Made by a program: the position numbers and the translations under genes. Positions 1-64,000 of a stretch of 64,000 nucleotides of DNA are shown here, one piece after another. Origin of the DNA: Candidatus Poribacteria bacterium (lineage in GTDB: Bacteria; Poribacteria; WGA-4E; WGA-3G); assembly GCA_965116815.1 (NCBI GenBank), contig OZ220722.1:1695050-1759049 (forward strand), read 5' to 3'. How positions within the stretch are numbered: the first letter of the stretch is position 1; each line of letters starts with the position of its first letter. Under the pieces are notes generated by a model. That model searched no databases. It was not told where the DNA came from and saw only the letters and a list, made by a program, of their open reading frames with translations.

Positions 1-574
1 GAGCGTGTCACCGGGTGACATGTCAATTCCTAATTCTTCAACGTTTTCCGGTTTGACGGCTTGTACATTTGTAAACGAAATAGCGGTGTCCGCTGTTTCA
101 ACAGGGAGTAGCCCATATTGATAGGAACGTGGGATCAGCACCATGCGTCCAACGTCTTCGTCCGATGTGTCTAATGCGACCCAAACACCAATGAGCGGAT
201 CTATTGTGATGTACTGTTCGTCTTGGTGTAGTGCTTGACCTCGTGCACCGGGCGGTTTGAAGTAGATCATTGTTTGTAAAAGCACCGGCGTATCATCAAT
301 CAGTTGCTCCGTAACAGTAAGCAGGTTGGTATCCGCTGCCCATTCTTGGGTTAATTCGTCCCAGTTGTGCATATTAATCATGCGCGGGAATTGATGATTT
401 GGATCATCGGCGTGGTCGGTTGTGCCACCGGAATCACCGGGCTTCGGGCCTTCTGCGCGACGTTTCATGTAATGTTCGCGCATTGACGTTACTGTGGCTG
501 TGTCAAAGAGATTGGGAATTACTACGAAACCTTGTTCTTTATAATCGTCTCGCTGTTGAGAGGTTAAAGACATG
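1..574 (-). CDS. Phytanoyl-CoA dioxygenase (PhyH) family protein, N-terminal part; the gene runs off the window start
   Basis: Reverse-strand ATG at 572-574. The translation MSLTSQQRDDYKEQGFVVIPNLFD... has the typical PhyH N-terminus. The frame is open to position 1. It is not in the ORF track because it is truncated. Confidence 0.55.
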
Positions 575-949
575 AACGAGTTCTCCCGTAGGTTGCTGGA
601 CCGTTTTGTATAACGTTTTTGAGTCTGTCTTTTAATTTTATGGTAATTTTGGGTATTTGTCAAAGTTTTTTCTCTTATATGTACGGAAGATTTGACTTTC
701 TATTAACCAGGGTCATTTAGTTTTCTCTTTTGTAGCGTATCCTGTTAGGTTGCGTTAATTGATGCACAGGCTAACGGTTTCCTATGCTACAAGGGGTTCT
801 CTACGTATCAGTAGCAAGGATTTGCATTGAAAATAGGTCTCCAAACTCGAAAACTAAATAGTCCTGCTCTCTTAACAGATTCAACGTGACTTTCTGAGAA
901 AACTGTGCTATACTTGTGCAAAATCTTATTTTATGGAGTATATCTTTTG

Positions 950-1885
950 ATGAAAAACGAATGGGTTGTTTACGAAGGAAACGAAGGTCCTGGAAAGGGC
1001 AAGCATATTGTTCTCGTCAGTGGTGACGAAGAGTATCGTTCTGAAGAAGCATTGCCGATGTTGGGGAAAGTGTTAGCCACACACCACGGATTTACATGCA
1101 CGGTGCTGTTTGCTATTGAGCCGGACACAGGGGAAATTGATCCAGAGGTCCAGACCAATATTCCGGGACTTCATCATTTAGAATCAGCGGATATGATGGT
1201 ATTGTTCACGCGTTTCCGTGAGCTACCCGATGAACAGATGAAGTATATCGTTGACTATACGAACGCTGGCAGACCTGTGATGGGACTCCGCACAGCGACG
1301 CACGCTTTCAGTTATAGCCGTGACCTTGAGAGTCCGTATGCAAAATATAGTTTTAACAGTGAGAGTTTTGAGGGTGGGTATGGCAGGCAGGTGCTTGGCG
1401 AGACATGGGTCAACCACCACGGACATCACGGTAAAGAGAGCGCGCGCGGTGTGATTGACGAAGCGATGCAGGACCACCCGGTTCTCAAAGGTGTTGACGA
1501 TGTTTGGGGCCCGTCCGATGTCTACGGCATTAATGATCTGACGGGCGATTCTCAAGTGCTTGTCCATGGACAGGTATTGGTCGGTATGGAACCAACAGAC
1601 GCGCCGAAACCGGATACCGTCACAATGCCGATGGTGTGGATTAAAACCTATACCGGCGATGAAGGGAACACCTCACGCGTCTTGAACACGACGATGGGTG
1701 CCTCTGTCGATTTGGAGAGCGAAGGACTCCGTCGCCTTCTCGTCAATGGCTGCTACTGGTGTATGGGAATGGAGGACGCAATTCCCGATAAAAGTGTTGT
1801 CGATTATGTCGGCGATTATGCGCCGACGTTCTTCGGTTTCGGCACGTTTACAAAGGGTGTCCGTCCAGCGGACCATGTGCTGTAG
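950..1885 (+). CDS. ThuA-like / class-I glutamine-amidotransferase-like domain protein (putative)
   Basis: ORF 905..1885. An internal ATG at 950 is preceded by GGAG. The HIVLVSGDEEYRSEE..GRPVMGLRTATHAF pattern suggests a ThuA-like fold. The assignment is tentative. Confidence 0.4.
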   Translation: MKNEWVVYEGNEGPGKGKHIVLVSGDEEYRSEEALPMLGKVLATHHGFTCTVLFAIEPDTGEIDPEVQTNIPGLHHLESADMMVLFTRFRELPDEQMKYIVDYTNAGRPVMGLRTATHAFSYSRDLESPYAKYSFNSESFEGGYGRQVLGETWVNHHGHHGKESARGVIDEAMQDHPVLKGVDDVWGPSDVYGINDLTGDSQVLVHGQVLVGMEPTDAPKPDTVTMPMVWIKTYTGDEGNTSRVLNTTMGASVDLESEGLRRLLVNGCYWCMGMEDAIPDKSVVDYVGDYAPTFFGFGTFTKGVRPADHVL

Positions 1886-2009
1886 TACTACCTTTTTGGA
1901 ATCTTTAAATCGTGTAGGGTGGATTCCTGTATCCACCCTATATTGCTGTCGGCTGAACCAGAAGTGCCTACGAACCAAAGATGCAGTTTATTCCCCGATG
2001 TAATGTTCC

Positions 2010-5000
2010 CTATTCTTCTCCAAGCGAGATGTGAAATATTCCACGATCTTTGATAGCACTATAGAGTTTATCGTTAATGACAGCAAGAGCAGCAGTTTCA
2101 CCGAGTGCTTCTGAAGAAACTTGCTTCCATTGATTACCGGTATCCAAGCGATAGACTCCAGCATTACCAGCACCATAAACTGTAGGACCCTCCACAGCAA
2201 ATCTGTCTATAATGGGACGTGTACTCGCACTATCGGTTAGCACGCGCCAGTGTGCGCCAGTTTCTGAACTCAACACGCCTTCGTCTGTTGCGACATAAAC
2301 TGTTGAATCAGCAAAGGTTATCTCCTTGAAATGGGTAAAATGAAGCGGTAGACTTGGTGTAACATCTCTCCAGCTGCTCCCTCCATCAAGCGACTGAAAC
2401 AGCTTACCATCGCGTTTTCCGACGTAGATGGTTTCTCCCGAAACCGCTAATTTGAGATCCTGGCTGTCGTTGTCATAAGATTCTTGGCTCATGTCTGTTA
2501 ATCCTGTGCTTATCCACTCCGGGGCACCAAGTCTCCACTTAAAAAGTGTACGTCTGTGCTCAGCGTAGAACACATCGTTACAAACTACGATCATTCTGGT
2601 TGTCGCCTCCTTCCCACGTATAGGAGGTGGAACGATTGATACGACTGCGTGATGTTCTTTTTTAGAACCCTCAGATAAGTGAGTCTTTTTCGCTGCCTCG
2701 CTATCTGCTCGTAACTTACGAGATAATGCTTTATCATCAGAAGCGGGTATGCCTTGAATGGGACTGTGTATATTGCCATCTATAGATACGCGGGAAATTT
2801 GCAAGTTGTTAGTTTCAGGTGAGATAAGATAAAGATTATTGTCATCAACTACCAATTTTGAATTAAAGTAGTGGGAGATACGCGCTCTGTCGGGTTTTAA
2901 TGATTCGGTCGTAATTGTAGTCACCTCCCCAGTAAACCTCTCGGTAATTGAGAACTTTTTCCAAGACGCACCTTCGTCAGTTGATTGATACACCGCATAA
3001 CCATTATGCGCGTATAATCTATTGTTGAACGTAACTAAATCCTTCAACCTTGTTCCAGCCATCCCATCTATAAGTAACTGCCACGATTTCCCGCCATCAG
3101 TTGTGCGACGAATCCCAAAGGGATTAACTTGGTAAAATGTCGTCTCGTTTACAGCCACAACTGGAAGCCTATTGATCATGAACAGATTCCCATCTCCTGA
3201 AAGCTCTGTCCAAGTTTTTCCGTTATCTGTTGAACGATGGCGTTGGTCGGCAGTTGACGCTAAAAGCACTTCACCAACAGCCGAAATCTTCATGCCAGAT
3301 GGTATGTATCGATCATAAGATTTATAACTGGGTGTTATTTCCGTCCATGATGCTCCTAAGTTAGCCGAATGGAAAATTTTGAGAGTATGCGACTCATTTC
3401 TTGGCACTTCTTGGTCTACCGTTATTGGCGTGAATCCCAACAGATCGGGCCCTGTCCCGATATAGAGATTATTCTCAGACACCGCCAAGGAGTAAATGGC
3501 TCTTGATGTCTCCACTGGCAACTTTTTCCAAATACCTAAATCGAGACGATAGAGACCGCGCCCTGTACCAGCAAACACTGTGTTTTGAACAGCAGCGACT
3601 GTGGAAATCGTTTTGTTTGCCAATCCATCATTAAATAGGTTCCATTGTGTCCCACCGTCTGTAGATCGATAAATTCCTTTATCTCTAAGGGCAAGATACA
3701 TCGTGGAATGGGCTTGCGAGTAGGGACGAGGTGACCTCGCCCCTACTTCATCAATGATGATGAGACCGACAGCTTGTCCCTTTGGTCTGGGACCAATCGT
3801 CCTCCAAGTTTCACCGCTATCATCCGAAGTAAATATTTCATCGGTGGATACTATGTAAAGGATATCACCGTGTTCTGCCATCGGCATTAGCGATTTACCA
3901 ATTGGAATATCTGTGTTGACGCTTGTCCACGCGGTTGCATCTGTTCTTAGTCTGTATATTCCTGTCGGAGCAATAGTATAGACGGTACCTTCGGATGTCG
4001 CGAAGATATCGCGTACCTGTCCCCCTGGCGGCGCGTTTCCCTGCGTCCACTGCGAAGTAGAAAACTTGGCGGAGTCCTCCAATGTAGCAGATGTTGTGGT
4101 AGTTGTAGAGACTTGTGTGCCAGTTCCGCTGCTTTTACCCGCAGCAGCCTGTCCACCTCGGTTTCGCACAGCTGGTTTCACCGCAATATCAAGAGTGATA
4201 GGTGTGTCAATGATTTCAATGGTAGGTTCGGATTGTGCTTCAAAACTGTATGGTCTCTGAAAACGAGCAAGGTATTGGCTGCTCGCGCCGAGCAGCAATA
4301 TGACCAAAGCTACAGCCGTGCCGAAAGCCGCCCACGGTAGCAAGGGTTTGCCAACCGGAGGCTGTATCGGTTTCATATTAGCCACTTCCCGCATGATACG
4401 CTCAGTTACTTGAGCAGGGAACGGGATACTTCCAAGTGTTTCGCGAACCAAAAGTTCTTCTTGCTGTTCCTGTAAACGCTCGCGTCCCCGGCGAAGTCGA
4501 CTCTTAATCGTATTCACCGACACCCCTAAGAGTTTCCCGATCTCCTTCGCCGTCATCTCTCCGAGATAGTGGAGCGTTACCACTGTGCGCTCACTTTCCG
4601 GCAGCTTTGCCAGAAGTTTTTTGACGAGTTCATGGCGATGTTCGGTGCTCTCTGTCAGCCGTTGTTCCGATACGTAATGTGTGTAAGAAGATTCTTCGAT
4701 TTCTTCCACAGGCGTGTCCTCCAACGATTGCATCACAGATTTGTTCTTTATGTTCTTTTCGAGCCATTTAAGGCAGAGTCGATTGGCGATGACATACATC
4801 CATCCGGAGAACTGCTTTGGATTCCTGAGCTGCGCAAGATTCTTATATACTTGAAGGAAAGTATCTTGCGTAATCTCTTCGGCAACATGAAAATCGCCAA
4901 CTTTTCGCCACGCAAGCGCGTGAATACCTTTCTGATGCTTTCGGACTAAGGCATTGAACGCTGCGTCATCACCGGACAAGATTTTACGAATTAGTTGAAC

Positions 5001-5018
5001 ATCGTCTTTTGTTTCCAT
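2010..5018 (-). CDS. ECF sigma-70 factor (regions 2 and 4) fused via one TM helix to a large extracytoplasmic BNR/Asp-box beta-propeller domain
   Basis: From the ATG at 5018 (METKDDVQLIRKIL...). Sigma-2 motif FNALVRKHQKGIHALAWRKVGDFHVAEEITQDTFLQVY and sigma-4 ESERTVVTLHYLGEMTAKEIGKLLGVSVNTIKSRLRRGRERL. Hydrophobic segment LLPWAAFGTAVALVILLLGASSQYLA. Then repeated SxDxGxTW boxes (STDGGTQW, STDNGKTW, TTDGGKSW, STDEGASW, SLDGGSSW). Confidence 0.8.
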   Translation of the reverse strand: METKDDVQLIRKILSGDDAAFNALVRKHQKGIHALAWRKVGDFHVAEEITQDTFLQVYKNLAQLRNPKQFSGWMYVIANRLCLKWLEKNIKNKSVMQSLEDTPVEEIEESSYTHYVSEQRLTESTEHRHELVKKLLAKLPESERTVVTLHYLGEMTAKEIGKLLGVSVNTIKSRLRRGRERLQEQQEELLVRETLGSIPFPAQVTERIMREVANMKPIQPPVGKPLLPWAAFGTAVALVILLLGASSQYLARFQRPYSFEAQSEPTIEIIDTPITLDIAVKPAVRNRGGQAAAGKSSGTGTQVSTTTTTSATLEDSAKFSTSQWTQGNAPPGGQVRDIFATSEGTVYTIAPTGIYRLRTDATAWTSVNTDIPIGKSLMPMAEHGDILYIVSTDEIFTSDDSGETWRTIGPRPKGQAVGLIIIDEVGARSPRPYSQAHSTMYLALRDKGIYRSTDGGTQWNLFNDGLANKTISTVAAVQNTVFAGTGRGLYRLDLGIWKKLPVETSRAIYSLAVSENNLYIGTGPDLLGFTPITVDQEVPRNESHTLKIFHSANLGASWTEITPSYKSYDRYIPSGMKISAVGEVLLASTADQRHRSTDNGKTWTELSGDGNLFMINRLPVVAVNETTFYQVNPFGIRRTTDGGKSWQLLIDGMAGTRLKDLVTFNNRLYAHNGYAVYQSTDEGASWKKFSITERFTGEVTTITTESLKPDRARISHYFNSKLVVDDNNLYLISPETNNLQISRVSIDGNIHSPIQGIPASDDKALSRKLRADSEAAKKTHLSEGSKKEHHAVVSIVPPPIRGKEATTRMIVVCNDVFYAEHRRTLFKWRLGAPEWISTGLTDMSQESYDNDSQDLKLAVSGETIYVGKRDGKLFQSLDGGSSWRDVTPSLPLHFTHFKEITFADSTVYVATDEGVLSSETGAHWRVLTDSASTRPIIDRFAVEGPTVYGAGNAGVYRLDTGNQWKQVSSEALGETAALAVINDKLYSAIKDRGIFHISLGEE

Positions 5019-5496
5019 CAGAAAGAATACTCCGTGATTATGTTCCGCCGAGTTTGGACGGATACAGCAATAAATAGACAAGTTCTCTCAATATCAAGTT
5101 GCTTCCGTATTGGAGAGTATACCAAACACAACGCTAAAATAAAACCCATAAATTTGAAACATCACTTTGCCGTTCTATAATTAAAGATACTATTTTGAGA
5201 CGGAAAGGGTGCATAACCTGAAATAAATTGAATTTTTCGACTGAAAAGCCGCAATTTTAAGCAAGGCTTACGCTAATTCTTTGCTTCTGGTATTTGCTTA
5301 GACAGCACTCAGAGAAGCGTGTGGCGCGTAAGCCTCACAATATTGATGGAACAGAATAGCCAAAGAGGTCTATCACTTTGTCCTATAGAGAAGGGGCGAA
5401 GACCCCTTTCTTACATTCTACTTTGGTTTCTCAGGAGGCGTTAGTTCCTGAGGAGGAGTCGGCTCTTTGAGGTGTTCTAAAGCCGCTTGTGTACCC

Positions 5497-5994
5497 TCAA
5501 TTGGTGCGTTCAATTTCTACCAACTTATCAATGTAAGCCGCTTTGTACGTTTCCCAGTCATCTGTCGGCGGAATATCAAAAACGCCTGACTGCCACAGAT
5601 TCGGATTGTCTTCCAGAAGTGCCAAAGCATGCCGATGTAACAGGGTGGACGCATACTCGTAGAAGTTTCCTATGATGATGCCTCTCTCCAAAAGCATCTG
5701 AAGCCACTCTGCTCGTGGATACCTTGCATCTATCTTACTTATTGTAAGGTTACTGCTATAGCTTTCAATTTCTGTTCCGTTGCCCTTGCGCGATAGGCTT
5801 ACTTCGGTTTTTGCATGTCCCGTATTGTAATCCGCATCTAACTCCTTCATCAGTTCTTGGGCATTTTGGGAACCGGTATATTTCTTGTCACTGGACCGCA
5901 TACTCGGTGATATAATTTCAAGTTCAGTGGTTGTCATTGAAGATGTACCGGATACCGAACGTACACAGAACCGCATACTCAAAGTACTTTCCAT
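5497..5994 (-). CDS. Hypothetical protein; short paralogue of 8336..9187 (conserved DARYPRAEWLQ..PPTDDWETYKAAYI C-domain), lacks a signal peptide
   Basis: The ORF's C-terminal ~90 aa align to the 8336..9187 product. GGAGA lies upstream of the ATG. A conserved leader hairpin precedes it. Confidence 0.5.
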   Translation of the reverse strand: MESTLSMRFCVRSVSGTSSMTTTELEIISPSMRSSDKKYTGSQNAQELMKELDADYNTGHAKTEVSLSRKGNGTEIESYSSNLTISKIDARYPRAEWLQMLLERGIIIGNFYEYASTLLHRHALALLEDNPNLWQSGVFDIPPTDDWETYKAAYIDKLVEIERTN

Positions 5995-6009
5995 TCTTAG
6001 TATCTCCTT

Positions 6010-6747
6010 TTAATTTAGAGGCGTTATGTTGCCTCGTGACTGTTTTAAGTTTCCCCATGTTGTTGCCAACTTGGTTTGTGAGGTTACAGACAATCCATCT
6101 GTATTTGGAATACCAGGCCCTGTGACCTTGAAATTGTCAAATCTTGCTGTATAATTGGTAAGACCTAATCCTACTCTACCGGTCGGAAATTCAGGAAATC
6201 CGTGTAGAGGTTCTAAAGCTATGGGGTCCAAAACTTGTTTCCCATTTATCCGAAAAGTCAAGTGCTTTCCACGAACACTCACTTGGAAGGTCGCCCATTT
6301 TCGCAATTTCAACAAGCGGTGGGGTTTCTCATCGTAGGTTAAAAAAGAGCGTCCACGCAAATTGCCACCAAAACATATCGCTATGGGTTCCACTGCGGGG
6401 CCCGCAAAATCATCAATCCCACATACGACCCCCCATGTCCCTTTAATCCGGACAGCGATCACAATGATTCCAGGGCCATGTTTTTCGAGGGGTTTAACAT
6501 TAAATTCGATGTCATAATCTTGCCAGGTATCTTCTCCAATCGTGAGTAAACGGGGTGCGTCCCTATTTATTATTTCGAGTTCGTCGTCAATAATTTCCCA
6601 AGGACTAGGACCGGGGGGATTGACGCCGAACATAACTAATTCTTGATAGTTGACGAGCTCTTCATCATCAAAAGTGTCCAGAAACGTACCCGCTTGAGCG
6701 GCGAAAATAAAGAGAAGAATGCACAACCCAATAATAACTGATTTCAT
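6010..6747 (-). CDS. Secreted DUF1080 / LamG-like jelly-roll domain protein (putative)
   Basis: Signal peptide MKSVIIGLCILLFIFAAQA. The Trp/Gly-rich pattern resembles the 3-keto-disaccharide-hydrolase-like (DUF1080) family. The assignment is weak. Confidence 0.45.
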   Translation of the reverse strand: MKSVIIGLCILLFIFAAQAGTFLDTFDDEELVNYQELVMFGVNPPGPSPWEIIDDELEIINRDAPRLLTIGEDTWQDYDIEFNVKPLEKHGPGIIVIAVRIKGTWGVVCGIDDFAGPAVEPIAICFGGNLRGRSFLTYDEKPHRLLKLRKWATFQVSVRGKHLTFRINGKQVLDPIALEPLHGFPEFPTGRVGLGLTNYTARFDNFKVTGPGIPNTDGLSVTSQTKLATTWGNLKQSRGNITPLN

Positions 6748-6896
6748 TTTTCTTTCTCCTTCAGAGGCGTTATGTTGCCTCGTGTTTGAAGTTTAACCTT
6801 TGAACAATATTTGCCAAAAAAGGCGAGGTATTTGCGTAACACAATGAACATCGCTGATAATTCGGCTCTCATTAGTATGTCGTGTCGTACTTCGCG

Positions 6897-8312
6897 TTAA
6901 ATATCTGACCGGAAGAACTTCAGAAACGCCAAGGTTGTCAACGCCACCGCAAAGAAGCATAGGAAGAGCACATCCACCAGTGAGTGCCTTAACGTTTCAT
7001 CTAAAGACGGGACTGCTATAGGGGGTGGCTGCGCAATTGTGTAGAGATCATCGGGATGGTAACCTCTGACGGAAGCGTGATCTACTATTTTACTGAACAG
7101 ATCCGCGTGAAGTGCGCCATAATAACGATCCGCTGCTTCAAAATAGTTGTGTTTTTTAATCTTTCCAGTCTGTGTCAAGTTCGTGGTGAGATAAATTAAG
7201 GAAGATGTCGGTGTGATTCGTGAGAGGGTTTCGCCGACCGCTTCCTGTCGCGCTTTCTCGCGCTGATAGTTCCTATCTATCTGGTCGGTGCGATCCGCGA
7301 ATTTCTGCTTATATGCGCCTTCAAGCGGTTGCACCAGTTTATCGAACTCCTGTCCTACTGCAAACATCTGTTCATGGGAAGCCTTCGGACGATCTTTCCA
7401 GAATTCTTGGTGCATCTCCTTTTTTCTTTCTTCAAGTTCAGCATTGAAATTTTCGCGGAGTGCAGTCTTTTCGAGATAAACGCTCTGCGCGGTTTTTGTG
7501 GGTACGATTAATTTCGCCGCGACAAACCCGATGCGTGGCACAATCAGCACAGCGAATACCCAGACAGTGAAGGCGACGATGAGGGCTGTTTTGGCGTTGT
7601 CTAAATAGGTGGAAATCACCGTGCCGATGGCGAAAAATACACCGATGTAGAGCAGCGCGGCGAGCATCAGAATCATGACGCGTGGGAAAACCTCTGGCTC
7701 ACCAAGGGGAAACCCTTGCCAGACGATGACGAGTAAACCGAAGAGAAACGCTACCAAAAACGGCACCACGAACACGATGTATCCGCCAATGAGTTTGCTC
7801 CATAAAAAAAGGTCGCGTGGCAGGGCGTTCGCTAAATTAATCCGCAACGTGCCAGCTTCTCTTTCCCCAGCAACTGCATCGAAGGTAAACAACAGCGCCA
7901 GCAAACTGAAGACGGTGCCGACTACGAACAGAAAATCGAGATGCCCTAAAAGGTGGGCAATAGAGTCGGAAACGGTCGCCGGCGGACCTTGGGTAATCCC
8001 ATTACGCGTCATCCCCAGATAACTTGGCAGTGCGTCACCCAATCCATTTGCGAAAACGCTCAAGGCGGTCGGTTTGAGGAAGAGTTTAGAGACTTCCAGT
8101 TCCGGTTCGAGTTCCATACTCGGATTTATGATCTTTTCTTCGACGTTTGACAGTTTAACGGATTCTTGGTAATCCAAAAGGTTTTTACGATAGTTTTGAT
8201 GATTGATAGAGAGGGTCAACGGAACAAGCAATAAACACATCAAAAGGAGCATAACGAACCGGACGCTCAGAATGTGATGCATCATCTCTTTTTGAATCAA
8301 TGTCACTAACAT
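6897..8312 (-). CDS. ABC-2 family transporter permease-like membrane protein with C-terminal cytoplasmic coiled-coil extension (paralogue 1)
   Basis: Six predicted TM segments. The FDAVAGEREAGTLR motif is typical of ABC-2 permeases. There is a ~150 aa charged extension and a final TM. ~75% identical to 9307..10728. Confidence 0.6.
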   Translation of the reverse strand: MLVTLIQKEMMHHILSVRFVMLLLMCLLLVPLTLSINHQNYRKNLLDYQESVKLSNVEEKIINPSMELEPELEVSKLFLKPTALSVFANGLGDALPSYLGMTRNGITQGPPATVSDSIAHLLGHLDFLFVVGTVFSLLALLFTFDAVAGEREAGTLRINLANALPRDLFLWSKLIGGYIVFVVPFLVAFLFGLLVIVWQGFPLGEPEVFPRVMILMLAALLYIGVFFAIGTVISTYLDNAKTALIVAFTVWVFAVLIVPRIGFVAAKLIVPTKTAQSVYLEKTALRENFNAELEERKKEMHQEFWKDRPKASHEQMFAVGQEFDKLVQPLEGAYKQKFADRTDQIDRNYQREKARQEAVGETLSRITPTSSLIYLTTNLTQTGKIKKHNYFEAADRYYGALHADLFSKIVDHASVRGYHPDDLYTIAQPPPIAVPSLDETLRHSLVDVLFLCFFAVALTTLAFLKFFRSDI

Positions 8313-8335
8313 ATTGAACTCCCTTTAATTTTATT

Positions 8336-9187
8336 CTAATTTGGCTCGTCAGGAGGAAGTGGTTCCTGAGGATGCATCGGTTCTTCGGAGCGTTCTAAAG
8401 CCTCTTGTGCGCGCGCAATCTGTTTCCTTGCATGCTCAAGTTGCTTCCTGACATGCTCAAGCTGCTGTGAATTCAACGCTTTATGTTCAAGTTGAGTCAT
8501 AGCGCGCACAATTGATTCCTTACTGCGTTTAAGGGCAAGTTTAATTTGCTCTCTACTACGTTCAATCTGTTTCCCAGTGTGCTTACTTACCAACTTATTG
8601 ATGTAAGCGGCTTTATAAGTTTCCCAATCATCTGTTGGTGGAATACCGCGAAACCCTGCCTCATACAAATCTGGATTGTCTTCCAAGAGTACCAAAAGGT
8701 AACGCTTTGATAGCAAGGACGCATACTCGTCGGAGTTATCTATGGTGATGCCTTTATCCAAAAGCAGCTGAAGCCATTCCGCTCGTGGATATCTCGCATC
8801 TATCTCACTTATTGTGAGGTCGCTGCTATAAGTCGTAGTTCTTGGCCGTTCCAATATCTCCCCGTTGCGAATCACTAAGCTGCCATCGGATATAATCACT
8901 TTGGTCTCTGGTAGTTTCTTTGACAGTCCCTTATTGTAATCCACATTTAACGCTTTCATCAATTCCCGCGCGTTTTGAGGACCGATGTACCTTTTATAAT
9001 TGGATGACACTGTCGAAGTGAATTCAATGGATTCACTTTTTACCTGTGTCTTCGACGATCCAGTTTCGGAACTTTGTGTATATGCATAGGTGCCTCCCCA
9101 CAAAAGGATGGCGAGTCCTAAAGTTGCGAAGAATGGAAGTCTTGCGAGAGTTTTTCCGCAGTGAAAAATGCGTTTCATTTTTAGCAT
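8336..9187 (-). CDS. Secreted hypothetical protein with C-terminal coiled coil (long paralogue of 5497..5994)
   Basis: Signal peptide MLKMKRIFHCGKTLARLPFFATLGLAILLWGG. Shares the conserved central domain with 5497..5994. The C-terminus has heptad repeats (EHVRKQLEHARKQIARAQEALERSEE). Confidence 0.6.
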   Translation of the reverse strand: MLKMKRIFHCGKTLARLPFFATLGLAILLWGGTYAYTQSSETGSSKTQVKSESIEFTSTVSSNYKRYIGPQNARELMKALNVDYNKGLSKKLPETKVIISDGSLVIRNGEILERPRTTTYSSDLTISEIDARYPRAEWLQLLLDKGITIDNSDEYASLLSKRYLLVLLEDNPDLYEAGFRGIPPTDDWETYKAAYINKLVSKHTGKQIERSREQIKLALKRSKESIVRAMTQLEHKALNSQQLEHVRKQLEHARKQIARAQEALERSEEPMHPQEPLPPDEPN

Positions 9188-9306
9188 CTCCTTTTAATTC
9201 AGAGGCATTATGTTGCCTCGTGTTTGAACTTTAACCTTTGAACAATATGCGTCTGTATCCGAATGACGCGTTTTAAACGGTGTCGGCAATTCAGCTATCA
9301 TCAACA

Positions 9307-10728
9307 TCAAATATCGGAACGGAAGAATTTCAGGAATGCCACGGTTGTCAATACCACAGCAAAGAAGCAGAGCAGCAGCACATCCACCGCCGATTGACGG
9401 AACGTCTCTCCTAAAGTCGTTATCTCCAAAGATGGTGGTTGTGTAATTTTGACTCGTCTGCTTTGTCTGCTATAAGCATGATCTATAATTTTACTGAACA
9501 AATCTGTATAGAGCATCTCATAATAGCGATCACCTGTTTGAAAATAGGTGCTTCTTTTTGCCTTTCCAGTCTGTGTCAAGTTTGTAGAGATATAAATTAA
9601 GGAAGATGTCGGTGTGAGTCGAGAAAGCATCTGCCCCACCTGTTCTTGCCGTTCAGTTTCACGTTTATGATTCCGATCCAATTTGTTAGAATGGTTCTGG
9701 AATCTTGATCTATATTCCGCTTCAAGAGGTTTCATACGTTCATTAATTTTTTTCGAAATCTCCCCGCCTATAGATCTGCGTCCCTTCTCATCGGGCGGGA
9801 CTTCCATGATCATTTTCTGTTTTTCCTCTTCGAGTGCTGCGTTGAAATCGTCTCGCATGGCTGTTTTTTCCATATAGACACTCTGTGCAGTCTGTGTTGG
9901 TGCGATAAATTTGGCAGCAAGGAACCCAACGCGTGGCGTGATCAATACCGCAAACACCCAGACGGTAAAGGCAACGATGAGTGCCGTTTTAGAATTGTCT
10001 AAGTAGGTGGAAATCACCGTGCCGATTGCAAAAAAGACTCCAATATAAAGCAACGAGATGAGGATTAAACTGAGAACTCTCGGAAAAATTTCAGGTTCGC
10101 CGAGAGGGAACCCTTGCCAGACAAGCATCAGTAAGCCGAAAAGCAACGACACCAAGAATGGAACGACAAACACCGCGTATCCGCCAATCAATTTGCTCCA
10201 TAAAAATAGGTCGCGCGGCAGGGAATTCGCTAAGGTGATCCGAAGGGTGCCCGCTTCTCGTTCCCCGGCAACGGCATCGAACGTAAACAGTAGGGCAAGG
10301 AGACTAAAAACAGTACCGACTATGAATAGAAAATCAAGATGCCCTAACAGATTGGAAAGAGAGGAAACCAAGGCGGGTGCCCCTTGTGTAATCCCATTAC
10401 GTGTCATGCCGAGATAGCTCGGCAACGTATCTGCTAACCCATTTGCGAAGACGCTCAAAGGGGTCGGTTTGAGGATAAGTTTGGAAACCTCCAGTTCTGG
10501 ATCCAGTGGCATCCCTGGATTCATTGTGGTTTCTTCAATGTTTGTAAGTTTAACGGCTTCTTGGTAATCCACTAAGTTCTGGCGATAATTTCGGTAATTT
10601 GTAGAAAGTGTCAGCGGGACGAGAAGGAGGCACATCAAAAGAAGCGCGACGAAACGGACGCTCAGAATATGATGCATAATCTCTTTTTGAATCATAGTCA
10701 TTAACATTTGAATTTTCCTTTCACTCAC
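9307..10728 (-). CDS. ABC-2 family transporter permease-like membrane protein (paralogue 2)
   Basis: Same architecture and GEREAGTLR motif as 6897..8312. Confidence 0.6.
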   Translation of the reverse strand: MSERKIQMLMTMIQKEIMHHILSVRFVALLLMCLLLVPLTLSTNYRNYRQNLVDYQEAVKLTNIEETTMNPGMPLDPELEVSKLILKPTPLSVFANGLADTLPSYLGMTRNGITQGAPALVSSLSNLLGHLDFLFIVGTVFSLLALLFTFDAVAGEREAGTLRITLANSLPRDLFLWSKLIGGYAVFVVPFLVSLLFGLLMLVWQGFPLGEPEIFPRVLSLILISLLYIGVFFAIGTVISTYLDNSKTALIVAFTVWVFAVLITPRVGFLAAKFIAPTQTAQSVYMEKTAMRDDFNAALEEEKQKMIMEVPPDEKGRRSIGGEISKKINERMKPLEAEYRSRFQNHSNKLDRNHKRETERQEQVGQMLSRLTPTSSLIYISTNLTQTGKAKRSTYFQTGDRYYEMLYTDLFSKIIDHAYSRQSRRVKITQPPSLEITTLGETFRQSAVDVLLLCFFAVVLTTVAFLKFFRSDI

Positions 10729-10932
10729 TGATATTGAGGATTGCGTTTTTTCAAACTAATTTCGGTGAAGTGGTGTCTGTTTCCCTTTTATAATTAAGGA
10801 TACGGGTTTGGAGGGGAAAGGGTGCATAAAACGAAAAAACTGGATTTTCATCTCAGAAATTGTAAAAATGTTGAAATTGTTGGGTGGCTTTGAGAGGTGG
10901 CAATTGCTGATAATCAAATGTTATGTAAACGA

Positions 10933-10985
10933 AAAAAATCGTGCGGAGAACTATGTGTGTTTTACATGTCTCCGCACGATATTTA
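10933..10985 (-). terminator. Rho-independent (bidirectional) terminator downstream of the BNR lipoprotein gene
   Basis: Perfect 12-bp stem ATCGTGCGGAGA/TCTCCGCACGAT with a ~20-nt loop. It is flanked by an A-run on one side and a T-run on the other. Confidence 0.75.
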
Positions 10986-11012
10986 AACGCTTATGAAATA
11001 AATGAATGTCCA

Positions 11013-14000
11013 TCAACGCTTGGGACGACGTAGCACAACGCCTCCCTGTCCAGCGACCCATAACGTCTCTCCATCTTTGACACGCGTGATGGTATACAGG
11101 TCATTGTCAATGCCGGTATGCTCCCGTTTCCACGTTTCACCGCCATCTGTTGAATGAATGATAGCACCAGCGGCACCGACGGCATAGATTTCCTGTTCAG
11201 AGAGTGCCAAAATATCGTAAAGCGTTTCCGACATACCGCTCAACTTTGACTCCCAAGTGAATCCGCCATCAGATGTGGATAGGATAATCCCGGCGCGTCC
11301 GACAGCCCATCCCTGTCTTTTCGTGATGAATGACACACCGTAAAGGTCGTAACCTGCGTATGTCTCATGGAATTTCCAATATTCGCCACCGTTGACGGTT
11401 CGCTGGATGACCCCATTGGTTCCAACCGCCCAACCGAGCGGTGCAAATTTCATATCAATACCTGTGAGGTTTCTACCCGTTGAGGTGCGCTGAAATTCCC
11501 AAATCGGACCGCCATCCAGGTTGTGAAGAATATCTCCATTTTCACCGACAGCCCATCCTTCGGAAAAATTGCCAAAGGCAACCTCATTTATGGAGATGTC
11601 AAAGCCTGGTGGCAGCTCCTGCGCGTTTTCTGTTGACCAGTCCTCACCGTCTGCGGTGTAAAGCATACCGCCATCGCGTTTCATCGCCCAGCCCCATTTC
11701 GGATCAAGACTGATGAAGTGGACATTAACGATGCGGTCCGTGGTACCACTCTCCAAACGCTCCCAATTTTTTCCACCGTCCTCTGTTGACAGCAGGACTC
11801 CGTTATCTCCGGCAATCCAACCGTTTTGCTCGTCGAGAAATATCACATCTCGGAAGTTATCGGGTGCTTCACCAAATTGGTGGTGCCAGGTCTTGCCGCT
11901 ATCTGTGGTGGCGTAAATCTGGCCCCCGGATTTTTGTGCCGTCTCAGTCCCACCCGAGTCGGCTCGATACACGTGCCCTTCATGAATCCGCTCCGCACCG
12001 ACAGCCCAACCGTGCCCATCTGCCAGGAAATAGGCGTTGGTAATTTGGGTCAAGAGTGGGTCGGCTTGTTCGAGTGCCATTCTATCTACCCAACTTGTGG
12101 GTTCGCTGTTCTCAGTTTCGCCTCTGGACGAAGTATGGAGTGGCTTCCAGTTTTTACCTTGGTTCTGTGTGGTGAGAATCGCCCCACCGATACCAATTCC
12201 CCACGCTTCGGCGTGATTTCGGAATTTCACGGTCTGCAGCTGGATATTCAAATACGTTCCTTTAATCTCTCGTTCTGCTTCCAGATCCCGTTTCCAACTC
12301 TCTCCGCCGTCTGTGGTAAACAGCGATGTCCCGTTCTCCATCACCGCCCAACCCGATGTAGCATCCATGAAATGGACACCGATACAACGGTTATGGGTTC
12401 TGGCTTGAATCTCCCAGTAGTCTCCACCGTCAACCGTGTGTAGAATCAATCCGCCAGTCCGCCGTTGGGGGGCAACTGCCCATCCCTCTTTGCTATTAAT
12501 AAAATGCAAGTCCGTAATTGACTGCTGTGTTGCACTGGTTTGCTGAGGGGTCCAAGTTTTACCGCCATCGGTTGTCCGCAGAATTTGTCCCCTATCAACA
12601 CCCAGCCATCCCTGTTTTGGGTTAATGAAGTGGATGGCACGGATACTGCCGTAGGGTCGCGCACCTGAACGCGAAGGTTGCAGGTCTTCGCGAATAATCT
12701 GCCACGTTTTGCCACCGTTTTCGGTGCGTAGTAGTACACCTTGTCCACCAATCCAACCGTGGTTTTCATCGATGAAAACAATGCGCTGTAATTCTTCTGT
12801 CACGCCACTCTGTTGCAGCTGCCATGTCGTGCCACCGTTTGTGGTGTGCAAAATGGTACCGCTACCCCCCACTGCCCAGCCCTCCTGCGCAGATAGGAAG
12901 TAGGTATCGGTGAAATGGGTTTGCAAAGCCCCTTGACGCACGATCTCCCAGTGAGATTCAATCGGTTCAATCGGTTTCTCATCGGTTTCTATATCCTGTG
13001 CAGCAGGCGGCAACTCGGCGATGAACTGCTCCGTGTCCACAGAATAGCGCATCGCAATGCCACCTTCACCCACAAGGAGGATACCATCGGGAGAGAGCGA
13101 GAAACTATAGAGATCGTTGGACGTGCCACTTTTCTGCAACTCCCACGTCACACCTCCATTGATGGTGGTCAGAATGACACCTTCATCGCCGACAATTAAC
13201 CCGTGATTCGCATCGGCAAAGTAGACTTTATTCAGATTTGCCTGCGTTCCACTCCGTTGGAATTTCCATGTTTTTCCGCCATCAAGCGTGTGTAGAATCT
13301 CGCCGAATTGCCCGACCACCCAGCCGGTGTGTTGATCGATAAAGTAAGCGGCGTAGAGTTCGTTGTAGCTGTTGCTGTTCTGTCGTTTCCACGTCAATCC
13401 ACCATCTTGGGTATGAAAGACAATACCGGGCCACCCGACGACCCACCCCTCTGTCTCATTGAGGAAAAAGATGCCTTTAATCATTTCGTGGAAATAGCGT
13501 GGTGCTTGTTGACTCCACGTTTCTCCACCGTCTGTTGTATGAAGCACAGTCCCCAAATCTCCAACGATCCAGCCCTTTTTCGGATTGATGAAATGGAGCG
13601 CATTGAGGGTGTACCACCATCCACTGGTTTGTCGTTCCCATGTCTGACCGGCATCGGTTGTGTGAAGGATAAGTCCGCCATCGCCAACCGCCCAACCTTC
13701 TTTGTCGGTAGCGAAAGATAGATTACGGATGCGATGCCACGTGTCCATCTCAATGTTCGTCCAGGTTTTACCACTGTCGTTACTCGTCGTGATTGTGCCT
13801 TTTTCTCCGACGGCAACCGCCCGGTCAGCATCCGCAAACGCGACACTTTGCAGGTCGTCAGCTGTCGTGCCACTTCTCATGTTCCATGTTACCCCGCCAT
13901 CGGTCGAGTGTAGGAGCGTGCCGTTCCAACCGACTGCCCATGCCTCTTTAGGACTTGTGAAGTGAACCCCCATTAGGTCGTTCTTCGTTGGGGTTTCTGA

Positions 14001-14873
14001 TAATCTCCAATTGTCGCCGCCATCTTCGGTTCGAGTGATAAACCCACCCTGCGCGACTGCTACGCCGTAGTCATCATCAATAAAATGGAAGTCATAGACG
14101 GTTGGACGGACGTGTCCATAAACCGGTGGAAGCCGACTATCTTGTCCTCGCCACTCTGTGCCGCCATCGCTGGTATGAAAGATGCTCCCGTCCGTGCCAC
14201 CACTCCATCCGTTGAAAGGGTTCGTAAAAAATACCGTATGGAGATTGCAAACCGTTGATGTTTGATCTTCTCTCACGAAGTTATCCTGTCCGCGCCAGGT
14301 CTGACCGCCGTCTGTGGTAACAAAGATTTGATTGTAATCTCCAACTGTCCACCCGCGCTGCTTATCCATGAACCAGATACCGCCAAGTCCGAATCCGTCA
14401 ATTGCTTCTTGATGGTGCCATGTTTCTCCACCATTTTGTGTATATAGCAGCCCATTCTGTCCAGCGATCCATCCCGTTTTTGAATTAGTGAAAAAGACAT
14501 CCATAAGCAGCGCATGGGCTTGACGTTTTTGAAGAGTCCAGTGTCGCCCACCATCGTCGGTGATAGCGATTAATCCCTTGTCACCAACTGCCCAGCCGTT
14601 ACGAAGGTTTGTGAAATAAACCGCTTTGAAATCTTCATTTGTATTCACCGTCTGTTTTTCCCAGCTCACACCACCGTCAGCCGTATGGAGAATCCATCCT
14701 TGATGCCCGACAATCCATCCGTGTTTGGCATCTGCAAAGTAGATGTCCGTAAAATGGGTTTGCCAGTCTGCTATGCGAGTAATTTCCTTTTTTACACAAC
14801 CGGTGAACAGAAAAGGCACTCCGAAGAGAATCGCCATCCAAAAGTAAGTGATGTGTTGAAAAATCTTTTTCAT
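11013..14873 (-). CDS. Giant lipoprotein made of ~29 Ycf48-like/BNR (Asp-box) repeats, predicted to form multiple 7-bladed beta-propellers (copy 1)
   Basis: Lipoprotein signal MKKIFQHITYFWMAILFGVPFLFTGC. Repeating GW(A/I)VG..G.IL.T.DGG.TW units occur roughly every 43 aa. GGAGG RBS. Confidence 0.8.
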   Translation of the reverse strand: MKKIFQHITYFWMAILFGVPFLFTGCVKKEITRIADWQTHFTDIYFADAKHGWIVGHQGWILHTADGGVSWEKQTVNTNEDFKAVYFTNLRNGWAVGDKGLIAITDDGGRHWTLQKRQAHALLMDVFFTNSKTGWIAGQNGLLYTQNGGETWHHQEAIDGFGLGGIWFMDKQRGWTVGDYNQIFVTTDGGQTWRGQDNFVREDQTSTVCNLHTVFFTNPFNGWSGGTDGSIFHTSDGGTEWRGQDSRLPPVYGHVRPTVYDFHFIDDDYGVAVAQGGFITRTEDGGDNWRLSETPTKNDLMGVHFTSPKEAWAVGWNGTLLHSTDGGVTWNMRSGTTADDLQSVAFADADRAVAVGEKGTITTSNDSGKTWTNIEMDTWHRIRNLSFATDKEGWAVGDGGLILHTTDAGQTWERQTSGWWYTLNALHFINPKKGWIVGDLGTVLHTTDGGETWSQQAPRYFHEMIKGIFFLNETEGWVVGWPGIVFHTQDGGLTWKRQNSNSYNELYAAYFIDQHTGWVVGQFGEILHTLDGGKTWKFQRSGTQANLNKVYFADANHGLIVGDEGVILTTINGGVTWELQKSGTSNDLYSFSLSPDGILLVGEGGIAMRYSVDTEQFIAELPPAAQDIETDEKPIEPIESHWEIVRQGALQTHFTDTYFLSAQEGWAVGGSGTILHTTNGGTTWQLQQSGVTEELQRIVFIDENHGWIGGQGVLLRTENGGKTWQIIREDLQPSRSGARPYGSIRAIHFINPKQGWLGVDRGQILRTTDGGKTWTPQQTSATQQSITDLHFINSKEGWAVAPQRRTGGLILHTVDGGDYWEIQARTHNRCIGVHFMDATSGWAVMENGTSLFTTDGGESWKRDLEAEREIKGTYLNIQLQTVKFRNHAEAWGIGIGGAILTTQNQGKNWKPLHTSSRGETENSEPTSWVDRMALEQADPLLTQITNAYFLADGHGWAVGAERIHEGHVYRADSGGTETAQKSGGQIYATTDSGKTWHHQFGEAPDNFRDVIFLDEQNGWIAGDNGVLLSTEDGGKNWERLESGTTDRIVNVHFISLDPKWGWAMKRDGGMLYTADGEDWSTENAQELPPGFDISINEVAFGNFSEGWAVGENGDILHNLDGGPIWEFQRTSTGRNLTGIDMKFAPLGWAVGTNGVIQRTVNGGEYWKFHETYAGYDLYGVSFITKRQGWAVGRAGIILSTSDGGFTWESKLSGMSETLYDILALSEQEIYAVGAAGAIIHSTDGGETWKREHTGIDNDLYTITRVKDGETLWVAGQGGVVLRRPKR

Positions 14874-14896
14874 CTGTTTTGCCTCCTTGGGTGATT

Positions 14897-16999
14897 TTAC
14901 TGTGTTCGAGGATTCGGGATTACAACCGGGTCGAGTAATACTGGAGATTTTTGAGAGGGTGAATAAACACCGACTGCAGCACCAGCATCCGTAGCGAACC
15001 AGATTTTACCCTGACTGTCTTCAAATACCGACCAAACGCGGTTGCTCGGTAGACCATCGTCTGTGTTAATGTTTTGGAACGTTTCGCCGTTATACACACT
15101 CACACCAACACCGACTTCAGGGATTGGAATATTATCCTCGGCTTCGTGAACCTCAATCGTTAGGGGTAATTTTTTACTACCTGTGAACCAGAGATTGCCG
15201 TTGGTGTCTCGCAGGATACTCTCAACCTTATTCATTGGAAGTTCTTCGCTTTGTGGAAAGTGAACTAATTCTTTGCCATCGTAGCGACGGATGCCAGTAT
15301 ATTCGTCCCCTACGCCTTCTTGGGTAATCCAGAGATTATTCTGTGCATCAAACTGTAGGTTTGTTATTTGTCCGCTTTGCGACTGTCCCATCTCCCTGAA
15401 AGCGTTTAAATTTACATCAAGGTACCGGAAATCAGACGTTTGGAGGTTGTAATAGGTAATACCGGCGTAGCTGCCAAACCAAAAATTTCCTGCTGTATCC
15501 TGTGCAATCGCTGTAACTTGATTCCACCAATGCGGTAGAACCTCCATCCCTGTGGGTCCATTGAAGATAAGACTGCTAAACTTTTCACCGTCGTAGCGAC
15601 TCACACCTTCATCCGTGGCGAACCAAAGCGTCCCCGTTTTGTCCTCAAACATGTCCTGAATGGGACCGCGGAGGAGTCCATCGGCTCCGGTAAACGTCCG
15701 AAACGCTTGTCCATCATAGCGACTTATACTTTCTAATGGAGTAGGTGTCTGTGTTTTCATCTCCATTTCGTCCTGGACGGTATTAGCGAGTTCGCTTAAT
15801 GGCATATTGATGTATGACATATCTATAAACTTTGGTCTATTCAGCGCATTTGCGAGCATTCCATCCCCAAACCAGAGCATGCCCTGCCGGTCTTCAAAGA
15901 TAAGACCTGTCGTGTTTCGTGATAAGCCATCTTCTGTTGTGAAGGTTTGGAAGTTGTCTCCGTCATAACGTGTGATACCGTCGGCTGTGCCAAACCACAG
16001 CGCACCTTGGCTGTCTTCAAAGATAGTGAGCACAGTATTGGATGCTAAACCATCTGCTTCGGTAATTGTTCTTTCTATAAGAAGTTTGCCGGCATTGCTG
16101 GATGCGGGCTGCATGCCAGCACCCCTGTTCTGACTCGGGTGAGATGTCTGTCCGATCTGATTCCTAACATCGGGTTTAGCATCCGTATCAAGAACGATGT
16201 CGGTATCAATGATTTCAATAGTCGGTTCGGATCTCGCCTCAAGACTATACGGCTTCTGAAAACGGGCAAGATACTGATTACTGGCACCTATCATCAACAG
16301 AATCACGACCGCGGCACTCCCAAGAGCCGCCCACGGTAACACCGGTTTCCCACTCGGAGGAGATACCGGGGTTATATCAGCAACCTCCCGCATGATACGC
16401 GCTGTCAAATCAGCGGATAATTCAACGCCGCCGAGCACTTCACTCACCAAGGGTTCTGACGCTTTTAAACGTTCTCGTCCCCGGCGAAGTCGTCCCTTAA
16501 TTGCACTCACCGACACCCCTAAGTATTTGCTAATTTCCTTAGCTGTCATTTCGCCGAGATAGTGGAGCGTCAGCACTGTGCGTTCGCTCTCTGGGAGCCT
16601 TTTCAAAAGGTTTTTAACGACTTCAGAACGGTGTTCCGCTGCTTCTGTCTCGCGCCGCTCCGACATATAATGTTGATACGAGGATTCCTCTATCTCTACC
16701 ATAGGTGTGTCCTCCAAAGATGGCATCGTGGATTTACGCCTTTTAAGCCAGTTAAGGGCAAGTCGATTTGCTATGACATACAGCCAGCCAGAAAAACATT
16801 TCGGATCCTTTAAAGCCCCGAGTTTTTTGTAGACCTGGATGAAAGTATCTTGCGTGATCTCTTCGGCATGGTGAAAATCACCAATCTTCCGCCAGATGAG
16901 GGCGTGAACACCCTTTTGATGCTTTTCAACTAAGGTGCTGAATGCCGAATCGTCGCCTGACAGAACCCTATAAATCAATTGAACATCGTTTTCTAACAT
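14897..16999 (-). CDS. ECF sigma-70 factor fused via one TM helix to an extracytoplasmic Reg_prop (two-component-regulator propeller) domain
   Basis: The sigma-2/sigma-4 regions are ~75% identical to those of 2010..5018. TM LPWAALGSAAVVILLMIGASNQYLA. Then NTVLTIFEDSQGALWFGTADGITRYDG-type Reg_prop repeats. Confidence 0.8.
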   Translation of the reverse strand: MLENDVQLIYRVLSGDDSAFSTLVEKHQKGVHALIWRKIGDFHHAEEITQDTFIQVYKKLGALKDPKCFSGWLYVIANRLALNWLKRRKSTMPSLEDTPMVEIEESSYQHYMSERRETEAAEHRSEVVKNLLKRLPESERTVLTLHYLGEMTAKEISKYLGVSVSAIKGRLRRGRERLKASEPLVSEVLGGVELSADLTARIMREVADITPVSPPSGKPVLPWAALGSAAVVILLMIGASNQYLARFQKPYSLEARSEPTIEIIDTDIVLDTDAKPDVRNQIGQTSHPSQNRGAGMQPASSNAGKLLIERTITEADGLASNTVLTIFEDSQGALWFGTADGITRYDGDNFQTFTTEDGLSRNTTGLIFEDRQGMLWFGDGMLANALNRPKFIDMSYINMPLSELANTVQDEMEMKTQTPTPLESISRYDGQAFRTFTGADGLLRGPIQDMFEDKTGTLWFATDEGVSRYDGEKFSSLIFNGPTGMEVLPHWWNQVTAIAQDTAGNFWFGSYAGITYYNLQTSDFRYLDVNLNAFREMGQSQSGQITNLQFDAQNNLWITQEGVGDEYTGIRRYDGKELVHFPQSEELPMNKVESILRDTNGNLWFTGSKKLPLTIEVHEAEDNIPIPEVGVGVSVYNGETFQNINTDDGLPSNRVWSVFEDSQGKIWFATDAGAAVGVYSPSQKSPVLLDPVVIPNPRTQ

Positions 17000-17410
17000 C
17001 AGAGAACCTCATAATAAATGAGTAAATCAGCACACATCTACGTTCTCCACAGATTAGATCTGCGGAGATGCCAAATACGCAAACTCTATTTCCAACTTCA
17101 CTTTATATTAAAGACACATTTTTAAAGCGAAAGGGTACATAATTTGAAAAAAATCAAAAAATTACTCAAATTTCCGACCTTACTTTATATTAAAGACACA
17201 TTTTTAAGAGGGAAGGGTACATAATTTAGGCGTTAGGCAAATTGAACAGAGAATCGGAAACCCATTTGCTGAAAATGCCTCGCAGTGAGAGTATTACGTT
17301 GCATATAACCCCCTAAATCCGCCAACCCCCATATCCCCCCTTATCAGGGGGGTAGGGGGACTTTAAGAGGAAATGCGTAAGTCCTAATATAATTTGATGT
17401 CATGCAAACC

Positions 17411-17467
17411 AAAACAAAAATCGCGCGGGGAGCTATGTGTGTTCTACATGCCTCCGCACGATTTTTA
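17411..17467 (-). terminator. Rho-independent (bidirectional) terminator downstream of BNR lipoprotein copy 2
   Basis: Stem AAAAATCGCGCGG / CCTCCGCACGATTTTT with one mismatch. T-run in the minus sense. Homologous to the 10933..10985 terminator. An additional 13-bp perfect inverted repeat (GACCAAGAACTCG...CGAGTTCTTGGTC) at 17489..17541 abuts the stop codon. Confidence 0.7.
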
Positions 17468-17545
17468 AACGCTTATGAGATAAACAGATTTGACCAAGAA
17501 CTCGTCTACAGATACTTTTGGTAAAGCGCGAGTTCTTGGTCAAGG

Positions 17546-20500
17546 TTAACGTTTAGGACGACGCAGCACAACGCCTCCCTGTCCAGCGACCCACAGCCTC
17601 TTCCCATCTTTAACACGTGTGATGACATACAGGTCATTGTCAACGCCAGTATGCTCCCGTTTCCACGTTTCACCACCATCTGTCGAATGAATGATGGTTC
17701 CAGCAGCACCGACGGCGTAGATTTCATGTTCAGAGAGTGCCAAAATATCGTAAAGCGTTTCCGACATACCGCTCAACTTTGACTCCCAAGTGAATCCACC
17801 GTCAGTGGTGGATAGGATAATCCCGGCGCGTCCGACTGCCCATCCCTTTCTTTTCGTGGTGAACGACACGCCGTGAAGGTCGTAGCCTGCGTGTGTCTCG
17901 TGGAACTTCCAGTATTCACCGCCGTTGACTGTTCGCTGAATTACGCCGTTGCTCCCAACGGCCCAGCCGAGGGGTGCAAACTTCATATCAACGCTTCTGA
18001 GGTTTTTACCGGTTGAAGTGTGCTGCAATTTCCAGATCGGACCGCCGTCCAGATTGTGGATAATTTCTCCATTTTCACCAACTGCCCATCCCTCAGAGAA
18101 TTTACCAAAAGCAGCTTCATTTATCGAGAGTGGAGGTAGTTGATGCTGGGGAAGATCAGGTAGTTCGCGCTGTGGAAGTTCTTGATTGTTGTCTGTTGAC
18201 CAATCATCGCCATTGGTCGTATAGAGCAGGGTTCCATCCCTTTCCATCGCCCAGCCCCATTTTGGCTCAAGACTGATGAAGTGGACATCGACGATGCGGG
18301 CCATTGTGTTGGTTTGCAACCGCTTCCAATTTATTCCACCGTCCTCTGTTGATAGCAAGGCTCCGTTATCTCCAGCGATCCAACCGTTCTGCTCATTGAG
18401 AAACAGCACATCGCGAAAATTATCAAGCGGTTCACCGAGTTGATGGTGCCAAGTTTTTCCGCCATCTGTCGTGGCGTAAATCTGACCCGTAGATGCCTCT
18501 GCTTCATTGGAGCCACCAATATCAGCCCCGACCGATTCCCTGTCGAAAATTTGTTCTCGACCCACTACCCAACCACGCCCATCCGGTAGAAAATGCGCGT
18601 TGGTAATTTGAATTGAGTATCCAAACGGACGTTCCGCTGCCATTTCTTCTATCCAACTTTCCGAGTCACCATTTTCACTTTCCTGCCCAAACAAGGAATT
18701 CAGTGTTTTCCAACTCTCACCTTGGTTTTGGGTGGTAAGAATCATCTGTCCAGCGTTAATTGCCCAAGCTGTTGCCCAAGCCTCGGTGTGATTGCGGAAT
18801 TTCACCGTAACCAGATGGATATCCAAATTCAATCCTTTAATGTCTCGCCCTGTGTCCAGATCTCGTTTCCAATTCTCTCCACCATCTGTGGTAAGAAGTG
18901 AGGTTCCGTCTTCCATTATCACCCAACCCGATGTGGCATTCAGAAAATGGATACCAATGCAACGCTGATGGGTTGTGGCTTGGATTTGCCAGTAATCACC
19001 GCCATCAACTGTGTGTAGGATAAATCCACCTGTCCGCCGTTGGGGTGCAACTGCCCATCCTTCTTGACTGTTGATGAAATGCAGGTGCGTGATCGGTTGC
19101 TGGGTTGTCCCTGTTTGCTGAAGCGTCCAGGTTATGCCACCATCGTTTGTACGCAGGATCTGCCCTCTATCGACACCGATCCATCCTTCTTTCGGATTGA
19201 TGAAGTGTATCGCACGAATATTGCGAAAGTTTTTCAACCCTTCACGGACAACGTGCCACGTCTCGCCCCCGTTTTCAGTTCGCAGCAGTACGCCTTGACC
19301 GCTAATCCAACCGTGTTTTTTATCAATGAAAACAATCCGTTGTAATTCTTCGGTCACGCTGCTCTGTTGTGTCTGCCATGTCGTGCCACCATCTGTGGTC
19401 CGTAAAATGGTACCGCCGTCACCGACTGTCCACCCTTCCTCTGCAGACAGGAAATAGGTATCGGTGAATTTGGATTGCCAACTTCCTTGACGGACGATTT
19501 CCCAGTGATATTCAATCGGTTCAATCGGTTTCTCATCGGTTTCTATGTCTTGCGCAGCAGGTGGCAACTCGGCAATGAACTGCTCCGTGTCTACAGAGTA
19601 GCGCATCGCAATGCCACCTTCACCCACAAGGAGGATACCATCGGGAGAAAGCGAAAAACTATAGAGATCGTTGGACGTGCCGCTTTTCTGTGATTCCCAC
19701 GTCATTCCACCATTGATGGTGGTTAAAATGACCCCTTCATCACCGACAATTAATCCGTGATTTGCATCGGCAAAGTAGACTTTGTTCAGATGTGCCTGCG
19801 TCCCACTCCGCTGGAATTTCCACGTTTTGCCGCCATCAAGCGTGTGTAGAATCTCACCAAATTGCCCGACCACCCAGCCGGTATGTTGATCGATAAAGTA
19901 AGCAGCGTAGAGTTCGTTATAGCTGTTGCTGTTCTGTCGTTTCCACGTCAATCCACCGTCTTGGGTGTGAAAGACAATACCGGGCCACCCGACGACCCAA
20001 CCCTCTGTCTCATTGAGGAAAAAGATGCCTTTAATCATTTCGTGGAAATAGCGCGGTGCTTGTTGTACCCACGTTTCTCCACCGTCTGTTGTATGGAGCA
20101 CAGTGCCCAAATCTCCAACGATCCAGCCCTTCTGAGGATTGATGAAATGGAGAGCATTGAGAGTATACCACCATCCGCTGGTTTGCCGTTCCCATGTCTG
20201 ACCGGCATCGGTTGTGTGCAGGATAAGTCCGCCGTCGCCAACCGCCCAGCCTTCTTTGTCAGTGACAAAAGATAAGTTCCGAATGCGGTGCCACGTGTCC
20301 ATCTCAATGTTCGTCCAGGTCTTGCCACTGTCGTCACTCGTCGCAATTGTGCCTTTCTCTCCGACGGCAACCGCCCGGTCAGCATCCGCAAACGCGACAC
20401 TCTGCAGATCATCAGCTGTCGTGCCACTTCTCATGTTCCATGTTACCCCGCCATCGGTCGAGTGTAGGAGGGTACCGTTCCAACCGACTGCCCATGCCTC

Positions 20501-21427
20501 TTTAGAAGTCGCAAAATGAACACCCATCAGGTCGTTTTTGGTTTGGTTTTCTGTTAATCTCCAGTTTTCCCCGCCATCTTCGGTCCGAATGATGAACCCG
20601 CCCTGTGCAACCGCCACGCCGTAGTCATCATCAATAAAATGGAAGTCATAGACGGTTGGACGGACATGTCCATAAATCATCGGGAGTCGACTGTATTGGG
20701 TCTGCCATTCTGTTCCACCGTTAGTTGTGTGGAAAATGGTGCCGTCTGTGCCACCGCTCCACCCCTTATAAGGGGTCGCAAAAAATACCGTATGGAGGTT
20801 GCAAACCTCCGATGTATCGTGTTCCGTTCTCGCAAGCTGATCCTGTCTACGCCAAGTTTGGCTACCGTCTGAAGTGACAAAAATCCTGTCGTAATCTCCC
20901 ACGATCCATCCGCGATGCTTGTCTACAAAGTGGATGCCACCGAGTCCGAATTCGCTCGCTTCCTGATGATGCCATGTTTTTCCACCATTTTTTGTTTGTA
21001 ACAGCCCATCCTGACCAGCAATCCAACCGGTCTTTGAGTTGAGGAAAAAGACATCCATAAGCAGCGTGTGCGCTTGATTCCTTTGCAGGGTCCAGTGTCG
21101 TCCACCGTCGTCAGTAATAGCAATTAACCCTTTGTCGCCAACTGCCCAACCGTTACGAAGGTTTGTGAAGTAAACCGCTTTGAAATCCTCATGCGTGTTC
21201 ACTGTCTGTTTTTCCCAACTTACGCCGCCATCAGCCGTATGAAGAATCCATCCCTGATGCCCCACAATCCATCCGTGTTTGGCATCCGCAAAGTAGATGT
21301 CCGTAAAATGGGTTTGCCAGTCCGCTATACGAGTAATCTCTTTTTTCACACAACCGGTGAACAGGAAAGGAATTGCCAAAAGAGTTGCTATTGAAAAACA
21401 AGTGATGTATTGAAAAATCTTTTTCAT
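17546..21427 (-). CDS. Giant Ycf48-like/BNR-repeat lipoprotein (copy 2, ~90% identical to 11013..14873)
   Basis: Start at the ATG at 21427 (MKKIFQYITCFSIATLLAIPFLFTGC) with an AGGAGA RBS. The ORF track gives 17546..21451. Long stretches are >90% identical to copy 1 at the nucleotide level. Confidence 0.8.
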   Translation of the reverse strand: MKKIFQYITCFSIATLLAIPFLFTGCVKKEITRIADWQTHFTDIYFADAKHGWIVGHQGWILHTADGGVSWEKQTVNTHEDFKAVYFTNLRNGWAVGDKGLIAITDDGGRHWTLQRNQAHTLLMDVFFLNSKTGWIAGQDGLLQTKNGGKTWHHQEASEFGLGGIHFVDKHRGWIVGDYDRIFVTSDGSQTWRRQDQLARTEHDTSEVCNLHTVFFATPYKGWSGGTDGTIFHTTNGGTEWQTQYSRLPMIYGHVRPTVYDFHFIDDDYGVAVAQGGFIIRTEDGGENWRLTENQTKNDLMGVHFATSKEAWAVGWNGTLLHSTDGGVTWNMRSGTTADDLQSVAFADADRAVAVGEKGTIATSDDSGKTWTNIEMDTWHRIRNLSFVTDKEGWAVGDGGLILHTTDAGQTWERQTSGWWYTLNALHFINPQKGWIVGDLGTVLHTTDGGETWVQQAPRYFHEMIKGIFFLNETEGWVVGWPGIVFHTQDGGLTWKRQNSNSYNELYAAYFIDQHTGWVVGQFGEILHTLDGGKTWKFQRSGTQAHLNKVYFADANHGLIVGDEGVILTTINGGMTWESQKSGTSNDLYSFSLSPDGILLVGEGGIAMRYSVDTEQFIAELPPAAQDIETDEKPIEPIEYHWEIVRQGSWQSKFTDTYFLSAEEGWTVGDGGTILRTTDGGTTWQTQQSSVTEELQRIVFIDKKHGWISGQGVLLRTENGGETWHVVREGLKNFRNIRAIHFINPKEGWIGVDRGQILRTNDGGITWTLQQTGTTQQPITHLHFINSQEGWAVAPQRRTGGFILHTVDGGDYWQIQATTHQRCIGIHFLNATSGWVIMEDGTSLLTTDGGENWKRDLDTGRDIKGLNLDIHLVTVKFRNHTEAWATAWAINAGQMILTTQNQGESWKTLNSLFGQESENGDSESWIEEMAAERPFGYSIQITNAHFLPDGRGWVVGREQIFDRESVGADIGGSNEAEASTGQIYATTDGGKTWHHQLGEPLDNFRDVLFLNEQNGWIAGDNGALLSTEDGGINWKRLQTNTMARIVDVHFISLEPKWGWAMERDGTLLYTTNGDDWSTDNNQELPQRELPDLPQHQLPPLSINEAAFGKFSEGWAVGENGEIIHNLDGGPIWKLQHTSTGKNLRSVDMKFAPLGWAVGSNGVIQRTVNGGEYWKFHETHAGYDLHGVSFTTKRKGWAVGRAGIILSTTDGGFTWESKLSGMSETLYDILALSEHEIYAVGAAGTIIHSTDGGETWKREHTGVDNDLYVITRVKDGKRLWVAGQGGVVLRRPKR

Positions 21428-21505
21428 CTGTTTTGTCTCCTTTAGTAGCAATCAGCAAAGACGCAAACGTTTAGGATCGTTTCTTTTTTTACGGGCAGCC
21501 GACGG

Positions 21506-22732
21506 CTATTTTTCAGAGGGTAGATAAACCCCGACTGCGGCACCAGCGTCCGTAGCAAACCAGAGTTTGCCACTGCTGTCTTCAAACACCGACCAGACTC
21601 GGTTACTCGGTAGACCGTCGTCTGTGTTAAAGTTTTGGAACCTCTCACCGTTATAGACACTTACACCAGTATTGACGACATTGTAAAGCATGCTAACGCT
21701 TTCCTCAGTTTCGTTTATCGTCGGAGGCAGGTTCTTGACACCGGTAAACCAGAGGTTGCCGCTGCTATCCTGCATGATGTTGTCAACGCTATTCATTGGA
21801 AGTGCTTCACTTTGTGGAAAGGTTGTCAGTTTTTTGCCATCGTATCGACGTATACCGCTGTCTTCCTCGTCCATACCATCTTTACTCATCCAGAGGTTTT
21901 CCTTCGCATCGAACTGCTGATCTGTTATGTTTGCAGTTGGGGCATTCCCCATCTCTTGGAAAAGGGTGAAGTCCTCGTCGATAGCAAAATGACGGAAACG
22001 GTTCGTTTGGAGGTTGTAATAGGTAATGCCAGCGGTGCTGCCAAACCAAAAATTTCCTGCTGTATCCTGTGCAATCGCTTTAATTTCGTCCCACCGATCC
22101 GGTAATACTTGCATCCCGATCGGTCCGTTCATAGTGATAGTGTTGAAAGTTTCCCCGTCATAGTGACTCACACCAGCCGATGTCGCGAACCAAAGCGTAC
22201 CAGTTTCGTCTTCAAAGATATCTTTAATGGTATCACGGGGGAGACCGTCGGCGGTCGTAAAAATCCTGAACTTTTCGCCGTCGTAGCGACTCACGCCTTT
22301 TAACCGAATGGGCTTTCTCGTTCCTGCTGATGTTTCATCATAGGGTGTGAGATCGAGTTCACTCAATGGCGTTTCCATCCAAGACATATCCATAGGCTTC
22401 CCTCTTTCCAGAAAGCTTGAAAGCACACCGTCAGCAAACCAAAGCATTCCTCGTTGGTCTTCAAAGATGAGACCTATCGTGTTCCGTGAAAGTCCATCTT
22501 CTGTTGTGAAGGTTTGGAAATTCTTCCCATCATAGCGGGTGAGTCCATCGGTCGTTCCGAACCACATCGTGCCACTGCTATCTTCAAAAATGGTGAGCAC
22601 CGTATTGGATACCAAACCATCCGCTTGGGTTAAGGTCTTTTCGATTTTAAGCTCCGCTGCGCTGGCAACATATACTACCCAATTCAACAGTAGAAACATA
22701 GCAAGCCACATTGCATGAGATCGTTTTCGCAT
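21506..22732 (-). CDS. Secreted stand-alone Reg_prop beta-propeller protein (paralogue of the C-terminal domain of 14897..16999, without a sigma domain)
   Basis: Probable start MRKRSHAMWLAMFLLLNWVVYVASA (signal peptide) at 22732. The repeats TLTQADGLVSNTVLTIFEDSSGTMWFGTTDGLTRYDG are near-identical to the fusion protein. There is no room for a sigma domain before the next gene. Confidence 0.7.
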   Translation of the reverse strand: MRKRSHAMWLAMFLLLNWVVYVASAAELKIEKTLTQADGLVSNTVLTIFEDSSGTMWFGTTDGLTRYDGKNFQTFTTEDGLSRNTIGLIFEDQRGMLWFADGVLSSFLERGKPMDMSWMETPLSELDLTPYDETSAGTRKPIRLKGVSRYDGEKFRIFTTADGLPRDTIKDIFEDETGTLWFATSAGVSHYDGETFNTITMNGPIGMQVLPDRWDEIKAIAQDTAGNFWFGSTAGITYYNLQTNRFRHFAIDEDFTLFQEMGNAPTANITDQQFDAKENLWMSKDGMDEEDSGIRRYDGKKLTTFPQSEALPMNSVDNIMQDSSGNLWFTGVKNLPPTINETEESVSMLYNVVNTGVSVYNGERFQNFNTDDGLPSNRVWSVFEDSSGKLWFATDAGAAVGVYLPSEK

Positions 22733-22961
22733 TGAAAAACTCCTTCTCTCGGAAATATGGAAGCATTCTAATTTTTGGATTTTTGCTATCCCGAAATGTG
22801 TCGTCCATTTGATGTAAGTGGGGTTCAGAATCAGTTGTAGTTCCAGTATGACCGAAAGCAAGGTAACTGATACCGAGTAGTAACAAACAGACAAGAAGTA
22901 GGTTAATTATTACAAAGCGCATTTTCTCTTTCCTTATTTAAAGTTAAGAATTACGCTGAAC

Positions 22962-23780
22962 TTACAAGCGGTAATTTGCTAATTTGATATCCGCCCAAGT
23001 CGTTGTCACCTTATCGCTCGGTGAAACAGCGAGGAAGTTTCCCGACATTGCTTGTTTGATCTCGGTTCCACTGAGCCCGCGCTGCCATACCGCTGCTTCG
23101 TCAATAGAGCCATTGACAAATGCATATTTATTTTTTGCGCATCCTATCCAGACGGGTGCGATATTGTCACCAGCGAAGTTGAATTCCTTCTTTTCTTCGC
23201 CCATGACTTCACCGTCTAAATAGATTTTCGTCGTTTTCCCGTCGTAACTTCCCGCAACATGATGCCACCGTTTTTCCTTCATTTTGTGCGGAACGATGAA
23301 TTCTTGTCGATCCGAACCCCCATGGTCATCCCGTGACCCCAGAAGCAACCAGATTTCTGGTCCGCGACCGATGTCAATACTACCGATGCCATAAGAGGCT
23401 CCCCACTTGACTTCAAACCAATGACAGCCCTTATCAATCCAATGCACCTTCTTGCCTTTCCACGTTTCTTGATAATAGACCCATGCCATCATTGTTATTT
23501 CATCTACGACTTTTAACTTCTCCCGAGACGGAATATTGACGCAATCCTGTCCGTTGTTCGTAATGTGGATTGCATCCCCATACTTACCCTTGACAATCTC
23601 AGTATTTTCAATGATCTCCGCGTCGAGACCATTACCCGACGTATCAACAATCGTCTGCTTTTTAACGTTGTCAAAGTCCAGATAAAAAACGAGGTCTTCA
23701 TTAAGCCCTGCGTTCGCGTGAGTCGTCACTAACAGAATAACAACATTAAAAAAGATAGTACCGATGGGTAACCGTGCCAT
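22962..23780 (-). CDS. Secreted LamG-like (concanavalin-A-like lectin/glucanase, Laminin_G_3) domain protein
   Basis: Signal peptide. The DTSGNGLDAEI..GKYGDAIHITNNGQDCVNIP motif is characteristic of LamG_3. Confidence 0.6.
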   Translation of the reverse strand: MARLPIGTIFFNVVILLVTTHANAGLNEDLVFYLDFDNVKKQTIVDTSGNGLDAEIIENTEIVKGKYGDAIHITNNGQDCVNIPSREKLKVVDEITMMAWVYYQETWKGKKVHWIDKGCHWFEVKWGASYGIGSIDIGRGPEIWLLLGSRDDHGGSDRQEFIVPHKMKEKRWHHVAGSYDGKTTKIYLDGEVMGEEKKEFNFAGDNIAPVWIGCAKNKYAFVNGSIDEAAVWQRGLSGTEIKQAMSGNFLAVSPSDKVTTTWADIKLANYRL

Positions 23781-24321
23781 ATTTTTGCTCCTTTATGATT
23801 TGTCGAGTTTCCCTTGAAATGGTAAACGTAAAGACAATGTGCAATTTATGTGCCAACCTGAGAGTGATATCATGGTGAAACGGGAAATATCGCCTTGATA
23901 GTCGGTTGAACGCGGGATTAAGCGATTTTTAGGAGATAAAAATATTTGAAAGAACACTGCACCAAATAGGGCAGATAATACGGACAACTGCACGAATTTG
24001 TGCAATGACCTCGACGCTGTGTGCCTTTTATGTTTCAACATTAGATGAACCATTTTGTCAGTCATATATAGTAAAGTCCGTAACTATCTATACATCACCC
24101 AAAGGGCGAGGATACAATCCTCGCCAGCGGCGTGGAAGGTTGGTTCGCTAACCAACTAACTGTCTATATGTTTCCGGGCTTTACTACTTTACTATATAAT
24201 GACGCGGATAGCAGACGAAAGGGTTGCCTAATTCTGCCAAAAATTGGGGGAAATGTAATAAAGGACATAGATCGCGTCTATGTCCAAAGGGAAGTGTAGG
24301 AAGGCGTATTCTTGACGCTAT

Positions 24322-25086
24322 TTAGAGCGAAAGGATGCCACCCTCAACGAGCATCGGGGCACCGGTCATATATCTTGATTCGTCGGAGGCTAAATAGACT
24401 GCTGCCCAAGCAATATCTTCCGGTTCACCGATACCCAACGGATGCATCTCTTTGATTTCTTTGTTGATTGCCTCTGGGTCTGGCTGCTTCGATAGGAATT
24501 CTTGATAGAGTTCGGTGTTGATCGTGCCGGGGCAGAGGCTGTTAACACGGATGTTGTCTTCAGCATACCGAACCGCCATGCTGCGTGAGAGGTGTACCAC
24601 AGCGGCTTTGGAGGAGGTATAGGCGGGATGCATCGGAAACCCGACGTAGGCAGATTCACTCGCCATATTGATAATCGAACCGCCACCGGCTTCGCGCATT
24701 AATGGGATTATCGCCCGTGAGACGAGATAGATGCTTTTCACATTGACAGCGTATTGCCGATCCCAGTCCGCCTCAGAGATCTCTTCTAATTCACCTACGA
24801 CAGCAATACCGGCGTTGTTGAACAACACATTTGGATTGCCAAGTTCGGACGTGACCTGTGCAACAGCGTTCTCAATTTGTGCTGCGTCGGTTATATCACA
24901 CTCGCAGAAGAGGGCGGTTCCACCGGAGGCTTGAATCTGTTGCGTGGTCGCTTCGCCACGCTCAGCGTTGATATCCCAGATAGCGACAGCTGCACCTTCA
25001 CCCGCGAAAAGTTCTGCGCTTTTCGCACCGATGCCTCGCGCTGCACCTGTGATAACTGCGATTTTGTCCTTAAGTCGGTCTGCCAT
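24322..25086 (-). CDS. SDR family NAD(P)-dependent oxidoreductase
   Basis: TGAARGIG Rossmann motif, NNAG, and catalytic YTSSK. Confidence 0.85.
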   Translation of the reverse strand: MADRLKDKIAVITGAARGIGAKSAELFAGEGAAVAIWDINAERGEATTQQIQASGGTALFCECDITDAAQIENAVAQVTSELGNPNVLFNNAGIAVVGELEEISEADWDRQYAVNVKSIYLVSRAIIPLMREAGGGSIINMASESAYVGFPMHPAYTSSKAAVVHLSRSMAVRYAEDNIRVNSLCPGTINTELYQEFLSKQPDPEAINKEIKEMHPLGIGEPEDIAWAAVYLASDESRYMTGAPMLVEGGILSL

Positions 25087-25171
25087 ATATGTTCTTTCTC
25101 AGATAGGGAGTTTCGCAACCATAAGGGCTTTTACCAGTAAAGAATCGCGTCTTTCCCTGAGCAAGTCTGTC

Positions 25172-25366
25172 CTACATTTGATGGTTCCGTTGGATCCGCT
25201 TTGCGATCGTCCTGATGTCGGGTTCATCAGCGATCCATTCCTTGCGTTCCTCTGTAAAATTACCTGTAGTCGGTTCACACTGCCTAAGAAATCGGACCAT
25301 ACCTGCGGCACCAAGGTTCTCAGAAAGCACTTTAAGCCCAGCTTCGTAAATTTCTGAGTCAGTCAT
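25172..25366 (-). CDS. Small hypothetical protein (uncertain)
   Basis: ORF 25172..25468 overlaps the antitoxin 3' end in another frame. It is trimmed here to the internal Met MTDSEIYEAGL. There are no recognisable motifs. Confidence 0.2.
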   Translation of the reverse strand: MTDSEIYEAGLKVLSENLGAAGMVRFLRQCEPTTGNFTEERKEWIADEPDIRTIAKRIQRNHQM

Positions 25367-25388
25367 CTTCAAATTGTTCATTAAATTC

Positions 25389-25733
25389 TTAAACTTCGTA
25401 GAAGGGCATTGAAATGTTAATTTCTGCGGCAGGCTTGTTAGCAGGTCTACCTCGGACAACAATTTCAATGTCGCAATCCAGTTTTCTAATCAGTGAAAAC
25501 AGCTGCTGAATAGAAAAGTCATCAAGCAAGCCATCTTGAAGGGCAGAAAACTCAGACTTGTTGAGGTCTAGCATCTTGGCTGCCTTACGTTCCGTGATCC
25601 CGCTTTTGGTTATAATACCATTGATTATTAAGGCAAGGCGGGCTTTCGCAAGGTATTCCTCTGGGTTGGGAACCTCCAAATCTTTAAATACATTGCCGCT
25701 ACCTTTTTCAATTTCAATTTTTTTCTCAGTCAT
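25389..25733 (-). CDS. HTH (XRE-family) antitoxin of a type II TA pair
   Basis: Its start overlaps the upstream toxin's stop by 4 bp (ATGA). A helix-turn-helix-like segment reads ITERKAAKMLDLNKSEFSALQDG. Confidence 0.6.
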   Translation of the reverse strand: MTEKKIEIEKGSGNVFKDLEVPNPEEYLAKARLALIINGIITKSGITERKAAKMLDLNKSEFSALQDGLLDDFSIQQLFSLIRKLDCDIEIVVRGRPANKPAAEINISMPFYEV

Positions 25734-26074
25734 TTTTTCTCCATTTGTGCCTGTGCTTTTACTATGTTTAAGCGTCTACGGATTAAATCAATTTCCTTTT
25801 TTGGAGTCTTTATTCCACGCTTTGATTTCTTCTTGAAGCAGTGGAGGACATAAATCAAATCTCCCAGGTTCACCACGTAAACCGCCCGATAGGTATCACG
25901 AGCGTGATCTCTCACAATTTCATACACTCCCGAAAATCCTCGCAATGGTTTAGTTTTGTCAGGAGTTTCTCCACCCTGTGCCTCTTCCAGTGCATAGCCG
26001 ATTTTCCTCCGAACATCGGTCGGAAATTCTAAGAGCCGCTTCTTCGAGTCCCCAACCCAGAAGACGGGGCGCAT
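25730..26074 (-). CDS. RelE/ParE-superfamily toxin (Gp49/HigB-like 'addiction module killer')
   Basis: The KPLRGFSGVYEIVRDHARDTYRAVYVVNLGDLIYVLHCFKKKSKRGIKTPKKEIDLIRRRL pattern is typical of Gp49-like toxins. The ATG at 26074 is preferred over the TTG at 26095. Confidence 0.6.
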   Translation of the reverse strand: MRPVFWVGDSKKRLLEFPTDVRRKIGYALEEAQGGETPDKTKPLRGFSGVYEIVRDHARDTYRAVYVVNLGDLIYVLHCFKKKSKRGIKTPKKEIDLIRRRLNIVKAQAQMEKK

Positions 26075-26275
26075 TTGTTCGTCTTGCCTAAGCAAATTCT
26101 ACCAAACTCGAGAAGATTTTGCAACAGTTTTTTGCTATCACGGTACCTATGCAAATCTACAGGGATTTTGGGATAAATGCGGATTGGTTGCGTCTACATT
26201 TACTTGTAATGAATCTTGACACGTCGCACAGGCGCGAAAATCTTCACGACACACAAACTCGGGCAGATGCTACGT

Positions 26276-27085
26276 TTAGAGTCCTCTCAGGAGGGATACC
26301 CACCGCTCCCATGCAGCTTTCGTAGCGGATTTTTGAGCGTCGTTTGCGTCTTCTGCCATGCCGCGTCTCAAGAAGGCGTGACCGACTCCTTCATAGATAA
26401 CGGGGTCGTAGGTAACGTTTGCGGCATCGGCTGCGGCTTCGGTGGCATCAATTGTGGCATTGATGCGGTTGTCACTCTCGCCATAAAAACCGTATATTGG
26501 TGCTGATATTTTGGGGATGTTTTCCGGTGCTGCGGCGCGACCGTAGAACACGAAGCCAGCGGCTATTGTATCGGAATGGACAGCGTAGCTGAACGTTTGA
26601 CCGCCTCCCCAGCAGAAGCCGGAAACAGCAACCTTTTCATTCGTTGAAGGTAGGTCTCTGGCATATTTCTGAATGGCATCCAGATCTGATGTGACTTGAG
26701 AGGGTGAGAGTTCTCGGATGCTCCGTCGCACGTCGTCCCTATAATCGAAACTCTCTGTGCCGCCGCCGTCAGGTCCCATGCCGGAAAGCAGGTCAGGGCA
26801 GATTGCGACAAAGCCTTCGGAGGCGAGTCTGTCTGCAACGAGGCGAATCCAATCGGTGAGCCCAAAAATTTCGTGGATAACGATGATAGCCGTTGCTGGT
26901 TCTTTTACCTCTGGATAAACAACAAACGTATTGACAACACGCCCATCCGGAGTCGTGACTTTTACCCATTCGCCGTGGCGCGGTGATTTTTCGAGTTCAG
27001 TCTTTATGCTGTCAGCCCCTGCGTTACTAATGAACAATAAACCGGTAACAATGATGCCTAACATGAGGGCATTACACATCTGCAT
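26276..27085 (-). CDS. Dienelactone hydrolase family protein (secreted)
   Basis: Signal peptide. IHEIFGL and the nucleophile context GFCWGG. Conserved C-terminal His. Confidence 0.75.
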   Translation of the reverse strand: MQMCNALMLGIIVTGLLFISNAGADSIKTELEKSPRHGEWVKVTTPDGRVVNTFVVYPEVKEPATAIIVIHEIFGLTDWIRLVADRLASEGFVAICPDLLSGMGPDGGGTESFDYRDDVRRSIRELSPSQVTSDLDAIQKYARDLPSTNEKVAVSGFCWGGGQTFSYAVHSDTIAAGFVFYGRAAAPENIPKISAPIYGFYGESDNRINATIDATEAAADAANVTYDPVIYEGVGHAFLRRGMAEDANDAQKSATKAAWERWVSLLRGL

Positions 27086-27094
27086 AGTTTCTCC

Positions 27095-28198
27095 CTATTT
27101 TTCCTTTGTTTTGTGAATAATGGATTCTACGACCTTCTGCATTTCAGGAGTAGGTATTGCACCGATCAAGAAGAAGTGGATTTTCACCCCCGACCATCTG
27201 AAGGCATCCGTCGATACGAACCGGTGTTTATAGACCTTCTGACCGCCAAGTTCAATCTCGGTTTCTCTTCTACGTTCTCTATCGCTGAGACGAGGTGGGT
27301 CGCCTGTTTTTTCAAATAGCGTGAAGGTTACCAATCCATCTGTATATTCGAGAAGAATTGAATCCTTCTCTTTGCTTCTTATACTACGAACCTCCTGCAA
27401 CTGGAACCCGGGTGGTAGGTATTCAGGTTGAATGGGTTTCGTTTTAAGCGTTTTTTCTGCATCGGCAAGTGAAATTGGGTCGCTCCGCGAGGGTCGCTGC
27501 TTTATCTCTTTTTCAAAAACCTGCCATTTGCGTTCCACGGCTTCAGGATCGAAACTAATTCGGTTATAGACAAACATCTCCCGAAGCACGCCTTCAGCAT
27601 CCAGGTCCTCTACCCGCAAGATAGCACCGTTTTCACGAGCAAAGAAGATGCGTTTTGTGGGTCTATCAGCAAATTTAGGCGTGATCGTTAGGATGTTAGT
27701 TTCATGGCCCGCTATTTTTTCTTCGGATTCCGATTCTTCCAAGTTGTAGTTTTGGGCGATTAGCTCAATCTGTTTTTTCGAGAATTGGCTTCTAACTTGC
27801 CGCCATTCGCTCCGATTTCGATTTCTTTCCCGACGGTCTCCGCGATTTTCGTTATCATCTCTTCTTCTGTTGTCGTTCCGGCGTTCGTCTCTGCTGCGCG
27901 AACCTTCATGCGAATGTCGTTCACCGACCGCGGATACCACCCGCCGATACGATACATTCGCGGATTTATGAATAACCACCTCTTCAAAAGTCCGTGTGCC
28001 TCTCGACGAACTAAACGTCTTCACGCGGAGCCCCACGTAACTGACTTTACGCTCGGCTTCTGCAATGCGTTCAAGCGTGCTGACATCAGCAAAAAGTGTG
28101 TGAGGTGTCCACAACAAAAAGGCTAAAACTGCAGACCATAAAAGATGATGGTTAGATCGTCCGTCCCTATGAAGAATTAGATGCTTATGCGTTTGCAT
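27095..28198 (-). CDS. RseB/MucB-like (LolA-fold) periplasmic sigma-E regulatory protein with an Arg/Asp/Glu-rich low-complexity insert
   Basis: Third gene after the ECF sigma and anti-sigma genes. ATG at 28198, 21 nt after the anti-sigma stop. N-terminal signal/TM. The overall MucB_RseB-like pattern is a moderate match. Confidence 0.5.
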   Translation of the reverse strand: MQTHKHLILHRDGRSNHHLLWSAVLAFLLWTPHTLFADVSTLERIAEAERKVSYVGLRVKTFSSSRGTRTFEEVVIHKSANVSYRRVVSAVGERHSHEGSRSRDERRNDNRRRDDNENRGDRRERNRNRSEWRQVRSQFSKKQIELIAQNYNLEESESEEKIAGHETNILTITPKFADRPTKRIFFARENGAILRVEDLDAEGVLREMFVYNRISFDPEAVERKWQVFEKEIKQRPSRSDPISLADAEKTLKTKPIQPEYLPPGFQLQEVRSIRSKEKDSILLEYTDGLVTFTLFEKTGDPPRLSDRERRRETEIELGGQKVYKHRFVSTDAFRWSGVKIHFFLIGAIPTPEMQKVVESIIHKTKEK

Positions 28199-28218
28199 GG
28201 ATTCACCTGTTGGAAAAT

Positions 28219-29172
28219 TCAATTCTCCGCAAAGAAGTCAAGAACCTGTTCTTCAGCCTCTTCAATGGTTTCTGGAGGTAGAGATTCCAGACTGAGCGGG
28301 CTGCCGACATTTGACTTCAATGGGTTGTCTTCAAGTTGCTCAGTATAAAGTCCGTAGTAGAAATCAAGAGTTTCATCATATTGGGGCGTAGTTGGATAAA
28401 AGTAGAGTGCTCCCAAAATCAGTGTGAGTGTCAAGATACCCGTCGCCCCTGCTGTAACGGGGCGGAAGAACCAGCGTCCAAAATCCGGTAACCATTGCCC
28501 AATATCTGGTAGCCATCGTGGGCGCGTGGATTCTTCGGACTCCGTCTTTGCTGGTTGCTCGCGTATTTTAGCCATCACTGCGTCTTCAATAGATGACGGA
28601 GCTGGATGCTCAAGACCTTTGATCATCTCGCGACTTTTCTGAAATGCTGTGAGCATTTCGGAACACTCGTTGCAGGCGTGAAGGTGTGTTTCAATTCGCT
28701 CACGCATAGCGGGGACTAATTCATTATCTAAGTAGGCTGATAACTCGTCTTGAAATCCGGCGTGTATTTTTGCCATTACTGCGTCTTTAAGCGTTGATGG
28801 CACCGGATGCGCGGAGTCTGTGATCATCTGACGGTTCTTCTGGAACGCCGACAGCATTTCGGAACACTCGTTGCAGGTGTGAAGGTGTGTTTCAACCCGT
28901 TCGCGCGCAGCGGGGGCTAATTCATTATCTAAGTAGGCAGATAACTCATCTTGAAATCCGGCGTGTATTTTTGCCATTACTGCGTCTTTAAGCGTTGATG
29001 GCACCGGATGCGCGGAGTCTGTGATCATCTGACGGTTCTTCTGGAACGCCGACAGCATTTCGGAACATTCACTACAAGAACGGAGATGTATTTCAACCTG
29101 TTCACGCCTACTTGGCGATAATTCATTATCTAAATAGGCTGATAGTTCTTTTTGGATGCGGCTGTGGTTCAT
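28219..29172 (-). CDS. Transmembrane anti-sigma factor with three tandem zinc-finger (ZAS, HxxxCxxC) N-terminal domains
   Basis: Three 65-aa repeats ELSAYLDNEL..E.HL..C.EC...L.AFQK.R.MI......P.PS...DAVMAKI.AGF. A TM segment follows (ILTLTLILGALYFY). The gene lies immediately downstream of the ECF sigma gene. Confidence 0.75.
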   Translation of the reverse strand: MNHSRIQKELSAYLDNELSPSRREQVEIHLRSCSECSEMLSAFQKNRQMITDSAHPVPSTLKDAVMAKIHAGFQDELSAYLDNELAPAARERVETHLHTCNECSEMLSAFQKNRQMITDSAHPVPSTLKDAVMAKIHAGFQDELSAYLDNELVPAMRERIETHLHACNECSEMLTAFQKSREMIKGLEHPAPSSIEDAVMAKIREQPAKTESEESTRPRWLPDIGQWLPDFGRWFFRPVTAGATGILTLTLILGALYFYPTTPQYDETLDFYYGLYTEQLEDNPLKSNVGSPLSLESLPPETIEEAEEQVLDFFAEN

Positions 29173-29202
29173 TTTTAAGTTCGAGGATAGTGGTAAGGAT
29201 AT

Positions 29203-29823
29203 TTACCACTCGACTCGCTCCAGTTCTTTTTTCAGTGCTTTTCGAGCCTCGTGTAACCGGGATTTAACGCGTCCCAATGTACATCCAAGGATTTCTGCTA
29301 TTTCTTCATACGGTAAGTCTCGTAGTTCTCTCAGCACCAGAATTTCTCTATGGCTGTCTTTGAGTTTCGCGAGGGCGGCGTGCACAATTTCTTTTTCTTC
29401 TGCGCGTAGTGCTGCCTCTTCTGGTGTTGCTGTATCAAGAGGAACCCAGGGTTGTGAATCGTCAATCTCCATTGGGTCAGTTTTTCGACGTTGATACTGA
29501 TCAATATGGTTAAGACATTTATTTTTAACAATGCGGTAGAGCCATGTCGAGAATCGGGATCGGAATTGAAATTTCCCGATATTTTCCCATGCGGAGAGGA
29601 ACGCATCTTGTGCAACATCTTGGGCATCTTGGTGATGACCGAGTATACCGTAAGCGATGTTATAGACCCAATGTTGGTATTGAATTATGAGGGTCCCCAT
29701 CGCATCAGCATCGCCATTTTGACAGCGTAAAACGATCTCACGTTCCTGTGCGAGATCCAATTCCTCGGTTTTGCCCATTTCCGAATAGGTTTGCATAGTC
29801 GTCGTAGGGGTTGCAACGGGCAT
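29203..29823 (-). CDS. ECF (sigma-24/RpoE-like) RNA polymerase sigma factor
   Basis: Sigma-2 region (IQYQHWVYNIAYGILGHHQDAQDVAQDAFLSAW) and sigma-4 region (EILVLRELRDLPYEEIAEILGCTLGRVKSRLHEARKAL). The ATG at 29823 has a GGAGA RBS. Confidence 0.85.
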   Translation of the reverse strand: MPVATPTTTMQTYSEMGKTEELDLAQEREIVLRCQNGDADAMGTLIIQYQHWVYNIAYGILGHHQDAQDVAQDAFLSAWENIGKFQFRSRFSTWLYRIVKNKCLNHIDQYQRRKTDPMEIDDSQPWVPLDTATPEEAALRAEEKEIVHAALAKLKDSHREILVLRELRDLPYEEIAEILGCTLGRVKSRLHEARKALKKELERVEW

Positions 29824-29997
29824 ACTTTTTCTCCAAACCGTAAAAATAAAATGCTTTCGTTCAACTCGGAACCGTTTAATTTCCCAATGATCTTGCTTGA
29901 ATTTCACTTGGAACAAGCGAAATTCTAAGTATTGGAAGAAACTAAGTGGCTTTCTTATTCACTTAGACAGCATAGAGAAAAAAAGGTTCGTTTTGTT

Positions 29998-32448
29998 TTA
30001 TTGAAGCACGTTTTCCTTACCCGGCGTGGTTTGGATCTGTTTAAGTTCGCCGTTACCGTTCGGCCATCTGCCGAAAGCAACATCCTTCTCCTGTTTTTCA
30101 AACGTCACTGTATCAAGTACTTGGTTGCCACGTATATCAGTATCAACGAGCATTATAGTTTCACCGTTACGCGACAACTTGAAGTTCGCATGCAGTCCTT
30201 CGGCTTTGCCGTCTTCATCTAACCACACGAGAAGATAACCTTGTGCTGGAATCATCGTATTTTCTGGAAACGCCCATTTCTTGGGGTTTTCCATTTTATC
30301 GCTCAAGTACATTCCAGAGAGATTTACTACCTCATTGGTGAGGTTGTGCAGTTCAAGCCAGTCTTCGTGTTGTCCTTGCGGGTCGGTGAGGCCTTTGGTA
30401 TTAGCTGCCATCAGTTCGTTAATGACGACAGGTGTCTCTTTCGCGACAGGAACACCGACTCGGTACCGCGCCGCGCCTTGTTCTGCTCTCACCGATGAAA
30501 AGGTCGTCGTACCATGCGTCTGCACGGCATTCGCCTCAACGTAATAGTGGACTGTGGTGCCTGCTGGAAAACCCGGAATGTGTCCAACATAACTATTCCC
30601 GTCCTTTGTCATTATCACCTGATTGAAAATGACATACCGTTCGCTACTATAATACAACAAAACCTTATCAGCGGCAATTGATTTATCAAGTGTCACTCTG
30701 ACTAAAACAGGTTGATTGGCTATCGGAGGATTTCCGGATCCGATCTCAACGGAAGTAATTTGTGGTGTTGGCTTGTTGAGTTCAGGATGATTGCGCAGAT
30801 GCTCACGTCTTTGCGTTACAAAACGTTTGAGGTCCTCTGGAACACCGACTGCGAACTCTTGGTAGCCGTAAAGCTTCTTATCGTCTTGTTGCACTTCTGC
30901 ATCAATCAGCGTTTGATATTCCTTGATAATTGGTTCAAACACTTCCCAATCGAGCCATTCATCCATGACGGTTCGGACGTGTGCGAGATACCGCGCGCGC
31001 CACTCTGGGTTTGAGAGTAGCCGCTTAATAAGAGGACGCGCAGTGTTGTTTTCATGTGCAACGGGAGATACCATTCCATTTTCTAAAGTTCCCCACGACC
31101 AGCCGCCGGGACCTCCACCACCGGGACCCCCTCTGCCTGATCGACCAAATCTGAGACTTTCATTGTTATCATGCGGTACGAGGTGGAACCTGCCGTTGAC
31201 ATCTTGATAGATAGCGTAATCGCCACCTTTGTGGATGTAGCCGTCGTCATCCATAAAAACGTTTGAAACGGCGAGTTGCCATAGGACTTGATCGATGTTA
31301 AGAATGGATGGAAGATTTTTCGCAAGCTCCGCGTCAGGAGTGGAATCGTCAAGCATTTTAGTGAGTGCAATAAGACCTTCCCAAGGATTCTCAACATTGC
31401 GGGTTTTGAGTTGATACGTTTCTTGATACGTTGCTGGATCATCTCCAGCATAGTTCAGGGCACCCCCTCTACCGGGACCCACTTTCCAACGGATGCCGCC
31501 TTTTGTGCCGAACCACTCGGCGAGAAAGTCCTTGTTGTATTGTTGGAGATTGATATAAACCCCCCAATTTTCGCCGTTGATAACCAGTTTCACAAGGTTC
31601 GTTTTCATCGCGGGCATGTAGTCACGTGAAATCCGATTATAGAGTACTTCACGAAGGAAAGAGGCATCAACATGCCCGTTTAGCAAATTGAGCGTTTTGT
31701 AACCGTAAAGGCGTTGCCCATCTTCACCATAATCGACAGCAATATTGAAGGATTTTTTGTCTGATCTGACTGTAAAGTAAGAAGAGGTGCCTCGAAAATG
31801 GACACCAACATCTGAGTAAACTTTTCCATCAACAATTAATTCTGCCGGAACTTCAATATCCGTGCGATAAAATGCATTCATCTGCTCGGACCAATCTTCG
31901 TGATGGAATCGGAGATAGAGCGTCCGAAATGTTTGTGTGTTATAGAGTGGCGGTGAATCTTCTGGTGTAGATGCCAGGCTTGCTTGCACATCGTTTTGAA
32001 CGCCATCGCGTAGATTTTCCTTGGGTATTAGAGACAAGCCACTGCCACCACGCGTCTGTAGTGCTGCTTCTCGTTCAGCACCGGTTAGTTTTCCGTCTTT
32101 ATCCTTATCAAACTGCTCGACCAGTTTTTCCGGTGGACGCGGGCCGCCTCGTCCACCACCAAATGGAGGCATCCCACCCGGGGGACCGAAGCCTCTATCA
32201 GGCCCTGTGTTGCGTTGCATCTTCTCAATCTCTTCACGACTGAGCTTATCGCCGGTGAACGCTTCTAAGCCTGTAACTCGAAGCATGAGTTCATCTTCTT
32301 CATTGCTCAGTTTACCATCTCCATTGAGGTCGAACCGTTTCTGCTCATCCGAGAGTTTTGGTGTTTCTTGGTTGTCTTGGGCGTTTGCAAAGGTTACCCA
32401 ACCCATAATTATTAGCGCAATGAGTGTTATAGATTTAAGCTGTTTCAT
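29998..32448 (-). CDS. Secreted CotH-kinase-family protein with N-terminal EF-hand/dockerin-like Ca-binding motifs, Gly-rich linkers and a C-terminal lamin-tail domain
   Basis: Signal peptide. DLNGDGKLSNEED. CotH-like core (LLNGHVDASFLREVLYNRISRDY..LVINGENWGVYINLQQYNKDFL). LTD motif VINELMAAN...DWLELHNLTNEVVNLSGMYLSD. Confidence 0.65.
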   Translation of the reverse strand: MKQLKSITLIALIIMGWVTFANAQDNQETPKLSDEQKRFDLNGDGKLSNEEDELMLRVTGLEAFTGDKLSREEIEKMQRNTGPDRGFGPPGGMPPFGGGRGGPRPPEKLVEQFDKDKDGKLTGAEREAALQTRGGSGLSLIPKENLRDGVQNDVQASLASTPEDSPPLYNTQTFRTLYLRFHHEDWSEQMNAFYRTDIEVPAELIVDGKVYSDVGVHFRGTSSYFTVRSDKKSFNIAVDYGEDGQRLYGYKTLNLLNGHVDASFLREVLYNRISRDYMPAMKTNLVKLVINGENWGVYINLQQYNKDFLAEWFGTKGGIRWKVGPGRGGALNYAGDDPATYQETYQLKTRNVENPWEGLIALTKMLDDSTPDAELAKNLPSILNIDQVLWQLAVSNVFMDDDGYIHKGGDYAIYQDVNGRFHLVPHDNNESLRFGRSGRGGPGGGGPGGWSWGTLENGMVSPVAHENNTARPLIKRLLSNPEWRARYLAHVRTVMDEWLDWEVFEPIIKEYQTLIDAEVQQDDKKLYGYQEFAVGVPEDLKRFVTQRREHLRNHPELNKPTPQITSVEIGSGNPPIANQPVLVRVTLDKSIAADKVLLYYSSERYVIFNQVIMTKDGNSYVGHIPGFPAGTTVHYYVEANAVQTHGTTTFSSVRAEQGAARYRVGVPVAKETPVVINELMAANTKGLTDPQGQHEDWLELHNLTNEVVNLSGMYLSDKMENPKKWAFPENTMIPAQGYLLVWLDEDGKAEGLHANFKLSRNGETIMLVDTDIRGNQVLDTVTFEKQEKDVAFGRWPNGNGELKQIQTTPGKENVLQ

Positions 32449-32512
32449 TGTGTTCTCCTTTCAGTTTTAGACCTATCCAACCTATAGAGGTTCGCATTTT
32501 CTCTTGTTAACC

Positions 32513-33172
32513 TCATTCTTTATCTATCTTCACTTCTGTGACATTTTCAATTCCTGAGAGTTCATTAAAAAAAGTAAGCCATTCCTGCGGATTTTCCAAT
32601 TTAATCCGGAAGGTTAGTTCAACCAATTGGGACTTTTTAATCCGTTTATCGATTAAGTGCTCATAAATGAGGTGCTTATCAAAAATAGGGCGATAAACGG
32701 TTTCAAAACTCTGGTCGGGCGGCAAACAGAATTCAAGGCTGAAGTCGTTATCATTACCGAAGCGTTGATGCCAGTGGTATATGGCAAGGATAATAATACC
32801 AATGAGGAATGTCGCCAGAATAGCGACAGATGGATTTCCGGCACCGACTGCCATACCAACGGCTAACGCGTAAAAAACAAAACCGATATCGCGTGGGTCT
32901 TGGATGGCGGTACGAAACCGAATAATCGACAGCGCACCTACTAAACTAAACGCCCGTGCGATACTGTCTCCGATAATCACCATCACCACAGAAATCAGCA
33001 TACACAGAATGATAAGGGTGTCTGTAAAGGATTTTTGTGGGACTTTAGCGTGCGTCCACAGATAGATGTTAACAATAAAAACACTGAGTGCGAAAGAAAG
33101 TATCAATCTAAGAGCATCAGCACCAAGTGTTACAAGCGGTGGCAGGGTTAAAAAATTGAGTAATATATCCAT
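32513..33172 (-). CDS. DUF4956-like integral membrane protein
   Basis: Four TM segments followed by a soluble C-domain. The pattern matches the DUF4956 family, which is commonly encoded beside CotH genes. Confidence 0.5.
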   Translation of the reverse strand: MDILLNFLTLPPLVTLGADALRLILSFALSVFIVNIYLWTHAKVPQKSFTDTLIILCMLISVVMVIIGDSIARAFSLVGALSIIRFRTAIQDPRDIGFVFYALAVGMAVGAGNPSVAILATFLIGIIILAIYHWHQRFGNDNDFSLEFCLPPDQSFETVYRPIFDKHLIYEHLIDKRIKKSQLVELTFRIKLENPQEWLTFFNELSGIENVTEVKIDKE

Positions 33173-33348
33173 TCCTATTTGCCAATTAGAGATTTGTGTA
33201 ATAGTAGTCTACCATAATTAGACAAACTTGTATATAAATTGTTGAAAGATTGTGTTAAGAGAATAGAATGGGCGGATTTGATGGGATTGCAAGGGCGGAC
33301 TCCCAGAGGGTTCCGCCCGTTCTGCGGTACGGAAGTTCTGTGCAATAT

Positions 33349-33780
33349 CTATTCAGATGTGGTTTTCGTTTCTGTTCCGTAGAGGGCTATGCGATCAATC
33401 ATACCTGTTGACGATCCTAACACAACGCGGATAGCATCTGTAGAGAGGGGGGCTTGGATAATATAAGGCGATTTCCGAATCGGTGTTTTGATTGCCTTAA
33501 CAATCCGCCAGTTATCTTCGCTCATCCGAGCATAAACGGTCATATTCCTCAACGGTTCGATCGGATCGAAGTGGATTTCGATTCGATTGATAGAACGTCT
33601 TTCTGGAAGTATCCACTTCTGAATCGAGCCAGTGCCGCTCTCGGACATCTCATAAGCCTCCGTCATACCGCCATCAACGCGAACTGTGTTTTGCGCTGCC
33701 ATCGACAGACAACCGAGCAGCATGAACGGAAGTAGGGCAAATACGAAGATGCTATGGGTAGACTTTTGGGGTGAAATCAT
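33349..33780 (-). CDS. Small secreted hypothetical protein
   Basis: N-terminal signal peptide (FVFALLPFMLLGCLSMAA). No recognisable domain. Confidence 0.4.
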   Translation of the reverse strand: MISPQKSTHSIFVFALLPFMLLGCLSMAAQNTVRVDGGMTEAYEMSESGTGSIQKWILPERRSINRIEIHFDPIEPLRNMTVYARMSEDNWRIVKAIKTPIRKSPYIIQAPLSTDAIRVVLGSSTGMIDRIALYGTETKTTSE

Positions 33781-33831
33781 AATTTGTTCCTCCTATTATT
33801 ATAGACGGGTTTTGATGGCGTTGTGCCTATT

Positions 33832-35397
33832 TTATGTTCGTGCTTCCTGACGAATTAGGATGCCAACGAATATCCCTGAGAAAGCCAGAATTGCAAGCGC
33901 GTAAGGTGCCGCTTCAGCAAACATCGCTTCTGTCGTATAACTCCAGACGTTAAGCGCGAGCGTTTCATATCCAGCCGGTGATAAGAGAAAGGTAAGCGGC
34001 AGTTCTTTCATTGTTGCCACGAAAACAAGCGCGGTGGCGGTAAGCATGCCGCGCATGAGCGTTGGAAGAAGTGCTCTGAAAAATGCCTGTATCGGTGAAT
34101 ACCCAAGCGAGCGAGCTGCCTCCTCTAAGTGTGGGGACGCTTGATAAAGCGAACTCCGCACCGGTCCGATAGCTTCTGCAAGGAAATGTAGCGTACATGC
34201 ATAGATGAGCACCGGCAATGTTTTGTAGATAAAAGACATCGTGTTTAAAACGAAAAAAATGAGCGACAGTGCGAAAGCGAGTGGCGGTATAGCGTAAACG
34301 ATATAGGCGACACGTGCTAACATGTTTGACAGACGAGATGGGTATCGGACACCTACATAGGCAAATGGGACTGCGAGGAATGCACACAGAATTCCTGCGG
34401 GTATTGCGATCGAGAGTGAACCGATGAGGGAATTCGTAAGTCCTTCTAATACTGTCCTATCGAACCCTCTAAACATCCAGAGAAGGATGGCACTGGTTGG
34501 TACCACTACAGTCAGGAATGTAAGCACACCGAGGTACAGATAAGCTGGAACACGCCACCCACCGAGTGGAATCTGCGGCAACTGACGGGAAACTCCGGTC
34601 CCTGCGCGATGAAGGACGACTCGGTTTAGTAATTTTGCCTCAAGGTAAAGCAGGCATGCGGTAAATGCGAGAAGCATCAGCGCAAGCCACGCCGCGTAAA
34701 TGTGTTCAAAAGAGAGTGTATACTCTATATAGAGTGCGTAACTAAAGGTCTCATATCGCATCAACGACACAACACCAAAGTCGCCGATGACATGTAAACT
34801 GATGAGCAGCCCGCTGGCGTAGAGCGCGGGACGCAGCTGCGGAAGAATGACGCGAAAGAAAACCTCACGATACCGATAGCCAAGACTTCGGGCGGATTCC
34901 TCAAGACTTGGATCCAATCCTAACAAGGCGGTGCGCAGATTTAGAAAGAGATAAGGGCTTGTGTAGGCACTTAGGGCAAGAAGTGCCCCCCAGTAACCGC
35001 TGAGGCGCGGGATACTCGTGCCGAAGAGTTGAGCGACAATACCTGTATTTCCACCGAGTGCCAAGAGTGCGTAAGCCATCACGTAGCCTGGGATTGCGAG
35101 TGGCAAAGCACACAGCACCGTAAAGAAACGTTTTCCCTGTAGGTTCACTCTGGTTGTTAACCATGCTGCAGGGGTTGCCAGAAGGAGGTTTAGTCCAAGA
35201 ACGCCGCCAGTCAGTAGGAGCGTGTTAAAGAAAAGTTTCGCGTTTCGCCAGCGGAAAACAATTTGCCCAAGCGCGGTACCTTCCGCAGAAAGTGCTTTGA
35301 CGAGCAGATACGCCAATGGGATAAGACCACCGATGCCTACAGCGACTGCGGGAATAAGGAAATAGCGGTGTACGCTTACTGATTTTAGTTTTGGCAT
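33832..35397 (-). CDS. Fe(3+)-type ABC transporter permease (duplicated 6-TM domains, FbpB-like)
   Basis: Two EAA loops (LEESARSLGYRYREVFFRVILPQL and LEEAARSLGYSPIQAFFRALLPTL). ~12 TM segments. Confidence 0.8.
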   Translation of the reverse strand: MPKLKSVSVHRYFLIPAVAVGIGGLIPLAYLLVKALSAEGTALGQIVFRWRNAKLFFNTLLLTGGVLGLNLLLATPAAWLTTRVNLQGKRFFTVLCALPLAIPGYVMAYALLALGGNTGIVAQLFGTSIPRLSGYWGALLALSAYTSPYLFLNLRTALLGLDPSLEESARSLGYRYREVFFRVILPQLRPALYASGLLISLHVIGDFGVVSLMRYETFSYALYIEYTLSFEHIYAAWLALMLLAFTACLLYLEAKLLNRVVLHRAGTGVSRQLPQIPLGGWRVPAYLYLGVLTFLTVVVPTSAILLWMFRGFDRTVLEGLTNSLIGSLSIAIPAGILCAFLAVPFAYVGVRYPSRLSNMLARVAYIVYAIPPLAFALSLIFFVLNTMSFIYKTLPVLIYACTLHFLAEAIGPVRSSLYQASPHLEEAARSLGYSPIQAFFRALLPTLMRGMLTATALVFVATMKELPLTFLLSPAGYETLALNVWSYTTEAMFAEAAPYALAILAFSGIFVGILIRQEART

Positions 35398-35439
35398 CCC
35401 ATTCTGCTGTCTTAACTGCTCGACCAGACGCTGCGACTT

Positions 35440-36453
35440 CTATAAAATCTCAACGCGCCGCAATAGCTTAACTGTTCCATCAAGATCGTCCATATCGTTG
35501 AGGTTAAATGTTGGAGCCAATTGAAGCAGTTCGGAAAGAGGCAGCAGTTCCGTGTGTGGTGTCACCCCCTCAATGGCGGGGTATTCAAAAACGTCGCCGG
35601 TGAAATATTGCTGTGCTTTCGCGGATAACAAGAATTCCACAAACTTCAGGGCTGCTTCTTTATTTTTGCTGCTCTTTAACACGCCGACACCGGCAATATT
35701 AACAAGATTTCCTGGATCGCTTGCCTTAAAGAAGGTTTGCGCTACAGGAAAATTGGCATCCTTGCTTTTGAAGCGGAGAAGATAGTAGTGATTCGGCAAT
35801 CCGACATCTATTTCGCCTGCAGCGAGTGCTTCTATGATAGGTGTATTCTTAGCATATTTTTTCGCGCCGTTCGCCTTCATGTCGCGTAGCCATTTCTCCG
35901 TGCGTTCTTCGCCAACTTGCACGCGTAGGGAGGTAACAAATGCTTGGAATGAGGCGTTCGCTGGCGCCCAACCAACTCTGCCTTTCCACATCGGTTGCGT
36001 TAAATCGAAAATACTTTGCGGAAGTTCTTCCATTGTAACGCGTTCTGGAGAATATGCAAGGACACGCGCTCTACCACTTGTTGCTACCCAGAAACTTTCG
36101 GCATCTCGAAAACCTGAAGGTACTTTTGTGAGGATGGATTCGGGGAGTTTTTCAAACATCGCCTTTTTACTCACCGCACCGAGTGCACCAGCGTCCTGTG
36201 CCCAAAAGAGCGCGGCAGGACTTTTGTCGCCTTCTGTTAGGAGTGCAGCGGCGAGTTGTGTTGTGTTGCCGTAACTCACTTCTACCTGAATACCGCTTTT
36301 CTCTTCAAACTGTTTGATGATTGGTTCAACAAGACTCTTACTTCGTCCGGAATAGATAGTCAATGTCTCAGCGTAGGCTGTTCCGGCAAAGGTGAATAAG
36401 AGCAAAATTAGCGAACAGCAATTGAACAAGTTGAATCGATTGTTAAAAAACAT
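35440..36453 (-). CDS. Fe(3+) ABC transporter periplasmic substrate-binding protein (FbpA/AfuA-like)
   Basis: Signal peptide. Family-typical YGNTTQLAAAL...ALFWAQDAGALG. Confidence 0.75.
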   Translation of the reverse strand: MFFNNRFNLFNCCSLILLLFTFAGTAYAETLTIYSGRSKSLVEPIIKQFEEKSGIQVEVSYGNTTQLAAALLTEGDKSPAALFWAQDAGALGAVSKKAMFEKLPESILTKVPSGFRDAESFWVATSGRARVLAYSPERVTMEELPQSIFDLTQPMWKGRVGWAPANASFQAFVTSLRVQVGEERTEKWLRDMKANGAKKYAKNTPIIEALAAGEIDVGLPNHYYLLRFKSKDANFPVAQTFFKASDPGNLVNIAGVGVLKSSKNKEAALKFVEFLLSAKAQQYFTGDVFEYPAIEGVTPHTELLPLSELLQLAPTFNLNDMDDLDGTVKLLRRVEIL

Positions 36454-36556
36454 AATGTTTCCTTTGTGTAGTTAATAGACTGTACATCAGAGTCCGAACT
36501 GATGTAAGTTTTGTCTGATTTGATAGAAAAAAGTTCGGAATTGTTGGATAGAAACA

Positions 36557-37651
36557 TCAACGCTTCGGTATGACTCGCCAGCGTGTGTTCATGCCCGCTG
36601 TAATATGGTCAGCAACGTGGCAGTGATAGAGCCAGTTGCCGGGGGTTTTCGCTGCCATATCAACCGTAACCATGGTGCCGGGTAGTAGCTCTACAACGTC
36701 AGTGCGCTTCCCCGCGTTTAGCACTGTCTGACCGTGCCAGTGTGCGGTGTGCATATCGACTTCAGTGCCCAATCCGATAAGATACCAACGGACCCTGTCG
36801 TCCTGTTCAACTTCCAACCCTTGTAAATTGCCGAAGATGAAACCGTTAATTGCATGCTTGAGATTCCCTTCTTCTGCTTCTTCGGATGAGTCATAAGCCT
36901 CAGTCTGACCACTTTTGACAATTTCTCGGTCATTCTCGTTAAAGATAAGGAACAGGGTTGTAAATGCTTTATCGATATCTTTTGGACGCGGGTCCTCCGG
37001 TGAGCGTTCCATCCCCTTTTTAGTGACAACAACAGTTCCAATTAAACCGTCATAAACCTCTGTCACCGCATCAACGTGCGAGTGGTAGAGCCAGACAATA
37101 GACGATGGGTCGTTCGGACCGGGGGCGGCATCGCTGTCTGCTTCCCAGTGGTAGGTGAAGGTGTCCCCGGGTGGCACAGCGGCACCGGATCCTTTCATAT
37201 CTGCGCCCTCGTTTTCTTCATCGTATTGTAACCCGTGTACATGGATACTGAGGGGTTTATCTGCCCGGTTAAGAAAGTGCACTCGGACGCTATCGCCTTC
37301 AACAGCGTGTAGTTGCGGTCCAAGGATACCCATCCACACAGGTTGTTCGACTTGTGTCGTGTAGGAGGCATCGGTATATTGAATATAGCGATATTTTTCG
37401 TACACAAGTGCTTTACCCCAAACGTCCAACCCCATACTTGGTCTGATAAGGTTTTGTCCGCTCGGTGCATAGTTCCATTCAACTTTCTCAGCGGCGATCC
37501 AATATTCTCGCGTTTCAGATTCGGCAGGGGTGGTCCAAAAGCACAGCAACGTACTCATGGAGATAAGAAGCGCGTAAAACGCCGATTGCGGGGTTTTTGT
37601 GTTAAAAAGGGCGTGTAATCTGAAAACGTTCCGTTTTAAGTTTATATTCAT
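36557..37651 (-). CDS. Multicopper oxidase (cupredoxin) family protein
   Basis: WLYHSHVD and the C-terminal HCHVADHITAGM copper-ligand motifs. The start is ambiguous (37651, 37666 or 37699). Confidence 0.75.
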   Translation of the reverse strand: MNINLKRNVFRLHALFNTKTPQSAFYALLISMSTLLCFWTTPAESETREYWIAAEKVEWNYAPSGQNLIRPSMGLDVWGKALVYEKYRYIQYTDASYTTQVEQPVWMGILGPQLHAVEGDSVRVHFLNRADKPLSIHVHGLQYDEENEGADMKGSGAAVPPGDTFTYHWEADSDAAPGPNDPSSIVWLYHSHVDAVTEVYDGLIGTVVVTKKGMERSPEDPRPKDIDKAFTTLFLIFNENDREIVKSGQTEAYDSSEEAEEGNLKHAINGFIFGNLQGLEVEQDDRVRWYLIGLGTEVDMHTAHWHGQTVLNAGKRTDVVELLPGTMVTVDMAAKTPGNWLYHCHVADHITAGMNTRWRVIPKR

Positions 37652-37815
37652 GATATTGAGACTCATTTTCAAAAACTGAAGTTTTAAGACAAACCTCATA
37701 AAAGAGTAAACCTCAATGGGTTAAATTTGCATTCAATTATACCACAATAAACAGAGCGTGTCAAAAAATCTTAAGATTTGGTCGCTAATCTGTATGTGTG
37801 TGCTTATATTTACGC

Positions 37816-38670
37816 TCAATCTATCTGTGGGTCAAGGGCATCTCGAAGCGCATCACCGAGGAGGTTAAAACCTAAAACAATAAGGAAAATAGCGATGCCG
37901 GGCGCAGTGACAGCAAGCGGTGCTCTGCGGATAAACTTTCGGTTTTCATTGAGCATCGCACCCCATTCTGGTTCGCCAATCTCTGCACCGAGTCCTAAGA
38001 AACTCAGTCCTGCAGCGTCTAAAATGGCTGCGCCAATTCCTAAAGTTGCCTGAACAATCAACGGGGCGAGACAGTTCGGGAGGACGGTGGTCAGAAGAAT
38101 CCGATTATCGCTCGCACCGATCACTTTTGCAGCGACGACATAGTCTAACTCACGGACTTTAAGGACTGCAGCGCGCAAAATTCGGGCGTATTGTGGGATA
38201 TAAACAATCGAGACAGCGATAATCGCGTTGGTGAGACTCTGTCCCAAAATTGTGACAATGACCATGGCGAGGAGGATACTCGGCATTGCAAGCATCATAT
38301 CCATCACGCGCATAATCAGGTTGTCTATTCTCCCACCATAATAACCAGCGATTGCCCCGAAGAGCATCCCAAATCCAACAGAGAAAGTCATCGCGACGAA
38401 TCCAACCTTTAGAGATATACGGGTCCCATAGACAATCCTGCTGAAAATGTCGCGACCAACGCCATCGGTGCCGAGGTAGTTCACATCTGACCAACCTTTG
38501 AGGCGTTCAACGACGTTTGCGTGCCTTGGATCGTGTGTCGCGATGAGCGGGGCAAAGATGGCGACGACAATGAAGAACAGTATAATGGAGGCACCAATCA
38601 TGGCGGAACGGTGTCTTAAGAGTTTGCGGAAGACGAGATGTTGGTTGGTATTGGTTATCGGTGTATTCAT
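37816..38670 (-). CDS. ABC transporter permease (DppC/OppC-like)
   Basis: N-terminal extension plus 6 TM segments. Binding-protein-dependent transporter signature. Overlaps the upstream permease gene by 4 bp. Confidence 0.8.
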   Translation of the reverse strand: MNTPITNTNQHLVFRKLLRHRSAMIGASIILFFIVVAIFAPLIATHDPRHANVVERLKGWSDVNYLGTDGVGRDIFSRIVYGTRISLKVGFVAMTFSVGFGMLFGAIAGYYGGRIDNLIMRVMDMMLAMPSILLAMVIVTILGQSLTNAIIAVSIVYIPQYARILRAAVLKVRELDYVVAAKVIGASDNRILLTTVLPNCLAPLIVQATLGIGAAILDAAGLSFLGLGAEIGEPEWGAMLNENRKFIRRAPLAVTAPGIAIFLIVLGFNLLGDALRDALDPQID

Positions 38671-39689
38671 CTGGCTTCGTCTCCGAGGCGAATACGTGGG
38701 TCAAAGTAGGCATACAAAAGATCCACGATGAGATTGACGAACATAAAGACCGTTGCGACGAAAAGCACACCACCTTGTACGGCACGGACATCGCGCGCTT
38801 CAACGGCGGCGCGCAACCATGAACCGAGTCCGGGCCAGGAGAAAATATGTTCAGTTAGGATCGCTCCGCCCAATAGATAACCGAATTCCAAGCCGATAAT
38901 TGTCAAGACAGGCACCATACTGTTTTTCATTGCATGTTTGCCGACGACTTTCCATCGCGACAAACCTTTCGCATACGCTGTCATAATATACGGTTGATTT
39001 AGCACTTCGAGGAGACTGGAACGGGTCATCCGAGCGATGATTGCTAATGGGATAGTCCCCAATGTTACCGCAGGAAGAATGAGATGCGCGATGGCATTTC
39101 GGAAGGCAGCGAAGTTTCCCATGAGAAGCGTATCAATGAGATAGAAACCTGTGCGTGATTGGATGTCTAAATCCAATATTACATCAAGTCGTCCTGTGCT
39201 TGGTAGTATCGGTAAGAAATAAGAGAAAAGCAGAATAAGCATCAAGCCTAACCAGAAGATAGGCATAGAGATGCCAGCGAGGGATATGGACATTGAGAAA
39301 TAATCCAAAAATCTTCCGCGGGCGATCGCCGCAATAACGCCTGCCCCGATACCGAATACGATGGAAAATGCCATTGCAGCGAGGGTTAGTTCAGCCGTTG
39401 CCGGGAAATAGCGTTTGATTTCTTCAGTGACGGGTTGTTTTGTTTTGAACGAGCGTCCAAAGTCAAGATGTGAGACATCCCACAGGAATTTGGCGTATTG
39501 GTGATACAGGGGTTTATCAAGCCCCATCTCTTCTCGAAGTTCGATGAGTGCTTTTTCGGTCGCGCGCTCTCCCAAAATAGCGACGGCGGCATCGCCGGGG
39601 ATGAGGTGCACCATCAGGAAAACGAGAAGCGATACCGCCAAAAGGGATAAACCGATCGAAAGAAAGCGTTGGAGGAGATATGAGAGCAA
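38667..39689 (-). CDS. ABC transporter permease (DppB/OppB-like)
   Basis: The MLSYLLQRFLSIGLSLLAVSLLVFL... N-terminus is typical of DppB. EAA-like loop. Confidence 0.8.
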   Translation of the reverse strand: MLSYLLQRFLSIGLSLLAVSLLVFLMVHLIPGDAAVAILGERATEKALIELREEMGLDKPLYHQYAKFLWDVSHLDFGRSFKTKQPVTEEIKRYFPATAELTLAAMAFSIVFGIGAGVIAAIARGRFLDYFSMSISLAGISMPIFWLGLMLILLFSYFLPILPSTGRLDVILDLDIQSRTGFYLIDTLLMGNFAAFRNAIAHLILPAVTLGTIPLAIIARMTRSSLLEVLNQPYIMTAYAKGLSRWKVVGKHAMKNSMVPVLTIIGLEFGYLLGGAILTEHIFSWPGLGSWLRAAVEARDVRAVQGGVLFVATVFMFVNLIVDLLYAYFDPRIRLGDEAR

Positions 39690-39770
39690 GGGTTGAACCT
39701 TCCGTATCTTTTAACGATTATGTCTGAGCGGGGTTTCCGTTGTCAATTCTGAGCTGAAATCGTTAAAAAA

Positions 39771-40598
39771 TTAGAAAAATGGGTTGTGCAATTTCTCCTC
39801 ACCTACAGTGGTGGAGGGGCCGTGTCCGGGAAAGAGCCTGACAGCGTCTGGAAGTGAGAGTAGGTTGTCGCGAACGCTGTCGATTTCATCCTGATAAGAG
39901 ATGTTGGGACCCCCAACGGAACCGGCAAAAATGGCATCACCGACAAAGGCTACATCCTGTGCGATGAAACTACACCCACCAGGGGTGTGTCCGGGCGTAT
40001 TGACGACGTTTACCGTCAGTTCACCCACAGTGAGGGCATCGCCATGCGCAACCTCACGCAGTCTGTTTTCACTTCGCGGTTTCGGTTCGTTCCTATGGAT
40101 GTAAGTTTCGCATCCGGTGGCGGATTGGAGTTTGGGTAACCCGTCGGTATGGTCGCTATGCGCGTGCGTCAGAAGGATCGCAGCGGGATTCACATTGTGA
40201 GCATCCACTTGTTCCAAGACGCGGTCTGGATGCGCTGCGGTGTCGATAATTGCAGCGTCGTTGGTTGTTTTGCAAATCAAGAGATATGCATTGACGGGCC
40301 ATCCGCCCACAGGTGCGCTGATTGTGATAACCTCAAGATTTGCGTCGCTACTCTGCGGTGGCGGTTCAGGTTCCCACTGCTCTGTCGCGATGTCAAGCAG
40401 TTTAGTACCGTCCAAATTCAGTACTTCTGCGAGACGAAAAACTTGTGTTTCTGTCGGTTTTAAGGTATACTGTTCCATACGCGCAAGTTCTGCCTCTGTG
40501 ATACCAACAGCACTTGCAGTTTGGCTTTGAGAAAGGTCTTGCCCGCGTCGGGCTTTGCCAATGATGTCACCAAATTCATCTTCGAGTGCATAAGCCAT
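39771..40598 (-). CDS. MBL-fold metallo-hydrolase with N-terminal XRE-type HTH domain
   Basis: The HTH reads LSQSQTASAVGITEAELARME. The metallo-beta-lactamase motif is HAHSDHTDG. Confidence 0.7.
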   Translation of the reverse strand: MAYALEDEFGDIIGKARRGQDLSQSQTASAVGITEAELARMEQYTLKPTETQVFRLAEVLNLDGTKLLDIATEQWEPEPPPQSSDANLEVITISAPVGGWPVNAYLLICKTTNDAAIIDTAAHPDRVLEQVDAHNVNPAAILLTHAHSDHTDGLPKLQSATGCETYIHRNEPKPRSENRLREVAHGDALTVGELTVNVVNTPGHTPGGCSFIAQDVAFVGDAIFAGSVGGPNISYQDEIDSVRDNLLSLPDAVRLFPGHGPSTTVGEEKLHNPFF

Positions 40599-40654
40599 GG
40601 TGGTGTTCTCCTTAACTTTTTTACTTTACGGAACATTGTATCAAAAAATCAGGT

Positions 40655-41272
40655 ATGATGCAATTGAAAATAGGTCGCATTGAAGAAGGAGAGATTCTGA
40701 TGGGCATTCCAAAAAATGGATATGAACAAGCGACAATATCCCTCGCGCCGCTGGAAACTGATATGACGTTAGAAGATTTTCTTGAGAGTGATTTAGAGGG
40801 ATATGAATATATGAAAGGAAAGTTAATACCGATGGCACCACCGACAATGGAACACGGTGAAATCAGTATGAGCCTTAGTTTATTGTTAGGTGTTCATATT
40901 CGTGAACATGGGTTGGGGCGTTTGTATCCAGCAGATACAGACTTTAAATTGGGAGACCGATTGGTTAAACCGGATGTCGCGTTTGTTTCTACAGCGAGGT
41001 TGCCTGAGAACAGGAACCAGGCATCTCCTATAGCACCAGATCTTGCTGTTGAGGTAGTGTCACCATCAGATGTTTTTCGGCGTGTAATTGAAAAGGCGTT
41101 CGCCTATCTGGACGCAGGAACACAAATAGTCTGGGTGATTGAACCCGGATCAAAAACAGTAACCGTCTATCGTTCGGAAACAAATATCAAGTTGCTTACA
41201 CGCGAAGATACGCTCAGCGGTGAAGATGTTGTTGAAGGGTTTTCGTGTCAAGTCGTACAACTGTTTGAATAG
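40655..41272 (+). CDS. Uma2-family (DUF820) endonuclease, copy 1
   Basis: The conserved core PDLAVEVVSPSD...E(K) is typical of Uma2/PD-(D/E)XK. 60% identical to the next gene. Confidence 0.7.
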   Translation: MMQLKIGRIEEGEILMGIPKNGYEQATISLAPLETDMTLEDFLESDLEGYEYMKGKLIPMAPPTMEHGEISMSLSLLLGVHIREHGLGRLYPADTDFKLGDRLVKPDVAFVSTARLPENRNQASPIAPDLAVEVVSPSDVFRRVIEKAFAYLDAGTQIVWVIEPGSKTVTVYRSETNIKLLTREDTLSGEDVVEGFSCQVVQLFE

Positions 41273-41307
41273 ATACAGTTGAGATACGGCAAACTAATTA
41301 TGGAGGA

Positions 41308-41880
41308 ATGAACATGAGACAACAAGACGCTCATGGAGTCACCCAAGAAATACTTCCACCTCCCAAGAAGATGACGCTGGAAGAATTTCTTGAGAGTGAT
41401 TTAGAGGGATATGAATATGTGAAGGGAGAACTTATACCGATGCCTGCTGCATCATGGGAACATGGATTGATCAGCGCGAAGGTCTTTTTGCGTTTAGGGA
41501 CGTACGTTGAAGATAATCAACTCGGCAAAGTGGTTACCCCAGACACTGGCTTCCAGGTCGGTGAGCGCGTCCTGAAACCAGACGTTGCCTTCCTTTCAAC
41601 AGCGCATCTGCCTGATAATCCGAGCAGGGCATGTCCAGTGCCGCCGGACCTGGCCGTGGAGGTCGTTTCACCATCCGATGTTTTTCGGCGTGTGATTGAA
41701 AAAGCGTTCGCTTATCTTGAAGCTGGTACACAGATGGTCTGGATTGTCGAACCCACTTCACAAACGGTACGAGTGTATCGATCTGAAATGCCTATCAGGG
41801 TGTTAGGAATTAACGACACCCTCACGGGTGAAAATGTCGTTGAAGGGTTTTCATGTCAAGTGGCACAACTTTTTGAATAA
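41308..41880 (+). CDS. Uma2-family (DUF820) endonuclease, copy 2
   Basis: Paralogue of 40655..41272. The two share an identical C-terminal ...VVEGFSCQV(A/V)QLFE. Confidence 0.7.
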   Translation: MNMRQQDAHGVTQEILPPPKKMTLEEFLESDLEGYEYVKGELIPMPAASWEHGLISAKVFLRLGTYVEDNQLGKVVTPDTGFQVGERVLKPDVAFLSTAHLPDNPSRACPVPPDLAVEVVSPSDVFRRVIEKAFAYLEAGTQMVWIVEPTSQTVRVYRSEMPIRVLGINDTLTGENVVEGFSCQVAQLFE

Positions 41881-41889
41881 GGAGTTTTT

Positions 41890-42648
41890 ATGAAACTTGG
41901 TTTAGTTACATATAATATGGCAAAAGATTGGGATGTCCCCACGATCATTGAAAAATGCGTGGAGACAGGGTTCTCAGGCGTGGAATTGCGGACAACGCAT
42001 GCCCACGGCGTTGAGGTCGAACTTTCGGCAAGCGAACGGGCAGCAGTAAAACAACAATTCGCTGATTCTCCGATTGAGATTGCCGGTTTAGGTTCCGCAT
42101 TTGATTACCATGCCGTGGATCAGGCGGTCGTTCGTCAGAATATCGAAGGGACGAAGGTGTATTCTCAACTCGCAGCGGATGTTGGAGCACCCGGTGTGAA
42201 GGTACGTCCGAATGGACTCCCTGAAGAAGTACCCGTCGAAAAGACATTGGAGCAAATTGGATTGGCGTTACGTGAGTGTGGCGAATTCGCTGCGGATCTC
42301 GGCGTGCAGATTCGGCTGGAAGTCCACGGCGGTGGCACCTCTGAACTCCGACATATCCGAACAATTATTGACGTTGCTGATCACGAAAATGTTTATGTCT
42401 GCTGGAATTCCAATTTCGGTGAAGTAGAAAACGGTTCTATTCAAAAGAACTTTGATCTCGTGAAAGGCAGAATCGGCTTGGTGCATATCACCGAACTGCA
42501 TCGACGGGAGTATCCGTGGCGTGAGCTTTTTACACTCTTGAGAGATTCAGGGTATTCGGGGTACACCCTTGCAGAGATCGCCGGAAGTTCCGATCCAGAA
42601 CGCGTAATGAATTTCTATCGGGCACTGTGGGAAGAACTGTCAAGGTAA
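41890..42648 (+). CDS. Sugar-phosphate isomerase/epimerase (xylose-isomerase-like TIM barrel)
   Basis: MKLGLVTYNMAKDWD... with the Glu/His/Asp pattern of the AP-endonuclease-2/TIM family. Confidence 0.65.
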   Translation: MKLGLVTYNMAKDWDVPTIIEKCVETGFSGVELRTTHAHGVEVELSASERAAVKQQFADSPIEIAGLGSAFDYHAVDQAVVRQNIEGTKVYSQLAADVGAPGVKVRPNGLPEEVPVEKTLEQIGLALRECGEFAADLGVQIRLEVHGGGTSELRHIRTIIDVADHENVYVCWNSNFGEVENGSIQKNFDLVKGRIGLVHITELHRREYPWRELFTLLRDSGYSGYTLAEIAGSSDPERVMNFYRALWEELSR

Positions 42649-42701
42649 CAGAAGCGTTCTTGTGATTTGTGTTATCACACTGCCAAAGGAGGTATTCTCT
42701 C

Positions 42702-43694
42702 ATGACCAAACACCCTAAAGACTTGAAAATGTCCTTAAAGGGTATTTTGAAAAGGTATAGCATTATTATACTCGTCGCGGGACTCGCCCTCGCTATCAGC
42801 GGTTGCGAACGAGATGACATAACACTTCCAGCGGAAACAACATCGCCCGCAGAGAAAAAAGTAGTGCTCCCAGAGGGAAAAACAACACCGCCCCCAGAGA
42901 AAGAAATACCGCTCCCTGAAGGCATGGTGCTCATCCCCGCAGGCGAGTTTCAGATAGGCAGCAACGATGCGGAGGCAGATGACGATGAGCAGCCGGTGCG
43001 CACCGTCTATGTAGATGCGTTCTATATGGACGAAACAGAAGTGACGCACGCGCAATTCAAAGAATTTGTGCTTGAAAACCCGCGTTGGCAGAAGAATCGG
43101 ATTGACGGAAAATTTCACAATGGACGTTATCTCTGGCCCTGGGATGGGAATAACTACCCAAAAGGTAAAGACAAACATCCGGTTGTTCATGTGAGTTGGT
43201 ATGCGGCGATGGCATACGCGGAGTGGACAGGAAAGCGTCTGCCGACAGAGGCGGAATGGGAACGCGCCGCGCGCGGGGGCTTAGTCGATAAGAAGTATCC
43301 GCATGGGAACACGCTAACGCCACGGGATGCGAACTACGGCAACAACATTAAAAATACCACCGCCGTAGGGAGGTATCCTGCGAACGGGTATGGATTGTAT
43401 GATATGACGGGTAACGTGAGCGAATGGTGTTTAGATCCATACCATAGTGGATTCTATTCTACATTTCCACAGGAGGGAGTTGCGCGCAATCCGTTGGCGG
43501 GTGCGAACACGATTCAGTGGTTATTGGATAACTTCACAAATGTTAATGTTGACGTTTCCCGCGTCGAGCGCGGTGGTAACTGGTTCGATAAAACTCGAGG
43601 CCTGCGTGTCGCCGATCGGCATGACTTCACGCCACCGAGCGCGTTCTGGGTCATCGGTTTTCGTTGTGTGAGACCTGTAACTGTAAACCCTTAA
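42702..43694 (+). CDS. Formylglycine-generating-enzyme (FGE/SUMF1) family lipoprotein
   Basis: Lipobox LALAISGC. RLPTEAEWERAARGG...YPHGN and RGGNWFD motifs of the FGE-sulfatase domain. Confidence 0.7.
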   Translation: MTKHPKDLKMSLKGILKRYSIIILVAGLALAISGCERDDITLPAETTSPAEKKVVLPEGKTTPPPEKEIPLPEGMVLIPAGEFQIGSNDAEADDDEQPVRTVYVDAFYMDETEVTHAQFKEFVLENPRWQKNRIDGKFHNGRYLWPWDGNNYPKGKDKHPVVHVSWYAAMAYAEWTGKRLPTEAEWERAARGGLVDKKYPHGNTLTPRDANYGNNIKNTTAVGRYPANGYGLYDMTGNVSEWCLDPYHSGFYSTFPQEGVARNPLAGANTIQWLLDNFTNVNVDVSRVERGGNWFDKTRGLRVADRHDFTPPSAFWVIGFRCVRPVTVNP

Positions 43695-43787
43695 CGGACT
43701 TTACCCTTCCCAAAATGTTATACAAGTGTAACATTCTTTAAGGGCATAGGTATTGCCAGTTTTTTTGATGAATGAGGATGGACATCA

Positions 43788-46109
43788 TTGTTCGGATCAC
43801 GGTTTTACATTTTATCTATAGGGATACTTCTTTTGAGTGCTATCAGTGTCGGCGCAGCACCTGAAACCGTCTGTCTCAGCAATGCTGCATGGACAGTTGA
43901 CATTGTTCCGCAGTCGCTCGCTGTAGAGACATATCCGGCGGATTCGGAAGTATCCGTGCCGATTTCGTGGGGACAAGCCGGTTTTAGCAATATAACGGAA
44001 TTCTCTCAAAAAGACAATACTGTCAGCTGGCGGCTGCCAGAGCACTTTCTTACCGTTCGCTTTGAACTGATAGACGACTCACTATCCGTTGAATTTATTC
44101 AGGACAAAGGGACAAATGAGGCATTAAGTTTAACATGGCCCGTTATTGAAGATTTTGAATCTCTCCGTGGATACGTTTTACCTTTTTTTGAAGGGAGTTA
44201 CGTACCGAAAGATGACGTTACATGGCGGGATTTTTTGACAGAACGGGGACCGATAGACACAACGGCAGGTCTCTCAATGCCGTTTTGGGGGTTGCATCTC
44301 AACGAACGAACGCTCACCTATATTTTAACCCATCCGTTCAACAACCACATCCATTTCCATAAGACATTAACTCCTGGATTAGGCATGCAAGTATCGCATA
44401 CTTTCACACCAAATTGGGAGCAGAAAAGGTATGAGGTGCGTATCACGCTTGATGCAGCATCGCCAGTTGCCCCCGCCAAGCGTTACCGAAAGTGGCTGGA
44501 ACAGAATGCCGAATTCGTTTCTTTTCATGAAAAAATTCAACGGACGCGTGCCGCGAGGAAGTTACTCGGTGCTGCCCATATCTATTTATGGGGCGGTAAA
44601 CTCCTCAGCCAATATGATGTAACAGATTGGAAGACGTTCGCCACAAGACTAAGTGGTGATAGCGGGGTTGCGAGACAGATTTGGACGCAACTGAACACAG
44701 AGGCACGGGAAGCAATTCATGAAATCGCGCAGACGGACTATCCGCCCAAATATAGTTTACGCGTTGTAAGTCGTGCAATAAGTGAGCAACTTGAAAAGCA
44801 AAGTTTTTACGAGCCAGCCACTTGGACAGACATTTCTCCTATGTCGGAGACAAAAGCGTTAATTTCGCGGGATGTATCCACGCTATCACTACCAGAGATT
44901 TACCGGCGCAACTGTCTTATACTATATGCAGCGTTTCCCGATATACTGCGACCTCCAGACGAATGGGGTGACGGTCTTTCTGTAAAACTACTGGAACAAT
45001 TTGCCGAAAATGGATTGGATAGACTCTGGCTCGGGGTAGATTCATGGCAGGACGGGTTTCGGCATCCGACTGCTGTCGCGAAGGCGAAAGAACTCGGTTA
45101 TCTGGTTGGACCGTATGACTCCTACCATAGTATCCATCACCCGGACGAAAAGGATACATGGGAAACCGCACAGTTTGATTTGTCGCTTTATGAGACTGGT
45201 GCAATTGTCAATGCAGACGGCACAAAAAATCGGGGATTTAAAAAGAAGGGGTATCATTTAAGTCCGCTCGTCGCGCAGCCTTATGTCGAAAGTCGTGTCA
45301 ACGGTATTGTTGAACAGATGCCAACAAACTTTAATTCGTGGTTCATTGATTGTGACGCTTACGGCGAACTCTTCGACGATTATTCAACGTCCCACCCTGC
45401 GACGCAGTTAGATGACCTGAATGCACGACTCGCTCGTATGGCGTGGATTCGGGATACGCACAATATGGTCGTCGGTTCGGAAGGTGGTGCTGCTTATTCA
45501 GCATCCACAATTCACTTTGCCCACGGCATGACAGTTCCCGTTATCGGATGGGGTGATCCAGATATGAAGACGAAAACCTCGCCTTACTATATTGGCGGGT
45601 ACTGGCCCCCCGAAGGTCCGGCGATTCACATCAAGCAGGTGCCTCTCAAATCGAACTATCTATATCTCTATTACGACCCGCGTTTTCGCTTACCGCTCTA
45701 TCAAATTGTATTTCACGACTCGGTAATAACAACAAACCATTGGGGGGCTGGAAGCCTCAAATTTGAGAATGCAATCGGAACACTGGCACTTTTAGAGTTG
45801 CTCTACAATGTACCGCCACTATATCATCTGAACATGGCAGAGTTTTCAAAGCATAAAGCGTGGATAAAGCGGCACTACGCCTTCTTCTCGCCGTTGCATC
45901 GTCGAATCGGCGGACAGGCAATGACGGATTTTGAATGGCTGAGCGAGGATAGACAGGTCCAACGCACCGAGTTTGGGAATACAGTTGAGATGTACGCCAA
46001 CTTCGGGATGGATCCATTCAGATATAAAGGCGTGATAATTATGGGACGAAGTGTGGTTGCAAGATGGATGGATACCGGTAAAATTGAGGTGTTTTCTGTG
46101 AACCCTTAA
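43788..46109 (+). CDS. Large secreted hypothetical protein (possible glycoside-hydrolase-like)
   Basis: Signal peptide MFGSRFYILSIGILLLSAISVGAAPE. No confidently recognised domain. Confidence 0.5.
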   Translation: MFGSRFYILSIGILLLSAISVGAAPETVCLSNAAWTVDIVPQSLAVETYPADSEVSVPISWGQAGFSNITEFSQKDNTVSWRLPEHFLTVRFELIDDSLSVEFIQDKGTNEALSLTWPVIEDFESLRGYVLPFFEGSYVPKDDVTWRDFLTERGPIDTTAGLSMPFWGLHLNERTLTYILTHPFNNHIHFHKTLTPGLGMQVSHTFTPNWEQKRYEVRITLDAASPVAPAKRYRKWLEQNAEFVSFHEKIQRTRAARKLLGAAHIYLWGGKLLSQYDVTDWKTFATRLSGDSGVARQIWTQLNTEAREAIHEIAQTDYPPKYSLRVVSRAISEQLEKQSFYEPATWTDISPMSETKALISRDVSTLSLPEIYRRNCLILYAAFPDILRPPDEWGDGLSVKLLEQFAENGLDRLWLGVDSWQDGFRHPTAVAKAKELGYLVGPYDSYHSIHHPDEKDTWETAQFDLSLYETGAIVNADGTKNRGFKKKGYHLSPLVAQPYVESRVNGIVEQMPTNFNSWFIDCDAYGELFDDYSTSHPATQLDDLNARLARMAWIRDTHNMVVGSEGGAAYSASTIHFAHGMTVPVIGWGDPDMKTKTSPYYIGGYWPPEGPAIHIKQVPLKSNYLYLYYDPRFRLPLYQIVFHDSVITTNHWGAGSLKFENAIGTLALLELLYNVPPLYHLNMAEFSKHKAWIKRHYAFFSPLHRRIGGQAMTDFEWLSEDRQVQRTEFGNTVEMYANFGMDPFRYKGVIIMGRSVVARWMDTGKIEVFSVNP

Positions 46110-46119
46110 AGAGTCAAAC

Positions 46120-46370
46120 TAAAGTTTGGACAATCTTCTGTAGAATAGGCTGTTAGCCTGTTCCATCTTCCGTAGAATAGCCTGTTGGTCTCCTGTTCTG
46201 TCTTCCGTAGAATAAGTTGTCTCTTTGCTCCAGCGGAGCAATATTGCCTCACAGTGAGAGTAGCAGCCGATTGTTGGCAATCCTGCACTCCAGCGGAGTG
46301 CTATGTCTATAGAAAAAGACGTATGCGAACTACCGCACTCCAGCGGAGTGCTATGTCTATAAAAGGGACA
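46120..46370 (+). repeat. Two families of short direct repeats: 3 copies of TCTTC(C/T)GTAGAATA at ~35-bp spacing, then 2 perfect and 1 degenerate copy of palindromic GCACTCCAGCGGAGTGCTATGTCTATA
   Basis: 46130/46166/46201 share TCTTCYGTAGAATAR. 46285..46311 and 46335..46361 are identical 27-mers, each with an internal 7-bp inverted repeat (GCACTCC/GGAGTGC). A degenerate copy lies at ~46226. Confidence 0.6.
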
Positions 46371-46456
46371 ATTTGAGTTGATTTATGGTTGATGAATTCA
46401 ACAAAATATGATACACTTTTGGAAATTTATCAACATGGAGGTTTGAATATACAGAC

Positions 46457-48289
46457 ATGACGGAATCCCATAATCAGGAAGAACTCAATAAAGCACTTAA
46501 CATATACATACGTGCTATGTGTGATTTCATCTTCGAGTATCTGAAAAAGAAAGTACGAGGTGAAACTGTAGAAGATTTGATTAGAAAGGTAGTGAATCGC
46601 GAACCATTTGATCTGGAACCTAAGCATATTCTACAGATTTTTAGGCATCGAGAGAGCAGGGATTTTTTTAAAGATCGATTTGGTTACAATCCGCGGACTG
46701 GTCAGGACAAATATGACATTGAGAGTGTGACGGCTCTGATCGTAATGGGACGAAATAAAGTTCACCATGTAGGATCTGTGGATCTGGATTCCGAGTTCAC
46801 CCGAACGTGCCTGTTTCTTATCGCCGATGTACTAGGGGAAATCAATAGGCCAGATGCAAAGGAAGCGGTTGAAACCATTCGAGATCAGCTTTTCTCTGAT
46901 GAGTCTGAAGAACACCCGTTGGAAGCTGAGAATGCTGCTTACAAGAAACAGATCGCTGATATAATCAAGCAGCGTGATGCAGCAAAAGCAGAAAAAACTG
47001 AATTGGAAAAACAGGTCAAGACTACATCAGATCGGCTGGCAGAAGTCGAGGCAGAATGGATTGCTTGCGATGAACGTCTAGCAACTATATCTTTCCAGCT
47101 AGAAATGGCTGTAGCCGGAAAAACCGTCGCTGAGGAACGCTTATCAGGCATATCAAATCGATTAGAAGACGCGGAAGTAGAGAAGACCGAGTTGGAGAAA
47201 CGTCTCAAAACTATGTCAGATCGGTTAAAAGACGTAGAGAAAGAAAATGCTGCGTATCAGAAACGCGTGGAGACCATTTCAAATCAGTTAGAAAAAGCGA
47301 AGGCCGAGTTAGATGCTTTCAAGGAACGTCCTGCGCCATTAGAGCCAAAAGAACCTTTACGGCTAAATCCTAACACACCTGATTCTGTCACTTTTCATGG
47401 GACCATCTTTACGAAGCATTTGAACCAGTATTTATGTTATGGAGATGATATTTCCCAAGATTTCTGGCATTATTGGCAATCACAAGGACGCGAAGGTAAA
47501 CAGAAAATGCGGGATGCCGGGTGGAGTGTAGAGAAAGTAGACGGAGAGTGGGAAGTGATAGTTTCTCCAGAGGATTTTCAAGCATGGATAGCGAATGAAA
47601 TGACGGAATTGAGCGACTTACTTAATTCTTTGCAAAACAAAGAACCCTCAACGCAGCCTCCGCGTCCCTTCTATGGAAAACGCGAGGCGAACAATCTGGA
47701 CGACCGCAAGGAAATCGGGCGAAAGGTCGCTGAGTTGCGTATTAACTCCGCCGGTTCAAAGCCGATGAGTTGGCGTCGCATCCGCGAGAAGTTGCGGATC
47801 AAGAATGATGAGTTCCACAAGGGTATTCGTCTCGAGGATCATTTCCGTGAGTCCGTTGTCGAACGCATTGAGTCGTTTGAGGGCGGATGGGAATATAGGG
47901 GCAAGCTCAAATCTCTGTTAGGATTTGAGCCCGTCGGGGAATTGAAGTCTCGGATAGAGGCGTGCAAGCCGAAACCGGTCCCAAAGGAAGAGGCAGAAGA
48001 GGTTGAAGAACCTCAGGGCACGGTTCTACCTACAGGTAAAGAAATGGAACAACCTGCCCTTGAATTTCTCAGCGATGGAAGAGAATATCCTCGAATCGAG
48101 ATCATAAATGTGCTTACCCAGCATTTTTCTCTTACCAAAAATCAGAGGGAACAGTTAAGTCGAAGTGGCAGGGTGGAACTTTACCTAAGAAACAAGGAAT
48201 TGGTAGAACGAACCAGAACAGGCTACTACAGAATAACCGATCTCGGCCTTGAGATCTTGAAGCGAAACTCAGGTGACGTTCCATTTTAA
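46457..48289 (+). CDS. HEPN-domain (DUF4145/Swt1-like, Rx4HH) protein with central coiled coil and C-terminal Mrr_N-like winged helix
   Basis: N-terminal ...IVMGRNKVHHVGSVD (R-x4-H motif). aa 150-290 have heptad repeats (TELEKQVKTTSDRLAEVE... duplicated). The C-terminus (YPRIEIINVLTQHFSLTKNQREQLSRSGRVELYLRNKELVERTRTGYYRITDLGLEIL) matches Mrr N-terminal wHTH. Confidence 0.55.
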   Translation: MTESHNQEELNKALNIYIRAMCDFIFEYLKKKVRGETVEDLIRKVVNREPFDLEPKHILQIFRHRESRDFFKDRFGYNPRTGQDKYDIESVTALIVMGRNKVHHVGSVDLDSEFTRTCLFLIADVLGEINRPDAKEAVETIRDQLFSDESEEHPLEAENAAYKKQIADIIKQRDAAKAEKTELEKQVKTTSDRLAEVEAEWIACDERLATISFQLEMAVAGKTVAEERLSGISNRLEDAEVEKTELEKRLKTMSDRLKDVEKENAAYQKRVETISNQLEKAKAELDAFKERPAPLEPKEPLRLNPNTPDSVTFHGTIFTKHLNQYLCYGDDISQDFWHYWQSQGREGKQKMRDAGWSVEKVDGEWEVIVSPEDFQAWIANEMTELSDLLNSLQNKEPSTQPPRPFYGKREANNLDDRKEIGRKVAELRINSAGSKPMSWRRIREKLRIKNDEFHKGIRLEDHFRESVVERIESFEGGWEYRGKLKSLLGFEPVGELKSRIEACKPKPVPKEEAEEVEEPQGTVLPTGKEMEQPALEFLSDGREYPRIEIINVLTQHFSLTKNQREQLSRSGRVELYLRNKELVERTRTGYYRITDLGLEILKRNSGDVPF

Positions 48290-48382
48290 GTTTCAATGGT
48301 GGCATCAGTTGGTATGCTGTAGAACTATAGGGTTGTACTCTTAAAGCGATTGAGTTTCCCGGACTTCGCTGGAGGCGAAACT

Positions 48383-48718
48383 ATGTTTATGCAGAAACTC
48401 AAAGCCAGCCTTCGATTTCTCGGAATTCTGTTTGTTAGAATTTTGGCGGGAGTCGTAATAGGGCACTTGTGGGTTATCGCTGTGGCACTTGTTTTTCATC
48501 ACACAGGGGAGAATATAGTATCTCAACACGCGGAAATAGGTCCCCATCACGGTCTTTATGACTATTTTGATTCAAGATACGACATAGGTCCTATTTTTCG
48601 TATTGTCGCTTGGGTCGCATGTATAGGAAACTTGGGGTGTATGGCACTTGGATTTCTCTGGGGTATTTCTCAAGGTAGGTTGGGTTTACGGAGATGGTTG
48701 AAAAAGCAGCGGGCTTAA
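48383..48718 (+). CDS. Small membrane protein (3 TM), hypothetical
   Basis: GGAGG RBS 8 nt before the ATG at 48383. Hydrophobic throughout. Confidence 0.45.
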   Translation: MFMQKLKASLRFLGILFVRILAGVVIGHLWVIAVALVFHHTGENIVSQHAEIGPHHGLYDYFDSRYDIGPIFRIVAWVACIGNLGCMALGFLWGISQGRLGLRRWLKKQRA

Positions 48719-48746
48719 AAAATAGGGTCATCTTTGAAAGGAAGTT

Positions 48747-49136
48747 ATGGATCAGACTGAATTTTATCAAGCGAAATTAAACTACGAAACAGATTCTTGG
48801 GATCTCTATGAAGCACTCAATAACGGGGAACCTATCGTTGTTATAGATGCCCGTTCTCCAGAGGCGTATGCCCTTGAACACATACCAACATCAATAAATA
48901 TCCCGCATCGAACAATGTCTGAGGTGACTACACGTGAACTTGATAAATCAAAATTATATGTGACCTACTGTGATGGTATCGGCTGTAATGCTTCCACAAA
49001 AGGTGCCTTGAATATGGCAAAGTTGGGATTTCAGGTTAAGGAACTTATGGGTGGCTTAGATTGGTGGAAACGTGATAGCTATGAAACGAAAGGTAAACAA
49101 GGCGTGCCGGGGACTGAGGTTGTGTGTGGGTGCTAA
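48747..49136 (+). CDS. Rhodanese-like domain protein
   Basis: PIVVIDARSPEAYALEHIP..INIP and the cysteine loop YCDGIGCNAS. Confidence 0.7.
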   Translation: MDQTEFYQAKLNYETDSWDLYEALNNGEPIVVIDARSPEAYALEHIPTSINIPHRTMSEVTTRELDKSKLYVTYCDGIGCNASTKGALNMAKLGFQVKELMGGLDWWKRDSYETKGKQGVPGTEVVCGC

Positions 49137-49198
49137 ATATGATCGTAAAAAATTTAATTTGCAATTGCAAACCGGATAGTGTATAATTAAATTACTAT

Positions 49199-49271
49199 TC
49201 CCCCATAGCTCAGTCGGTAGAGCAGATGGCTGTTAACCATCGTGTCGGCGGTTCGAGTCCGTCTGGGGGAG
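49199..49271 (+). tRNA. tRNA-Asn (anticodon GTT)
   Basis: Acceptor stem TCCCCCA/TGGGGGA. D-arm GCTCAGTCGGTAGAGC. Anticodon loop CTGTTAA. T-arm GGCGGTTCGAGTCCGTC. No encoded CCA. Confidence 0.9.
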
Positions 49272-49372
49272 TTTTGAATTTTGCTGGCGGGCTTTGGTGG
49301 TCAAGGTTCGCCAGCAAATCTTTTTAATCTGTTCTTGTTCAAATTCACCCTACTTCTCCACTGGAGGTCAAT

Positions 49373-50197
49373 ATGCCTAAGAAATTTACCGATGCACAAC
49401 TTGATGAACTCTTAGCGAAAGGCTACTTAATTGTCCCCGACTACTATTCAGATGAACAACTTGCGGAGATGCAAGCTGCCCAACGCCGTGTACTCCGGAC
49501 ATGGGAAGAAGTTAAGGATGATCCACCCCCCGGTAGAGCAACTTTGACCGAATTCCCGCCCGCTGAAATGGCTTTATTACGCGCGATCGTGGACCACGAT
49601 GCATGGGAATTCGCACGTCAATTTCTGAAAACGGAGCATATTCACTTCCGTGCTGGGTGTATGATTGCACGCTATCCCGGATTTAAAGGCCCGGGTGTCG
49701 GTAGCGATCCGAACAATTTGCACATTGATAACAGTAACAACTCACTGCTCCCACAGTCTGAAAGTGCCCGTGAATTCGGGCAAATCGGTTTTTGGGTACA
49801 CCTTGAGGATGTTGACGAAGATCAGGCACCGCTTAGGCTACTTGCTAAGGAACACGGACGGGATACCTCTAAATACGAACCGCTTGTTTGCAAAGGTGGA
49901 ACTGTCTGTATTTTTAACAACTATACATTGCATTCAGCAAGCGATTATCTACGGGAAGATGGACAACGTTTTACATGGGGATTCGGTTTAGGACGTGCAG
50001 ACCACTATTGGGAAGGTTTTCGGCACTACACAGACAAAGGTCGAAATCCAACATTCTCGAAATTCATCGGTACGCTGACAGCGGCAGAACGTGAAGTCTT
50101 TCGGTTTCCACCCGCTGGACATCCGTATTATACACCCCAAACACTTGAGGCGTTGGAAGAACAGTATCCTGGTTGGAACGACCGCGGTGAGTATTGA
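49373..50197 (+). CDS. PhyH-like Fe(II)/2-oxoglutarate dioxygenase family protein
   Basis: N-terminal FTDAQLDELLAKGYLIVPDYYSDEQL. HID (HxD) facial-triad motif. Confidence 0.55.
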   Translation: MPKKFTDAQLDELLAKGYLIVPDYYSDEQLAEMQAAQRRVLRTWEEVKDDPPPGRATLTEFPPAEMALLRAIVDHDAWEFARQFLKTEHIHFRAGCMIARYPGFKGPGVGSDPNNLHIDNSNNSLLPQSESAREFGQIGFWVHLEDVDEDQAPLRLLAKEHGRDTSKYEPLVCKGGTVCIFNNYTLHSASDYLREDGQRFTWGFGLGRADHYWEGFRHYTDKGRNPTFSKFIGTLTAAEREVFRFPPAGHPYYTPQTLEALEEQYPGWNDRGEY

Positions 50198-50205
50198 ATC
50201 GAATA

Positions 50206-51137
50206 TGATGAAAGTCATGATTCCACCAATTAAGTGTCAAGGGATTAAAAGCAAACTTGTTCCTTTCATAAAGCGAGCTGTGGATTGGTCTTTTGAAGGT
50301 AGATGGATTGAACCCTTTATGGGTTCGGGGGTTGTTGGTTTCAATATCATACCCCGCGATGCTGTTTTTGCAGATAGCAATCCACATTTGATTAACTTCT
50401 ATAATGCCATCGCGAGTGGAAAGATTGATGGTTTGAAAGTGAGAAGTTTCCTTGAACAACACGGTGAGATGTTATCAAGACGTGGACAAGATTATTATTA
50501 TGAAGTTCGAGAGCGGTTTAATAAGACGCATGAACCTTTGGATTTCCTTTTTTTAAATCGCAGCTGCTTCAATGGCATGATTCGGTTCAATCGTAAGGGA
50601 GACTTTAATGTCCCTTTCGGGCACAAACCGCAGCGATTTTCCAAAGGATACATCACAAAGATTGTGAACCAAATTGACTACGTTTACGTTATGTCAAGGC
50701 ATTCTAATTGGTCATTTATCTGCCAAGATTATAGAGAAACACTCAAAGAGATTTCTGAAAACGATTTTGTCTACTGTGATCCACCTTACGCTGGACGGCA
50801 CGTTGATTATTTTGATAGTTGGGACGAAGAAAATGAACGATCCCTATTTAAGATGCTGCGTCAATCTCCTTGCAAATTCATCTTATCCACTTGGCATAGT
50901 AATCAGTACAGGAAAAATGTTTTTCTTGAGACGCTCTGGTCAGAATTTCACGTGTTAACCAAGGAACACTTTTATCACGTCGGTGCGAAAGAGAAAAATA
51001 GAAAACCGATGCTTGAGGCATTGGTCATGAATTTCACACCTAAACACTCGCATGAGGAACCGACTGGGCGAGCTGAACAACTTCTGCTTTTTGAAAAGTT
51101 GGCAGCATATCAAAGAAGTGAAAGTTTGGTGTCGTGA
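50206..51137 (+). CDS. Dam-family (D12 class) DNA N6-adenine methyltransferase
   Basis: Motif I EPFMGSGVVGFN and motif IV VYCDPPY. The ATG at 50206 is 9 nt after the upstream stop. Confidence 0.75.
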
Positions 51138-51142
51138 AAATG

Positions 51143-52777
51143 TTAAAAAGGCGTTTTTCGGAGCGGTTCGGACATCAACCATCCGATGATGTTGACAATA
51201 TCGTCCTGCCGTTCCTGTAGCATCACTTCGATGAGTGCCGGTTTTTCTGCCGCGAGCGCGTCCCGTAAAGTATCCTTGAAATCATCCAAATTCTCGACTC
51301 GCTTGGCATACGCACCGAAAGACTGCGCGAATTCGACAAAATCGGGATTAAGTAGATCGGTATCAATCGTGCGTCCTTCACACCCTTTCTGTTGAGACCC
51401 CTTAATCGCTGACAAAGCACCGTCATTCACCACGATCGCCACGACGTTAATGCCGTATTTCATAGCGGTCGCCATCTCCACGGCTCCCATCAGAAACCCA
51501 CCATCGCCACTGAAGCAGATAACCGGTCGATCAGGATGTGCGACTTTAGCACCGATCGCCGCAGGATACGCGTGCCCTAACGCCACGCCGATATTGGGGT
51601 AGAGGAAAGTTCTCGGATCGTAGATAGGAAATTCAGCAAAAGAAGCATAACCGAGCGCGTGGACATCAATCGCGTAGATGGTGTCTCGTGGAAGCACATC
51701 TTGTAGTTCATGAATGACCGGTAAAGATGGCTGCGCATCAAAATCTGTTCGGAGTTCTGCCAACGTCTCGTTCCATCCGTTTTCACCGGGGGGGACATCC
51801 TCAATGAGTGCTTGCAACGTCAGTTTCAGATCACCGACGACCCCCACATCACACGGATATTCAAGCCCAATCTCGTCCGCATCCTCGTCAATTTGGATGA
51901 AGGGTTGCGGTAGCTCCAGACTCCAATTTCGGGTATCAATAGAGGTAAAGCGCGGTCCGATGCCAATTAGACAATCAGCGCGTTGGAGTGCCTCGCGTCC
52001 GAGGTAGCCGTAGCAAATTTGGAGTGCCAACGGATGGTCTTCTGACAAGACTCCCTTCCCATTGCGGGTGACGATGACAGGCGCGTTCAGTTTTTCGGCA
52101 AGGAGACGTAACTCGTTTCGGGCGTTTGAATGAAAGACAGCGGAACCTGCAAAAATCAGTGGCATCTTCGCGTTGCGGATCGTCTCAACAGCGGTACTGA
52201 GATCTGTCTCGTCAGGTGGAGGTAGTTCGGCGCGTTCTACACGTGATGGAATCCGAACATCGCCGTCTCCAGTGACGACATCCATCGGGAATTCCAACAT
52301 TGTCGGTCCCGGTCTCCCGTTACGCATCGCTCTAAAGGCGTTTTCAACAACGATAGGAATCTCAGCGACGGTGTGGGCGATAGCGCAGTATTTGGTAATT
52401 GATTCAAAGAACCGCATCTGATCCAAGCCGTGGAACATTTTACTGGGGTGTTTGCTATAGAGACTGGAATCGCTTTGACCCGTAATCAGCAGAACGGGTG
52501 CGCAATCGGTGAATGCTTCTAAAATCCCAGTAGAGGCATTACTGGCACCGGGACCCGGCACAGTGATAGCCACCCCGACTTCTCCGGTTGCGCGGGCGAA
52601 ACCGTCTGCCATCTGTGTCGCCGCGTACTCGTGCCGGACCAGGTAGTGGTCAATCATGCCTTTCCCGCGTCGGAGCAAGGCATCATAAATCTGAATGTTT
52701 TGGGTGCCGGGCATCCCGAAAACGGCTGAAACGCCTTGTGCTTTCAAGCATTCAATGAGAATATCTGCGCCTTTCAC
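51143..52777 (-). CDS. Thiamine-pyrophosphate-dependent enzyme (acetolactate-synthase / sulfoacetaldehyde-acetyltransferase family)
   Basis: N-terminal TPP_N (GADILIECLKAQGVSAVFGMPG), central domain and C-terminal GDGGF motif. Confidence 0.8.
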   Translation of the reverse strand: MKGADILIECLKAQGVSAVFGMPGTQNIQIYDALLRRGKGMIDHYLVRHEYAATQMADGFARATGEVGVAITVPGPGASNASTGILEAFTDCAPVLLITGQSDSSLYSKHPSKMFHGLDQMRFFESITKYCAIAHTVAEIPIVVENAFRAMRNGRPGPTMLEFPMDVVTGDGDVRIPSRVERAELPPPDETDLSTAVETIRNAKMPLIFAGSAVFHSNARNELRLLAEKLNAPVIVTRNGKGVLSEDHPLALQICYGYLGREALQRADCLIGIGPRFTSIDTRNWSLELPQPFIQIDEDADEIGLEYPCDVGVVGDLKLTLQALIEDVPPGENGWNETLAELRTDFDAQPSLPVIHELQDVLPRDTIYAIDVHALGYASFAEFPIYDPRTFLYPNIGVALGHAYPAAIGAKVAHPDRPVICFSGDGGFLMGAVEMATAMKYGINVVAIVVNDGALSAIKGSQQKGCEGRTIDTDLLNPDFVEFAQSFGAYAKRVENLDDFKDTLRDALAAEKPALIEVMLQERQDDIVNIIGWLMSEPLRKTPF

Positions 52778-53107
52778 GTACTAATCTCCTTTGTCTTTGC
52801 TGAGAAAATTTTCCAACCACGCATCAGGATCATATCCCAGTCGCCGTAGTGATTGACAGCCGATCCGTTTTAGAAAATTTGGGATGAGGTTAAAGAGTCT
52901 AAGTCGCCAATTCATTTTTTAATTTGTTGTTCCTGGGCTGCTCTCCATTACATTACGAGCAGGTTTCTGGTTGATTTATACTGGGTTTGGAAACTTTGAC
53001 GCTTCTTCAACAAAACATGAAACCTTTAGCCTGCAACAACGGCGCAGGCGGATATACGCAAAGGAACATTATTTATCCAACCTACCTCACCGGACCGCAA
53101 GGAAGAA

Positions 53108-54235
53108 TTAAAAAAGTGCGTTGCCAGTGGTTTTATCAAAAAAATGCATTCGTTCCGAGACAAATGTGACGTAGATATGCTGTCCGATTTCCGCTTCAAA
53201 GTTGGGTGCTGTGGACGCTTTAAGGATCGTATGCGCGCCTGCGGTATCTGTTCCGAGGGTTATCTCAACGATTGTCTCTGCACCGAGCGGTTCAGCACTA
53301 TAAACTTCAGCCTGAAATGCATTCGGGATTGACTGATGGCTAACAACGATGTCTTCAGGGTGCACGCCAAAGACAAGATTCCTTTCTGAGTCACTATCGT
53401 TTAGCGTTTTAGAAATCCTTGTGTCCTGAATTGCTACCGAATTGTCGCTTCCAAGATCGTGTGCTAACCTCAACTGGAGTTCACCGTTGGTACTGGAGAT
53501 GTCGCACGGAATGCAATTCATGCTTGGATTTCCAACAAAACCGGCGACGAATAGGTTGTCGGGATGATTATAGATTTCAGAGGGTGTCCCGAGTTGCTGG
53601 ATTTTACCGGCTTCAAGGACTGCGATCCGGTCCGCCATCGACATCGCTTCGGTTTGATCGTGCGTCACGTAGAAGGTTGTTGTGCCGAGTTCCTGTTGCC
53701 GCCAACGAATTTCCGAGCGCATCTCTGCCCGAAGTTTCGCATCAAGATTGGAGATCGGTTCATCCATGAGAAATACTTGGGGACGACGCACCATGGCGCG
53801 TCCGAGTCCGACCCGCTGCGTTTCACCGCCGCTTAACTGGTTCGGTGTGCGCATGAGTAGATGTTCAATGTGAAGCATCTGTGCAATATCTCTGACACGC
53901 CGATCAATTTCCTCTGCCGAGAGCTTTCTCGGATGCAGTGGGAACGCCATGTTCTCGTAAACACTCAGGTGCGGATAAAGGATATGCGATTGGAAAACGA
54001 AAGCGACATCACGTTCTGCGGGGGTTTTATCGTTGACACTGACACCGTCCAAGTAGATTGTACCTTCTTCGGGTTTGTCCAAACCAGCGATACAACGCAG
54101 CGTTGTTGTTTTTCCAGCACCGGTTTGACCAAGAAGCACGAAAAATTCCTGATCTTGGATATCGAGCGTGATGTCGTCAAGCGCGATCAGGTCGCCGAAC
54201 CGTTTTGTAATGTTTTCGAGTTTTACTGTTGCCAT
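53108..54235 (-). CDS. ABC transporter ATP-binding protein (FbpC/PotA/MalK family with C-terminal TOBE-like domain)
   Basis: Walker A GQTGAGKTT. Signature LSGGETQRV. Walker B FLMDEP. Confidence 0.85.
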   Translation of the reverse strand: MATVKLENITKRFGDLIALDDITLDIQDQEFFVLLGQTGAGKTTTLRCIAGLDKPEEGTIYLDGVSVNDKTPAERDVAFVFQSHILYPHLSVYENMAFPLHPRKLSAEEIDRRVRDIAQMLHIEHLLMRTPNQLSGGETQRVGLGRAMVRRPQVFLMDEPISNLDAKLRAEMRSEIRWRQQELGTTTFYVTHDQTEAMSMADRIAVLEAGKIQQLGTPSEIYNHPDNLFVAGFVGNPSMNCIPCDISSTNGELQLRLAHDLGSDNSVAIQDTRISKTLNDSDSERNLVFGVHPEDIVVSHQSIPNAFQAEVYSAEPLGAETIVEITLGTDTAGAHTILKASTAPNFEAEIGQHIYVTFVSERMHFFDKTTGNALF

Positions 54236-54521
54236 AAATGTTTTGTACTGCTGTCCTGTTGGTATTGTTTTAATATAACATGAATCGCGTTTAGGGGCAA
54301 CAGAAATTGGTTCTCAGTTTTCGGTTGTTGGTAGTCGGTGAGGGAACACATTTTTGCGGAAGAACGGCGCGATTGCAAACCTTACCCACCACTTATGCGA
54401 AGAACGCAATAGCCTTAGGAACTTGAAAAAAATAAATGCAATTCGGCAGCGTATAGAGTATAATTAATGAAGTAGCTTTCAGGTTTACGCTATTGCAAGC
54501 AAACAAAAGGTTGGAGGAAAG

Positions 54522-56321
54522 ATGCTGAATCGCCCAGAGGCACAACAGAACGCTCAAGGACATCTGTCTTTAATGGACAGGATCAGACGGCAGTACGATT
54601 TAACCCCCTCAATCACGTCGGTTTTCGGACTGACGATCCTGTTTTTCGCTGTTTTCCTCATATATCCACTCCTCTATGTTTTCAAAGAAGCGTTCTGGAT
54701 TGAAAATAAATTCAATCTTACATACTTCAAACTGATGGTGACCGATCCGAATATCCGAGAACTGGTTATCAATAGTCTCGAAATCGGTGTGATGGTCACG
54801 ATAATGACGAGCATTGTTAGCTTGCCACTCGCGTATTTTTTGACACGATACCGGTATCCTGGACGCGATATGTTGCGCGCTGTCATCTTAATTCCGATGA
54901 TTATGCCACCCTTTGTTGGGGCAATTGGAATGCAGCAGTTTTTCGGGTTGTTTGGAAGCGTGAATATGCTTCTCGTGAAACTCAATCTAATTGATATATC
55001 GGAAACCATTGACTGGTTCGGTGGCGGGTTCTGGGGTGTGGTGATGTTGTCAACGTTGCACCTATATCCGATAATGTATCTCAACATCGTTGCTGCGCTC
55101 GCAAACGTTGATCCGAGTTTAGAAGAAGCCGCAGAGAATATGGGGGCATCTCGGTTCCAAGTTTTCCGGCAAATAACGTTGCCCTTGATGATGCCGGGTT
55201 ATTTCGCGGGAGCGATTCTCGTTTTTATCTGGGCATTTACGGATCTCGGCACGCCTCTAATCTTTAATTACAATGAAGTCGTTGCGGTGCGAATTTTCCG
55301 ACAAGTAACTGAAGCGAATCAGAACCCGATGGGGTACGCGCTTGTTGTGCTAATCATCGTCCTGACAGCACTCGCCTTTTATGTTTCTAAGCGGTGGACA
55401 GGCAGTAGACACTATGAGATGCTTGGCAGAGGACACGTGACTTCACGCGAGGTAGATACGAAATGGGCGATGCGTAGTATCATCTACCTCTTTATCGGTG
55501 GACTGACGTTTACGGCGTTGTTGCCCCATATTAGTGTGATTCTGATCTCTTTAACCCCGGATGCAAGCCAGTGGCGATTGAGTGTACTACCGCAATCTTT
55601 GACCTTTGCGCATTATATTGAAACCTTCACGCATTCCGATACGCTACCAAGTATCCTCAATAGCCTGAAATACAGCGTTTTTAGTACACTATTGGCACTT
55701 TTGGTAGGTGTCGTGGTGTCGTATCTACTCACTCGCAAACGTCTTCCATTTCAAAATCTGTTGGATGCAATCGCGATGTTACCTTTAGCATTGCCTGGGG
55801 TGGCAATAGCATTTGGATACATGGGCAGCTTCGCAGATACGACGCTTTTACTGAAACATCTCCCAGAAGCGTTCATCAATGTGATTGATCCGAGGAAGAA
55901 TCCGACGTTCCTGTTAATTATTAGTTATGCAGTGCGGCGGTTGCCGTATATGCTGCGCTCCATCTATGCGGGACTTCAGCAGACGAGCGTGTCGTATGAA
56001 GAGGCATCACAAAATGTAGGCGCGACCCCGATCCGAACCTTGTATAAGATTACCTTGCCTTTGGTCATCGCGAATATCCTCGCTGGTGCGATTCTGGTAT
56101 TCTCGTTCTCTATGTTAGAAGTGAGTGATAGCTTAATCTTGGCAATGCAGGATAAGTACTACCCAATTACAAAAGCGATTTGGGCACTCTCCCAGCGTCC
56201 TGATCACGGCGCATATACTGCGAGTGCGCTGGGTGTGGTGGGGATGTTAATTCTAATCGCGTGTCTGCTTGGTGCGGGACGTGTGCTTGGTGGAAAGTTA
56301 GGAGAGATTTTCCGCATTTAG
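54522..56321 (+). CDS. Fe(3+)-type ABC transporter permease with duplicated TM domains
   Basis: Two EAA loops (LEEAAENMGASRFQVFRQITLP and YEEASQNVGATPIRTLYKITLP). RBS GGAGG. Confidence 0.8.
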   Translation: MLNRPEAQQNAQGHLSLMDRIRRQYDLTPSITSVFGLTILFFAVFLIYPLLYVFKEAFWIENKFNLTYFKLMVTDPNIRELVINSLEIGVMVTIMTSIVSLPLAYFLTRYRYPGRDMLRAVILIPMIMPPFVGAIGMQQFFGLFGSVNMLLVKLNLIDISETIDWFGGGFWGVVMLSTLHLYPIMYLNIVAALANVDPSLEEAAENMGASRFQVFRQITLPLMMPGYFAGAILVFIWAFTDLGTPLIFNYNEVVAVRIFRQVTEANQNPMGYALVVLIIVLTALAFYVSKRWTGSRHYEMLGRGHVTSREVDTKWAMRSIIYLFIGGLTFTALLPHISVILISLTPDASQWRLSVLPQSLTFAHYIETFTHSDTLPSILNSLKYSVFSTLLALLVGVVVSYLLTRKRLPFQNLLDAIAMLPLALPGVAIAFGYMGSFADTTLLLKHLPEAFINVIDPRKNPTFLLIISYAVRRLPYMLRSIYAGLQQTSVSYEEASQNVGATPIRTLYKITLPLVIANILAGAILVFSFSMLEVSDSLILAMQDKYYPITKAIWALSQRPDHGAYTASALGVVGMLILIACLLGAGRVLGGKLGEIFRI

Positions 56322-56657
56322 GGGCATCTTCAATCTTCATGAAGTCATAACATCGTAGGTTGGGTTGAGCGGAGTTTCCGAGAAAAATGATATGGACACC
56401 GCAAGTATATTTACCGCCCTACACCGTTCTATCAAGCAAGGAGATAGCGAAACCCAACGCAAACCTACCGCTATGTTTGTAGCGTTTGACGTAAAGAATG
56501 TTGGGTTTCGCTGGGTTTCTCTACGCCTCTGCGGGTATATCAGGTTTGATGTCTTTTGAAATATCTACCTTTGATTTTCAACCCCGCTCAACCCAACCTA
56601 CAAGAGCACGGAAATCGTAAATTGACATCTATGGTGGAACTGCTGGTAGGAGATATA

Positions 56658-57245
56658 ATGGATATTTTGCATAGCATTCGCGGTGCGTTGTTGGAAGCAC
56701 AGGACATCCTCAATCGGTTTATCGGAAACCCTGAGAACATCGCAACCATCGCGGAAACAGCGGAGATGATTCGAGACGTTTTTGAACAGGAGCAGAGAAT
56801 CTTCACCTGCGGAAACGGCGGGAGTTTGTGCGATGCTGTCCATTTTGCTGAGGAATGCACAGGCAAGTTCCGCAGCGATAGAAAACCGCTTCCGGCAATC
56901 GCACTCGGCGATGCGGGACATATTACCTGTACGGCAAACGATTTCGGGTTTGCGGAGATCTTCGCGCGTCCACTCTCAGCACTTGGACACCCTGGCGACT
57001 TACTCATCGTTCTCTCGACCAGCGGAAATTCTGAAAATGTTGTGCGCGCTGCAGTGGTGGCGAAATCACGCGGGATGCAGGTGTTCGGGCTGCTCGGTGG
57101 GGATGGCGGAGGCCTTAAGCAACACTGTGATATTTGTCTAATCGCACCCGGAAACACCGCAGATCGGATTCAGGAAATCCATATAAAAGTATTGCACATC
57201 TTGATAGAGCATGTTGAGCGGTTGATGTTCCCAGAGAATTATTGA
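56658..57245 (+). CDS. gmhA: D-sedoheptulose-7-phosphate isomerase (SIS domain)
   Basis: FTCGNGGSLCDAVHFAEECTGKF...VLSTSGNSENV...ADRIQEIHIKVLHILIEHVE closely follows the GmhA pattern. The ATG at 56658 has a GGAGAT RBS. Confidence 0.7.
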   Translation: MDILHSIRGALLEAQDILNRFIGNPENIATIAETAEMIRDVFEQEQRIFTCGNGGSLCDAVHFAEECTGKFRSDRKPLPAIALGDAGHITCTANDFGFAEIFARPLSALGHPGDLLIVLSTSGNSENVVRAAVVAKSRGMQVFGLLGGDGGGLKQHCDICLIAPGNTADRIQEIHIKVLHILIEHVERLMFPENY

Positions 57246-57320
57246 CAAGTAACACCGTTCTTTGATACGGTTTTGTGAAGATTTCTTTAGGGTTTGCAAC
57301 TTAATAGTGGAGGACAATTT

Positions 57321-57602
57321 ATGGAAACATCGGAAAGAAATAAGGCGTATTGGCGGAAAAACCTGCAATATCTCGCTATTTTATTGGGAATTTGGTTTAT
57401 CACCTCGTATTTATGCTCAATTGTATTTGTTGATCAGCTGGACAAAATCCAAATCAGAGGCTATCGTCTCGGTTTTTATTTTGCGCAACAGGCATCCATC
57501 TGGATTTTCGTTGAACTTATTTTTGTTTATGCATGGTTGATGAACCGTCTGGAGAGGAAATATACACAACAGGAAGATGAGGAGGGCGCAGAACAATCAT
57601 GA
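57321..57602 (+). CDS. DUF4212 small membrane protein (solute:sodium symporter small subunit)
   Basis: Two TM helices. Stop overlaps the symporter start (ATGA). GGAGG RBS. Confidence 0.65.
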   Translation: METSERNKAYWRKNLQYLAILLGIWFITSYLCSIVFVDQLDKIQIRGYRLGFYFAQQASIWIFVELIFVYAWLMNRLERKYTQQEDEEGAEQS

Positions 57603-59296
57603 ACGTACAAGCATGGACATTTGTGATGGTGGGCCTCTCCTTCGCCTTGTATATCGGTGTAGCACTCTGGTCCAAGGCGCGTTCGACAGGAGATTTCTAT
57701 GTCGCTGGGAGCAACGTGCATCCGGTTGTCAACGGCATGGCAACAGCAGCGGATTGGATGAGCGCGGCATCCTTCATCGCAATGGCAGGGATGATCTCCT
57801 TCATGGGACGTGATGGCTCTGTTTATCTGCTCGGATGGACGGGTGGCTACGTACTACTCGCATTGTTATTGGCACCCTACCTCCGTAAGTTCGGTAAGTA
57901 TACAGTCCCCGATTTCGTCGGTGACCGATACTACTCGCAATTGGCTCGGATTGTCGCCGTGGTGTGTGCGATTTTTGTCTCCTTTACTTACGTAGCCGGA
58001 CAGATGCGCGGTGTCGGTATTGTCTTTTCTCGGTTTCTGAACGTCAATGTTGAAACCGGCGTGCTTATCGGTATGGGTATTGTATTCTTTTACGCTGTGC
58101 TGGGGGGTATGAAGGGCATTACGTATACACAGGTTGCGCAGTACTGTGTGTTGATTTTTGCGTATCTCGTACCTGCGATTTTTATCTCTATCCTCATTAC
58201 AGGCAACGCTATCCCTCAGTTGGGATTGATGGGAAAGGTAGCAGATGGTTCAGGACTGTATCTCTTAGATCGACTCAACGGTTTGAACGAAGAATTGGGG
58301 TTTAACTTGTATACAGGTGGTAGTAAAGCCACCATTGATGTCTTTTTTATCACAGCGGCGTTGATGTTAGGAACAGCGGGACTCCCACACGTGATTATCC
58401 GTTTCTATACGGTCCGAAAAGCCTCGGAAGCACGGATCTCTGCGGGGTGGGCACTGCTGTTCATCGCGATTCTCTATACGACCGCACCGGCAGTCGCGGT
58501 GTTTGCCCGGACAAATCTCCTCAAAACTGTCAGATATGAACAAAATGGTGAATTGAGAGATGTCAAATATGAGGATGTACCAACGTGGTTTAAAAATTGG
58601 GAAGCAACAGGGTTAATTGAGTTCAACGATGTGAACGGTGATGGTGCTATTCAGTACCGAGGACCGAAATCTGATGTCGAGAATGAACTTACAATTGATC
58701 GGGACATCATGGTATTGGCGAATCCTGAGATCGCGAAACTCCCAAACTGGGTTGTCGGTTTGGTTGCTGCTGGCGGTTTGGCAGCCGCGCTCTCAACAGC
58801 GGCGGGTTTGCTGTTGGTAATCTCCACCGCAGTCGCGCACGATCTCCTCAAGGGGGCAATTATACCAACACTACAGGAGAAGCAAGAATTGATTGCCGCA
58901 CGCATCGCTGCAGGTGTCGCGGTGTGTATCGCTGGATATTTCGGTATAAACCCGCCAGACTTTGTAGCTCCGGTCGTAGCGTTCGCTTTTGGACTTGCGG
59001 CGAGTTCATTCTTCCCCGCGATTGTCATGGGCATCTTTTCCAAACGCATGAACAAGGAAGGTGCCATCAGCGGTATGATTGTTGGGATCACCTTCACAGC
59101 TGCGTATATCATCTATTTCAAATTTATCAGTCCGGAACTCAACACATCGGAGCACTGGTTATGGGGTATTTCACCAGAGGGGATCGGGACCCTCGGCATG
59201 GTGCTGAACTTTATTGTTTCTATCAGTGTGGCAGCCCTAACACCACCGCCACCAGCTGACGTGCAAGCACTCGTTGAAGACATTCGAGTGCCTTAA
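57599..59296 (+). CDS. Sodium:solute symporter family transporter (ActP-like cation/acetate symporter)
   Basis: SSF signature VVNGMATAADWMSAASFIAMAGMI. ~13 TM segments. Confidence 0.8.
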   Translation: MNVQAWTFVMVGLSFALYIGVALWSKARSTGDFYVAGSNVHPVVNGMATAADWMSAASFIAMAGMISFMGRDGSVYLLGWTGGYVLLALLLAPYLRKFGKYTVPDFVGDRYYSQLARIVAVVCAIFVSFTYVAGQMRGVGIVFSRFLNVNVETGVLIGMGIVFFYAVLGGMKGITYTQVAQYCVLIFAYLVPAIFISILITGNAIPQLGLMGKVADGSGLYLLDRLNGLNEELGFNLYTGGSKATIDVFFITAALMLGTAGLPHVIIRFYTVRKASEARISAGWALLFIAILYTTAPAVAVFARTNLLKTVRYEQNGELRDVKYEDVPTWFKNWEATGLIEFNDVNGDGAIQYRGPKSDVENELTIDRDIMVLANPEIAKLPNWVVGLVAAGGLAAALSTAAGLLLVISTAVAHDLLKGAIIPTLQEKQELIAARIAAGVAVCIAGYFGINPPDFVAPVVAFAFGLAASSFFPAIVMGIFSKRMNKEGAISGMIVGITFTAAYIIYFKFISPELNTSEHWLWGISPEGIGTLGMVLNFIVSISVAALTPPPPADVQALVEDIRVP

Positions 59297-59313
59297 AAAA
59301 TGGAGGTTTTCTA

Positions 59314-60990
59314 ATGAAGGCAAGATTTTCATGGCGACGTAAGAGAGGCCATATACAAGCGATTGCCAAAATTGGCTGTGTGATGCTACTACTGGTGATG
59401 GCTGCCGTTGCGAATGCCGCAGAAGTGGAAGATTTCATGCCCAAAGAGAGTATTCTCTATCTGAAACTCCAAGATATAGATGAAGTCTACGGAGAAATTG
59501 AGATTTCGGAAAATTGGGAAAAAGCACTCGCACTATTACCGGACGTGCAGGGCTGGCAAGAGATGCAGCAAGGGCTCATAATGTTTCAAGGGATGCTTGG
59601 GACTGATCCGTTGGGCATCATAGAGACGGTGGGTTATCGAACCGCGCTGGCAATATGGCTGGAGGGAGCAAACAGTTCGGAAATCGAAACTGGTGTTGTG
59701 ATACATTCAGGAGGGAACCTGGACAAACTCCAGCAGTTGACCAAAATTGTGGAAGGACTCCTTGGGATGGGGGGCGAAAACACTTTGCGTTTAAATGCGG
59801 GTGTTTATCAGCGCGTTCGCTACAACGCGATAGAAATTCCCGGGGGTATTGCTAAATACGGGTTCGTAGATGATTTCCTTGTGATCGGTACGGGCGAGGG
59901 AAGTTTTGAAAGACTGATGGATACCTACCGAACAGACATGCCTTCTATTCAGGAGAACAAAGAATTTGACAGGGCATTGAAAGAAACGGGATCAGGAGAA
60001 GTTGTCGTCTATGCGAACGTTCCGCCTATTTTGTCTGTGATGAAGAATAATATAGAGGAATCGCTGGGAACGCGCCTCGCTATTTTTCAATCTGTGTTTG
60101 GACGGCTCAACTTGCTGGAGACCGGTTCCTTTCTTCAAGTGGCTGCGCAATTCAATCCTGACTTGCCTGCAAACGAGATAGGTCCGTTTTTAAGAGAGGG
60201 ACAGCGGCTCGAAACCCTAAACGCCTTATCCGTTGAAGACGATCTATTTGTCACTGTAGCACCCAAAGTTGTGGAGAGTATGTGGGAGCTTGTTCCCATC
60301 GATGACGCTGCCGAAGGCATCTCTTTTTTCGAGGGAATGTTGAACCTTAATTTGGAAGAAGATATTATGGTCGGGTTGACGGGTGAACTCGCTTTGTCCG
60401 TGCCTGATTTCACACGCTTCGATCCGGAAGCCTTGAATGGCTTTCGGTTTGAGTTTGATGGCGCAATTGAACTTGATGCAGGTGATGTAGAGACCGATGG
60501 TGGCATCATTTTCAACCCTAAACACCGGATGAAGTGGAATCAGGTTGGCAATAGCATTTCTAACCTACAAAATGCCTCTGTTTCTCAAACGAATTACAAG
60601 GGTGAGACAGTATCAGAGGTTTCCTCAAATATTTTTCATAGCGAAGTAGATGGACTGTTTCTTATCGGTTTCTCAGAGGAACAGGTGTATGCGCTTATTG
60701 ATGGAATTAAGGAAAAAAAGAAACCGTCCTATCTAAAACATCTGCCGAAAACACCTACTGCGTTTGCACAACTGAACTTAGCACGGGTTTTGGAGATCGA
60801 AAACGGATCACCGCCTGCGGACAAGCTACTTGTCAATTCTGAAGAGATGGCACTCTTACTCGCTTGGCTTTCCATCAAAGGTGATGCAGCTTTGTTGGAA
60901 GTAACACTGTCGGAAGAAGAAACACCTATTGAAATGATAGCGAAACTGGTTCCGTTTTTTCTTTGGAATATGGATGTTGAGTGGGAATAG
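59314..60990 (+). CDS. Secreted hypothetical protein
   Basis: Signal peptide CVMLLLVMAAVANAAE. GGAGG RBS. No recognised domain. Confidence 0.55.
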   Translation: MKARFSWRRKRGHIQAIAKIGCVMLLLVMAAVANAAEVEDFMPKESILYLKLQDIDEVYGEIEISENWEKALALLPDVQGWQEMQQGLIMFQGMLGTDPLGIIETVGYRTALAIWLEGANSSEIETGVVIHSGGNLDKLQQLTKIVEGLLGMGGENTLRLNAGVYQRVRYNAIEIPGGIAKYGFVDDFLVIGTGEGSFERLMDTYRTDMPSIQENKEFDRALKETGSGEVVVYANVPPILSVMKNNIEESLGTRLAIFQSVFGRLNLLETGSFLQVAAQFNPDLPANEIGPFLREGQRLETLNALSVEDDLFVTVAPKVVESMWELVPIDDAAEGISFFEGMLNLNLEEDIMVGLTGELALSVPDFTRFDPEALNGFRFEFDGAIELDAGDVETDGGIIFNPKHRMKWNQVGNSISNLQNASVSQTNYKGETVSEVSSNIFHSEVDGLFLIGFSEEQVYALIDGIKEKKKPSYLKHLPKTPTAFAQLNLARVLEIENGSPPADKLLVNSEEMALLLAWLSIKGDAALLEVTLSEEETPIEMIAKLVPFFLWNMDVEWE

Positions 60991-61023
60991 CCTAATTAGG
61001 CGCGACCGATTGAGGAGGAAACA

Positions 61024-62208
61024 ATGGTAATTCAGAGAGGATTTATACGGAATGCAAACACGAAACGATGGTTTTGGGTGATAACAATTGCCGCTGTTCT
61101 GTTATTCAGTTTCGGAATGAGCCAAATGGTTCAATTTCAAGAAGCGACTGCAGAATCACAAGAGGATGGCTTATCCCAACTCACTGCGGAACTTGATGCG
61201 ATCAAAGCAAAACATAAGATGCTACAGGCGAAGTGGCAATCGGAATTGCTTGCACAAGTCGTCCCAACCTTAGAGGACGAATCTAATGCCGTAAAACGCC
61301 AATTTGTGGATTTCCTTGAAGAACTTGGAAGTCCCGGCACCCCTGCTCTTGTTGCAATGCTCCAAGACCCTTCTAAGAGCGTGCGCAAAAAGGCGGTTGA
61401 AGCGTTAGGCGAAATTGGTGAAGATGAGCGGAAGGCAGGCAAAAATTATGATGCCGCTGTCATCGGATTGGCAATGGCACTTGAAGATACTTCTGATGAT
61501 GTTTTCCGAGAAGCAATCGCAGAATTGGGTGACGTTCGTCCGACATCTGGGAAATCAATTGCTGTCGTTGTACCAGCACTCATTGCTGTACAAACGAAAG
61601 GGTCATCAAGTGCCCGCGACGATATCCTTGATGTTTTAGGACAGATCGGTGAAGACCTCGCAAAAAGTGGGCAATCCACCGACACAATCCGAGACGCTCT
61701 AATTGCCGGTCTGAATGATAATTCGACAAAAGTCCGAACCAATGCAATAGCCGAGTTGTCTGATATACGAGCAGTTTCCACTGAAACATTCGCAGCACTG
61801 ATAGGTGCGTTGTCAGACAAATCTAAATCCGTCCGAGCACGCGGTGAAGATGTGTTGATTAAATTGGGTAAAGGTGATGCTGCAACAGTCGCACCGATGT
61901 TGGCGGATGCGCTTACGAGCAGTCAATCAGCCGTAACGCGTGGACATATTGTTGATGTACTTGGCGGAATTGGTGAAGAACTCGTAGAGAGCGGAGATTC
62001 CGGTGCGATGGTTGTTAAACCACTCCTTGTCGCATTGGAGGATAGTGTTGATGATGTCCGACGCAACGCTGCTGATGAATTGGGCGAAATGCGTGCAACG
62101 TCGCCTGACGTGCGGGCTGTATTGACACACGCACTCAACGATAGTTCCAAAGCCGTTCGCGATGCAGCGAAAAAGGCGATTCGGCGGATAGAGGCAGCCA
62201 ATAAGTGA
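61024..62208 (+). CDS. HEAT-repeat (PBS-lyase-like) protein with N-terminal TM anchor
   Basis: Repeated ..VR..A..ALG.IG.. units (SVRKKAVEALGEIGED, DVRRNAADELGEMRA, AVRDAAKKAIRRI). Confidence 0.7.
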   Translation: MVIQRGFIRNANTKRWFWVITIAAVLLFSFGMSQMVQFQEATAESQEDGLSQLTAELDAIKAKHKMLQAKWQSELLAQVVPTLEDESNAVKRQFVDFLEELGSPGTPALVAMLQDPSKSVRKKAVEALGEIGEDERKAGKNYDAAVIGLAMALEDTSDDVFREAIAELGDVRPTSGKSIAVVVPALIAVQTKGSSSARDDILDVLGQIGEDLAKSGQSTDTIRDALIAGLNDNSTKVRTNAIAELSDIRAVSTETFAALIGALSDKSKSVRARGEDVLIKLGKGDAATVAPMLADALTSSQSAVTRGHIVDVLGGIGEELVESGDSGAMVVKPLLVALEDSVDDVRRNAADELGEMRATSPDVRAVLTHALNDSSKAVRDAAKKAIRRIEAANK

Positions 62209-62575
62209 GCAATATTGAGAAACGAATTTTAGGTTTTGAGGAAGGATGGAAAGGAAGGAAGACTGGAAGAAACAGTGTCCCATCTATCTTCCATCCTTCC
62301 AATCTTTCAACCTTCCAACTCTCATGAAGATCAAAAACGTCCATTTAATATTCAAACTTGCTTAGTACTTTAAAAGGATAAATGCCTACACAGTACATGG
62401 CTGCGATATGTTCTCAAAAAGGGAATTGTAGACAGCTTGTTAAACCTATTTCCAACCTTTGCGTCTTAAGTATCAACAGTAGACACCCACAAACAGATTT
62501 ATAAAGAAAATAAAATAATAGAGGCTACTCCTCGCGTGAAGGACAGGATTCCGCGATAGGTAGAGCATTTACACC

Positions 62576-64000
62576 ATGCAACAGACACTGAATACGGAAA
62601 CCTCACTGGTTGAGGTGATGCGACAGGCATCTCTCATTTCGGAACAGGACTATACGGACATCATTGCAGAAATAGAACAAACCGGAGCGTCAGAGGCATC
62701 TGTGCTTTCTAAGCATGGCGTATCCTCTGATGTTCTCGCGCTCGCGACGAAAAGCGTTGAATACGGGACACACTTCATCCAATTAGAAGGTGTTGTTCCT
62801 GAACCTGACGTACTTGAAAAGGTTTCGCCAGGGTTCGCATACCGAAATAAAATTGTGCCTATTGCGTTGACAGACGATCAACTTACCATCGCAATGGTCG
62901 ATGTTCAGGATGTCATTCTCATTGACGAGATTGAACTCATCACGGGCTACCAAATTACGCCTGTCCTCGCTGATGAAGGAGACATTGATGAAGCAATCGT
63001 TCGTCTCTATGGGCGCACTGCTGAGAGTTTGCTGAGTGCTGGTATTAAGGGACCCGTCGGTGCAACTGCCACGCTTGAACGCGAGACGATTGAAGACTTC
63101 GGAATTGATGAGAAGGATCTCAGTCAAGATCCAACGGTTATACATGCTGTTGATCAGATGATTATTGATGCCGTCCGGATGGGGGCGAGCGATATTCACA
63201 TTGAACCCTACCCGACCCAGTTGAAAATCCGGTTCCGCGTCGATGGTGTGCTGGAAGACCAACCGCAACCGCCTGCCTATCTCCAATCCGCAATCACTTC
63301 CAGAATCAAAATCATGGCGGGGATGGATGTCGCGGAACGGCGCCGTCCACAAGATGGAAAAATCAGTCGGCAGATTGCCAGCGTTGGCAACCGCCAAATA
63401 GACCTCCGTGTTTCCACCGTACCGACAGTCGCAACGCTTCATGGCGAAAGCGTTGTGCTTCGTATCCTCGACCGACAGTCTATTGAATTTGGACTCACAG
63501 AACTCGGATTAACCGAGGACAACCTCCAACTCTTTGAACGCATGATTCGTAAACCGCACGGTATTATCCTCGCAACGGGACCCACCGGTAGCGGGAAGAC
63601 CACGTCGCTTTATGCCTGTTTAAAAGAGATTAACTCGCCTGATGTTAAAATCATCACACTCGAAGATCCGGTGGAGTATGAATTAGAAGGGATCAACCAA
63701 ATCCAGGTCAATCCCGATATAGACTTTACCTTCGCTCAGGGGCTCCGCCATATCCTACGACAGGACCCGGATAAAGTATTGGTCGGTGAGATTCGTGACT
63801 ACGAGACCGCGGAGATGGCGATCCATACCTCGCTCACAGGACACCTTGTCTTTAGCACACTTCACACAAACGATGCTCCCGGCGCAATCACCCGACTTAT
63901 CGATATGAACGTTGAACCTTATCTCGTCGCCTCTACGGTAGAGGGTGTCATCGCTCAAAGACTTGCTCGCCGTGTCTGCAGGGCGTGTTGTGAGATGCAT
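62576..64000 (+). CDS. GspE/PilB-family type II secretion / type IV pilus assembly ATPase (3' end beyond window)
   Basis: N-terminal T2SSE_N domain. Walker A GPTGSGKTT. Asp box and His box (LVFSTLHTNDA). Open to the window end. Antisense ORFs 62783..63442 and 63755..64000 are shadows. Confidence 0.85.
   Translation, partial: MQQTLNTETSLVEVMRQASLISEQDYTDIIAEIEQTGASEASVLSKHGVSSDVLALATKSVEYGTHFIQLEGVVPEPDVLEKVSPGFAYRNKIVPIALTDDQLTIAMVDVQDVILIDEIELITGYQITPVLADEGDIDEAIVRLYGRTAESLLSAGIKGPVGATATLERETIEDFGIDEKDLSQDPTVIHAVDQMIIDAVRMGASDIHIEPYPTQLKIRFRVDGVLEDQPQPPAYLQSAITSRIKIMAGMDVAERRRPQDGKISRQIASVGNRQIDLRVSTVPTVATLHGESVVLRILDRQSIEFGLTELGLTEDNLQLFERMIRKPHGIILATGPTGSGKTTSLYACLKEINSPDVKIITLEDPVEYELEGINQIQVNPDIDFTFAQGLRHILRQDPDKVLVGEIRDYETAEMAIHTSLTGHLVFSTLHTNDAPGAITRLIDMNVEPYLVASTVEGVIAQRLARRVCRACCEMH

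Follow-up and report, generated by a model that had tools for sequence, protein, structure and literature searches.

A repeated intergenic motif of Candidatus Poribacteria as the probable ECF-type promoter of a family of membrane-anchored sigma factors

Bacteria can carry many paralogous sigma systems in one genome. In Clostridium thermocellum there are multiple SigI/RsgI pairs, each of which is autoregulated, is coupled to an extracellular sensor of the carbohydrate-binding type, and has promoter boxes that are related to those of the other pairs but distinguishable from them. SigI is not of the ECF type, and RsgI is a separate protein. SigW of B. subtilis (ECF01) likewise has a separate anti-sigma, RsiW. 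For the genes of ECF sigma factors autoregulation is usual (PMC7826278). The spacers of ECF promoters are 14-17 bp long; those of the SigW type read tGAAACnTTTt ... CGTA, in which a T-tract immediately follows the -35 sequence, and such a -35-proximal T-tract is found in the promoters of ECF01, ECF30 and ECF31 (PMC5758882). There are also sigma/anti-sigma fusions, such as IutY of Pseudomonas putida (ECF243) and the actinobacterial ECF48, ECF52 and ECF53 (e.g. SCO4117, where the outer part includes a carbohydrate-binding domain), and their release by regulated proteolysis is either thought to happen or has been shown (PMC8999054). Searches of the literature for ECF sigmas, other sigma factors or anti-sigmas in Poribacteria yielded no relevant paper, one for transmembrane ECFs with a fused propeller was equally empty, and the ECF re-classification paper does not mention Poribacteria. 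The kind of element discussed here is an ordinary one, found in any textbook, and it is apparently undescribed for this sigma family.

The window, which is the whole 64-kb stretch of DNA that was analysed, has only minus-strand genes from 2010 to 23780. Two of these genes are sigma fusions, and a third encodes a permease that will be of importance below:

2010..5018, minus strand: clade-A fusion gene, with ECF sigma regions 2 and 4, a hydrophobic segment and a BNR/Sortilin-type beta-propeller (Pfam, NCBIfam, hydropathy)
14897..16999, minus strand: clade-B fusion gene, with an ECF sigma, a hydrophobic segment and a Reg_prop propeller (Pfam, hydropathy)
9307..10728, minus strand: ABC-2 family permease (Pfam PF12679, E 8e-32), first gene downstream of motif copy 2

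Both fusion proteins have a single hydrophobic window (Kyte-Doolittle 2.2) within residues 218-253, located at about residues 224-253 in the product of 2010-5018 and at about residues 218-241 in that of 14897-16999. The large neighbours 11013-14873 and 17546-21451 encode BNR-repeat proteins of about 1300 aa. The gene 11013-14873 (1286 aa) starts 23 nt after 14897-16999, and the two are probably one operon. After the permease gene follow four more minus-strand genes, down to 5497; the start of the permease itself is more likely the ATG at 10707, where there is a ribosome-binding site AAGGAAAA. A segmental duplication relates 11013-16999 to 17546-22894, with 73-91% nucleotide identity. REP-like palindromes are also seen near the motif region.

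When the conserved N-terminal 284 residues of the sigma fusion are used as a query, 1331 relatives are found in the database. Among the best 120 of these, identity is 59-74% and the C-terminal domains differ (Kelch, Sortilin, Reg_prop, LRR); the top homologues are annotated as Candidatus Poribacteria. An exact-sequence look-up of the 700-aa product of 14897-16999 gave no entry. In a scan of species-representative genomes at least 572 members of the family were confirmed. Like IutY and the ECF48/52/53 proteins, the Poribacteria fusions are single polypeptides in which an ECF core is joined to a transmembrane segment and an extracytoplasmic domain. However, the HxxxCxxC motif of the zinc-binding anti-sigma domain of ECF48/52/53 is absent; the fusion proteins have only one Cys in their first 300 residues, and region 4 is separated from the membrane by only about 40 residues. 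The Poribacteria proteins also differ in their outer domains, which are beta-propellers (BNR/Sortilin, Reg_prop, Kelch) or repeats such as LRR, in belonging to another phylum, and in the expansion of the family to hundreds of copies. The closest solved structure to the sigma domain is B. subtilis SigW (5wuq, E 6.6e-24). The NCBIfam models for SigW score only ca. 96-110 bits against cut-offs of 209-243, and the Poribacteria sigma is therefore not a SigW orthologue.

A preliminary description of this DNA had listed four copies of an intergenic motif upstream of minus-strand genes, with the last two as a tandem duplication, and all of this is borne out, with refined coordinates. The core AAGGGTRCATAA occurs exactly four times in the window (5205, 10818, 17131 and 17213), where 0.57 occurrences are expected, and none of 100 shuffles reaches four. 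The full gapped pattern has an exact match at copies 1 and 2, with 0 expected. In a multiple alignment of the four copy regions, the common block is 40-45 nt long and the flanks are unalignable. A position weight matrix (PWM) made from 19 sites in related loci of other genomes, and from none in the window, picks only the four copies and a weak fifth site from the window, all on the minus strand. The four copies score 21.4-56.7 bits, compared with a maximum of 13.2 bits on either strand of 20 shuffled versions of the 64-kb window. The sites, with their predicted boxes, are as follows:

5179..5217, minus strand: copy 1, predicted ECF-type promoter of the fusion gene 2010-5018 (PWM 56.7 bits); sequence TTATGCACCCTTTCCGTCTCAAAATAGTATCTTTAATTATAG; -35 TGCACC at 5208-5213, -10 AGTATC at 5186-5191, spacer 16
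10792..10830, minus strand: copy 2, predicted ECF-type promoter of the ABC-2 permease operon (PWM 45.0 bits); sequence TTATGCACCCTTTCCCCTCCAAACCCGTATCCTTAATTATAA; -35 TGCACC at 10821-10826, -10 CGTATC at 10799-10804, spacer 16
17105..17143, minus strand: copy 3, predicted proximal promoter of a tandem pair before the fusion gene 14897-16999 (PWM 22.3 bits); sequence TTATGTACCCTTTCGCTTTAAAAATGTGTCTTTAATATAAAG; -35 TGTACC at 17134-17139, -10 TGTGTC at 17113-17118, spacer 15
17187..17225, minus strand: copy 4, predicted distal promoter of the tandem pair (PWM 21.4 bits); sequence TTATGTACCCTTCCCTCTTAAAAATGTGTCTTTAATATAAAG; -35 TGTACC at 17216-17221, -10 TGTGTC at 17195-17200, spacer 15
24194..24232, minus strand: fifth, related ECF-type site GGCAACC...CGCGTC (PWM weak alone, 6.3 bits)

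Read on the minus strand, the motif is ATTATG(C/T)ACCCTT(T/C)C-N-AAAA-N-(C/A/T)GT(A/G)TC-TTTAAT. Two promoter classes, in agreement with the two sigma clades found there, are present in the window: TGCACC-N16-(C/A)GTATC (copies 1 and 2) and TGTACC-N15-TGTGTC (copies 3 and 4). Within the tandem pair, copy 4 lies upstream of copy 3 at a distance of 82 nt, and the same pair is found in the orthologous locus L001. The consensus TATAAT that had been given for the plus strand is correct for copies 1 and 2, but TATATT stands in copies 3 and 4, which lack one base at each of two places. The fifth site was absent from the earlier list. It is located upstream of a Laminin_G_3 gene (22962-23780), just past a terminator-like hairpin at 24263-24285, and a near-identical sequence in another locus (L014:1280) precedes a Laminin_G_3 gene whose protein has 86% identity to that of the window. 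The sigma specificity of the fifth site probably differs from that of the four copies.

The motif is real and strand-specific, it lies upstream of genes, it is conserved where its flanks are not, and it varies with the sigma clade. We consider it to be, with a probability of roughly 0.8, a minus-strand promoter of the ECF class that belongs to this single-pass, membrane-anchored ECF sigma family, greatly expanded in Candidatus Poribacteria. Such a promoter would begin with an A/T-rich edge, followed by a -35 box in ATTATGCAC(CC), TTT, a spacer with AAAA at its end, a -10 box (C/T)GT(A/G)TC and an A/T-rich start TTTAAT(T)ATA; the transcript would begin a few bases past the -10 box and extend into the gene that follows. 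At copy 1 this would place the start near 5179 and give a leader of about 160 nt. The earlier remark on a mismatch to the ECF pattern had been made on the wrong strand. The minus strand reads TGCACC-CTTT-N12-CGTATC, which is close to the sigma-W type and fits the SigW template with C for A at two -35 positions (CAC/ACC vs AAC). In this register, the two-box layout, the -35-proximal T-tract and the CGTA-type -10 box would all be shared with B. subtilis sigma-W; sites both before the sigma gene itself and before nearby target genes are likewise common to the two. On the other hand, the Poribacteria -35 box is TGCACC or TGTACC and not TGAAAC, the motif has an additional invariant ATTA upstream, AAAA in the spacer and TC-TTAA after CGTA, and the sigma has a membrane segment and a sensor domain in the same polypeptide. 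The logo described below shows two conserved blocks at a fixed spacing, but the register of the boxes is ambiguous. It can be read as TGCACC-N16-CGTA, which is SigW-like. Sister clades in other genomes have TGAACC...TCGTC in the same register, and an alignment on their CGTC would put the invariant TC 18 nt from TGCACC, more than the 14-17 bp range of PMC5758882. Both the exact start and the register are predictions from the sequence. The conservation over about 45 nt, including the spacer AAAA and the TTTAAT after the -10 box, exceeds what a minimal ECF promoter needs, and it could be that an extra factor binds there.

For comparison with other genomes, the best 80 loci from the scan with its at least 572 confirmed family members were taken, chosen only for a homologous sigma domain. 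All 80 are from Poribacteria, with up to four per chromosome. At a threshold of >12 bits the PWM finds 71 sites in these loci, 70 of them on the gene strand, and at >18 bits it finds 68, with 67 on the gene strand. Sites above 14 bits have a same-strand ORF 3-371 nt downstream in almost every case, and many are only 40-90 nt from the start codon. These ORFs are either sigma-fusion genes or adjacent genes for Laminin_G_3, Kelch, PD40, 3-keto-disaccharide-hydrolase-like, peptidase M16-like or ABC-2 permease proteins. Seen from the sigma genes, 42 out of 82 are preceded within 450 nt by a match above 12 bits, ca. 15 more have a site before a preceding co-directional gene, and about 30% of family members have no site that the matrix recognises.

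From the motif, conservation extends to the gene and in no case to the hairpin. In other Poribacteria genomes the copy 1 element recurs before 10 orthologous genes, at a distance of about 200 nt, and in gene 2010-5018 together with these 10 orthologues, conservation begins a few bases upstream of ATTATGCAC and runs through the leader to the start codon. On the hairpin side of copy 1, 250 nt show no alignment at all among the 11 orthologous loci. Similarly, between gene 14897-16999 and L001, where the sigma region is 88% identical in protein, identity is about 90% over both tandem sites and the leader, and the similarity ends just upstream of the distal site (copy 4). The motif block is kept even where the sigma proteins are only 60-70% identical and the intergenic surroundings cannot be aligned. 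Within the conserved clade-A leader there is one additional element:

5116..5126, minus strand: TTTGGTATACT, an extended -10-like box (TGn-TATACT) in the leader of the clade-A sigma gene (orthologue alignment)

This box is invariant in 11/11 orthologous leaders and may be a second promoter of the clade-A sigma gene, of the housekeeping type. The conserved clade-A leader gave no covariation in RNAalifold (covariation term +0.07; 1/36 compensatory pairs).

A logo of 64 unique sites shows near-invariant positions in ATTATGCAC (0-8), TTT (11-13), AAAA (21-24) and TC-TTAA (30-36), and low information at positions 9-10 and 26-29, i.e. six variable positions. The T-tract next to the -35 box (TTT, 11-13) is present in 60-63 of the 64 sites. 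Neither inspection nor the logo reveals dyad or direct-repeat symmetry. Two other readings of the minus strand were rejected. A sigma-54 promoter (TGGCAC-N5-TTGC, compared with ATGCAC-CCTTT-CCGC) is contradicted by variable -12 box positions, as seen by inspection and in the logo, and a sigma-70 promoter with TTTAAT or TAATTA as the -10 box by a misfit at A2/T6 and an unconserved -35 region in the logo. In the tree of sigma domains, every clade has its own combination at the variable positions:

Clade A (gene 2010-5018 and 10 orthologues): CACCC ... (C/A)GTATC
Clade B (gene 14897-16999, L001-L003, L005-L008 and L020): CACCC or TACCC ... TGTGTC
Other clades (various): CACGT ... CGTATC; CACGT ... 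(A/G)CGTC; GAACC(C/T) ... TCGTC

The TGTGTC variant is common to the whole of clade B. Pairs of promoters agree on average at 4.56 of the six variable positions when they come from the same locus, compared with 2.90 between loci, and none of 10,000 resamplings gave a value as high. In the window, copies 1 and 2 agree at 5/6 variable positions, and copies 3/4 agree with copies 1/2 at 2/6. The agreement of copies 1 and 2 places copy 2 with the sigma gene 2010-5018, which lies downstream of the ABC-2 operon. Mutual information for the variable -35 dinucleotide has its top protein column at K172, in the recognition helix of region 4, but it is confounded by phylogeny, and the association is suggestive only; for the -10 box, under the same confounding, there is no clear signal in the expected loop. 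Common descent, and not co-evolution with the sigma, could account for part of the clade-specific variation.

The preliminary description had also paired each copy with a hairpin with T-tracts on both sides. The three hairpins near the copies are:

10932..10985, minus strand: intrinsic terminator of the BNR gene ending at 11013 (-28.0 kcal/mol, z -6.8)
17411..17467, minus strand: intrinsic terminator of the BNR gene ending at 17546 (-26.9 kcal/mol, z -3.3)
5389..5420, strand not assigned: weak 6-bp GC hairpin downstream of gene 5497-5994 (z -0.13 on the minus and -0.06 on the plus strand)

The first has a 12-bp G+C-rich stem followed by U7 in the minus sense; in the second, the stem is followed in the minus sense by UUUUUGUUUU (U5GU4), and a U5 run is found in the plus sense as well. 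They lie about 30 and 80 nt past the stops at 11013 and 17546, respectively, both have the better U-tract in the minus sense, and the segmental duplication (11013-16999 and 17546-22894) makes them homologues. Position, U-tracts and duplication together make them the terminators of the preceding BNR genes. A G+C-rich stem with a U-run just past a stop, as in intrinsic terminators, is seen in these two hairpins and not in 5389-5420, which folds no better than shuffled sequence and has its T-rich tail on the plus side. It may be the terminator of gene 5497-5994. The pairing of motif and hairpin is thus incidental, and results from a gene order of terminator, promoter and next gene.

These results bear directly on the alternatives. 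One of the two readings proposed in the preliminary description was that TATAAT is the -10 box of a sigma-70-type promoter on the plus strand, from which short RNAs of 170-240 nt, intergenic or antisense, are transcribed as far as the hairpins. Copy 1 does have a near-consensus TTGAAA-N16-TATAAT on that strand, and there is the plus-sense U5 run at 17411-17467 as well as the plus-side T-rich tail at 5389-5420. But a plus-strand -35 box is found at copy 1 only, with copies 3 and 4 having TATATT and no such box, and the most informative positions of the logo (TGCAC, TTT, AAAA, TC) fall outside any plus-strand -10 or -35 box. The stretch that would encode the RNA is unconserved, both among the 11 orthologous loci and between the window and L001, and it is the gene side that is conserved. 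Further, 67 of 68 sites are co-oriented with the downstream gene, the two strong hairpins directly follow minus-strand stops and have better U-tracts in the minus sense, and there is no Rfam match between motif and hairpin (the sole Rfam match over the whole window is a tRNA at 49199-49271). Small RNAs from the plus strand are for these reasons very unlikely. Nor is it credible that the copies are functionless remnants of duplicated DNA, whether from a segmental duplication or a mobile repeat. The large duplication of 11013-16999 and 17546-22894, the tandem arrangement of copies 3 and 4 and the nearby REP-like palindromes would be in keeping with such an origin, but only the 40-45 nt block aligns among the four copies and not their flanks, this block is kept at 60-70% sigma protein identity where the intergenic surroundings are not, and its strand and position relative to genes are almost invariant.

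A more serious alternative is that the block overlaps a promoter as the operator of a separate DNA-binding regulator, or that a single master sigma or activator common to all sites acts there. The length of the conserved region (~45 nt) would fit this, as would the fact that all sigma clades have much of it (ATTATGCAC, AAAA, TC-TTAA) without variation. In the clade-A leader, the housekeeping-like extended -10 box TTTGGTATACT could then be the real promoter. Several observations speak against it. The site is symmetrical neither as a dyad nor as a direct repeat; the two boxes, the T-tract and the CGTA/CGTC -10 box are the layout of an ECF promoter (PMC5758882). Many sites are 40-90 nt from the start codon, which leaves no room for a second promoter, and in the DNA examined the sites co-occur with this sigma family. 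The variable positions follow the clade of the adjacent sigma and are common within loci. All in all, we regard an operator or a master sigma as improbable. The ECF promoter, by contrast, corresponds to the other reading in the preliminary description, a common and possibly autoregulated promoter of the sigma-fusion genes, and this is supported by comparative evidence: the orientation of 67 out of 68 sites, their position, the edge of conservation and the tracking of clades.

If the motif is such an ECF promoter, the fused sigma domains would be what recognises it. Copy 1 would drive the sigma gene 2010-5018, and copies 3 and 4 the operon of 14897-16999 and 11013-14873; with these three copies placed before the two sigma-fusion genes, both genes would be under positive autoregulation. 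Copy 2 would drive the five-gene ABC-2 operon, which would then be within the regulon of sigma gene 2010-5018. As the architecture is like that of IutY and the ECF48/52/53 fusions, release by proteolysis is proposed by analogy: a signal at the outer propeller would lead to regulated proteolysis that frees the sigma domain from the membrane, and the freed domain would then transcribe its own gene and the neighbouring ones.

For the interpretation of the repeat, this means that it has a strand and a role assigned to it, and that a tempting but unsupported sRNA reading has been removed. The resulting promoter model, a scaffold with six variable positions, concerns an uncultured phylum without described promoters in the literature searched, and lends itself to regulon prediction for each membrane-anchored sigma in Poribacteria genomes. 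A wider hypothesis can be put forward only tentatively, and we would not bet on it at even odds. The one-polypeptide transmembrane sigmas of Poribacteria, with hundreds phylum-wide, several per chromosome and different sensors (BNR/Sortilin, Reg_prop, Kelch, LRR), may share the scaffold ATTATGCAC-TTT-AAAA-TC-TTAA and have about six positions (two in the -35 and four in the -10 box) that set the specificity of each paralogue, so that mutually insulated sigma/promoter pairs wire surface sensors to small local regulons. With such pairs, sponge symbionts could sense glycans of the host or the environment. Should the variable positions encode specificity, they would provide a ready-made collection of insulated sigma/promoter pairs, and a way into what sponge-associated bacteria sense at their surface. 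The SigI/RsgI pairs are a functional analogy only, as the promoter sequences are unrelated.

A metagenome scan with the strict motif gave 7 stretches, too few for a regulon, of which about 5 are apparently genuine, including a clade-A sigma gene in L086. In three of the related loci (L022, L024 and L051) an orthologous ABC-2 gene is again found beside a clade-A sigma gene, each with its own motif, and in L024 the sites of both genes have the same rare variant, CATATC.

Positions 11013-16999 and 17546-22894 of the window form a segmental duplication, with a nucleotide identity of 73-91% between the two copies. The Reg_prop gene of the second copy (21506-22894) lacks the sigma and membrane part and has instead an N-terminus that resembles a signal peptide (MRKRSHAMWLAMFLLL...). 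Judging by this replacement, its product is predicted to be secreted and to be a paralogue of the sensor domain found in the sigma fusion, in which an ECF sigma factor is joined through one hydrophobic segment to a beta-propeller.

Several smaller elements are found around the sigma genes and their neighbours:

5116-5126, minus strand: extended -10-like box TTTGGTATACT, invariant within the conserved clade-A leader
24194-24232, minus strand: fifth ECF-type site, boxes ATTAGGCAACCCTTTCG...CCGCGTCATTATATAG
17338-17350 and 20763-20775: palindrome CCCCC(T)TATCAGGGGG
~24106-24130, minus strand: palindromic repeat GCTGGCGAGGATTGTATCCTCGCC (also in related Poribacteria loci: L001, ~2225-2250, and the upstream regions of L044 and L050)

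The leader of the clade-A sigma gene (5019-5178, ~160 nt) is conserved across 11 genomes. Besides the -10-like box, it contains GTTTCA twice (GTTTCA-N9-GTTTCA) and a stretch that may pair as a stem, ACCGCTG...CGGCGG; no covariation was detected in this leader by RNAalifold. It may act as a regulatory leader, provide a second promoter, or do both. In the clade-B sigma gene, the leader contains an inverted repeat, CTCCGCAGATCTAATCTGTGGAG (~17035-17057, minus strand), which is kept in L001 at ~2440-2465.

The boxes of the fifth ECF-type site are unlike those of copies 1-4, the other predicted minus-strand ECF-type promoters of the window. This site follows a terminator-like hairpin (24263-24285), and ~410 nt separate it from the Laminin_G_3 gene downstream (22962-23780). 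An almost identical sequence is found at 1280-1320 of another Poribacteria locus (L014), upstream of a gene 86% identical at the protein level to the Laminin_G_3 gene. In the window, a ~140-nt insertion that includes the GCTGGCGAGGATTGTATCCTCGCC copy separates the promoter-like site from its conserved leader, and several genomes have this repeat in unrelated intergenic regions. The short G/C-capped palindrome CCCCC(T)TATCAGGGGG is likewise recurrent in Poribacteria intergenic DNA (10 of 87 loci), with tandem arrays of period ~47 nt in L035 (5497-5602) and L040 (5744-5853), and it looks like a REP-type repeat. One copy has been inserted between copy 4 and the terminator near it (hairpin 17411-17467).

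Within the minus-strand ABC-2 operon, where no ATPase gene was recognised, ORFs 5497-5994 and 8336-9187 are paralogues (79% nucleotide identity over 243 nt), neither of them with a Pfam or NCBIfam match. Among 42 sigma/promoter pairs, the protein position that scores highest for mutual information with the two variable bases of the -35 box, a measure confounded here by phylogeny, is K172 (numbering of gene 2010-5018), in the region-4 recognition helix of the sigma fusion.

Follow-up and report, generated by a model that had tools for sequence, protein, structure and literature searches.

Two diverged tandem propeller-BNR cassettes in Candidatus Poribacteria, one bearing a portable ECF sigma-transmembrane module

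In a 64,000-nucleotide stretch of a Candidatus Poribacteria genome (the window), two neighboring units each pair a Reg_prop beta-propeller (RP) gene with a giant BNR lipoprotein gene, and the propeller of unit 1 is joined to an ECF sigma domain. Did the two forms arise by recent tandem duplication and loss of the sigma domain from the second copy, as a preliminary description proposed, or by addition of a sigma domain to a propeller that was already secreted? The explanation we prefer, and hold to be moderately probable as a whole, is that these are two anciently diverged tandem paralogous cassettes, with unit 2 as the ancestral form. A sigma-transmembrane-juxtamembrane (sigma-TM-JM) module would have been joined to the unit 1 propeller by recombination rather than lost from the sensor-only copy, the sigma factor would be released by regulated intramembrane proteolysis and act at its own promoters, and the BNR core would later have undergone conversion.

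All genes of both units lie on the minus strand. Each cassette comprises a single periplasmic Reg_prop beta-propeller, a BNR/Ycf48-like lipoprotein of about four propellers and a terminator, and the gene pair of secreted beta-propeller and giant BNR lipoprotein is specific to Poribacteria. In unit 1, the sigma-propeller gene (14897..16999) encodes 700 aa comprising an ECF sigma factor (regions 2 and 4), one TM helix and a Reg_prop propeller. The start of BNR1 (11013..14873), a BNR/PSII_BNR (Ycf48-like) multi-propeller lipoprotein of 1286 aa with lipobox LFTGC, lies 23 nt past the sigma-propeller stop codon, and the two genes are probably co-transcribed. An intrinsic terminator 3' of BNR1 (10925..11012, MFE -28.0 kcal/mol, then a T-run) marks the 3' end of the duplicated segment. 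The transcription unit of unit 2 begins, in the window's lineage, with a LamG (Laminin_G_3) secreted protein (22962..23780; PF13385, 5e-20), whose position is matched in the relatives L004, L010-L013, L016, L022, L026 and L049. The sensor-only propeller follows (21506..22732; 408 aa from the ATG at 22732) with signal peptide MRKRSHAMWLAMFLLLNWVVYVASA, which agrees with the earlier claim that the second propeller has its own; the LamG gene, thought to end about 70 nt upstream, is in fact separated from the real start codon by 229 nt. BNR2, also a BNR/Ycf48-like multi-propeller lipoprotein (17546..21427; 1293 aa from its ATG), has orthologues L004_BNR2 and L049_B11282 and is nearest to the BNRs of the single-unit loci L011 and L013. 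Two hairpins lie 3' of it (17400..17545, MFE -51.7 kcal/mol), the second being a terminator with stem ATCGTGCGGAG.../...CCCCGCGCGAT and a T-run; the BNR1 terminator is homologous to 17400..17470.

The BNR lipoproteins share Ycf48-like blades with Ycf48/HCF136 (PSII_BNR) and BNR/Sortilin-Vps10 proteins (PF14870, 1e-125 to 1e-131; NF010237, 437 bits). Ycf48 is one seven-bladed propeller of about 330 aa, whereas BNR1 and BNR2 are lipoproteins of about four propellers and 1286-1293 aa. Identity with the Ycf48/PSII assembly factor was rejected on the length of 1286 aa, the 14-17 matched stretches and the occurrence as a lipoprotein in Poribacteria. Since these are lipoproteins in a phylum that is not known as photosynthetic, we do not treat them as Ycf48 equivalogs.

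The unit 1 fusion product is predicted to be a transmembrane sensor and sigma factor in one polypeptide, with a portable module (ECF sigma, single TM and juxtamembrane segment) in place of a signal peptide. The core (aa 1-190, 16430..16999) contains sigma2 and sigma4 only (Sigma70_r2, 5.5e-12; Sigma70_r4_2, 7.1e-15), which places it among ECF (group 4) sigma-70 factors, and TIGR02937 gave a score of 96.9 bits where 42.9 is the cutoff. Purifying selection acts on the sigma core (omega 0.09-0.28), and a profile search of NCBIfam gave no equivalog model above its own cutoff for the protein. A linker, the TM helix (about aa 221-244), a juxtamembrane motif and a low-complexity spacer occupy 16064..16429; the periplasmic juxtamembrane motif, RFQKPYSxEAxSEPTIEIID (aa 246-265), is conserved and precedes the spacer. 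Structure prediction and PDB matches support the periplasmic propeller (aa 312-700, 14897..16063). AlphaFold pLDDT was mostly 80-93 over residues 310-680 and lower in loops 387-422 and 614-623; the sigma, TM and juxtamembrane parts were modelled with low confidence.

Several characterized or described systems resemble this protein in part. Its best PDB matches are the sensor domains of BT4663, BT3049 and BT4673 (E 3e-16 to 1e-13), where the fold match spans one propeller (TM value about 0.35 over 380-400 columns). These Bacteroides hybrid two-component sensors (HTCS; PDB 4A2L/4A2M, 3V9F, 3OTT/3VA6) have the same seven-bladed Reg_prop fold, which in both cases lies outside the membrane on one side or the other of a TM helix in the chain and feeds a transcription output, and the fusion propeller is similar to a single member of the propeller pair in these glycan-sensing proteins. 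However, they carry two propellers plus Y_Y_Y and pass their signal on via kinase, receiver and AraC domains, whereas the fusion protein has one propeller and a sigma output; identity as an HTCS periplasmic sensor was rejected for its single propeller and its lack of Y_Y_Y or kinase domains. Planctomycetes have been described to encode ECF sigma factors extended at the C-terminus by a TM helix and a WD40 beta-propeller (Jogler et al. 2012 and Wiegand et al. 2020, as cited in PMC8567305). By the architecture given there, the order is the same, an ECF sigma2 and sigma4 core, a membrane segment and a beta-propeller; those extensions are WD40, whereas ours is Reg_prop, with BNR in a second fusion in the window, the host is a member of the Poribacteria, and a sensor-only paralogue and BNR lipoprotein partner are encoded alongside.

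Two further groups are relevant to how such a protein may be activated. IutY (ECF243) of Pseudomonas putida is a sigma/anti-sigma hybrid of FecI-FecR type whose activation depends on proteolysis by Prc and RseP, and it provides a precedent for activation via regulated proteolysis (PMC5411451, PMC8999054). It too is a single polypeptide that begins with an ECF sigma, crosses the membrane once and senses in the periplasm, but it does so with a FecR-type anti-sigma/periplasmic domain that receives its signal from a TonB-dependent receptor; the fusion protein is without FecR, anti-sigma domain or TonB-dependent partner, and a FecI-FecR-type identity was rejected, as no FecR or anti-sigma family was among the Pfam or NCBIfam matches. 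Actinobacterial ECF48, ECF52 and ECF53 (e.g., SCO4117) combine sigma, zinc finger, TM and an extracellular carbohydrate-binding extension (PMC5826349, PMC8999054) and are predicted to be activated by proteolysis as IutY is (PMC8999054, PMC5411451). They share a sigma factor with a transmembrane C-terminal extension, which in their case ends in a putative carbohydrate-binding ectodomain. In contrast, our protein lacks a zf-HC2/ZAS motif in the linker, has another ectodomain fold and belongs to another phylum; this identity was rejected because zf-HC2 gave no match and the linker (aa 181-220) has no Cys or His motif (ZAS HxxxCxxC).

Three unrelated propeller lineages carry the module, as do BNR and WD40 ectodomains (19 and 17, respectively, of 58 diverse family members), and it occupies about aa 187-300 in 245 clusters. 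The window itself holds a second fusion (2010..5213, minus strand), whose ORF (2010..5081, 1023 aa) encodes sigma-TM-JM with BNR/Sortilin-type propellers and shares 57% identity along 358 aa with the unit 1 sigma-TM-JM (14897..16999). In the Reg_prop phylogeny that the preliminary description had called for, fused propellers form three separate clades with 100% support each, and the one in the window has a sensor-only clade as its sister group (88%). We note that these are neighbor-joining trees of 378 columns in which the fused clades sit on long branches, and since their deep nodes are weakly supported (28%-80%) any exact sequence of fusion events read from them would be tentative. The sigma-core and propeller trees conflict. 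L001 changes group at about aa 210, and along this gene dS rises from 0.12 through 0.78 to 1.71 as the junction is crossed.

The two units lie under different putative promoters, a duplicated ECF-type motif of its own for unit 1 and a phylum-wide one for unit 2. P1, GAATTAGGCAACC-N17-CGCGTCATTATATA (GCAACC...CGTCA; 24193..24227, minus strand), is an ECF-type promoter-like motif upstream of LamG and unit 2. In 27 further loci from Poribacteria it recurs in the interval that separates SDR from whichever gene opens the cassette (LamG, RP or sigma-RP). P2a and P2b, TGTACCC-N16-TGTCTTTAATATAAAG, are two tandem copies with an 82-nt period (17107..17221, minus strand); as TGTACC-N17-TGTCT they precede the sigma-propeller gene by 108-190 nt, with 0.01-0.04 expected by chance. 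The pattern sought for an autoregulated ECF promoter was an AAC-type -35 element with a CGT/GTC-type -10 element. Both copies are kept in L001, L004, L010 and L012, and L006 has a single variant copy, TGTATCC. A related motif, P3 (TGCACCC-N16-CGTATCCTTAATTATAAAAG; 10793..10826, minus strand), precedes the ABC-2 permease gene (9307..10728), as it does in 12 other loci, and the second fusion has its own motif, P4 (5180..5213). The positions of the motifs are conserved across species, and the third base of the -35 element covaries with the sigma allele (TGTACC with sigma-I, TGAACC with sigma-II and TGCACC before the sigma-BNR fusion).

From these features we propose how unit 1 could work. The periplasmic propeller would sense a ligand, or the state of the co-transcribed BNR partner; sensing would lead to cleavage at the invariant juxtamembrane/TM region by regulated intramembrane proteolysis; and the freed sigma core would direct RNA polymerase to the duplicated TGTACC-N17-TGTCT promoters before its own gene, giving positive feedback on sigma-RP and BNR1. 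That the sigma factor is freed by proteolysis, that it drives its own operon and that a ligand is sensed are each predictions. The cytoplasmic linker from sigma4 to the TM is only about 35 aa, and Pfam and NCBIfam searches recognized no anti-sigma domain or zinc finger in it, so tethering alone would have to hold the sigma factor inactive. It is conceivable, though we think it improbable, that the sigma factor is never released, and either acts at the membrane like ToxR/CadC by recruiting RNA polymerase to nearby DNA or is a sequestered inactive reservoir. The lack of a recognizable anti-sigma domain in that short linker would fit such a protein, as would the lack of a protease gene among the window genes scanned. 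However, the only invariant residues among the 58 family members flank the TM (KPxxP before it and FQxPY after it; P220, P223, P251 and Y252), which better matches a processing or recognition site than a passive anchor. Moreover, in the characterized hybrid IutY release depends on Prc and RseP (PMC8999054), and a membrane-held sigma in holoenzyme would be sterically demanding.

The sensor-only propeller and BNR2 have been suggested to be a decoy or competitor receptor, which would titrate the ligand or the BNR partner and so tune the threshold of the sigma response. The two propellers do share a fold and 65% identity, each with its own BNR partner, fused and sensor-only genes are directly adjacent in many relatives (sigmaRP-RP-BNR), and solved homologues use two propellers per sensor, making heteromeric interaction conceivable. 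As the main role of unit 2, we nevertheless consider this unlikely, to the same degree as permanent tethering. The units have different promoter motifs. Most poribacterial species have RP-BNR at this locus without a sigma-fused propeller in the fetched DNA, so the sensor-only cassette must have an independent function.

Returning to the origin of the two units, the repeat is collinear, as first described, but old. Pairwise alignment (blastn) gave one HSP, 16063..10910 against 22630..17389, with 78% identity over 5281 columns (E = 0) and local identity from 55% to 97%. Homology sets in precisely at residue 1 of the mature propeller and extends about 100-150 nt beyond each BNR stop codon, across the homologous hairpin and T-run terminator. 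BNR stretches above 90% identity are real (93.4% for 13000..13150 vs 19554..19704), although the coordinates first given for them were off by 14 nt, an offset (13000-13150 vs 19540-19690) at which identity is 22%. They have two causes, a core conserved across the family (88%-98% in every member compared) and local gene conversion. In the BNR flanks, paralogue dS is 0.9-1.04 and orthologue dS (window vs L004) is 0.17-0.23, whereas in the core (codons 301-650) paralogue dS, at 0.39, equals the orthologue dS of 0.36-0.39, a signature of gene conversion. The BNR genes thus appear to have gone on exchanging core sequence after duplication. Propeller paralogues are 65% identical in protein, with dS of about 1.2 and omega of about 0.2. 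A recent segmental (tandem) duplication, for which paralogue dS should be lower than orthologue dS to the nearest sampled relatives, was rejected on values of 0.9-1.2 against 0.17-0.23 (window vs L004). The duplication is old, with paralogue synonymous divergence near saturation, and its layout is common to four species-level genomes, so the proposed recent date does not hold.

The sensor-only propeller has features of an ancestral gene rather than a sigma-stripped one. Searches of 22630..22961 with tblastn, blastn and a sigma-TM-linker profile HMM found no sigma remnant upstream of it (sigma2/sigma4/TM, E > 0.8), the sole match being the propeller's own N-terminus; the sigma-TM part is indeed absent rather than decayed. 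Like sensor-only genes of distant relatives, it has a signal peptide and a 5' UTR/RBS block, TTTCCGAxAGAAGGAGTTTTTCA-ATG, both kept in L001, L003, L005, L008 and L009. The propeller clusters with LamG-RP-BNR loci, and its gene is at the ancestral position DLH-SDR-(LamG)-RP-BNR, found in most poribacterial species; many species with this arrangement have no sigma-fused propeller in the fetched DNA, as judged by a pattern-seeded scan. Because the propeller is an orthologue of the signal-peptide-bearing, sensor-only propeller at this position in most species, we see no sigma loss in unit 2.

Collinearity, local stretches of 90%-97% nucleotide identity and the lack of a remnant would also fit a recent [sigma-propeller + BNR] duplication followed by clean upstream deletion of sigma-TM and acquisition of a signal peptide, but we judge that history very improbable. 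Outside the BNR core, dS is four to five times the window-L004 orthologue divergence, four species-level genomes share the layout, and every family member compared keeps the high-identity core. Distant relatives, some without a fused copy in fetched DNA, retain the signal peptide and 5' UTR of the sensor-only gene, and neither propeller of the window has the other as its nearest relative, the two being 65% identical where the fused propeller and other species' sensor-only propellers are 63%-67% identical. These observations count against sigma loss and favor the alternative raised at the same time, late addition of sigma to a pre-existing secreted propeller, as the sensor-only form is phylum-wide and no remnant was found.

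Expansion of a single real unit into two during assembly, for which there is just the generic risk of repeats, has a negligible chance of being correct, because the copies differ at 22% of positions, too many for an assembler to collapse or expand, and in domain content, and because three further species-level Candidatus Poribacteria genomes, each assembled independently, have the four-gene layout RP-BNR-sigmaRP-BNR as well (L004, on a 6.19 Mb contig; L010; and L012, on a 6.66 Mb chromosome), with the window protein itself recorded on a 5.85 Mb contig.

Other layouts in relatives are single RP-BNR, sigmaRP-RP-BNR, RP-BNR-RP-BNR and sigmaRP-RP-BNR-RP-BNR. Unit 1 is itself mosaic, since BNR1 groups with BNR2-like (beta-type) BNRs and the fused propeller lies near another RP lineage; a simple history of whole-unit duplication therefore goes beyond the evidence. 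Together, these comparisons point to unit 2 (LamG-RP-BNR2) as the phylum-wide ancestral cassette, its propeller predicted to be secreted via the signal peptide. The sensor-only cassette would have a sigma-independent structural or binding function under separate regulation, and in genomes carrying both units there may be cross-talk between them.

The repeat reported in the preliminary description is real, but it is older than was claimed there, and a domain was gained rather than lost: instead of a recent duplication with domain loss, the two units are old paralogues, one of which gained a domain, and local gene conversion has acted between them. All relevant genes lie on the minus strand. In transcription order, LamG (22962..23780) comes first, followed by a signal-peptide-bearing Reg_prop beta-propeller of 408 aa (start ATG at 22732, preceded by GAAGGAG) and a 1293-aa BNR/PSII_BNR lipoprotein with lipobox LFTGC (17546..21427). 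We rejected a 462-aa ORF from TTG 22894 as the gene for this sensor-only propeller, as it is an over-extension of the real start. After a 546-nt spacer comes a fusion gene (14897..16999), whose 700-aa product combines an ECF sigma core, a single transmembrane (TM) helix, and a Reg_prop propeller. Its sigma core comprises Sigma70_r2 and r4_2 and scored 96.9 bits against TIGR02937 (cutoff 42.9). A 23-nt gap separates it from another BNR lipoprotein gene (11013..14873, 1286 aa), and ABC-2 permease genes lie downstream of that. Candidatus Poribacteria was the source phylum of the top named homologues and of every close locus.

Several smaller features were noted in and around these genes. Between LamG and the sensor-only propeller, an ORF starting at 22921 (minus strand) encodes a small hydrophobic peptide (MRFVIINLLLVCLLLL... 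/ MRFVIINLLLVCLLLLGISYLAFGHTG...) and contains a GAACC-N18-CGAC string; it is shared with a single related locus, L004, and absent from other loci pairing LamG with this propeller. At ~17230..17420 (minus strand), there is ~190 nt more intergenic DNA than in L004, with a hairpin (CCCCCCTGATAAGGGGGG) and a motif, TAGGACTTACGCA, that recurs in intergenic regions of L003, L005, L008, L020, and L032; possibly, this extra DNA represents a MITE or a small dispersed repeat. A toxin-antitoxin-like pair of Gp49/HigB-like and HTH_37 genes (25389..26095, minus strand) lies as an insertion between DLH and SDR, two genes that are adjacent in L003, L005, and L008. A canonical trio of ECF sigma, anti-sigma, and RseB-like genes (27095..29916) is a conserved neighbor. 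The anti-sigma beside that stand-alone ECF sigma (28219..29172, minus strand) carries three tandem, near-identical zf-HC2 (ZAS) repeats (ELSAYLDNEL...HLxxCxEC) before its TM segment, and its relatives in L003, L005, and L008 are shorter (256–257 aa).

Pairwise blastn aligned 16063..10910 (unit 1, with the fusion) with 22630..17389 (unit 2, with the sensor-only propeller) in a single collinear HSP, with 78% identity over 5281 columns. At its 5' end, the repeat starts precisely with the codon for the first mature-propeller residue. At its 3' end, it extends ~100–150 nt beyond each BNR stop codon and takes in a homologous hairpin and T-run terminator, so each unit ends its own transcript. An assembly artifact can be dismissed, as the order SDR-LamG-RP-BNR-sigmaRP-BNR (RP, sensor-only propeller; sigmaRP, fusion) was also found in L010, in L012 (a 6.66 Mb chromosome), and in L004, whose 6.19 Mb contig derives from another sample; for the window protein, the recorded contig is 5.85 Mb long.

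Divergence between the two units contradicts the recent origin that had been claimed. Identity swings from 55% to 97% along the repeat. The high-identity example cited previously in the BNR genes does exceed 90% (13000..13150 matches 19554..19704 at 93.4%), although the partner coordinates had been placed 14 nt off. By the Nei-Gojobori method, the two propellers differ with dS ~1.2 and dN 0.24, and the two BNR genes with an overall dS of 0.75. In the N- and C-terminal thirds of BNR, paralogue dS is 0.9–1.04, compared with 0.17–0.23 for window-L004 orthologues. In the BNR core (codons 301–650), paralogue dS (0.39) equals orthologue dS (0.36–0.39), unlike in the flanks, and cross-pair dS is 0.48–0.52, which is the pattern expected of continuing gene conversion confined to the core. 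This core, roughly one propeller, is also 88–98% identical at the protein level in all poribacterial family members compared, versus 35–80% for the flanking propellers, so constraint contributes beside conversion. The pattern points to a strongly constrained, putatively functional core. Purifying selection acts on both copies (omega about 0.1–0.3).

The sigma-TM part is absent from the sensor-only copy rather than decayed, as originally noted, and the evidence is against its having been lost there. No sigma2, sigma4, or TM remnant was found in 22630..22961 using tblastn with six sigma-TM-linker modules, blastn-short, and a profile HMM with all filters off; the sole match was the mature propeller N-terminus AELKIEKTLTQADGL. 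The sensor-only signal peptide and 5' leader (…TTTCCGAxAGAAGGAGTTTTTCA-ATG) are conserved in the distant relatives L001, L003, L005, L008, and L009. Across ~40 poribacterial loci from GTDB species representatives, the common core was DLH-SDR-(LamG)-RP-BNR, and sigma-less layouts were widespread. A single sigma-less unit was the only form in L011, L013, L014, L017, L018, L020–L022, L033, L035, L041, L042, and others. The layout sigmaRP-RP-BNR occurred in L003, L005, L019, L027, L029, L032, L034, and L036, and sigmaRP-RP-BNR-RP-BNR in L023 and L030. L008/L024 had RP-BNR-RP-BNR with both copies sigma-less; their junction ORF (15197..15595, 132 aa) resembles an ABC-2 permease N-terminus (29% identity, E 2e-6), which indicates an independent tandem duplication with a boundary unlike that of the window. 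Because the sensor-only cassette is the sole form in many species, it must, judging from these layouts, have a sigma-independent function. Where both forms coexist, the sensor-only propeller might in addition be modulatory, acting as a decoy or in a heterodimer.

A Reg_prop phylogeny, which the preliminary description had named as a check, is consistent with this reversed direction. In a tree of 64 sequences rooted with L046, the window sensor-only propeller grouped with orthologues from LamG-RP-BNR loci. Sigma-fused propellers formed three separate clades, each with 100% support, and the window fused clade was sister to a sensor-only clade (88%). The window fused propeller was 63–67% identical to every sensor-only group, compared with 60% and 54% to the other two fused clades; at 65% protein identity, the window's own sensor-only propeller was no closer to it than those of other species.

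The sigma-TM-juxtamembrane (JM) module has a history distinct from that of the propellers it carries. A sigma-core tree split into sigma-I (the window, L004, L006, L010, L012, and L001) and sigma-II (L003, L005, L019, L023, and others), and this split was incongruent with the propeller clades. One candidate history, in which unit 1 arose by a single recombination of adjacent sigmaRP and RP genes in one lineage, agrees with the propeller tree, where the window fused clade is sister to RPs located downstream of fused genes. The sigma allele (sigma-I versus sigma-II), however, misfits one event, so this history stands only as a candidate. The L001 fusion is 94% identical to that of the window in the sigma core and 56% in the propeller, and it switches groups at about residue 210. 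Along the gene, dS rises from 0.12 (sigma) to 0.78 (TM/JM) to 1.71 (propeller), which marks a recombination junction at the DNA level. L001 and L049 belong to the same genome, OX638352.1, whose gene order is SDR-LamG-RP-BNR2type, then ABC2, transposase, NosD-like gene, and ABC2, then sigmaRP-RP(355 aa)-BNR1type. With a fusion whose TM/JM and propeller are of another type than those of the window, this genome represents a recombinant intermediate that can help in reconstructing how the locus evolved. In L003-type fusions, sequence TFARTAELKIEK at the junction can be aligned with VYVASAAELKIEK, the c-region of the signal peptide in sensor-only genes; insertion of the module into an existing gene for a secreted propeller would be expected to leave such a match.

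Searches with the 115-aa TM-JM segment indicate that the module is portable. A word-indexed protein search recovered seven fragments only, and an exhaustive representative search was needed, which returned 245 clusters (50% identity). In these clusters the segment was almost always at residues ~187–300. Sigma domains were present in 55–57 of 58 full-length members, with ectodomains of BNR/Sortilin (19/58) or WD40 type (17/58). The sole invariant residues among the 58 sit on either side of the TM helix: P220 and P223 precede it, and P251 and Y252 follow. A taxonomy look-up of the clusters gave one named member only, from Candidatus Poribacteria. The window holds a second fusion (2010..5081, minus strand, 1023 aa) with an ectodomain of BNR/Sortilin type; over 358 aa of sigma-TM-JM sequence, it shares 57% identity with 14897..16999. 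Equivalents lie downstream of ABC2 in L009, L039, L045, and L047. We rejected the ectodomain as a direct copy of the BNR lipoprotein, finding repeat-level similarity only (22–30%).

Four sites on the minus strand carry motifs with the two-block architecture typical of ECF promoters. The first, GAATTAGGCAACC-N17-CGCGTCATTATATA (24193..24227), lies between SDR and LamG, and it opens the propeller/BNR cassette in 27 other loci, whichever gene is first. A tandem pair, TGTACCC-N16-TGTCTTTAATATAAAG (17107..17139 and 17189..17221), lies ahead of the fusion gene at distances of 108 and 190 nt, with a chance expectation of 0.01–0.04. L001, L004, L010, and L012 retain both copies, and only one, a variant (TGTATCC), is present in L006; in sigma-II loci, TGAACC-N18-CGTCT takes the corresponding position. 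We infer that unit 1 is under autoregulation by the sigma it encodes and that unit 2 is driven by a different, older promoter. The third, TGCACCC-N16-CGTATCCTTAATTATAAAAG (10793..10826), lies 66 nt before the ABC-2 permease gene (9307..10728) and recurs at that position in 12 other poribacterial loci, which suggests that one of the fused sigmas controls the ABC-2 transporter operon. The fourth, TGCACCC...AGTATCTTTAATTATA (5180..5213), precedes the sigma-BNR fusion at 2010..5081. These last two are related TGCACCC…GTATC motifs, found likewise in at least 12 other loci. A strict promoter pattern was too narrow, matching L004 only, and relaxed regular expressions recovered the motif family. Scanning for sigma-70 promoter and terminator consensus gave counts no higher than in shuffled sequences.

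AlphaFold2 (18 homologues) modeled the fusion propeller confidently, with pLDDT mostly 80–93 over residues 310–680 and lower in loops 387–422 and 614–623. Confidence was low for the sigma, TM, and JM parts, so that only the propeller is reliable and the modeled sigma-linker packing is uninformative. The top Foldseek matches in the PDB were the periplasmic sensors of Bacteroides hybrid two-component systems (HTCS) BT4663 (heparin/heparan sulphate), BT3049, and BT4673 (E 3e-16 to 1e-13), followed by PorZ, virginiamycin B lyase, and Ycf48. By analogy, the ligand could be a glycan. HTCS sensors have two propellers and a Y_Y_Y domain, whereas the fusion has one propeller and no Y_Y_Y.

The fusion is predicted to be a one-polypeptide transmembrane signaling sigma factor. 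Its closest characterized precedent is IutY, a sigma/anti-sigma hybrid released by Prc and RseP, and ECF48/52/53 are predicted to behave similarly (PMC8999054, PMC5411451). Since the invariant residues surround the TM helix, regulated proteolysis is most likely the activation step. ECF sigma factors with WD40 propeller extensions joined via a membrane helix are known in Planctomycetes (PMC8567305), and the system described here is a variant of this general kind, an ECF sigma with a TM-propeller extension. In the literature searched, we found no experimental mechanism for the planctomycete fusions and no relevant work on poribacterial ECF sigma or on ECF01-Gob with WD40.

One tentative reading, which we consider possible though rather unlikely as a whole, is that the poribacterial sigma-TM-JM segment is a plug-in that has repeatedly captured neighboring propellers. 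Capture would occur by homologous recombination with adjacent secreted propeller genes (Reg_prop, BNR, or WD40), and from each event a new single-chain transmembrane sigma sensor would emerge, with an ectodomain paralogous to a structural protein encoded at the same locus. Each sigma allele would have its own co-evolved promoter variant, with a -35 element TG[T/A/C]ACC. The fused and sensor-only propellers might further pair in the periplasm, rebuilding the twin-propeller ligand site of Bacteroides HTCS.

Poribacteria are an uncultivated, sponge-associated phylum, and this locus and its ~40 relatives form a compact comparative set in which the same propeller occurs with and without a sigma-TM module. 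Recombination junctions are mapped within about 30 residues, promoter variants track sigma alleles, and the invariant motif around the TM helix, a candidate cleavage motif, points to the activation step. If the plug-in reading is true, these loci would provide natural, phylogenetically replicated sigma-plus/sigma-minus sensor pairs with mapped junctions. Orthogonality of sigma/promoter pairs, site-2 protease dependence, and propeller-BNR partner binding become testable predictions. The locus shows how new signaling proteins can be assembled through recombination between adjacent paralogues.

Follow-up and report, generated by a model that had tools for sequence, protein, structure and literature searches.

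Sigma factors that share one polypeptide with a membrane anchor and an extracytoplasmic domain have been described in several bacteria. IutY of P. putida (FecI-like group ECF243) is an experimentally dissected hybrid of sigma factor, transmembrane (TM) segment, and periplasmic part that is activated by Prc and RseP, and truncating it to remove the periplasmic part switches it on (PMC5411451, PMC8999054). Sigma fusions of groups ECF48, ECF52, and ECF53 have been reviewed (PMC8999054) and are represented in Actinobacteria, for example by SCO4117 (PMC5826349). [quoted passage not shown] 2012, and the recovery of Tuwongella immobilis ECF sigma factors from detergent-soluble fractions (PMC8567305). 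Because IutY, ECF48/52/53, and the planctomycete ECF-WD40 proteins were already described, the single-chain architecture is not categorically new, and an earlier note on the DNA analyzed here, which called such proteins at most sparsely described, understated the literature. We take the planctomycete proteins to be the group 'ECF01-Gob', described with one TM helix. Finally, in SigI/RsgI systems (the Clostridium thermocellum arrays and Bacillus subtilis RsgI), several paralogs have a conserved sigma-binding/TM chassis in common and differ in their extracellular carbohydrate-binding sensor modules. These modules have relatives among the secreted proteins of the regulon, and the first cleavage takes place in the juxtamembrane (JM) region.

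Poribacteria are uncultivated sponge symbionts whose many secreted eukaryote-like repeat proteins are suspected of mediating host interaction. In the literature searched, we found no paper linking Poribacteria to ECF sigma factors. Here, we analyze a 64,000-nucleotide stretch of Candidatus Poribacteria DNA (the window), in which ORF A and ORF B each encode a one-chain transmembrane sigma-sensor protein whose sensor is an outside-facing propeller. Judged by sequence, both belong to a large, Poribacteria-specific, and hitherto undescribed family.

Results

ORF A (14897..16999, minus strand; stop codon 14897..14899) encodes a 700-aa protein in which an ECF sigma factor is followed by a linker, a TM helix, a JM module, and a Reg_prop propeller. 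ORF B (2010..5018, minus strand; ATG at 5018) encodes 1,002 aa and joins the A-type chassis to a BNR/Sortilin-type ectodomain. That the fusions are artifacts of annotation or assembly, or decaying pseudogenes in which two genes run together, is so improbable that we give the idea next to no weight. Both reading frames are uninterrupted, with neither a stop codon nor a frameshift separating sigma from the hydrophobic helix, and public gene calls on a 5.85-Mb contig give 700-aa and 1,002-aa products identical to A and B. Moreover, the same layout was found in 89 complete genes at 80 related loci, from dozens of independent assemblies that include closed chromosomes, and this recurrence is far beyond chance. 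Finally, purifying conservation is strong in the sigma, TM, and JM parts, and full-length orthologs of A are 79 to 93% identical. We conclude that frame, recurrence, conservation, and ortholog data refute an artifactual or pseudogene origin.

The sigma portions are complete in both proteins, as the earlier note had read them. In A, region 2 spans residues 23 to 90 (16730..16933, minus strand; Pfam Sigma70_r2, E=5.5e-12; AF2 pLDDT ~90) and region 4 spans residues 128 to 179 (16463..16618, minus strand; Pfam Sigma70_r4_2 at 128 to 178, E=7.1e-15; AF2 pLDDT 93 to 96); in B, the two regions span residues 24 to 89 (4752..4949, minus strand) and 130 to 184 (4467..4631, minus strand), respectively, and the same Pfam models match residues 24 to 89 and 130 to 182. 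With r2 and r4 above the Pfam cutoffs and r1 and r3 without a match, A and B are ECF (group 4) sigma factors. NCBIfam TIGR02937 scored 96.9 bits for A and 95.9 bits for B (cutoff, 42.9), and the best PDB sequence matches of the A sigma were AlgU, SigW, and sigmaE (E=1e-21 to 1e-16). Every named ECF equivalog in NCBIfam (SigW, RpoE, SigM, and others) scored below its cutoff, the top one being SigW (NF007223; 108.8 bits versus 209). The two sigma domains, placed at about 75% identity by the earlier note, are 72.6% identical over residues 1 to 179 of A, and identity across the first 289 aa is 67%. Sigma2 and sigma4 are the best-conserved parts among 57 diverse family members, a set used for conservation and ectodomain typing (66 to 69% pairwise identity), and thus sigma function is under selection. 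A chassis-only AF2 model superposed best on closed, anti-sigma-bound ECF structures (CnrH, rmsd 4.4 Å; SigW, 7.4 to 8 Å) as opposed to RNA-polymerase-bound forms (26 to 28 Å), which is weak evidence because AF2 may favor compact forms anyway.

Each protein contains a single hydrophobic helix. Kyte-Doolittle profiles with a 19-residue window reached a maximum of ~2.2 at residues 220 to 238 of A and 226 to 244 of B (2.19 in B), and the next best value was at most 1.0. The TM helix of A, its lone peak, comprises residues 218 to 240 (KPVLPWAALGSAAVVILLMIGAS; 16280..16348, minus strand), and that of B comprises residues 224 to 246 (4281..4349, minus strand). A positive-inside count was uninformative (K+R within 20 residues on each side of the helix, 3 versus 3 and 4 versus 2). 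The topology argument draws on the absence of an N-terminal signal peptide from A and B and on free paralogs that do bear signal peptides, and it supports the layout of one polypeptide with sigma inside and propeller outside. Between sigma4 and the TM helix lies a linker of ~40 aa, a length fixed throughout the family. In A, the linker occupies residues 180 to 217 (16349..16462, minus strand; pLDDT ~86 in the chassis-only AF2 model) and contains a helix at residues 198 to 208 (LSADLTARIMREVA), with I202 and K218/P219 conserved.

The helix leads into the JM module, which covers residues 241 to 285 of A (NQYLARFQKPYSLEARSEPTIEIIDTDIVLDTDAKPDVRNQIGQT; 16145..16279, minus strand; F247, Q248, P250, and Y251 scored as invariant) and residues 247 to 291 of B (4146..4280, minus strand), the two being 71% identical over 45 aa. 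The earlier note had called this segment almost invariant on the strength of two 20-mers, which mismatch at 3 of 20 positions. High conservation holds across the family; near invariance does not, as mean pairwise identity is only 53% among the 57 diverse members, a value biased upward because that set was chosen through the linker-TM-JM module. Ectodomains of the same members average ~25% pairwise identity. Within the TM helix, P219 and P222 are invariant and W223 and G238 are conserved in at least 90% of members. Fully invariant among the 57 are only P219, P222, and Y251, all within the linker-TM-JM module and none in the sigma domain. Known domains were sought in the JM module, and Pfam returned no match and NCBIfam none at E up to 1; a profile search of the PDB for a known fold gave nothing beyond noise and a TM-like match, to a Notch3 TM peptide. 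In the chassis and full-length A models, pLDDT was below 50 for the TM helix, the JM module, and the spacer that follows, and the models thus lend no structural support to a cleavage or docking site.

Part of the earlier description, which made each protein a sigma/anti-sigma/sensor, has to be withdrawn. No recognizable anti-sigma domain was found: zf-HC2, RskA, and FecR were unmatched in Pfam, the linker is 40 aa long, and the proteins have one (A) or two (B) cysteines. The window encodes a canonical anti-sigma factor of its own at 28219..29172, which does match zf-HC2, and thus the zinc-finger test works. On inspection, LSADLTARIMREVA is similar to the final pre-TM helix of zf-HC2 anti-sigma factors, including PSSIEDAVMAKIRE of the window's own, and yet an hhalign alignment of the linker-TM-JM module with that protein gave a probability of 0.25% and E = 0.24, leaving an anti-sigma remnant unsupported. 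We conclude that the proper label for A and B is sigma/tether/sensor.

How such a sigma factor might be controlled can be read in more than one way. We propose, at what we judge to be an even chance, that A and B are one-polypeptide transmembrane signaling proteins in which sigma is held at the membrane and then freed by regulated proteolysis. The JM module is plausibly a site-1 cleavage or docking site, with sigma freed by regulated intramembrane proteolysis. As there is no anti-sigma domain, tethering alone would have to keep sigma off. Alternatively, sigma might be active while tethered and never cleaved, like one-component regulators of the ToxR/CadC type. Ligand binding or oligomerization would then shift the linker helix, sigma2 and sigma4 would bind core RNA polymerase at the membrane, and the JM and TM segments would be conserved for dimerization or signal transmission. 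We consider this unlikely. It does suit proteins in which no anti-sigma domain needs to be destroyed, a linker whose strictly fixed length and confidently modeled post-sigma4 helix would befit a mechanical transmission element, and a window in which the ORFs scanned encode no nearby protease. The only experimentally studied analog, however, requires RseP and Prc (PMC5411451). Moreover, P219 and P222 at the cytoplasmic TM boundary and the near-invariant G238 would fit a substrate of an intramembrane protease. Finally, a 40-aa tether would pin a holoenzyme of ~400 kDa and its promoter DNA at the membrane, and we know of no sigma factor precedent for a membrane-held holoenzyme on a short tether.

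The ectodomains of A and B are of different kinds, and no similarity between them was detectable. They measure 415 and 711 aa, respectively, rather than the 450 to 800 aa first estimated. In A (residues 286 to 700; 14900..16144, minus strand), a low-complexity spacer precedes a seven-bladed Reg_prop propeller, with seven tandem repeats forming the beta-propeller (Pfam Reg_prop, E=1.5e-32; AF2 blade pLDDT 80 to 94). The top Foldseek matches were the periplasmic sensor domains of BT4663, BT3049, and BT4673 (E ~1e-14; rmsd 4.1 to 4.7 Å over ~390 columns). There is one propeller only, and Y_Y_Y, HisKA, and response-regulator domains were unmatched in Pfam. In B (residues 292 to 1002; 2013..4145, minus strand), a Thr/Ser-rich spacer precedes BNR/Sortilin-like repeats with seven Asp-boxes; Pfam Sortilin-Vps10 (E=2.4e-13) exceeds its curated cutoff, PSII_BNR (28.6 bits) lies just above its cutoff of 27, and BNR (26.2 bits) lies just below 27.

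Such exchange of sensors extends across the family. Its chassis turned up in no fewer than 245 protein clusters and 404 genome stretches, with several paralogs per genome. The linker-TM-JM module alone retrieved 245 representative clusters, nearly always at protein residues ~187 to 289, and every named match was to Candidatus Poribacteria. From two proteins, the earlier note had concluded that domain shuffling has placed unrelated folds on one sigma-TM chassis, and this view is supported by at least five ectodomain types: BNR/Sortilin (22 of 57 members), WD40 (15 of 57), Reg_prop, Kelch, and LRR. The sigma-Reg_prop fusion is a narrow clade (79 to 100% identity) nested among free secreted Reg_prop proteins that form more than 100 clusters, and the linker-TM-JM module was found essentially only in fused form. 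Candidates for sigma-less TM-JM-sensor proteins, namely, short proteins with low-position module matches, look like fragments created by contig ends or internal methionines.

Family genes, as well as neighboring genes for ABC-2 permeases and secreted proteins, are preceded by a conserved motif that resembles a promoter, TGCACCCTT-N17-TCTTTAAT. Two copies precede A, a distal one (TGTACCCTTCCCTCTTAAAAATGTGTCTTTAAT; 17189..17221, minus strand) and a proximal one (17107..17139, minus strand) that ends 108 nt before the start codon. A third, upstream of B (TGCACCCTTTCCGTCTCAAAATAGTATCTTTAAT; 5180..5213, minus strand), ends 162 nt before the start and has a PWM score of 52, and a fourth precedes an ABC-2 permease gene cluster (10793..10826, minus strand; PWM score 44.6); the maximum in shuffled sequence was 5.1. 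All four sites in the window fall within 5.1 to 17.3 kb, and the other ~47 kb has none. The 80 loci and the window together hold 78 sites, of which 67 are 34 nt long and 75 are on the gene strand; for the 40 sites upstream of the chassis the strand agrees by construction, and it does so for 35 of the 38 listed non-chassis sites. Those 40 sites are no more than 400 nt from the family gene that they precede, and 36 of 101 family genes have the motif, with fixed spacing and strand bias, an association seen at the level of sequence. The remaining sites precede nonhomologous genes for ABC-2 permeases, DUF1080-like proteins, Kelch proteins, and trypsin-TPR proteases. Conservation in the motif's "spacer" may come partly from shared ancestry of duplicated upstream regions. 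As the motif was examined in family-gene loci and one window only, it could be a more general Poribacteria promoter type.

The genes near these sites are candidates for coregulation. The cluster at 5497..10728 (minus strand) encodes, by Pfam, an ABC-2 permease (9307..10728, minus strand) next to a gene for a 283-aa protein, a second ABC-2 permease (6897..8312, minus strand), and a secreted 3-keto-disaccharide-hydrolase-like protein (6010..6747, minus strand), together with a gene for a 165-aa protein; homologs of the ABC-2 and DUF1080-like genes are preceded by the motif in many related loci. A BNR/YCF48-like putative lipoprotein of 1,286 aa (11013..14873, minus strand) starts 23 nt after the A stop codon and is the probable operon partner of A; a homolog lies near the sigma gene in seven related loci. 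No protease genes were found among the window ORFs scanned. We note that a gene for a secreted trypsin-like/TPR protease, a kind of gene that the motif precedes, occurs in six related loci.

The window also encodes a free paralog of the A ectodomain (21506..22732, minus strand) that consists of a signal peptide (MRKRSHAMWLAMFLLLNWVVYVASA) and a Reg_prop propeller and is 64% identical to residues 301 to 686 of A. This gene is part of a 6.55-kb tandem duplication, in which its partner encodes a second BNR putative lipoprotein (17546..21451, minus strand). The ectodomain could be imagined as a sentinel, a tethered copy of secreted repeat proteins encoded at the same locus, rather than a sensor of external ligands. 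It would report their export, folding, or turnover as a form of envelope quality control, and through sigma, feedback would reach both the synthesis of these proteins and the ABC-2 exporters. We regard this as distinctly improbable. Free secreted paralogs, 34 to 64% identical over nearly full length, do adjoin Reg_prop- and Kelch-type members; the motif does precede genes for secreted proteins, ABC-2 permeases, and the secreted trypsin-like/TPR protease; and a C-terminal [ST]xW[GAS]x[ILVM]K tail is restricted to free copies and absent from tethered ones. However, a paralog with a Sec signal peptide lies within ~6 kb in only 23 of 96 members and is mostly missing for BNR-type members such as B, and the proteins structurally closest to the A propeller sense ligands (glycans). 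Moreover, the sentinel idea differs from proteolytic release in the nature of the signal alone and not in the transduction step.

Discussion

How A and B might signal can be put as a series of steps under the proteolytic-release proposal. A complete RpoE/SigW-like ECF sigma factor would sit in the cytoplasm, tethered by the fixed 40-aa linker and one TM helix. Outside, an interchangeable ligand-binding domain would follow the conserved JM cassette of 45 aa and a flexible spacer; in A, this domain is of the Reg_prop type used for glycan sensing by hybrid two-component systems of Bacteroides, and in B it is of the BNR/Sortilin type. We infer that the tethered sigma would be inactive or weakly active. 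A change in the ectodomain, caused perhaps by a ligand, the coencoded BNR lipoprotein, or a free propeller, would make the JM cassette accessible to a site-1 protease in the periplasm, and a site-2 protease would then cleave inside the proline- and glycine-containing TM helix. Freed sigma would direct RNA polymerase to promoters with the motif TGCACCCTT-N17-(G/A)TCTTTAAT at its own gene and at neighboring operons that encode ABC-2 permeases and secreted repeat proteins.

A broader but tentative reading, which on balance we doubt, is that Poribacteria operate an array of one-chain transmembrane sigma factors with interchangeable sensors. Perhaps a constant sigma-tether-TM-JM chassis has repeatedly captured the symbiont's secreted "eukaryote-like" repeat proteins as sensor heads, and the JM module serves as a universal protease handle. 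Because the paralogs would keep nearly the same DNA-recognition surfaces, many extracellular inputs would feed one promoter type, and that promoter type would control islands of secreted repeat protein and ABC-2 genes. A dedicated protease would act on the JM module, one candidate being the coregulated secreted trypsin-like/TPR protease of the six related loci. If so, the captured heads would be of the WD40, Kelch, LRR, BNR, and Reg_prop kinds.

Whatever the release step, the chassis family physically ties repeat domains to a transcriptional output with a candidate promoter. It offers a testable route to the ligands of repeat domains, to the genes that respond, and to how a bacterium in which classical regulators of this type are few may read its host environment. 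For the ECF field, it amounts to a large set of natural variants, with five or more sensor folds borne by one sigma/TM/JM chassis, and the set could help dissect the off-state and release of a sigma factor tethered without an anti-sigma domain. Synthetic biology might also draw on it for modular one-component transmembrane sensors.

Several described systems share features with A and B. The planctomycete ECF-WD40 proteins likewise join an ECF sigma factor to a beta-propeller in expanded families with many young paralogs; A and B carry Reg_prop and BNR/Sortilin domains rather than WD40, which 15 of 57 Poribacteria relatives do carry, and every named match to the linker-TM-JM cassette is from Poribacteria. 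Like A and B, ECF48, ECF52, and ECF53 have a C-terminal TM extension and an extracytoplasmic domain, theirs of a carbohydrate-binding type, and proteolysis has been proposed for their activation. They place a zinc-finger anti-sigma domain (ZAS-like, HxxxCxxC) between sigma and TM and have a proline-rich region, however, whereas A and B differ from ECF52/53 in lacking a zf-HC2 match, in having one or two cysteines and a 40-aa linker, and in phylum and sigma group. SigI and RsgI are separate sigma and anti-sigma proteins, RsgI having a defined N-terminal anti-sigma domain and an autocleaving JM region; Pfam and NCBIfam indicated no sequence relation between it and the JM module of A and B. The Bacteroides HTCS sensors BT4663, BT3049, and BT4673 resemble A in their periplasmic Reg_prop beta-propeller, but they have two propellers plus Y_Y_Y and a histidine kinase/response regulator/AraC output where A has one seven-bladed propeller and an ECF sigma output.

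The closest likeness is to IutY, likewise one polypeptide, which runs from a cytosolic ECF sigma factor through a single TM segment to a regulatory domain in the periplasm. IutY has a FecR-type periplasmic domain and a TonB-dependent transducer, IutA, for siderophore signaling, whereas A and B have no FecR match in Pfam, and no gene for a TonB-dependent transducer was found among the window ORFs scanned or the frequent neighbor clusters of the 80 loci. Moreover, the A and B sigma factors are RpoE/SigW-like by best matches and IutY is FecI-like, A and B have a family-specific JM cassette and propeller sensors unlike those of IutY, and IutY is described as unique in its genome whereas the Poribacteria family has several paralogs per genome. 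The architecture itself is not new; the additions are the Poribacteria family and a JM cassette that matches nothing in Pfam, NCBIfam, or the PDB. Ultimately, IutY is the best functional model for A and B, whose regulated release would most likely resemble its own.

Architecture and orientation of A and B

The fusion of an ECF sigma domain to a membrane-anchored propeller in A and B is a real feature, well beyond chance. A (14897..16999, minus strand) encodes 700 amino acids and B (2010..5018, minus strand) encodes 1,002 counted from its ATG, each in a frame without interruption, and the public gene calls on the 5.85-Mb contig give products identical to both. Pfam places Sigma70_r2 and Sigma70_r4_2 in each protein, with Reg_prop (E = 1.5e-32) in A and, in B, Sortilin-Vps10 above its curated cut-off, PSII_BNR barely above its own, and BNR barely below. 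A single hydrophobic segment is present in each (A220-238 and B226-244; Kyte-Doolittle 19-residue maximum, 2.2). The two proteins are 67% identical over their first 289 residues, 72.6% identical in the sigma domain, and 71% identical over the 45 residues past the membrane helix, while their C-terminal parts were unrelated when compared. The description of A and B in the earlier note thus holds, and its interpretation of them as one-chain sigma-transmembrane-propeller proteins was right. The ectodomains, which it had put at 450-800 amino acids, are in fact 415 (A) and 711 (B) amino acids long.

The sigma domain is most likely inside the cell and the propeller outside. Neither A nor B has an N-terminal signal peptide, and because a folded sigma domain of 220 residues lies ahead of the single transmembrane (TM) helix, this would seem to be the only realistic orientation. 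Local charge counts flanking the helix did not discriminate orientation. Independent support comes from a free paralog of the A ectodomain (21506..22732), which is 64% identical to it and whose gene has a GAAGGAG ribosome-binding site ahead of the codons for a typical Sec signal peptide.

The conserved chassis

The sigma domain of A is that of a bona fide ECF sigma factor. It scored 96.9 bits against the NCBIfam ECF superfamily model (cut-off, 42.9), the A and B sigma domains passed none of the named ECF equivalogs of NCBIfam, and the nearest solved structures were AlgU, SigW, and sigmaE (E = 1e-21 to 1e-16). Among 57 diverse family members, conservation is highest in sigma2 and sigma4 (66% and 69% mean pairwise identity), the latter including the arginine-rich recognition helix. 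A linker of fixed length, 40 residues, joins sigma4 to the TM helix. When the chassis alone was modeled with AlphaFold2, pLDDT exceeded 90 in sigma2 and sigma4 and was about 86 in a linker helix at residues 198-208. The model superposed best on closed, anti-sigma-bound ECF structures (rmsd of 4.4 A for CnrH and 7.4-8 A for SigW), compared with 26-28 A for RNA-polymerase-bound forms. An anti-sigma domain was not found in A or B, as neither matched zf-HC2, RskA, or FecR and each has only one or two cysteines; moreover, profile comparison of the region from the linker through the juxtamembrane segment with the window's own canonical anti-sigma factor gave no similarity.

Conservation continues into and beyond the membrane. 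The TM helix starts with an invariant K-P-x-x-P-W and is followed by a juxtamembrane (JM) cassette with the consensus NQYLxRFQKPYSFEAxSEPTIEIVDAPIVLDxDxKPxVRNQxG. Residues F247, Q248, P250, and Y251 of the cassette were invariant across three alignments, and in the most diverse alignment, P219, P222, and Y251 were the sole fully invariant residues of the entire protein. The cassette had no match in Pfam, NCBIfam, or PDB and was modeled as unstructured both alone and within the full-length protein (AlphaFold2 pLDDT below 50).

A low-complexity spacer separates the cassette from the ectodomain. In A, the ectodomain comprises seven Reg_prop repeats, modeled as all-beta with pLDDT of 80-94 in the blades (AlphaFold2), and its best structural matches were periplasmic sensor domains from three hybrid two-component systems of Bacteroides thetaiotaomicron, namely, BT4663 (the heparin/heparan sulfate sensor), BT3049, and BT4673 (E about 1e-14; rmsd of 4.1-4.7 A over about 390 columns). 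The B ectodomain has seven BNR Asp-boxes.

Family distribution and ectodomain exchange

A and B belong to a large family. A scan with the N-terminal 290 amino acids recovered 404 genomic stretches coding for relatives, and 80 loci were retained; each of these has Poribacteria in its title, apart from a few that are named as uncultured bacterium, and all source-named matches are to Candidatus Poribacteria. The retained loci hold 99 family copies, in many cases arranged as tandem pairs or triplets, and among the loci listed, closed chromosomes reach at least four. Most complete genes encode either about 600-705 or 952-1019 amino acids, the two sizes that A and B represent. When residues 185-290 only (linker, TM helix, and JM cassette) were used in a HMMER scan of 1.84 billion representatives, 245 clusters had an E of at most 0.001, and for 190 it was 1e-10 or lower. 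In nearly all full-length matches the module sits at about 187-289, immediately behind a sigma domain, and none of the 245 clusters provided a convincing case of a free-standing module.

The ectodomains, on the other hand, vary. The same chassis carries BNR/Sortilin (22/57) and WD40 (15/57) types as well as Reg_prop, Kelch, and LRR, and 23 of 96 members, 14 of them Kelch-type and 5 Reg_prop-type, have a free secreted paralog spanning almost the whole ectodomain in the same locus of about 12 kb. Both observations support the domain shuffling onto a common chassis proposed in the earlier note. A itself lies in a 6.55-kb tandem duplication, in which one copy holds A and, 23 nt downstream, a 1286-aa BNR putative lipoprotein (11013..14873), and the other holds the free Reg_prop gene and a further BNR putative lipoprotein. 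The free Reg_prop proteins, about 406-427 amino acids long, form >100 clusters at 62-70% identity whereas the sigma-fused ones form a tight clade (79-100%), and on this sequence comparison the fusion is evidently the derived state.

Secreted neighbors of the sigma genes have a feature of their own. Those with PD40, LamG, Kelch, and DUF1080-like domains, which are unrelated folds, share a C-terminal [ST]xW[GAS]x[ILVM]K motif (e.g., ...TTWGRLKQ), which was found in 67 of 615 ORFs (e.g., L073:10119-11105, L052:5022-5933, and L038:2584-3681 in related loci) and is missing from sigma-fused copies of the same domains. The LamG protein of the window (22962..23780) ends in TTTWADIKLANYRL. The tail might serve in sorting or anchoring. 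Elsewhere, two tandem paralogous genes of the Uma2 family (putative restriction endonuclease-like) occupy 40655..41880 on the plus strand, with about 69% DNA identity.

A shared promoter-like motif

A number of family genes are preceded by the motif TGCACCCTT-N17-TCTTTAAT, in fuller form TG(C/T)ACCCTT-N17-(G/A)TCTTTAAT. Four copies, including 5180..5213 and 17107..17139, are the only ones in the 64-kb window: two upstream of A, one upstream of B, and one upstream of an ABC-2 permease cluster (10728), all of them between 5.1 and 17.3 kb and in the orientation of the genes. Chance would give 0.04 matches to the strict pattern, and position-weight-matrix scores of 44.6 and 52 compare with a shuffled-sequence maximum of 5.1. 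Across the window and the 80 related loci, 78 sites were counted; the gene strand carries 75 of them, and overall length is identical in 67. Forty sites lie <=400 nt upstream of family genes (36/101 genes) in these loci, which were selected via their sigma genes; the remainder precede nonhomologous neighbors: genes for ABC-2 permeases, for DUF1080/3-keto-disaccharide-hydrolase-like and secreted Kelch proteins, and for a Trypsin_2-TPR protease that is also secreted. With its C-rich -35 box and TCTTTA -10 box set 17 nt apart, the motif presumably resembles RpoE/AlgU-type promoters. We read it as the putative autoregulated promoter of the family itself, with the reservation that some of the spacer conservation may stem from duplicated upstream regions. 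Paralogs differ very little in the portions of sigma2 and sigma4 that recognize DNA; they probably share promoter specificity, and if so, many inputs would feed one promoter type.

Other noncoding and duplicated elements occur nearby. A classical-looking ECF promoter (GCAACCC-N17-CGTCAT, with AAC and CGTC) that differs from the family motif is found at ~24180..24225 (minus strand), intergenic and downstream of an SDR gene (24322..25086). Upstream of A (17240..17480, minus strand), an intergenic C-run/G-run sequence, cccccctacccccctgataaggggggatatgggggttgg, forms an odd, imperfect inverted repeat between the stop codon of a BNR gene (17546) and the promoter motifs of A. A unit made up of an ABC-2 permease and a small protein without known function occurs twice in tandem at 5497..10728 (minus strand), with 72-75% DNA identity between 6897..8312 and 9307..10728 and 79% between 5518-5760 and 8588-8830; an ABC ATPase gene was not seen beside the permeases in the window. 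Finally, a conserved element of ~45 nt, TTAAA..CA..CACGAGGCAACATAACGCCTCTGAA, which includes a GAGGC-N8-GCCTC hairpin, lies just ahead of the ribosome-binding site in each of three minus-strand genes (5995..6040, 6748..6790, and 9188..9230; gene starts 5994, 6747, and 9187) and might be an intercistronic RNA element.

Proposed activation of the tethered sigma factor

How the tethered sigma factor might act is best explained by regulated proteolysis, a plausible but unproven model. The model has a direct precedent in IutY of P. putida, in which a single TM segment joins a cytosolic ECF sigma domain to a periplasmic domain within one chain; Prc trims IutY to about 50 periplasmic residues, RseP then cuts, and truncated forms are constitutively active (PMC5411451, PMC8999054). 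By analogy, a site-1 protease would cut within the JM cassette or trim the chain as far as it, the TM helix would next be cut at site 2, and the freed sigma domain would then transcribe from the motif. The main rival is that the sigma factor is active while tethered and uncleaved, and both the lack of an anti-sigma domain in A and B and the fixed length of the linker helix speak for it.

No protease gene was found in the window. In six related loci only, a secreted Trypsin_2 protease with a long TPR array neighbors family sigma genes (L036:2839-4728; also L014, L054, L077, and L080, the last four with the promoter-like motif upstream of the protease gene), making it a candidate partner. In addition, a trio of genes at 27095..29916, for a canonical ECF sigma factor, a zf-HC2 anti-sigma factor, and a MucB/RseB-like protein, suggests that the organism may have the usual proteolytic machinery. 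For A, candidate sources of the signal are the giant BNR putative lipoprotein, its probable operon partner, and, given the BT4663-like fold, a glycan ligand. In a variant of the proteolytic model, the tethered ectodomain would instead be a sentinel for the locus's own secreted paralogs rather than for an external ligand.

The sigma gene of the canonical trio (29203..29916, minus strand) is followed by an anti-sigma factor with the zf-HC2 domain in three tandem copies, which correspond to a 3 x 201-nt tandem repeat in the DNA (28560-29162; copy identity, 81% and 70%), and then by the MucB/RseB-like gene (27095..28222, minus strand). Such triplication of an anti-sigma domain is unusual. An 816-aa protein with EF-hand motifs, a CotH kinase domain, and a lamin-tail domain is encoded at 29998..32448 (minus strand).

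Comparison with known systems

Single-chain sigma-TM-sensor proteins have already been described, among them IutY, which has been studied experimentally. Unlike the IutY/CSS type, A and B have neither a FecR domain nor a TonB transducer gene nearby. ECF48, ECF52, and ECF53 of Actinobacteria have a zinc-finger anti-sigma domain (PMC8999054, PMC5826349), and A and B differ from the ECF52 type in having no zinc finger; ECF263 has 5-7 TM helices (PMC7826278). Planctomycetes have expanded families of paralogous ECF sigma factors that carry WD40 domains, and these were partly recovered in detergent-soluble fractions (PMC8567305). They appear to share only the general plan with A and B.

What appears particular to the Poribacteria family is the absence of an anti-sigma domain, the fixed 40-aa linker, a JM cassette of its own, the wide range of swapped ectodomains, the adjacent free paralogs, and the shared promoter motif. 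NCBI names its proteins only "sigma-70 family RNA polymerase sigma factor," and the literature searched gave no link between Poribacteria and ECF sigma factors. The basic design of A and B would hold little surprise for an ECF specialist, to whom the scale of the family, its modularity, and its orphan JM cassette should nevertheless seem worth pursuing.
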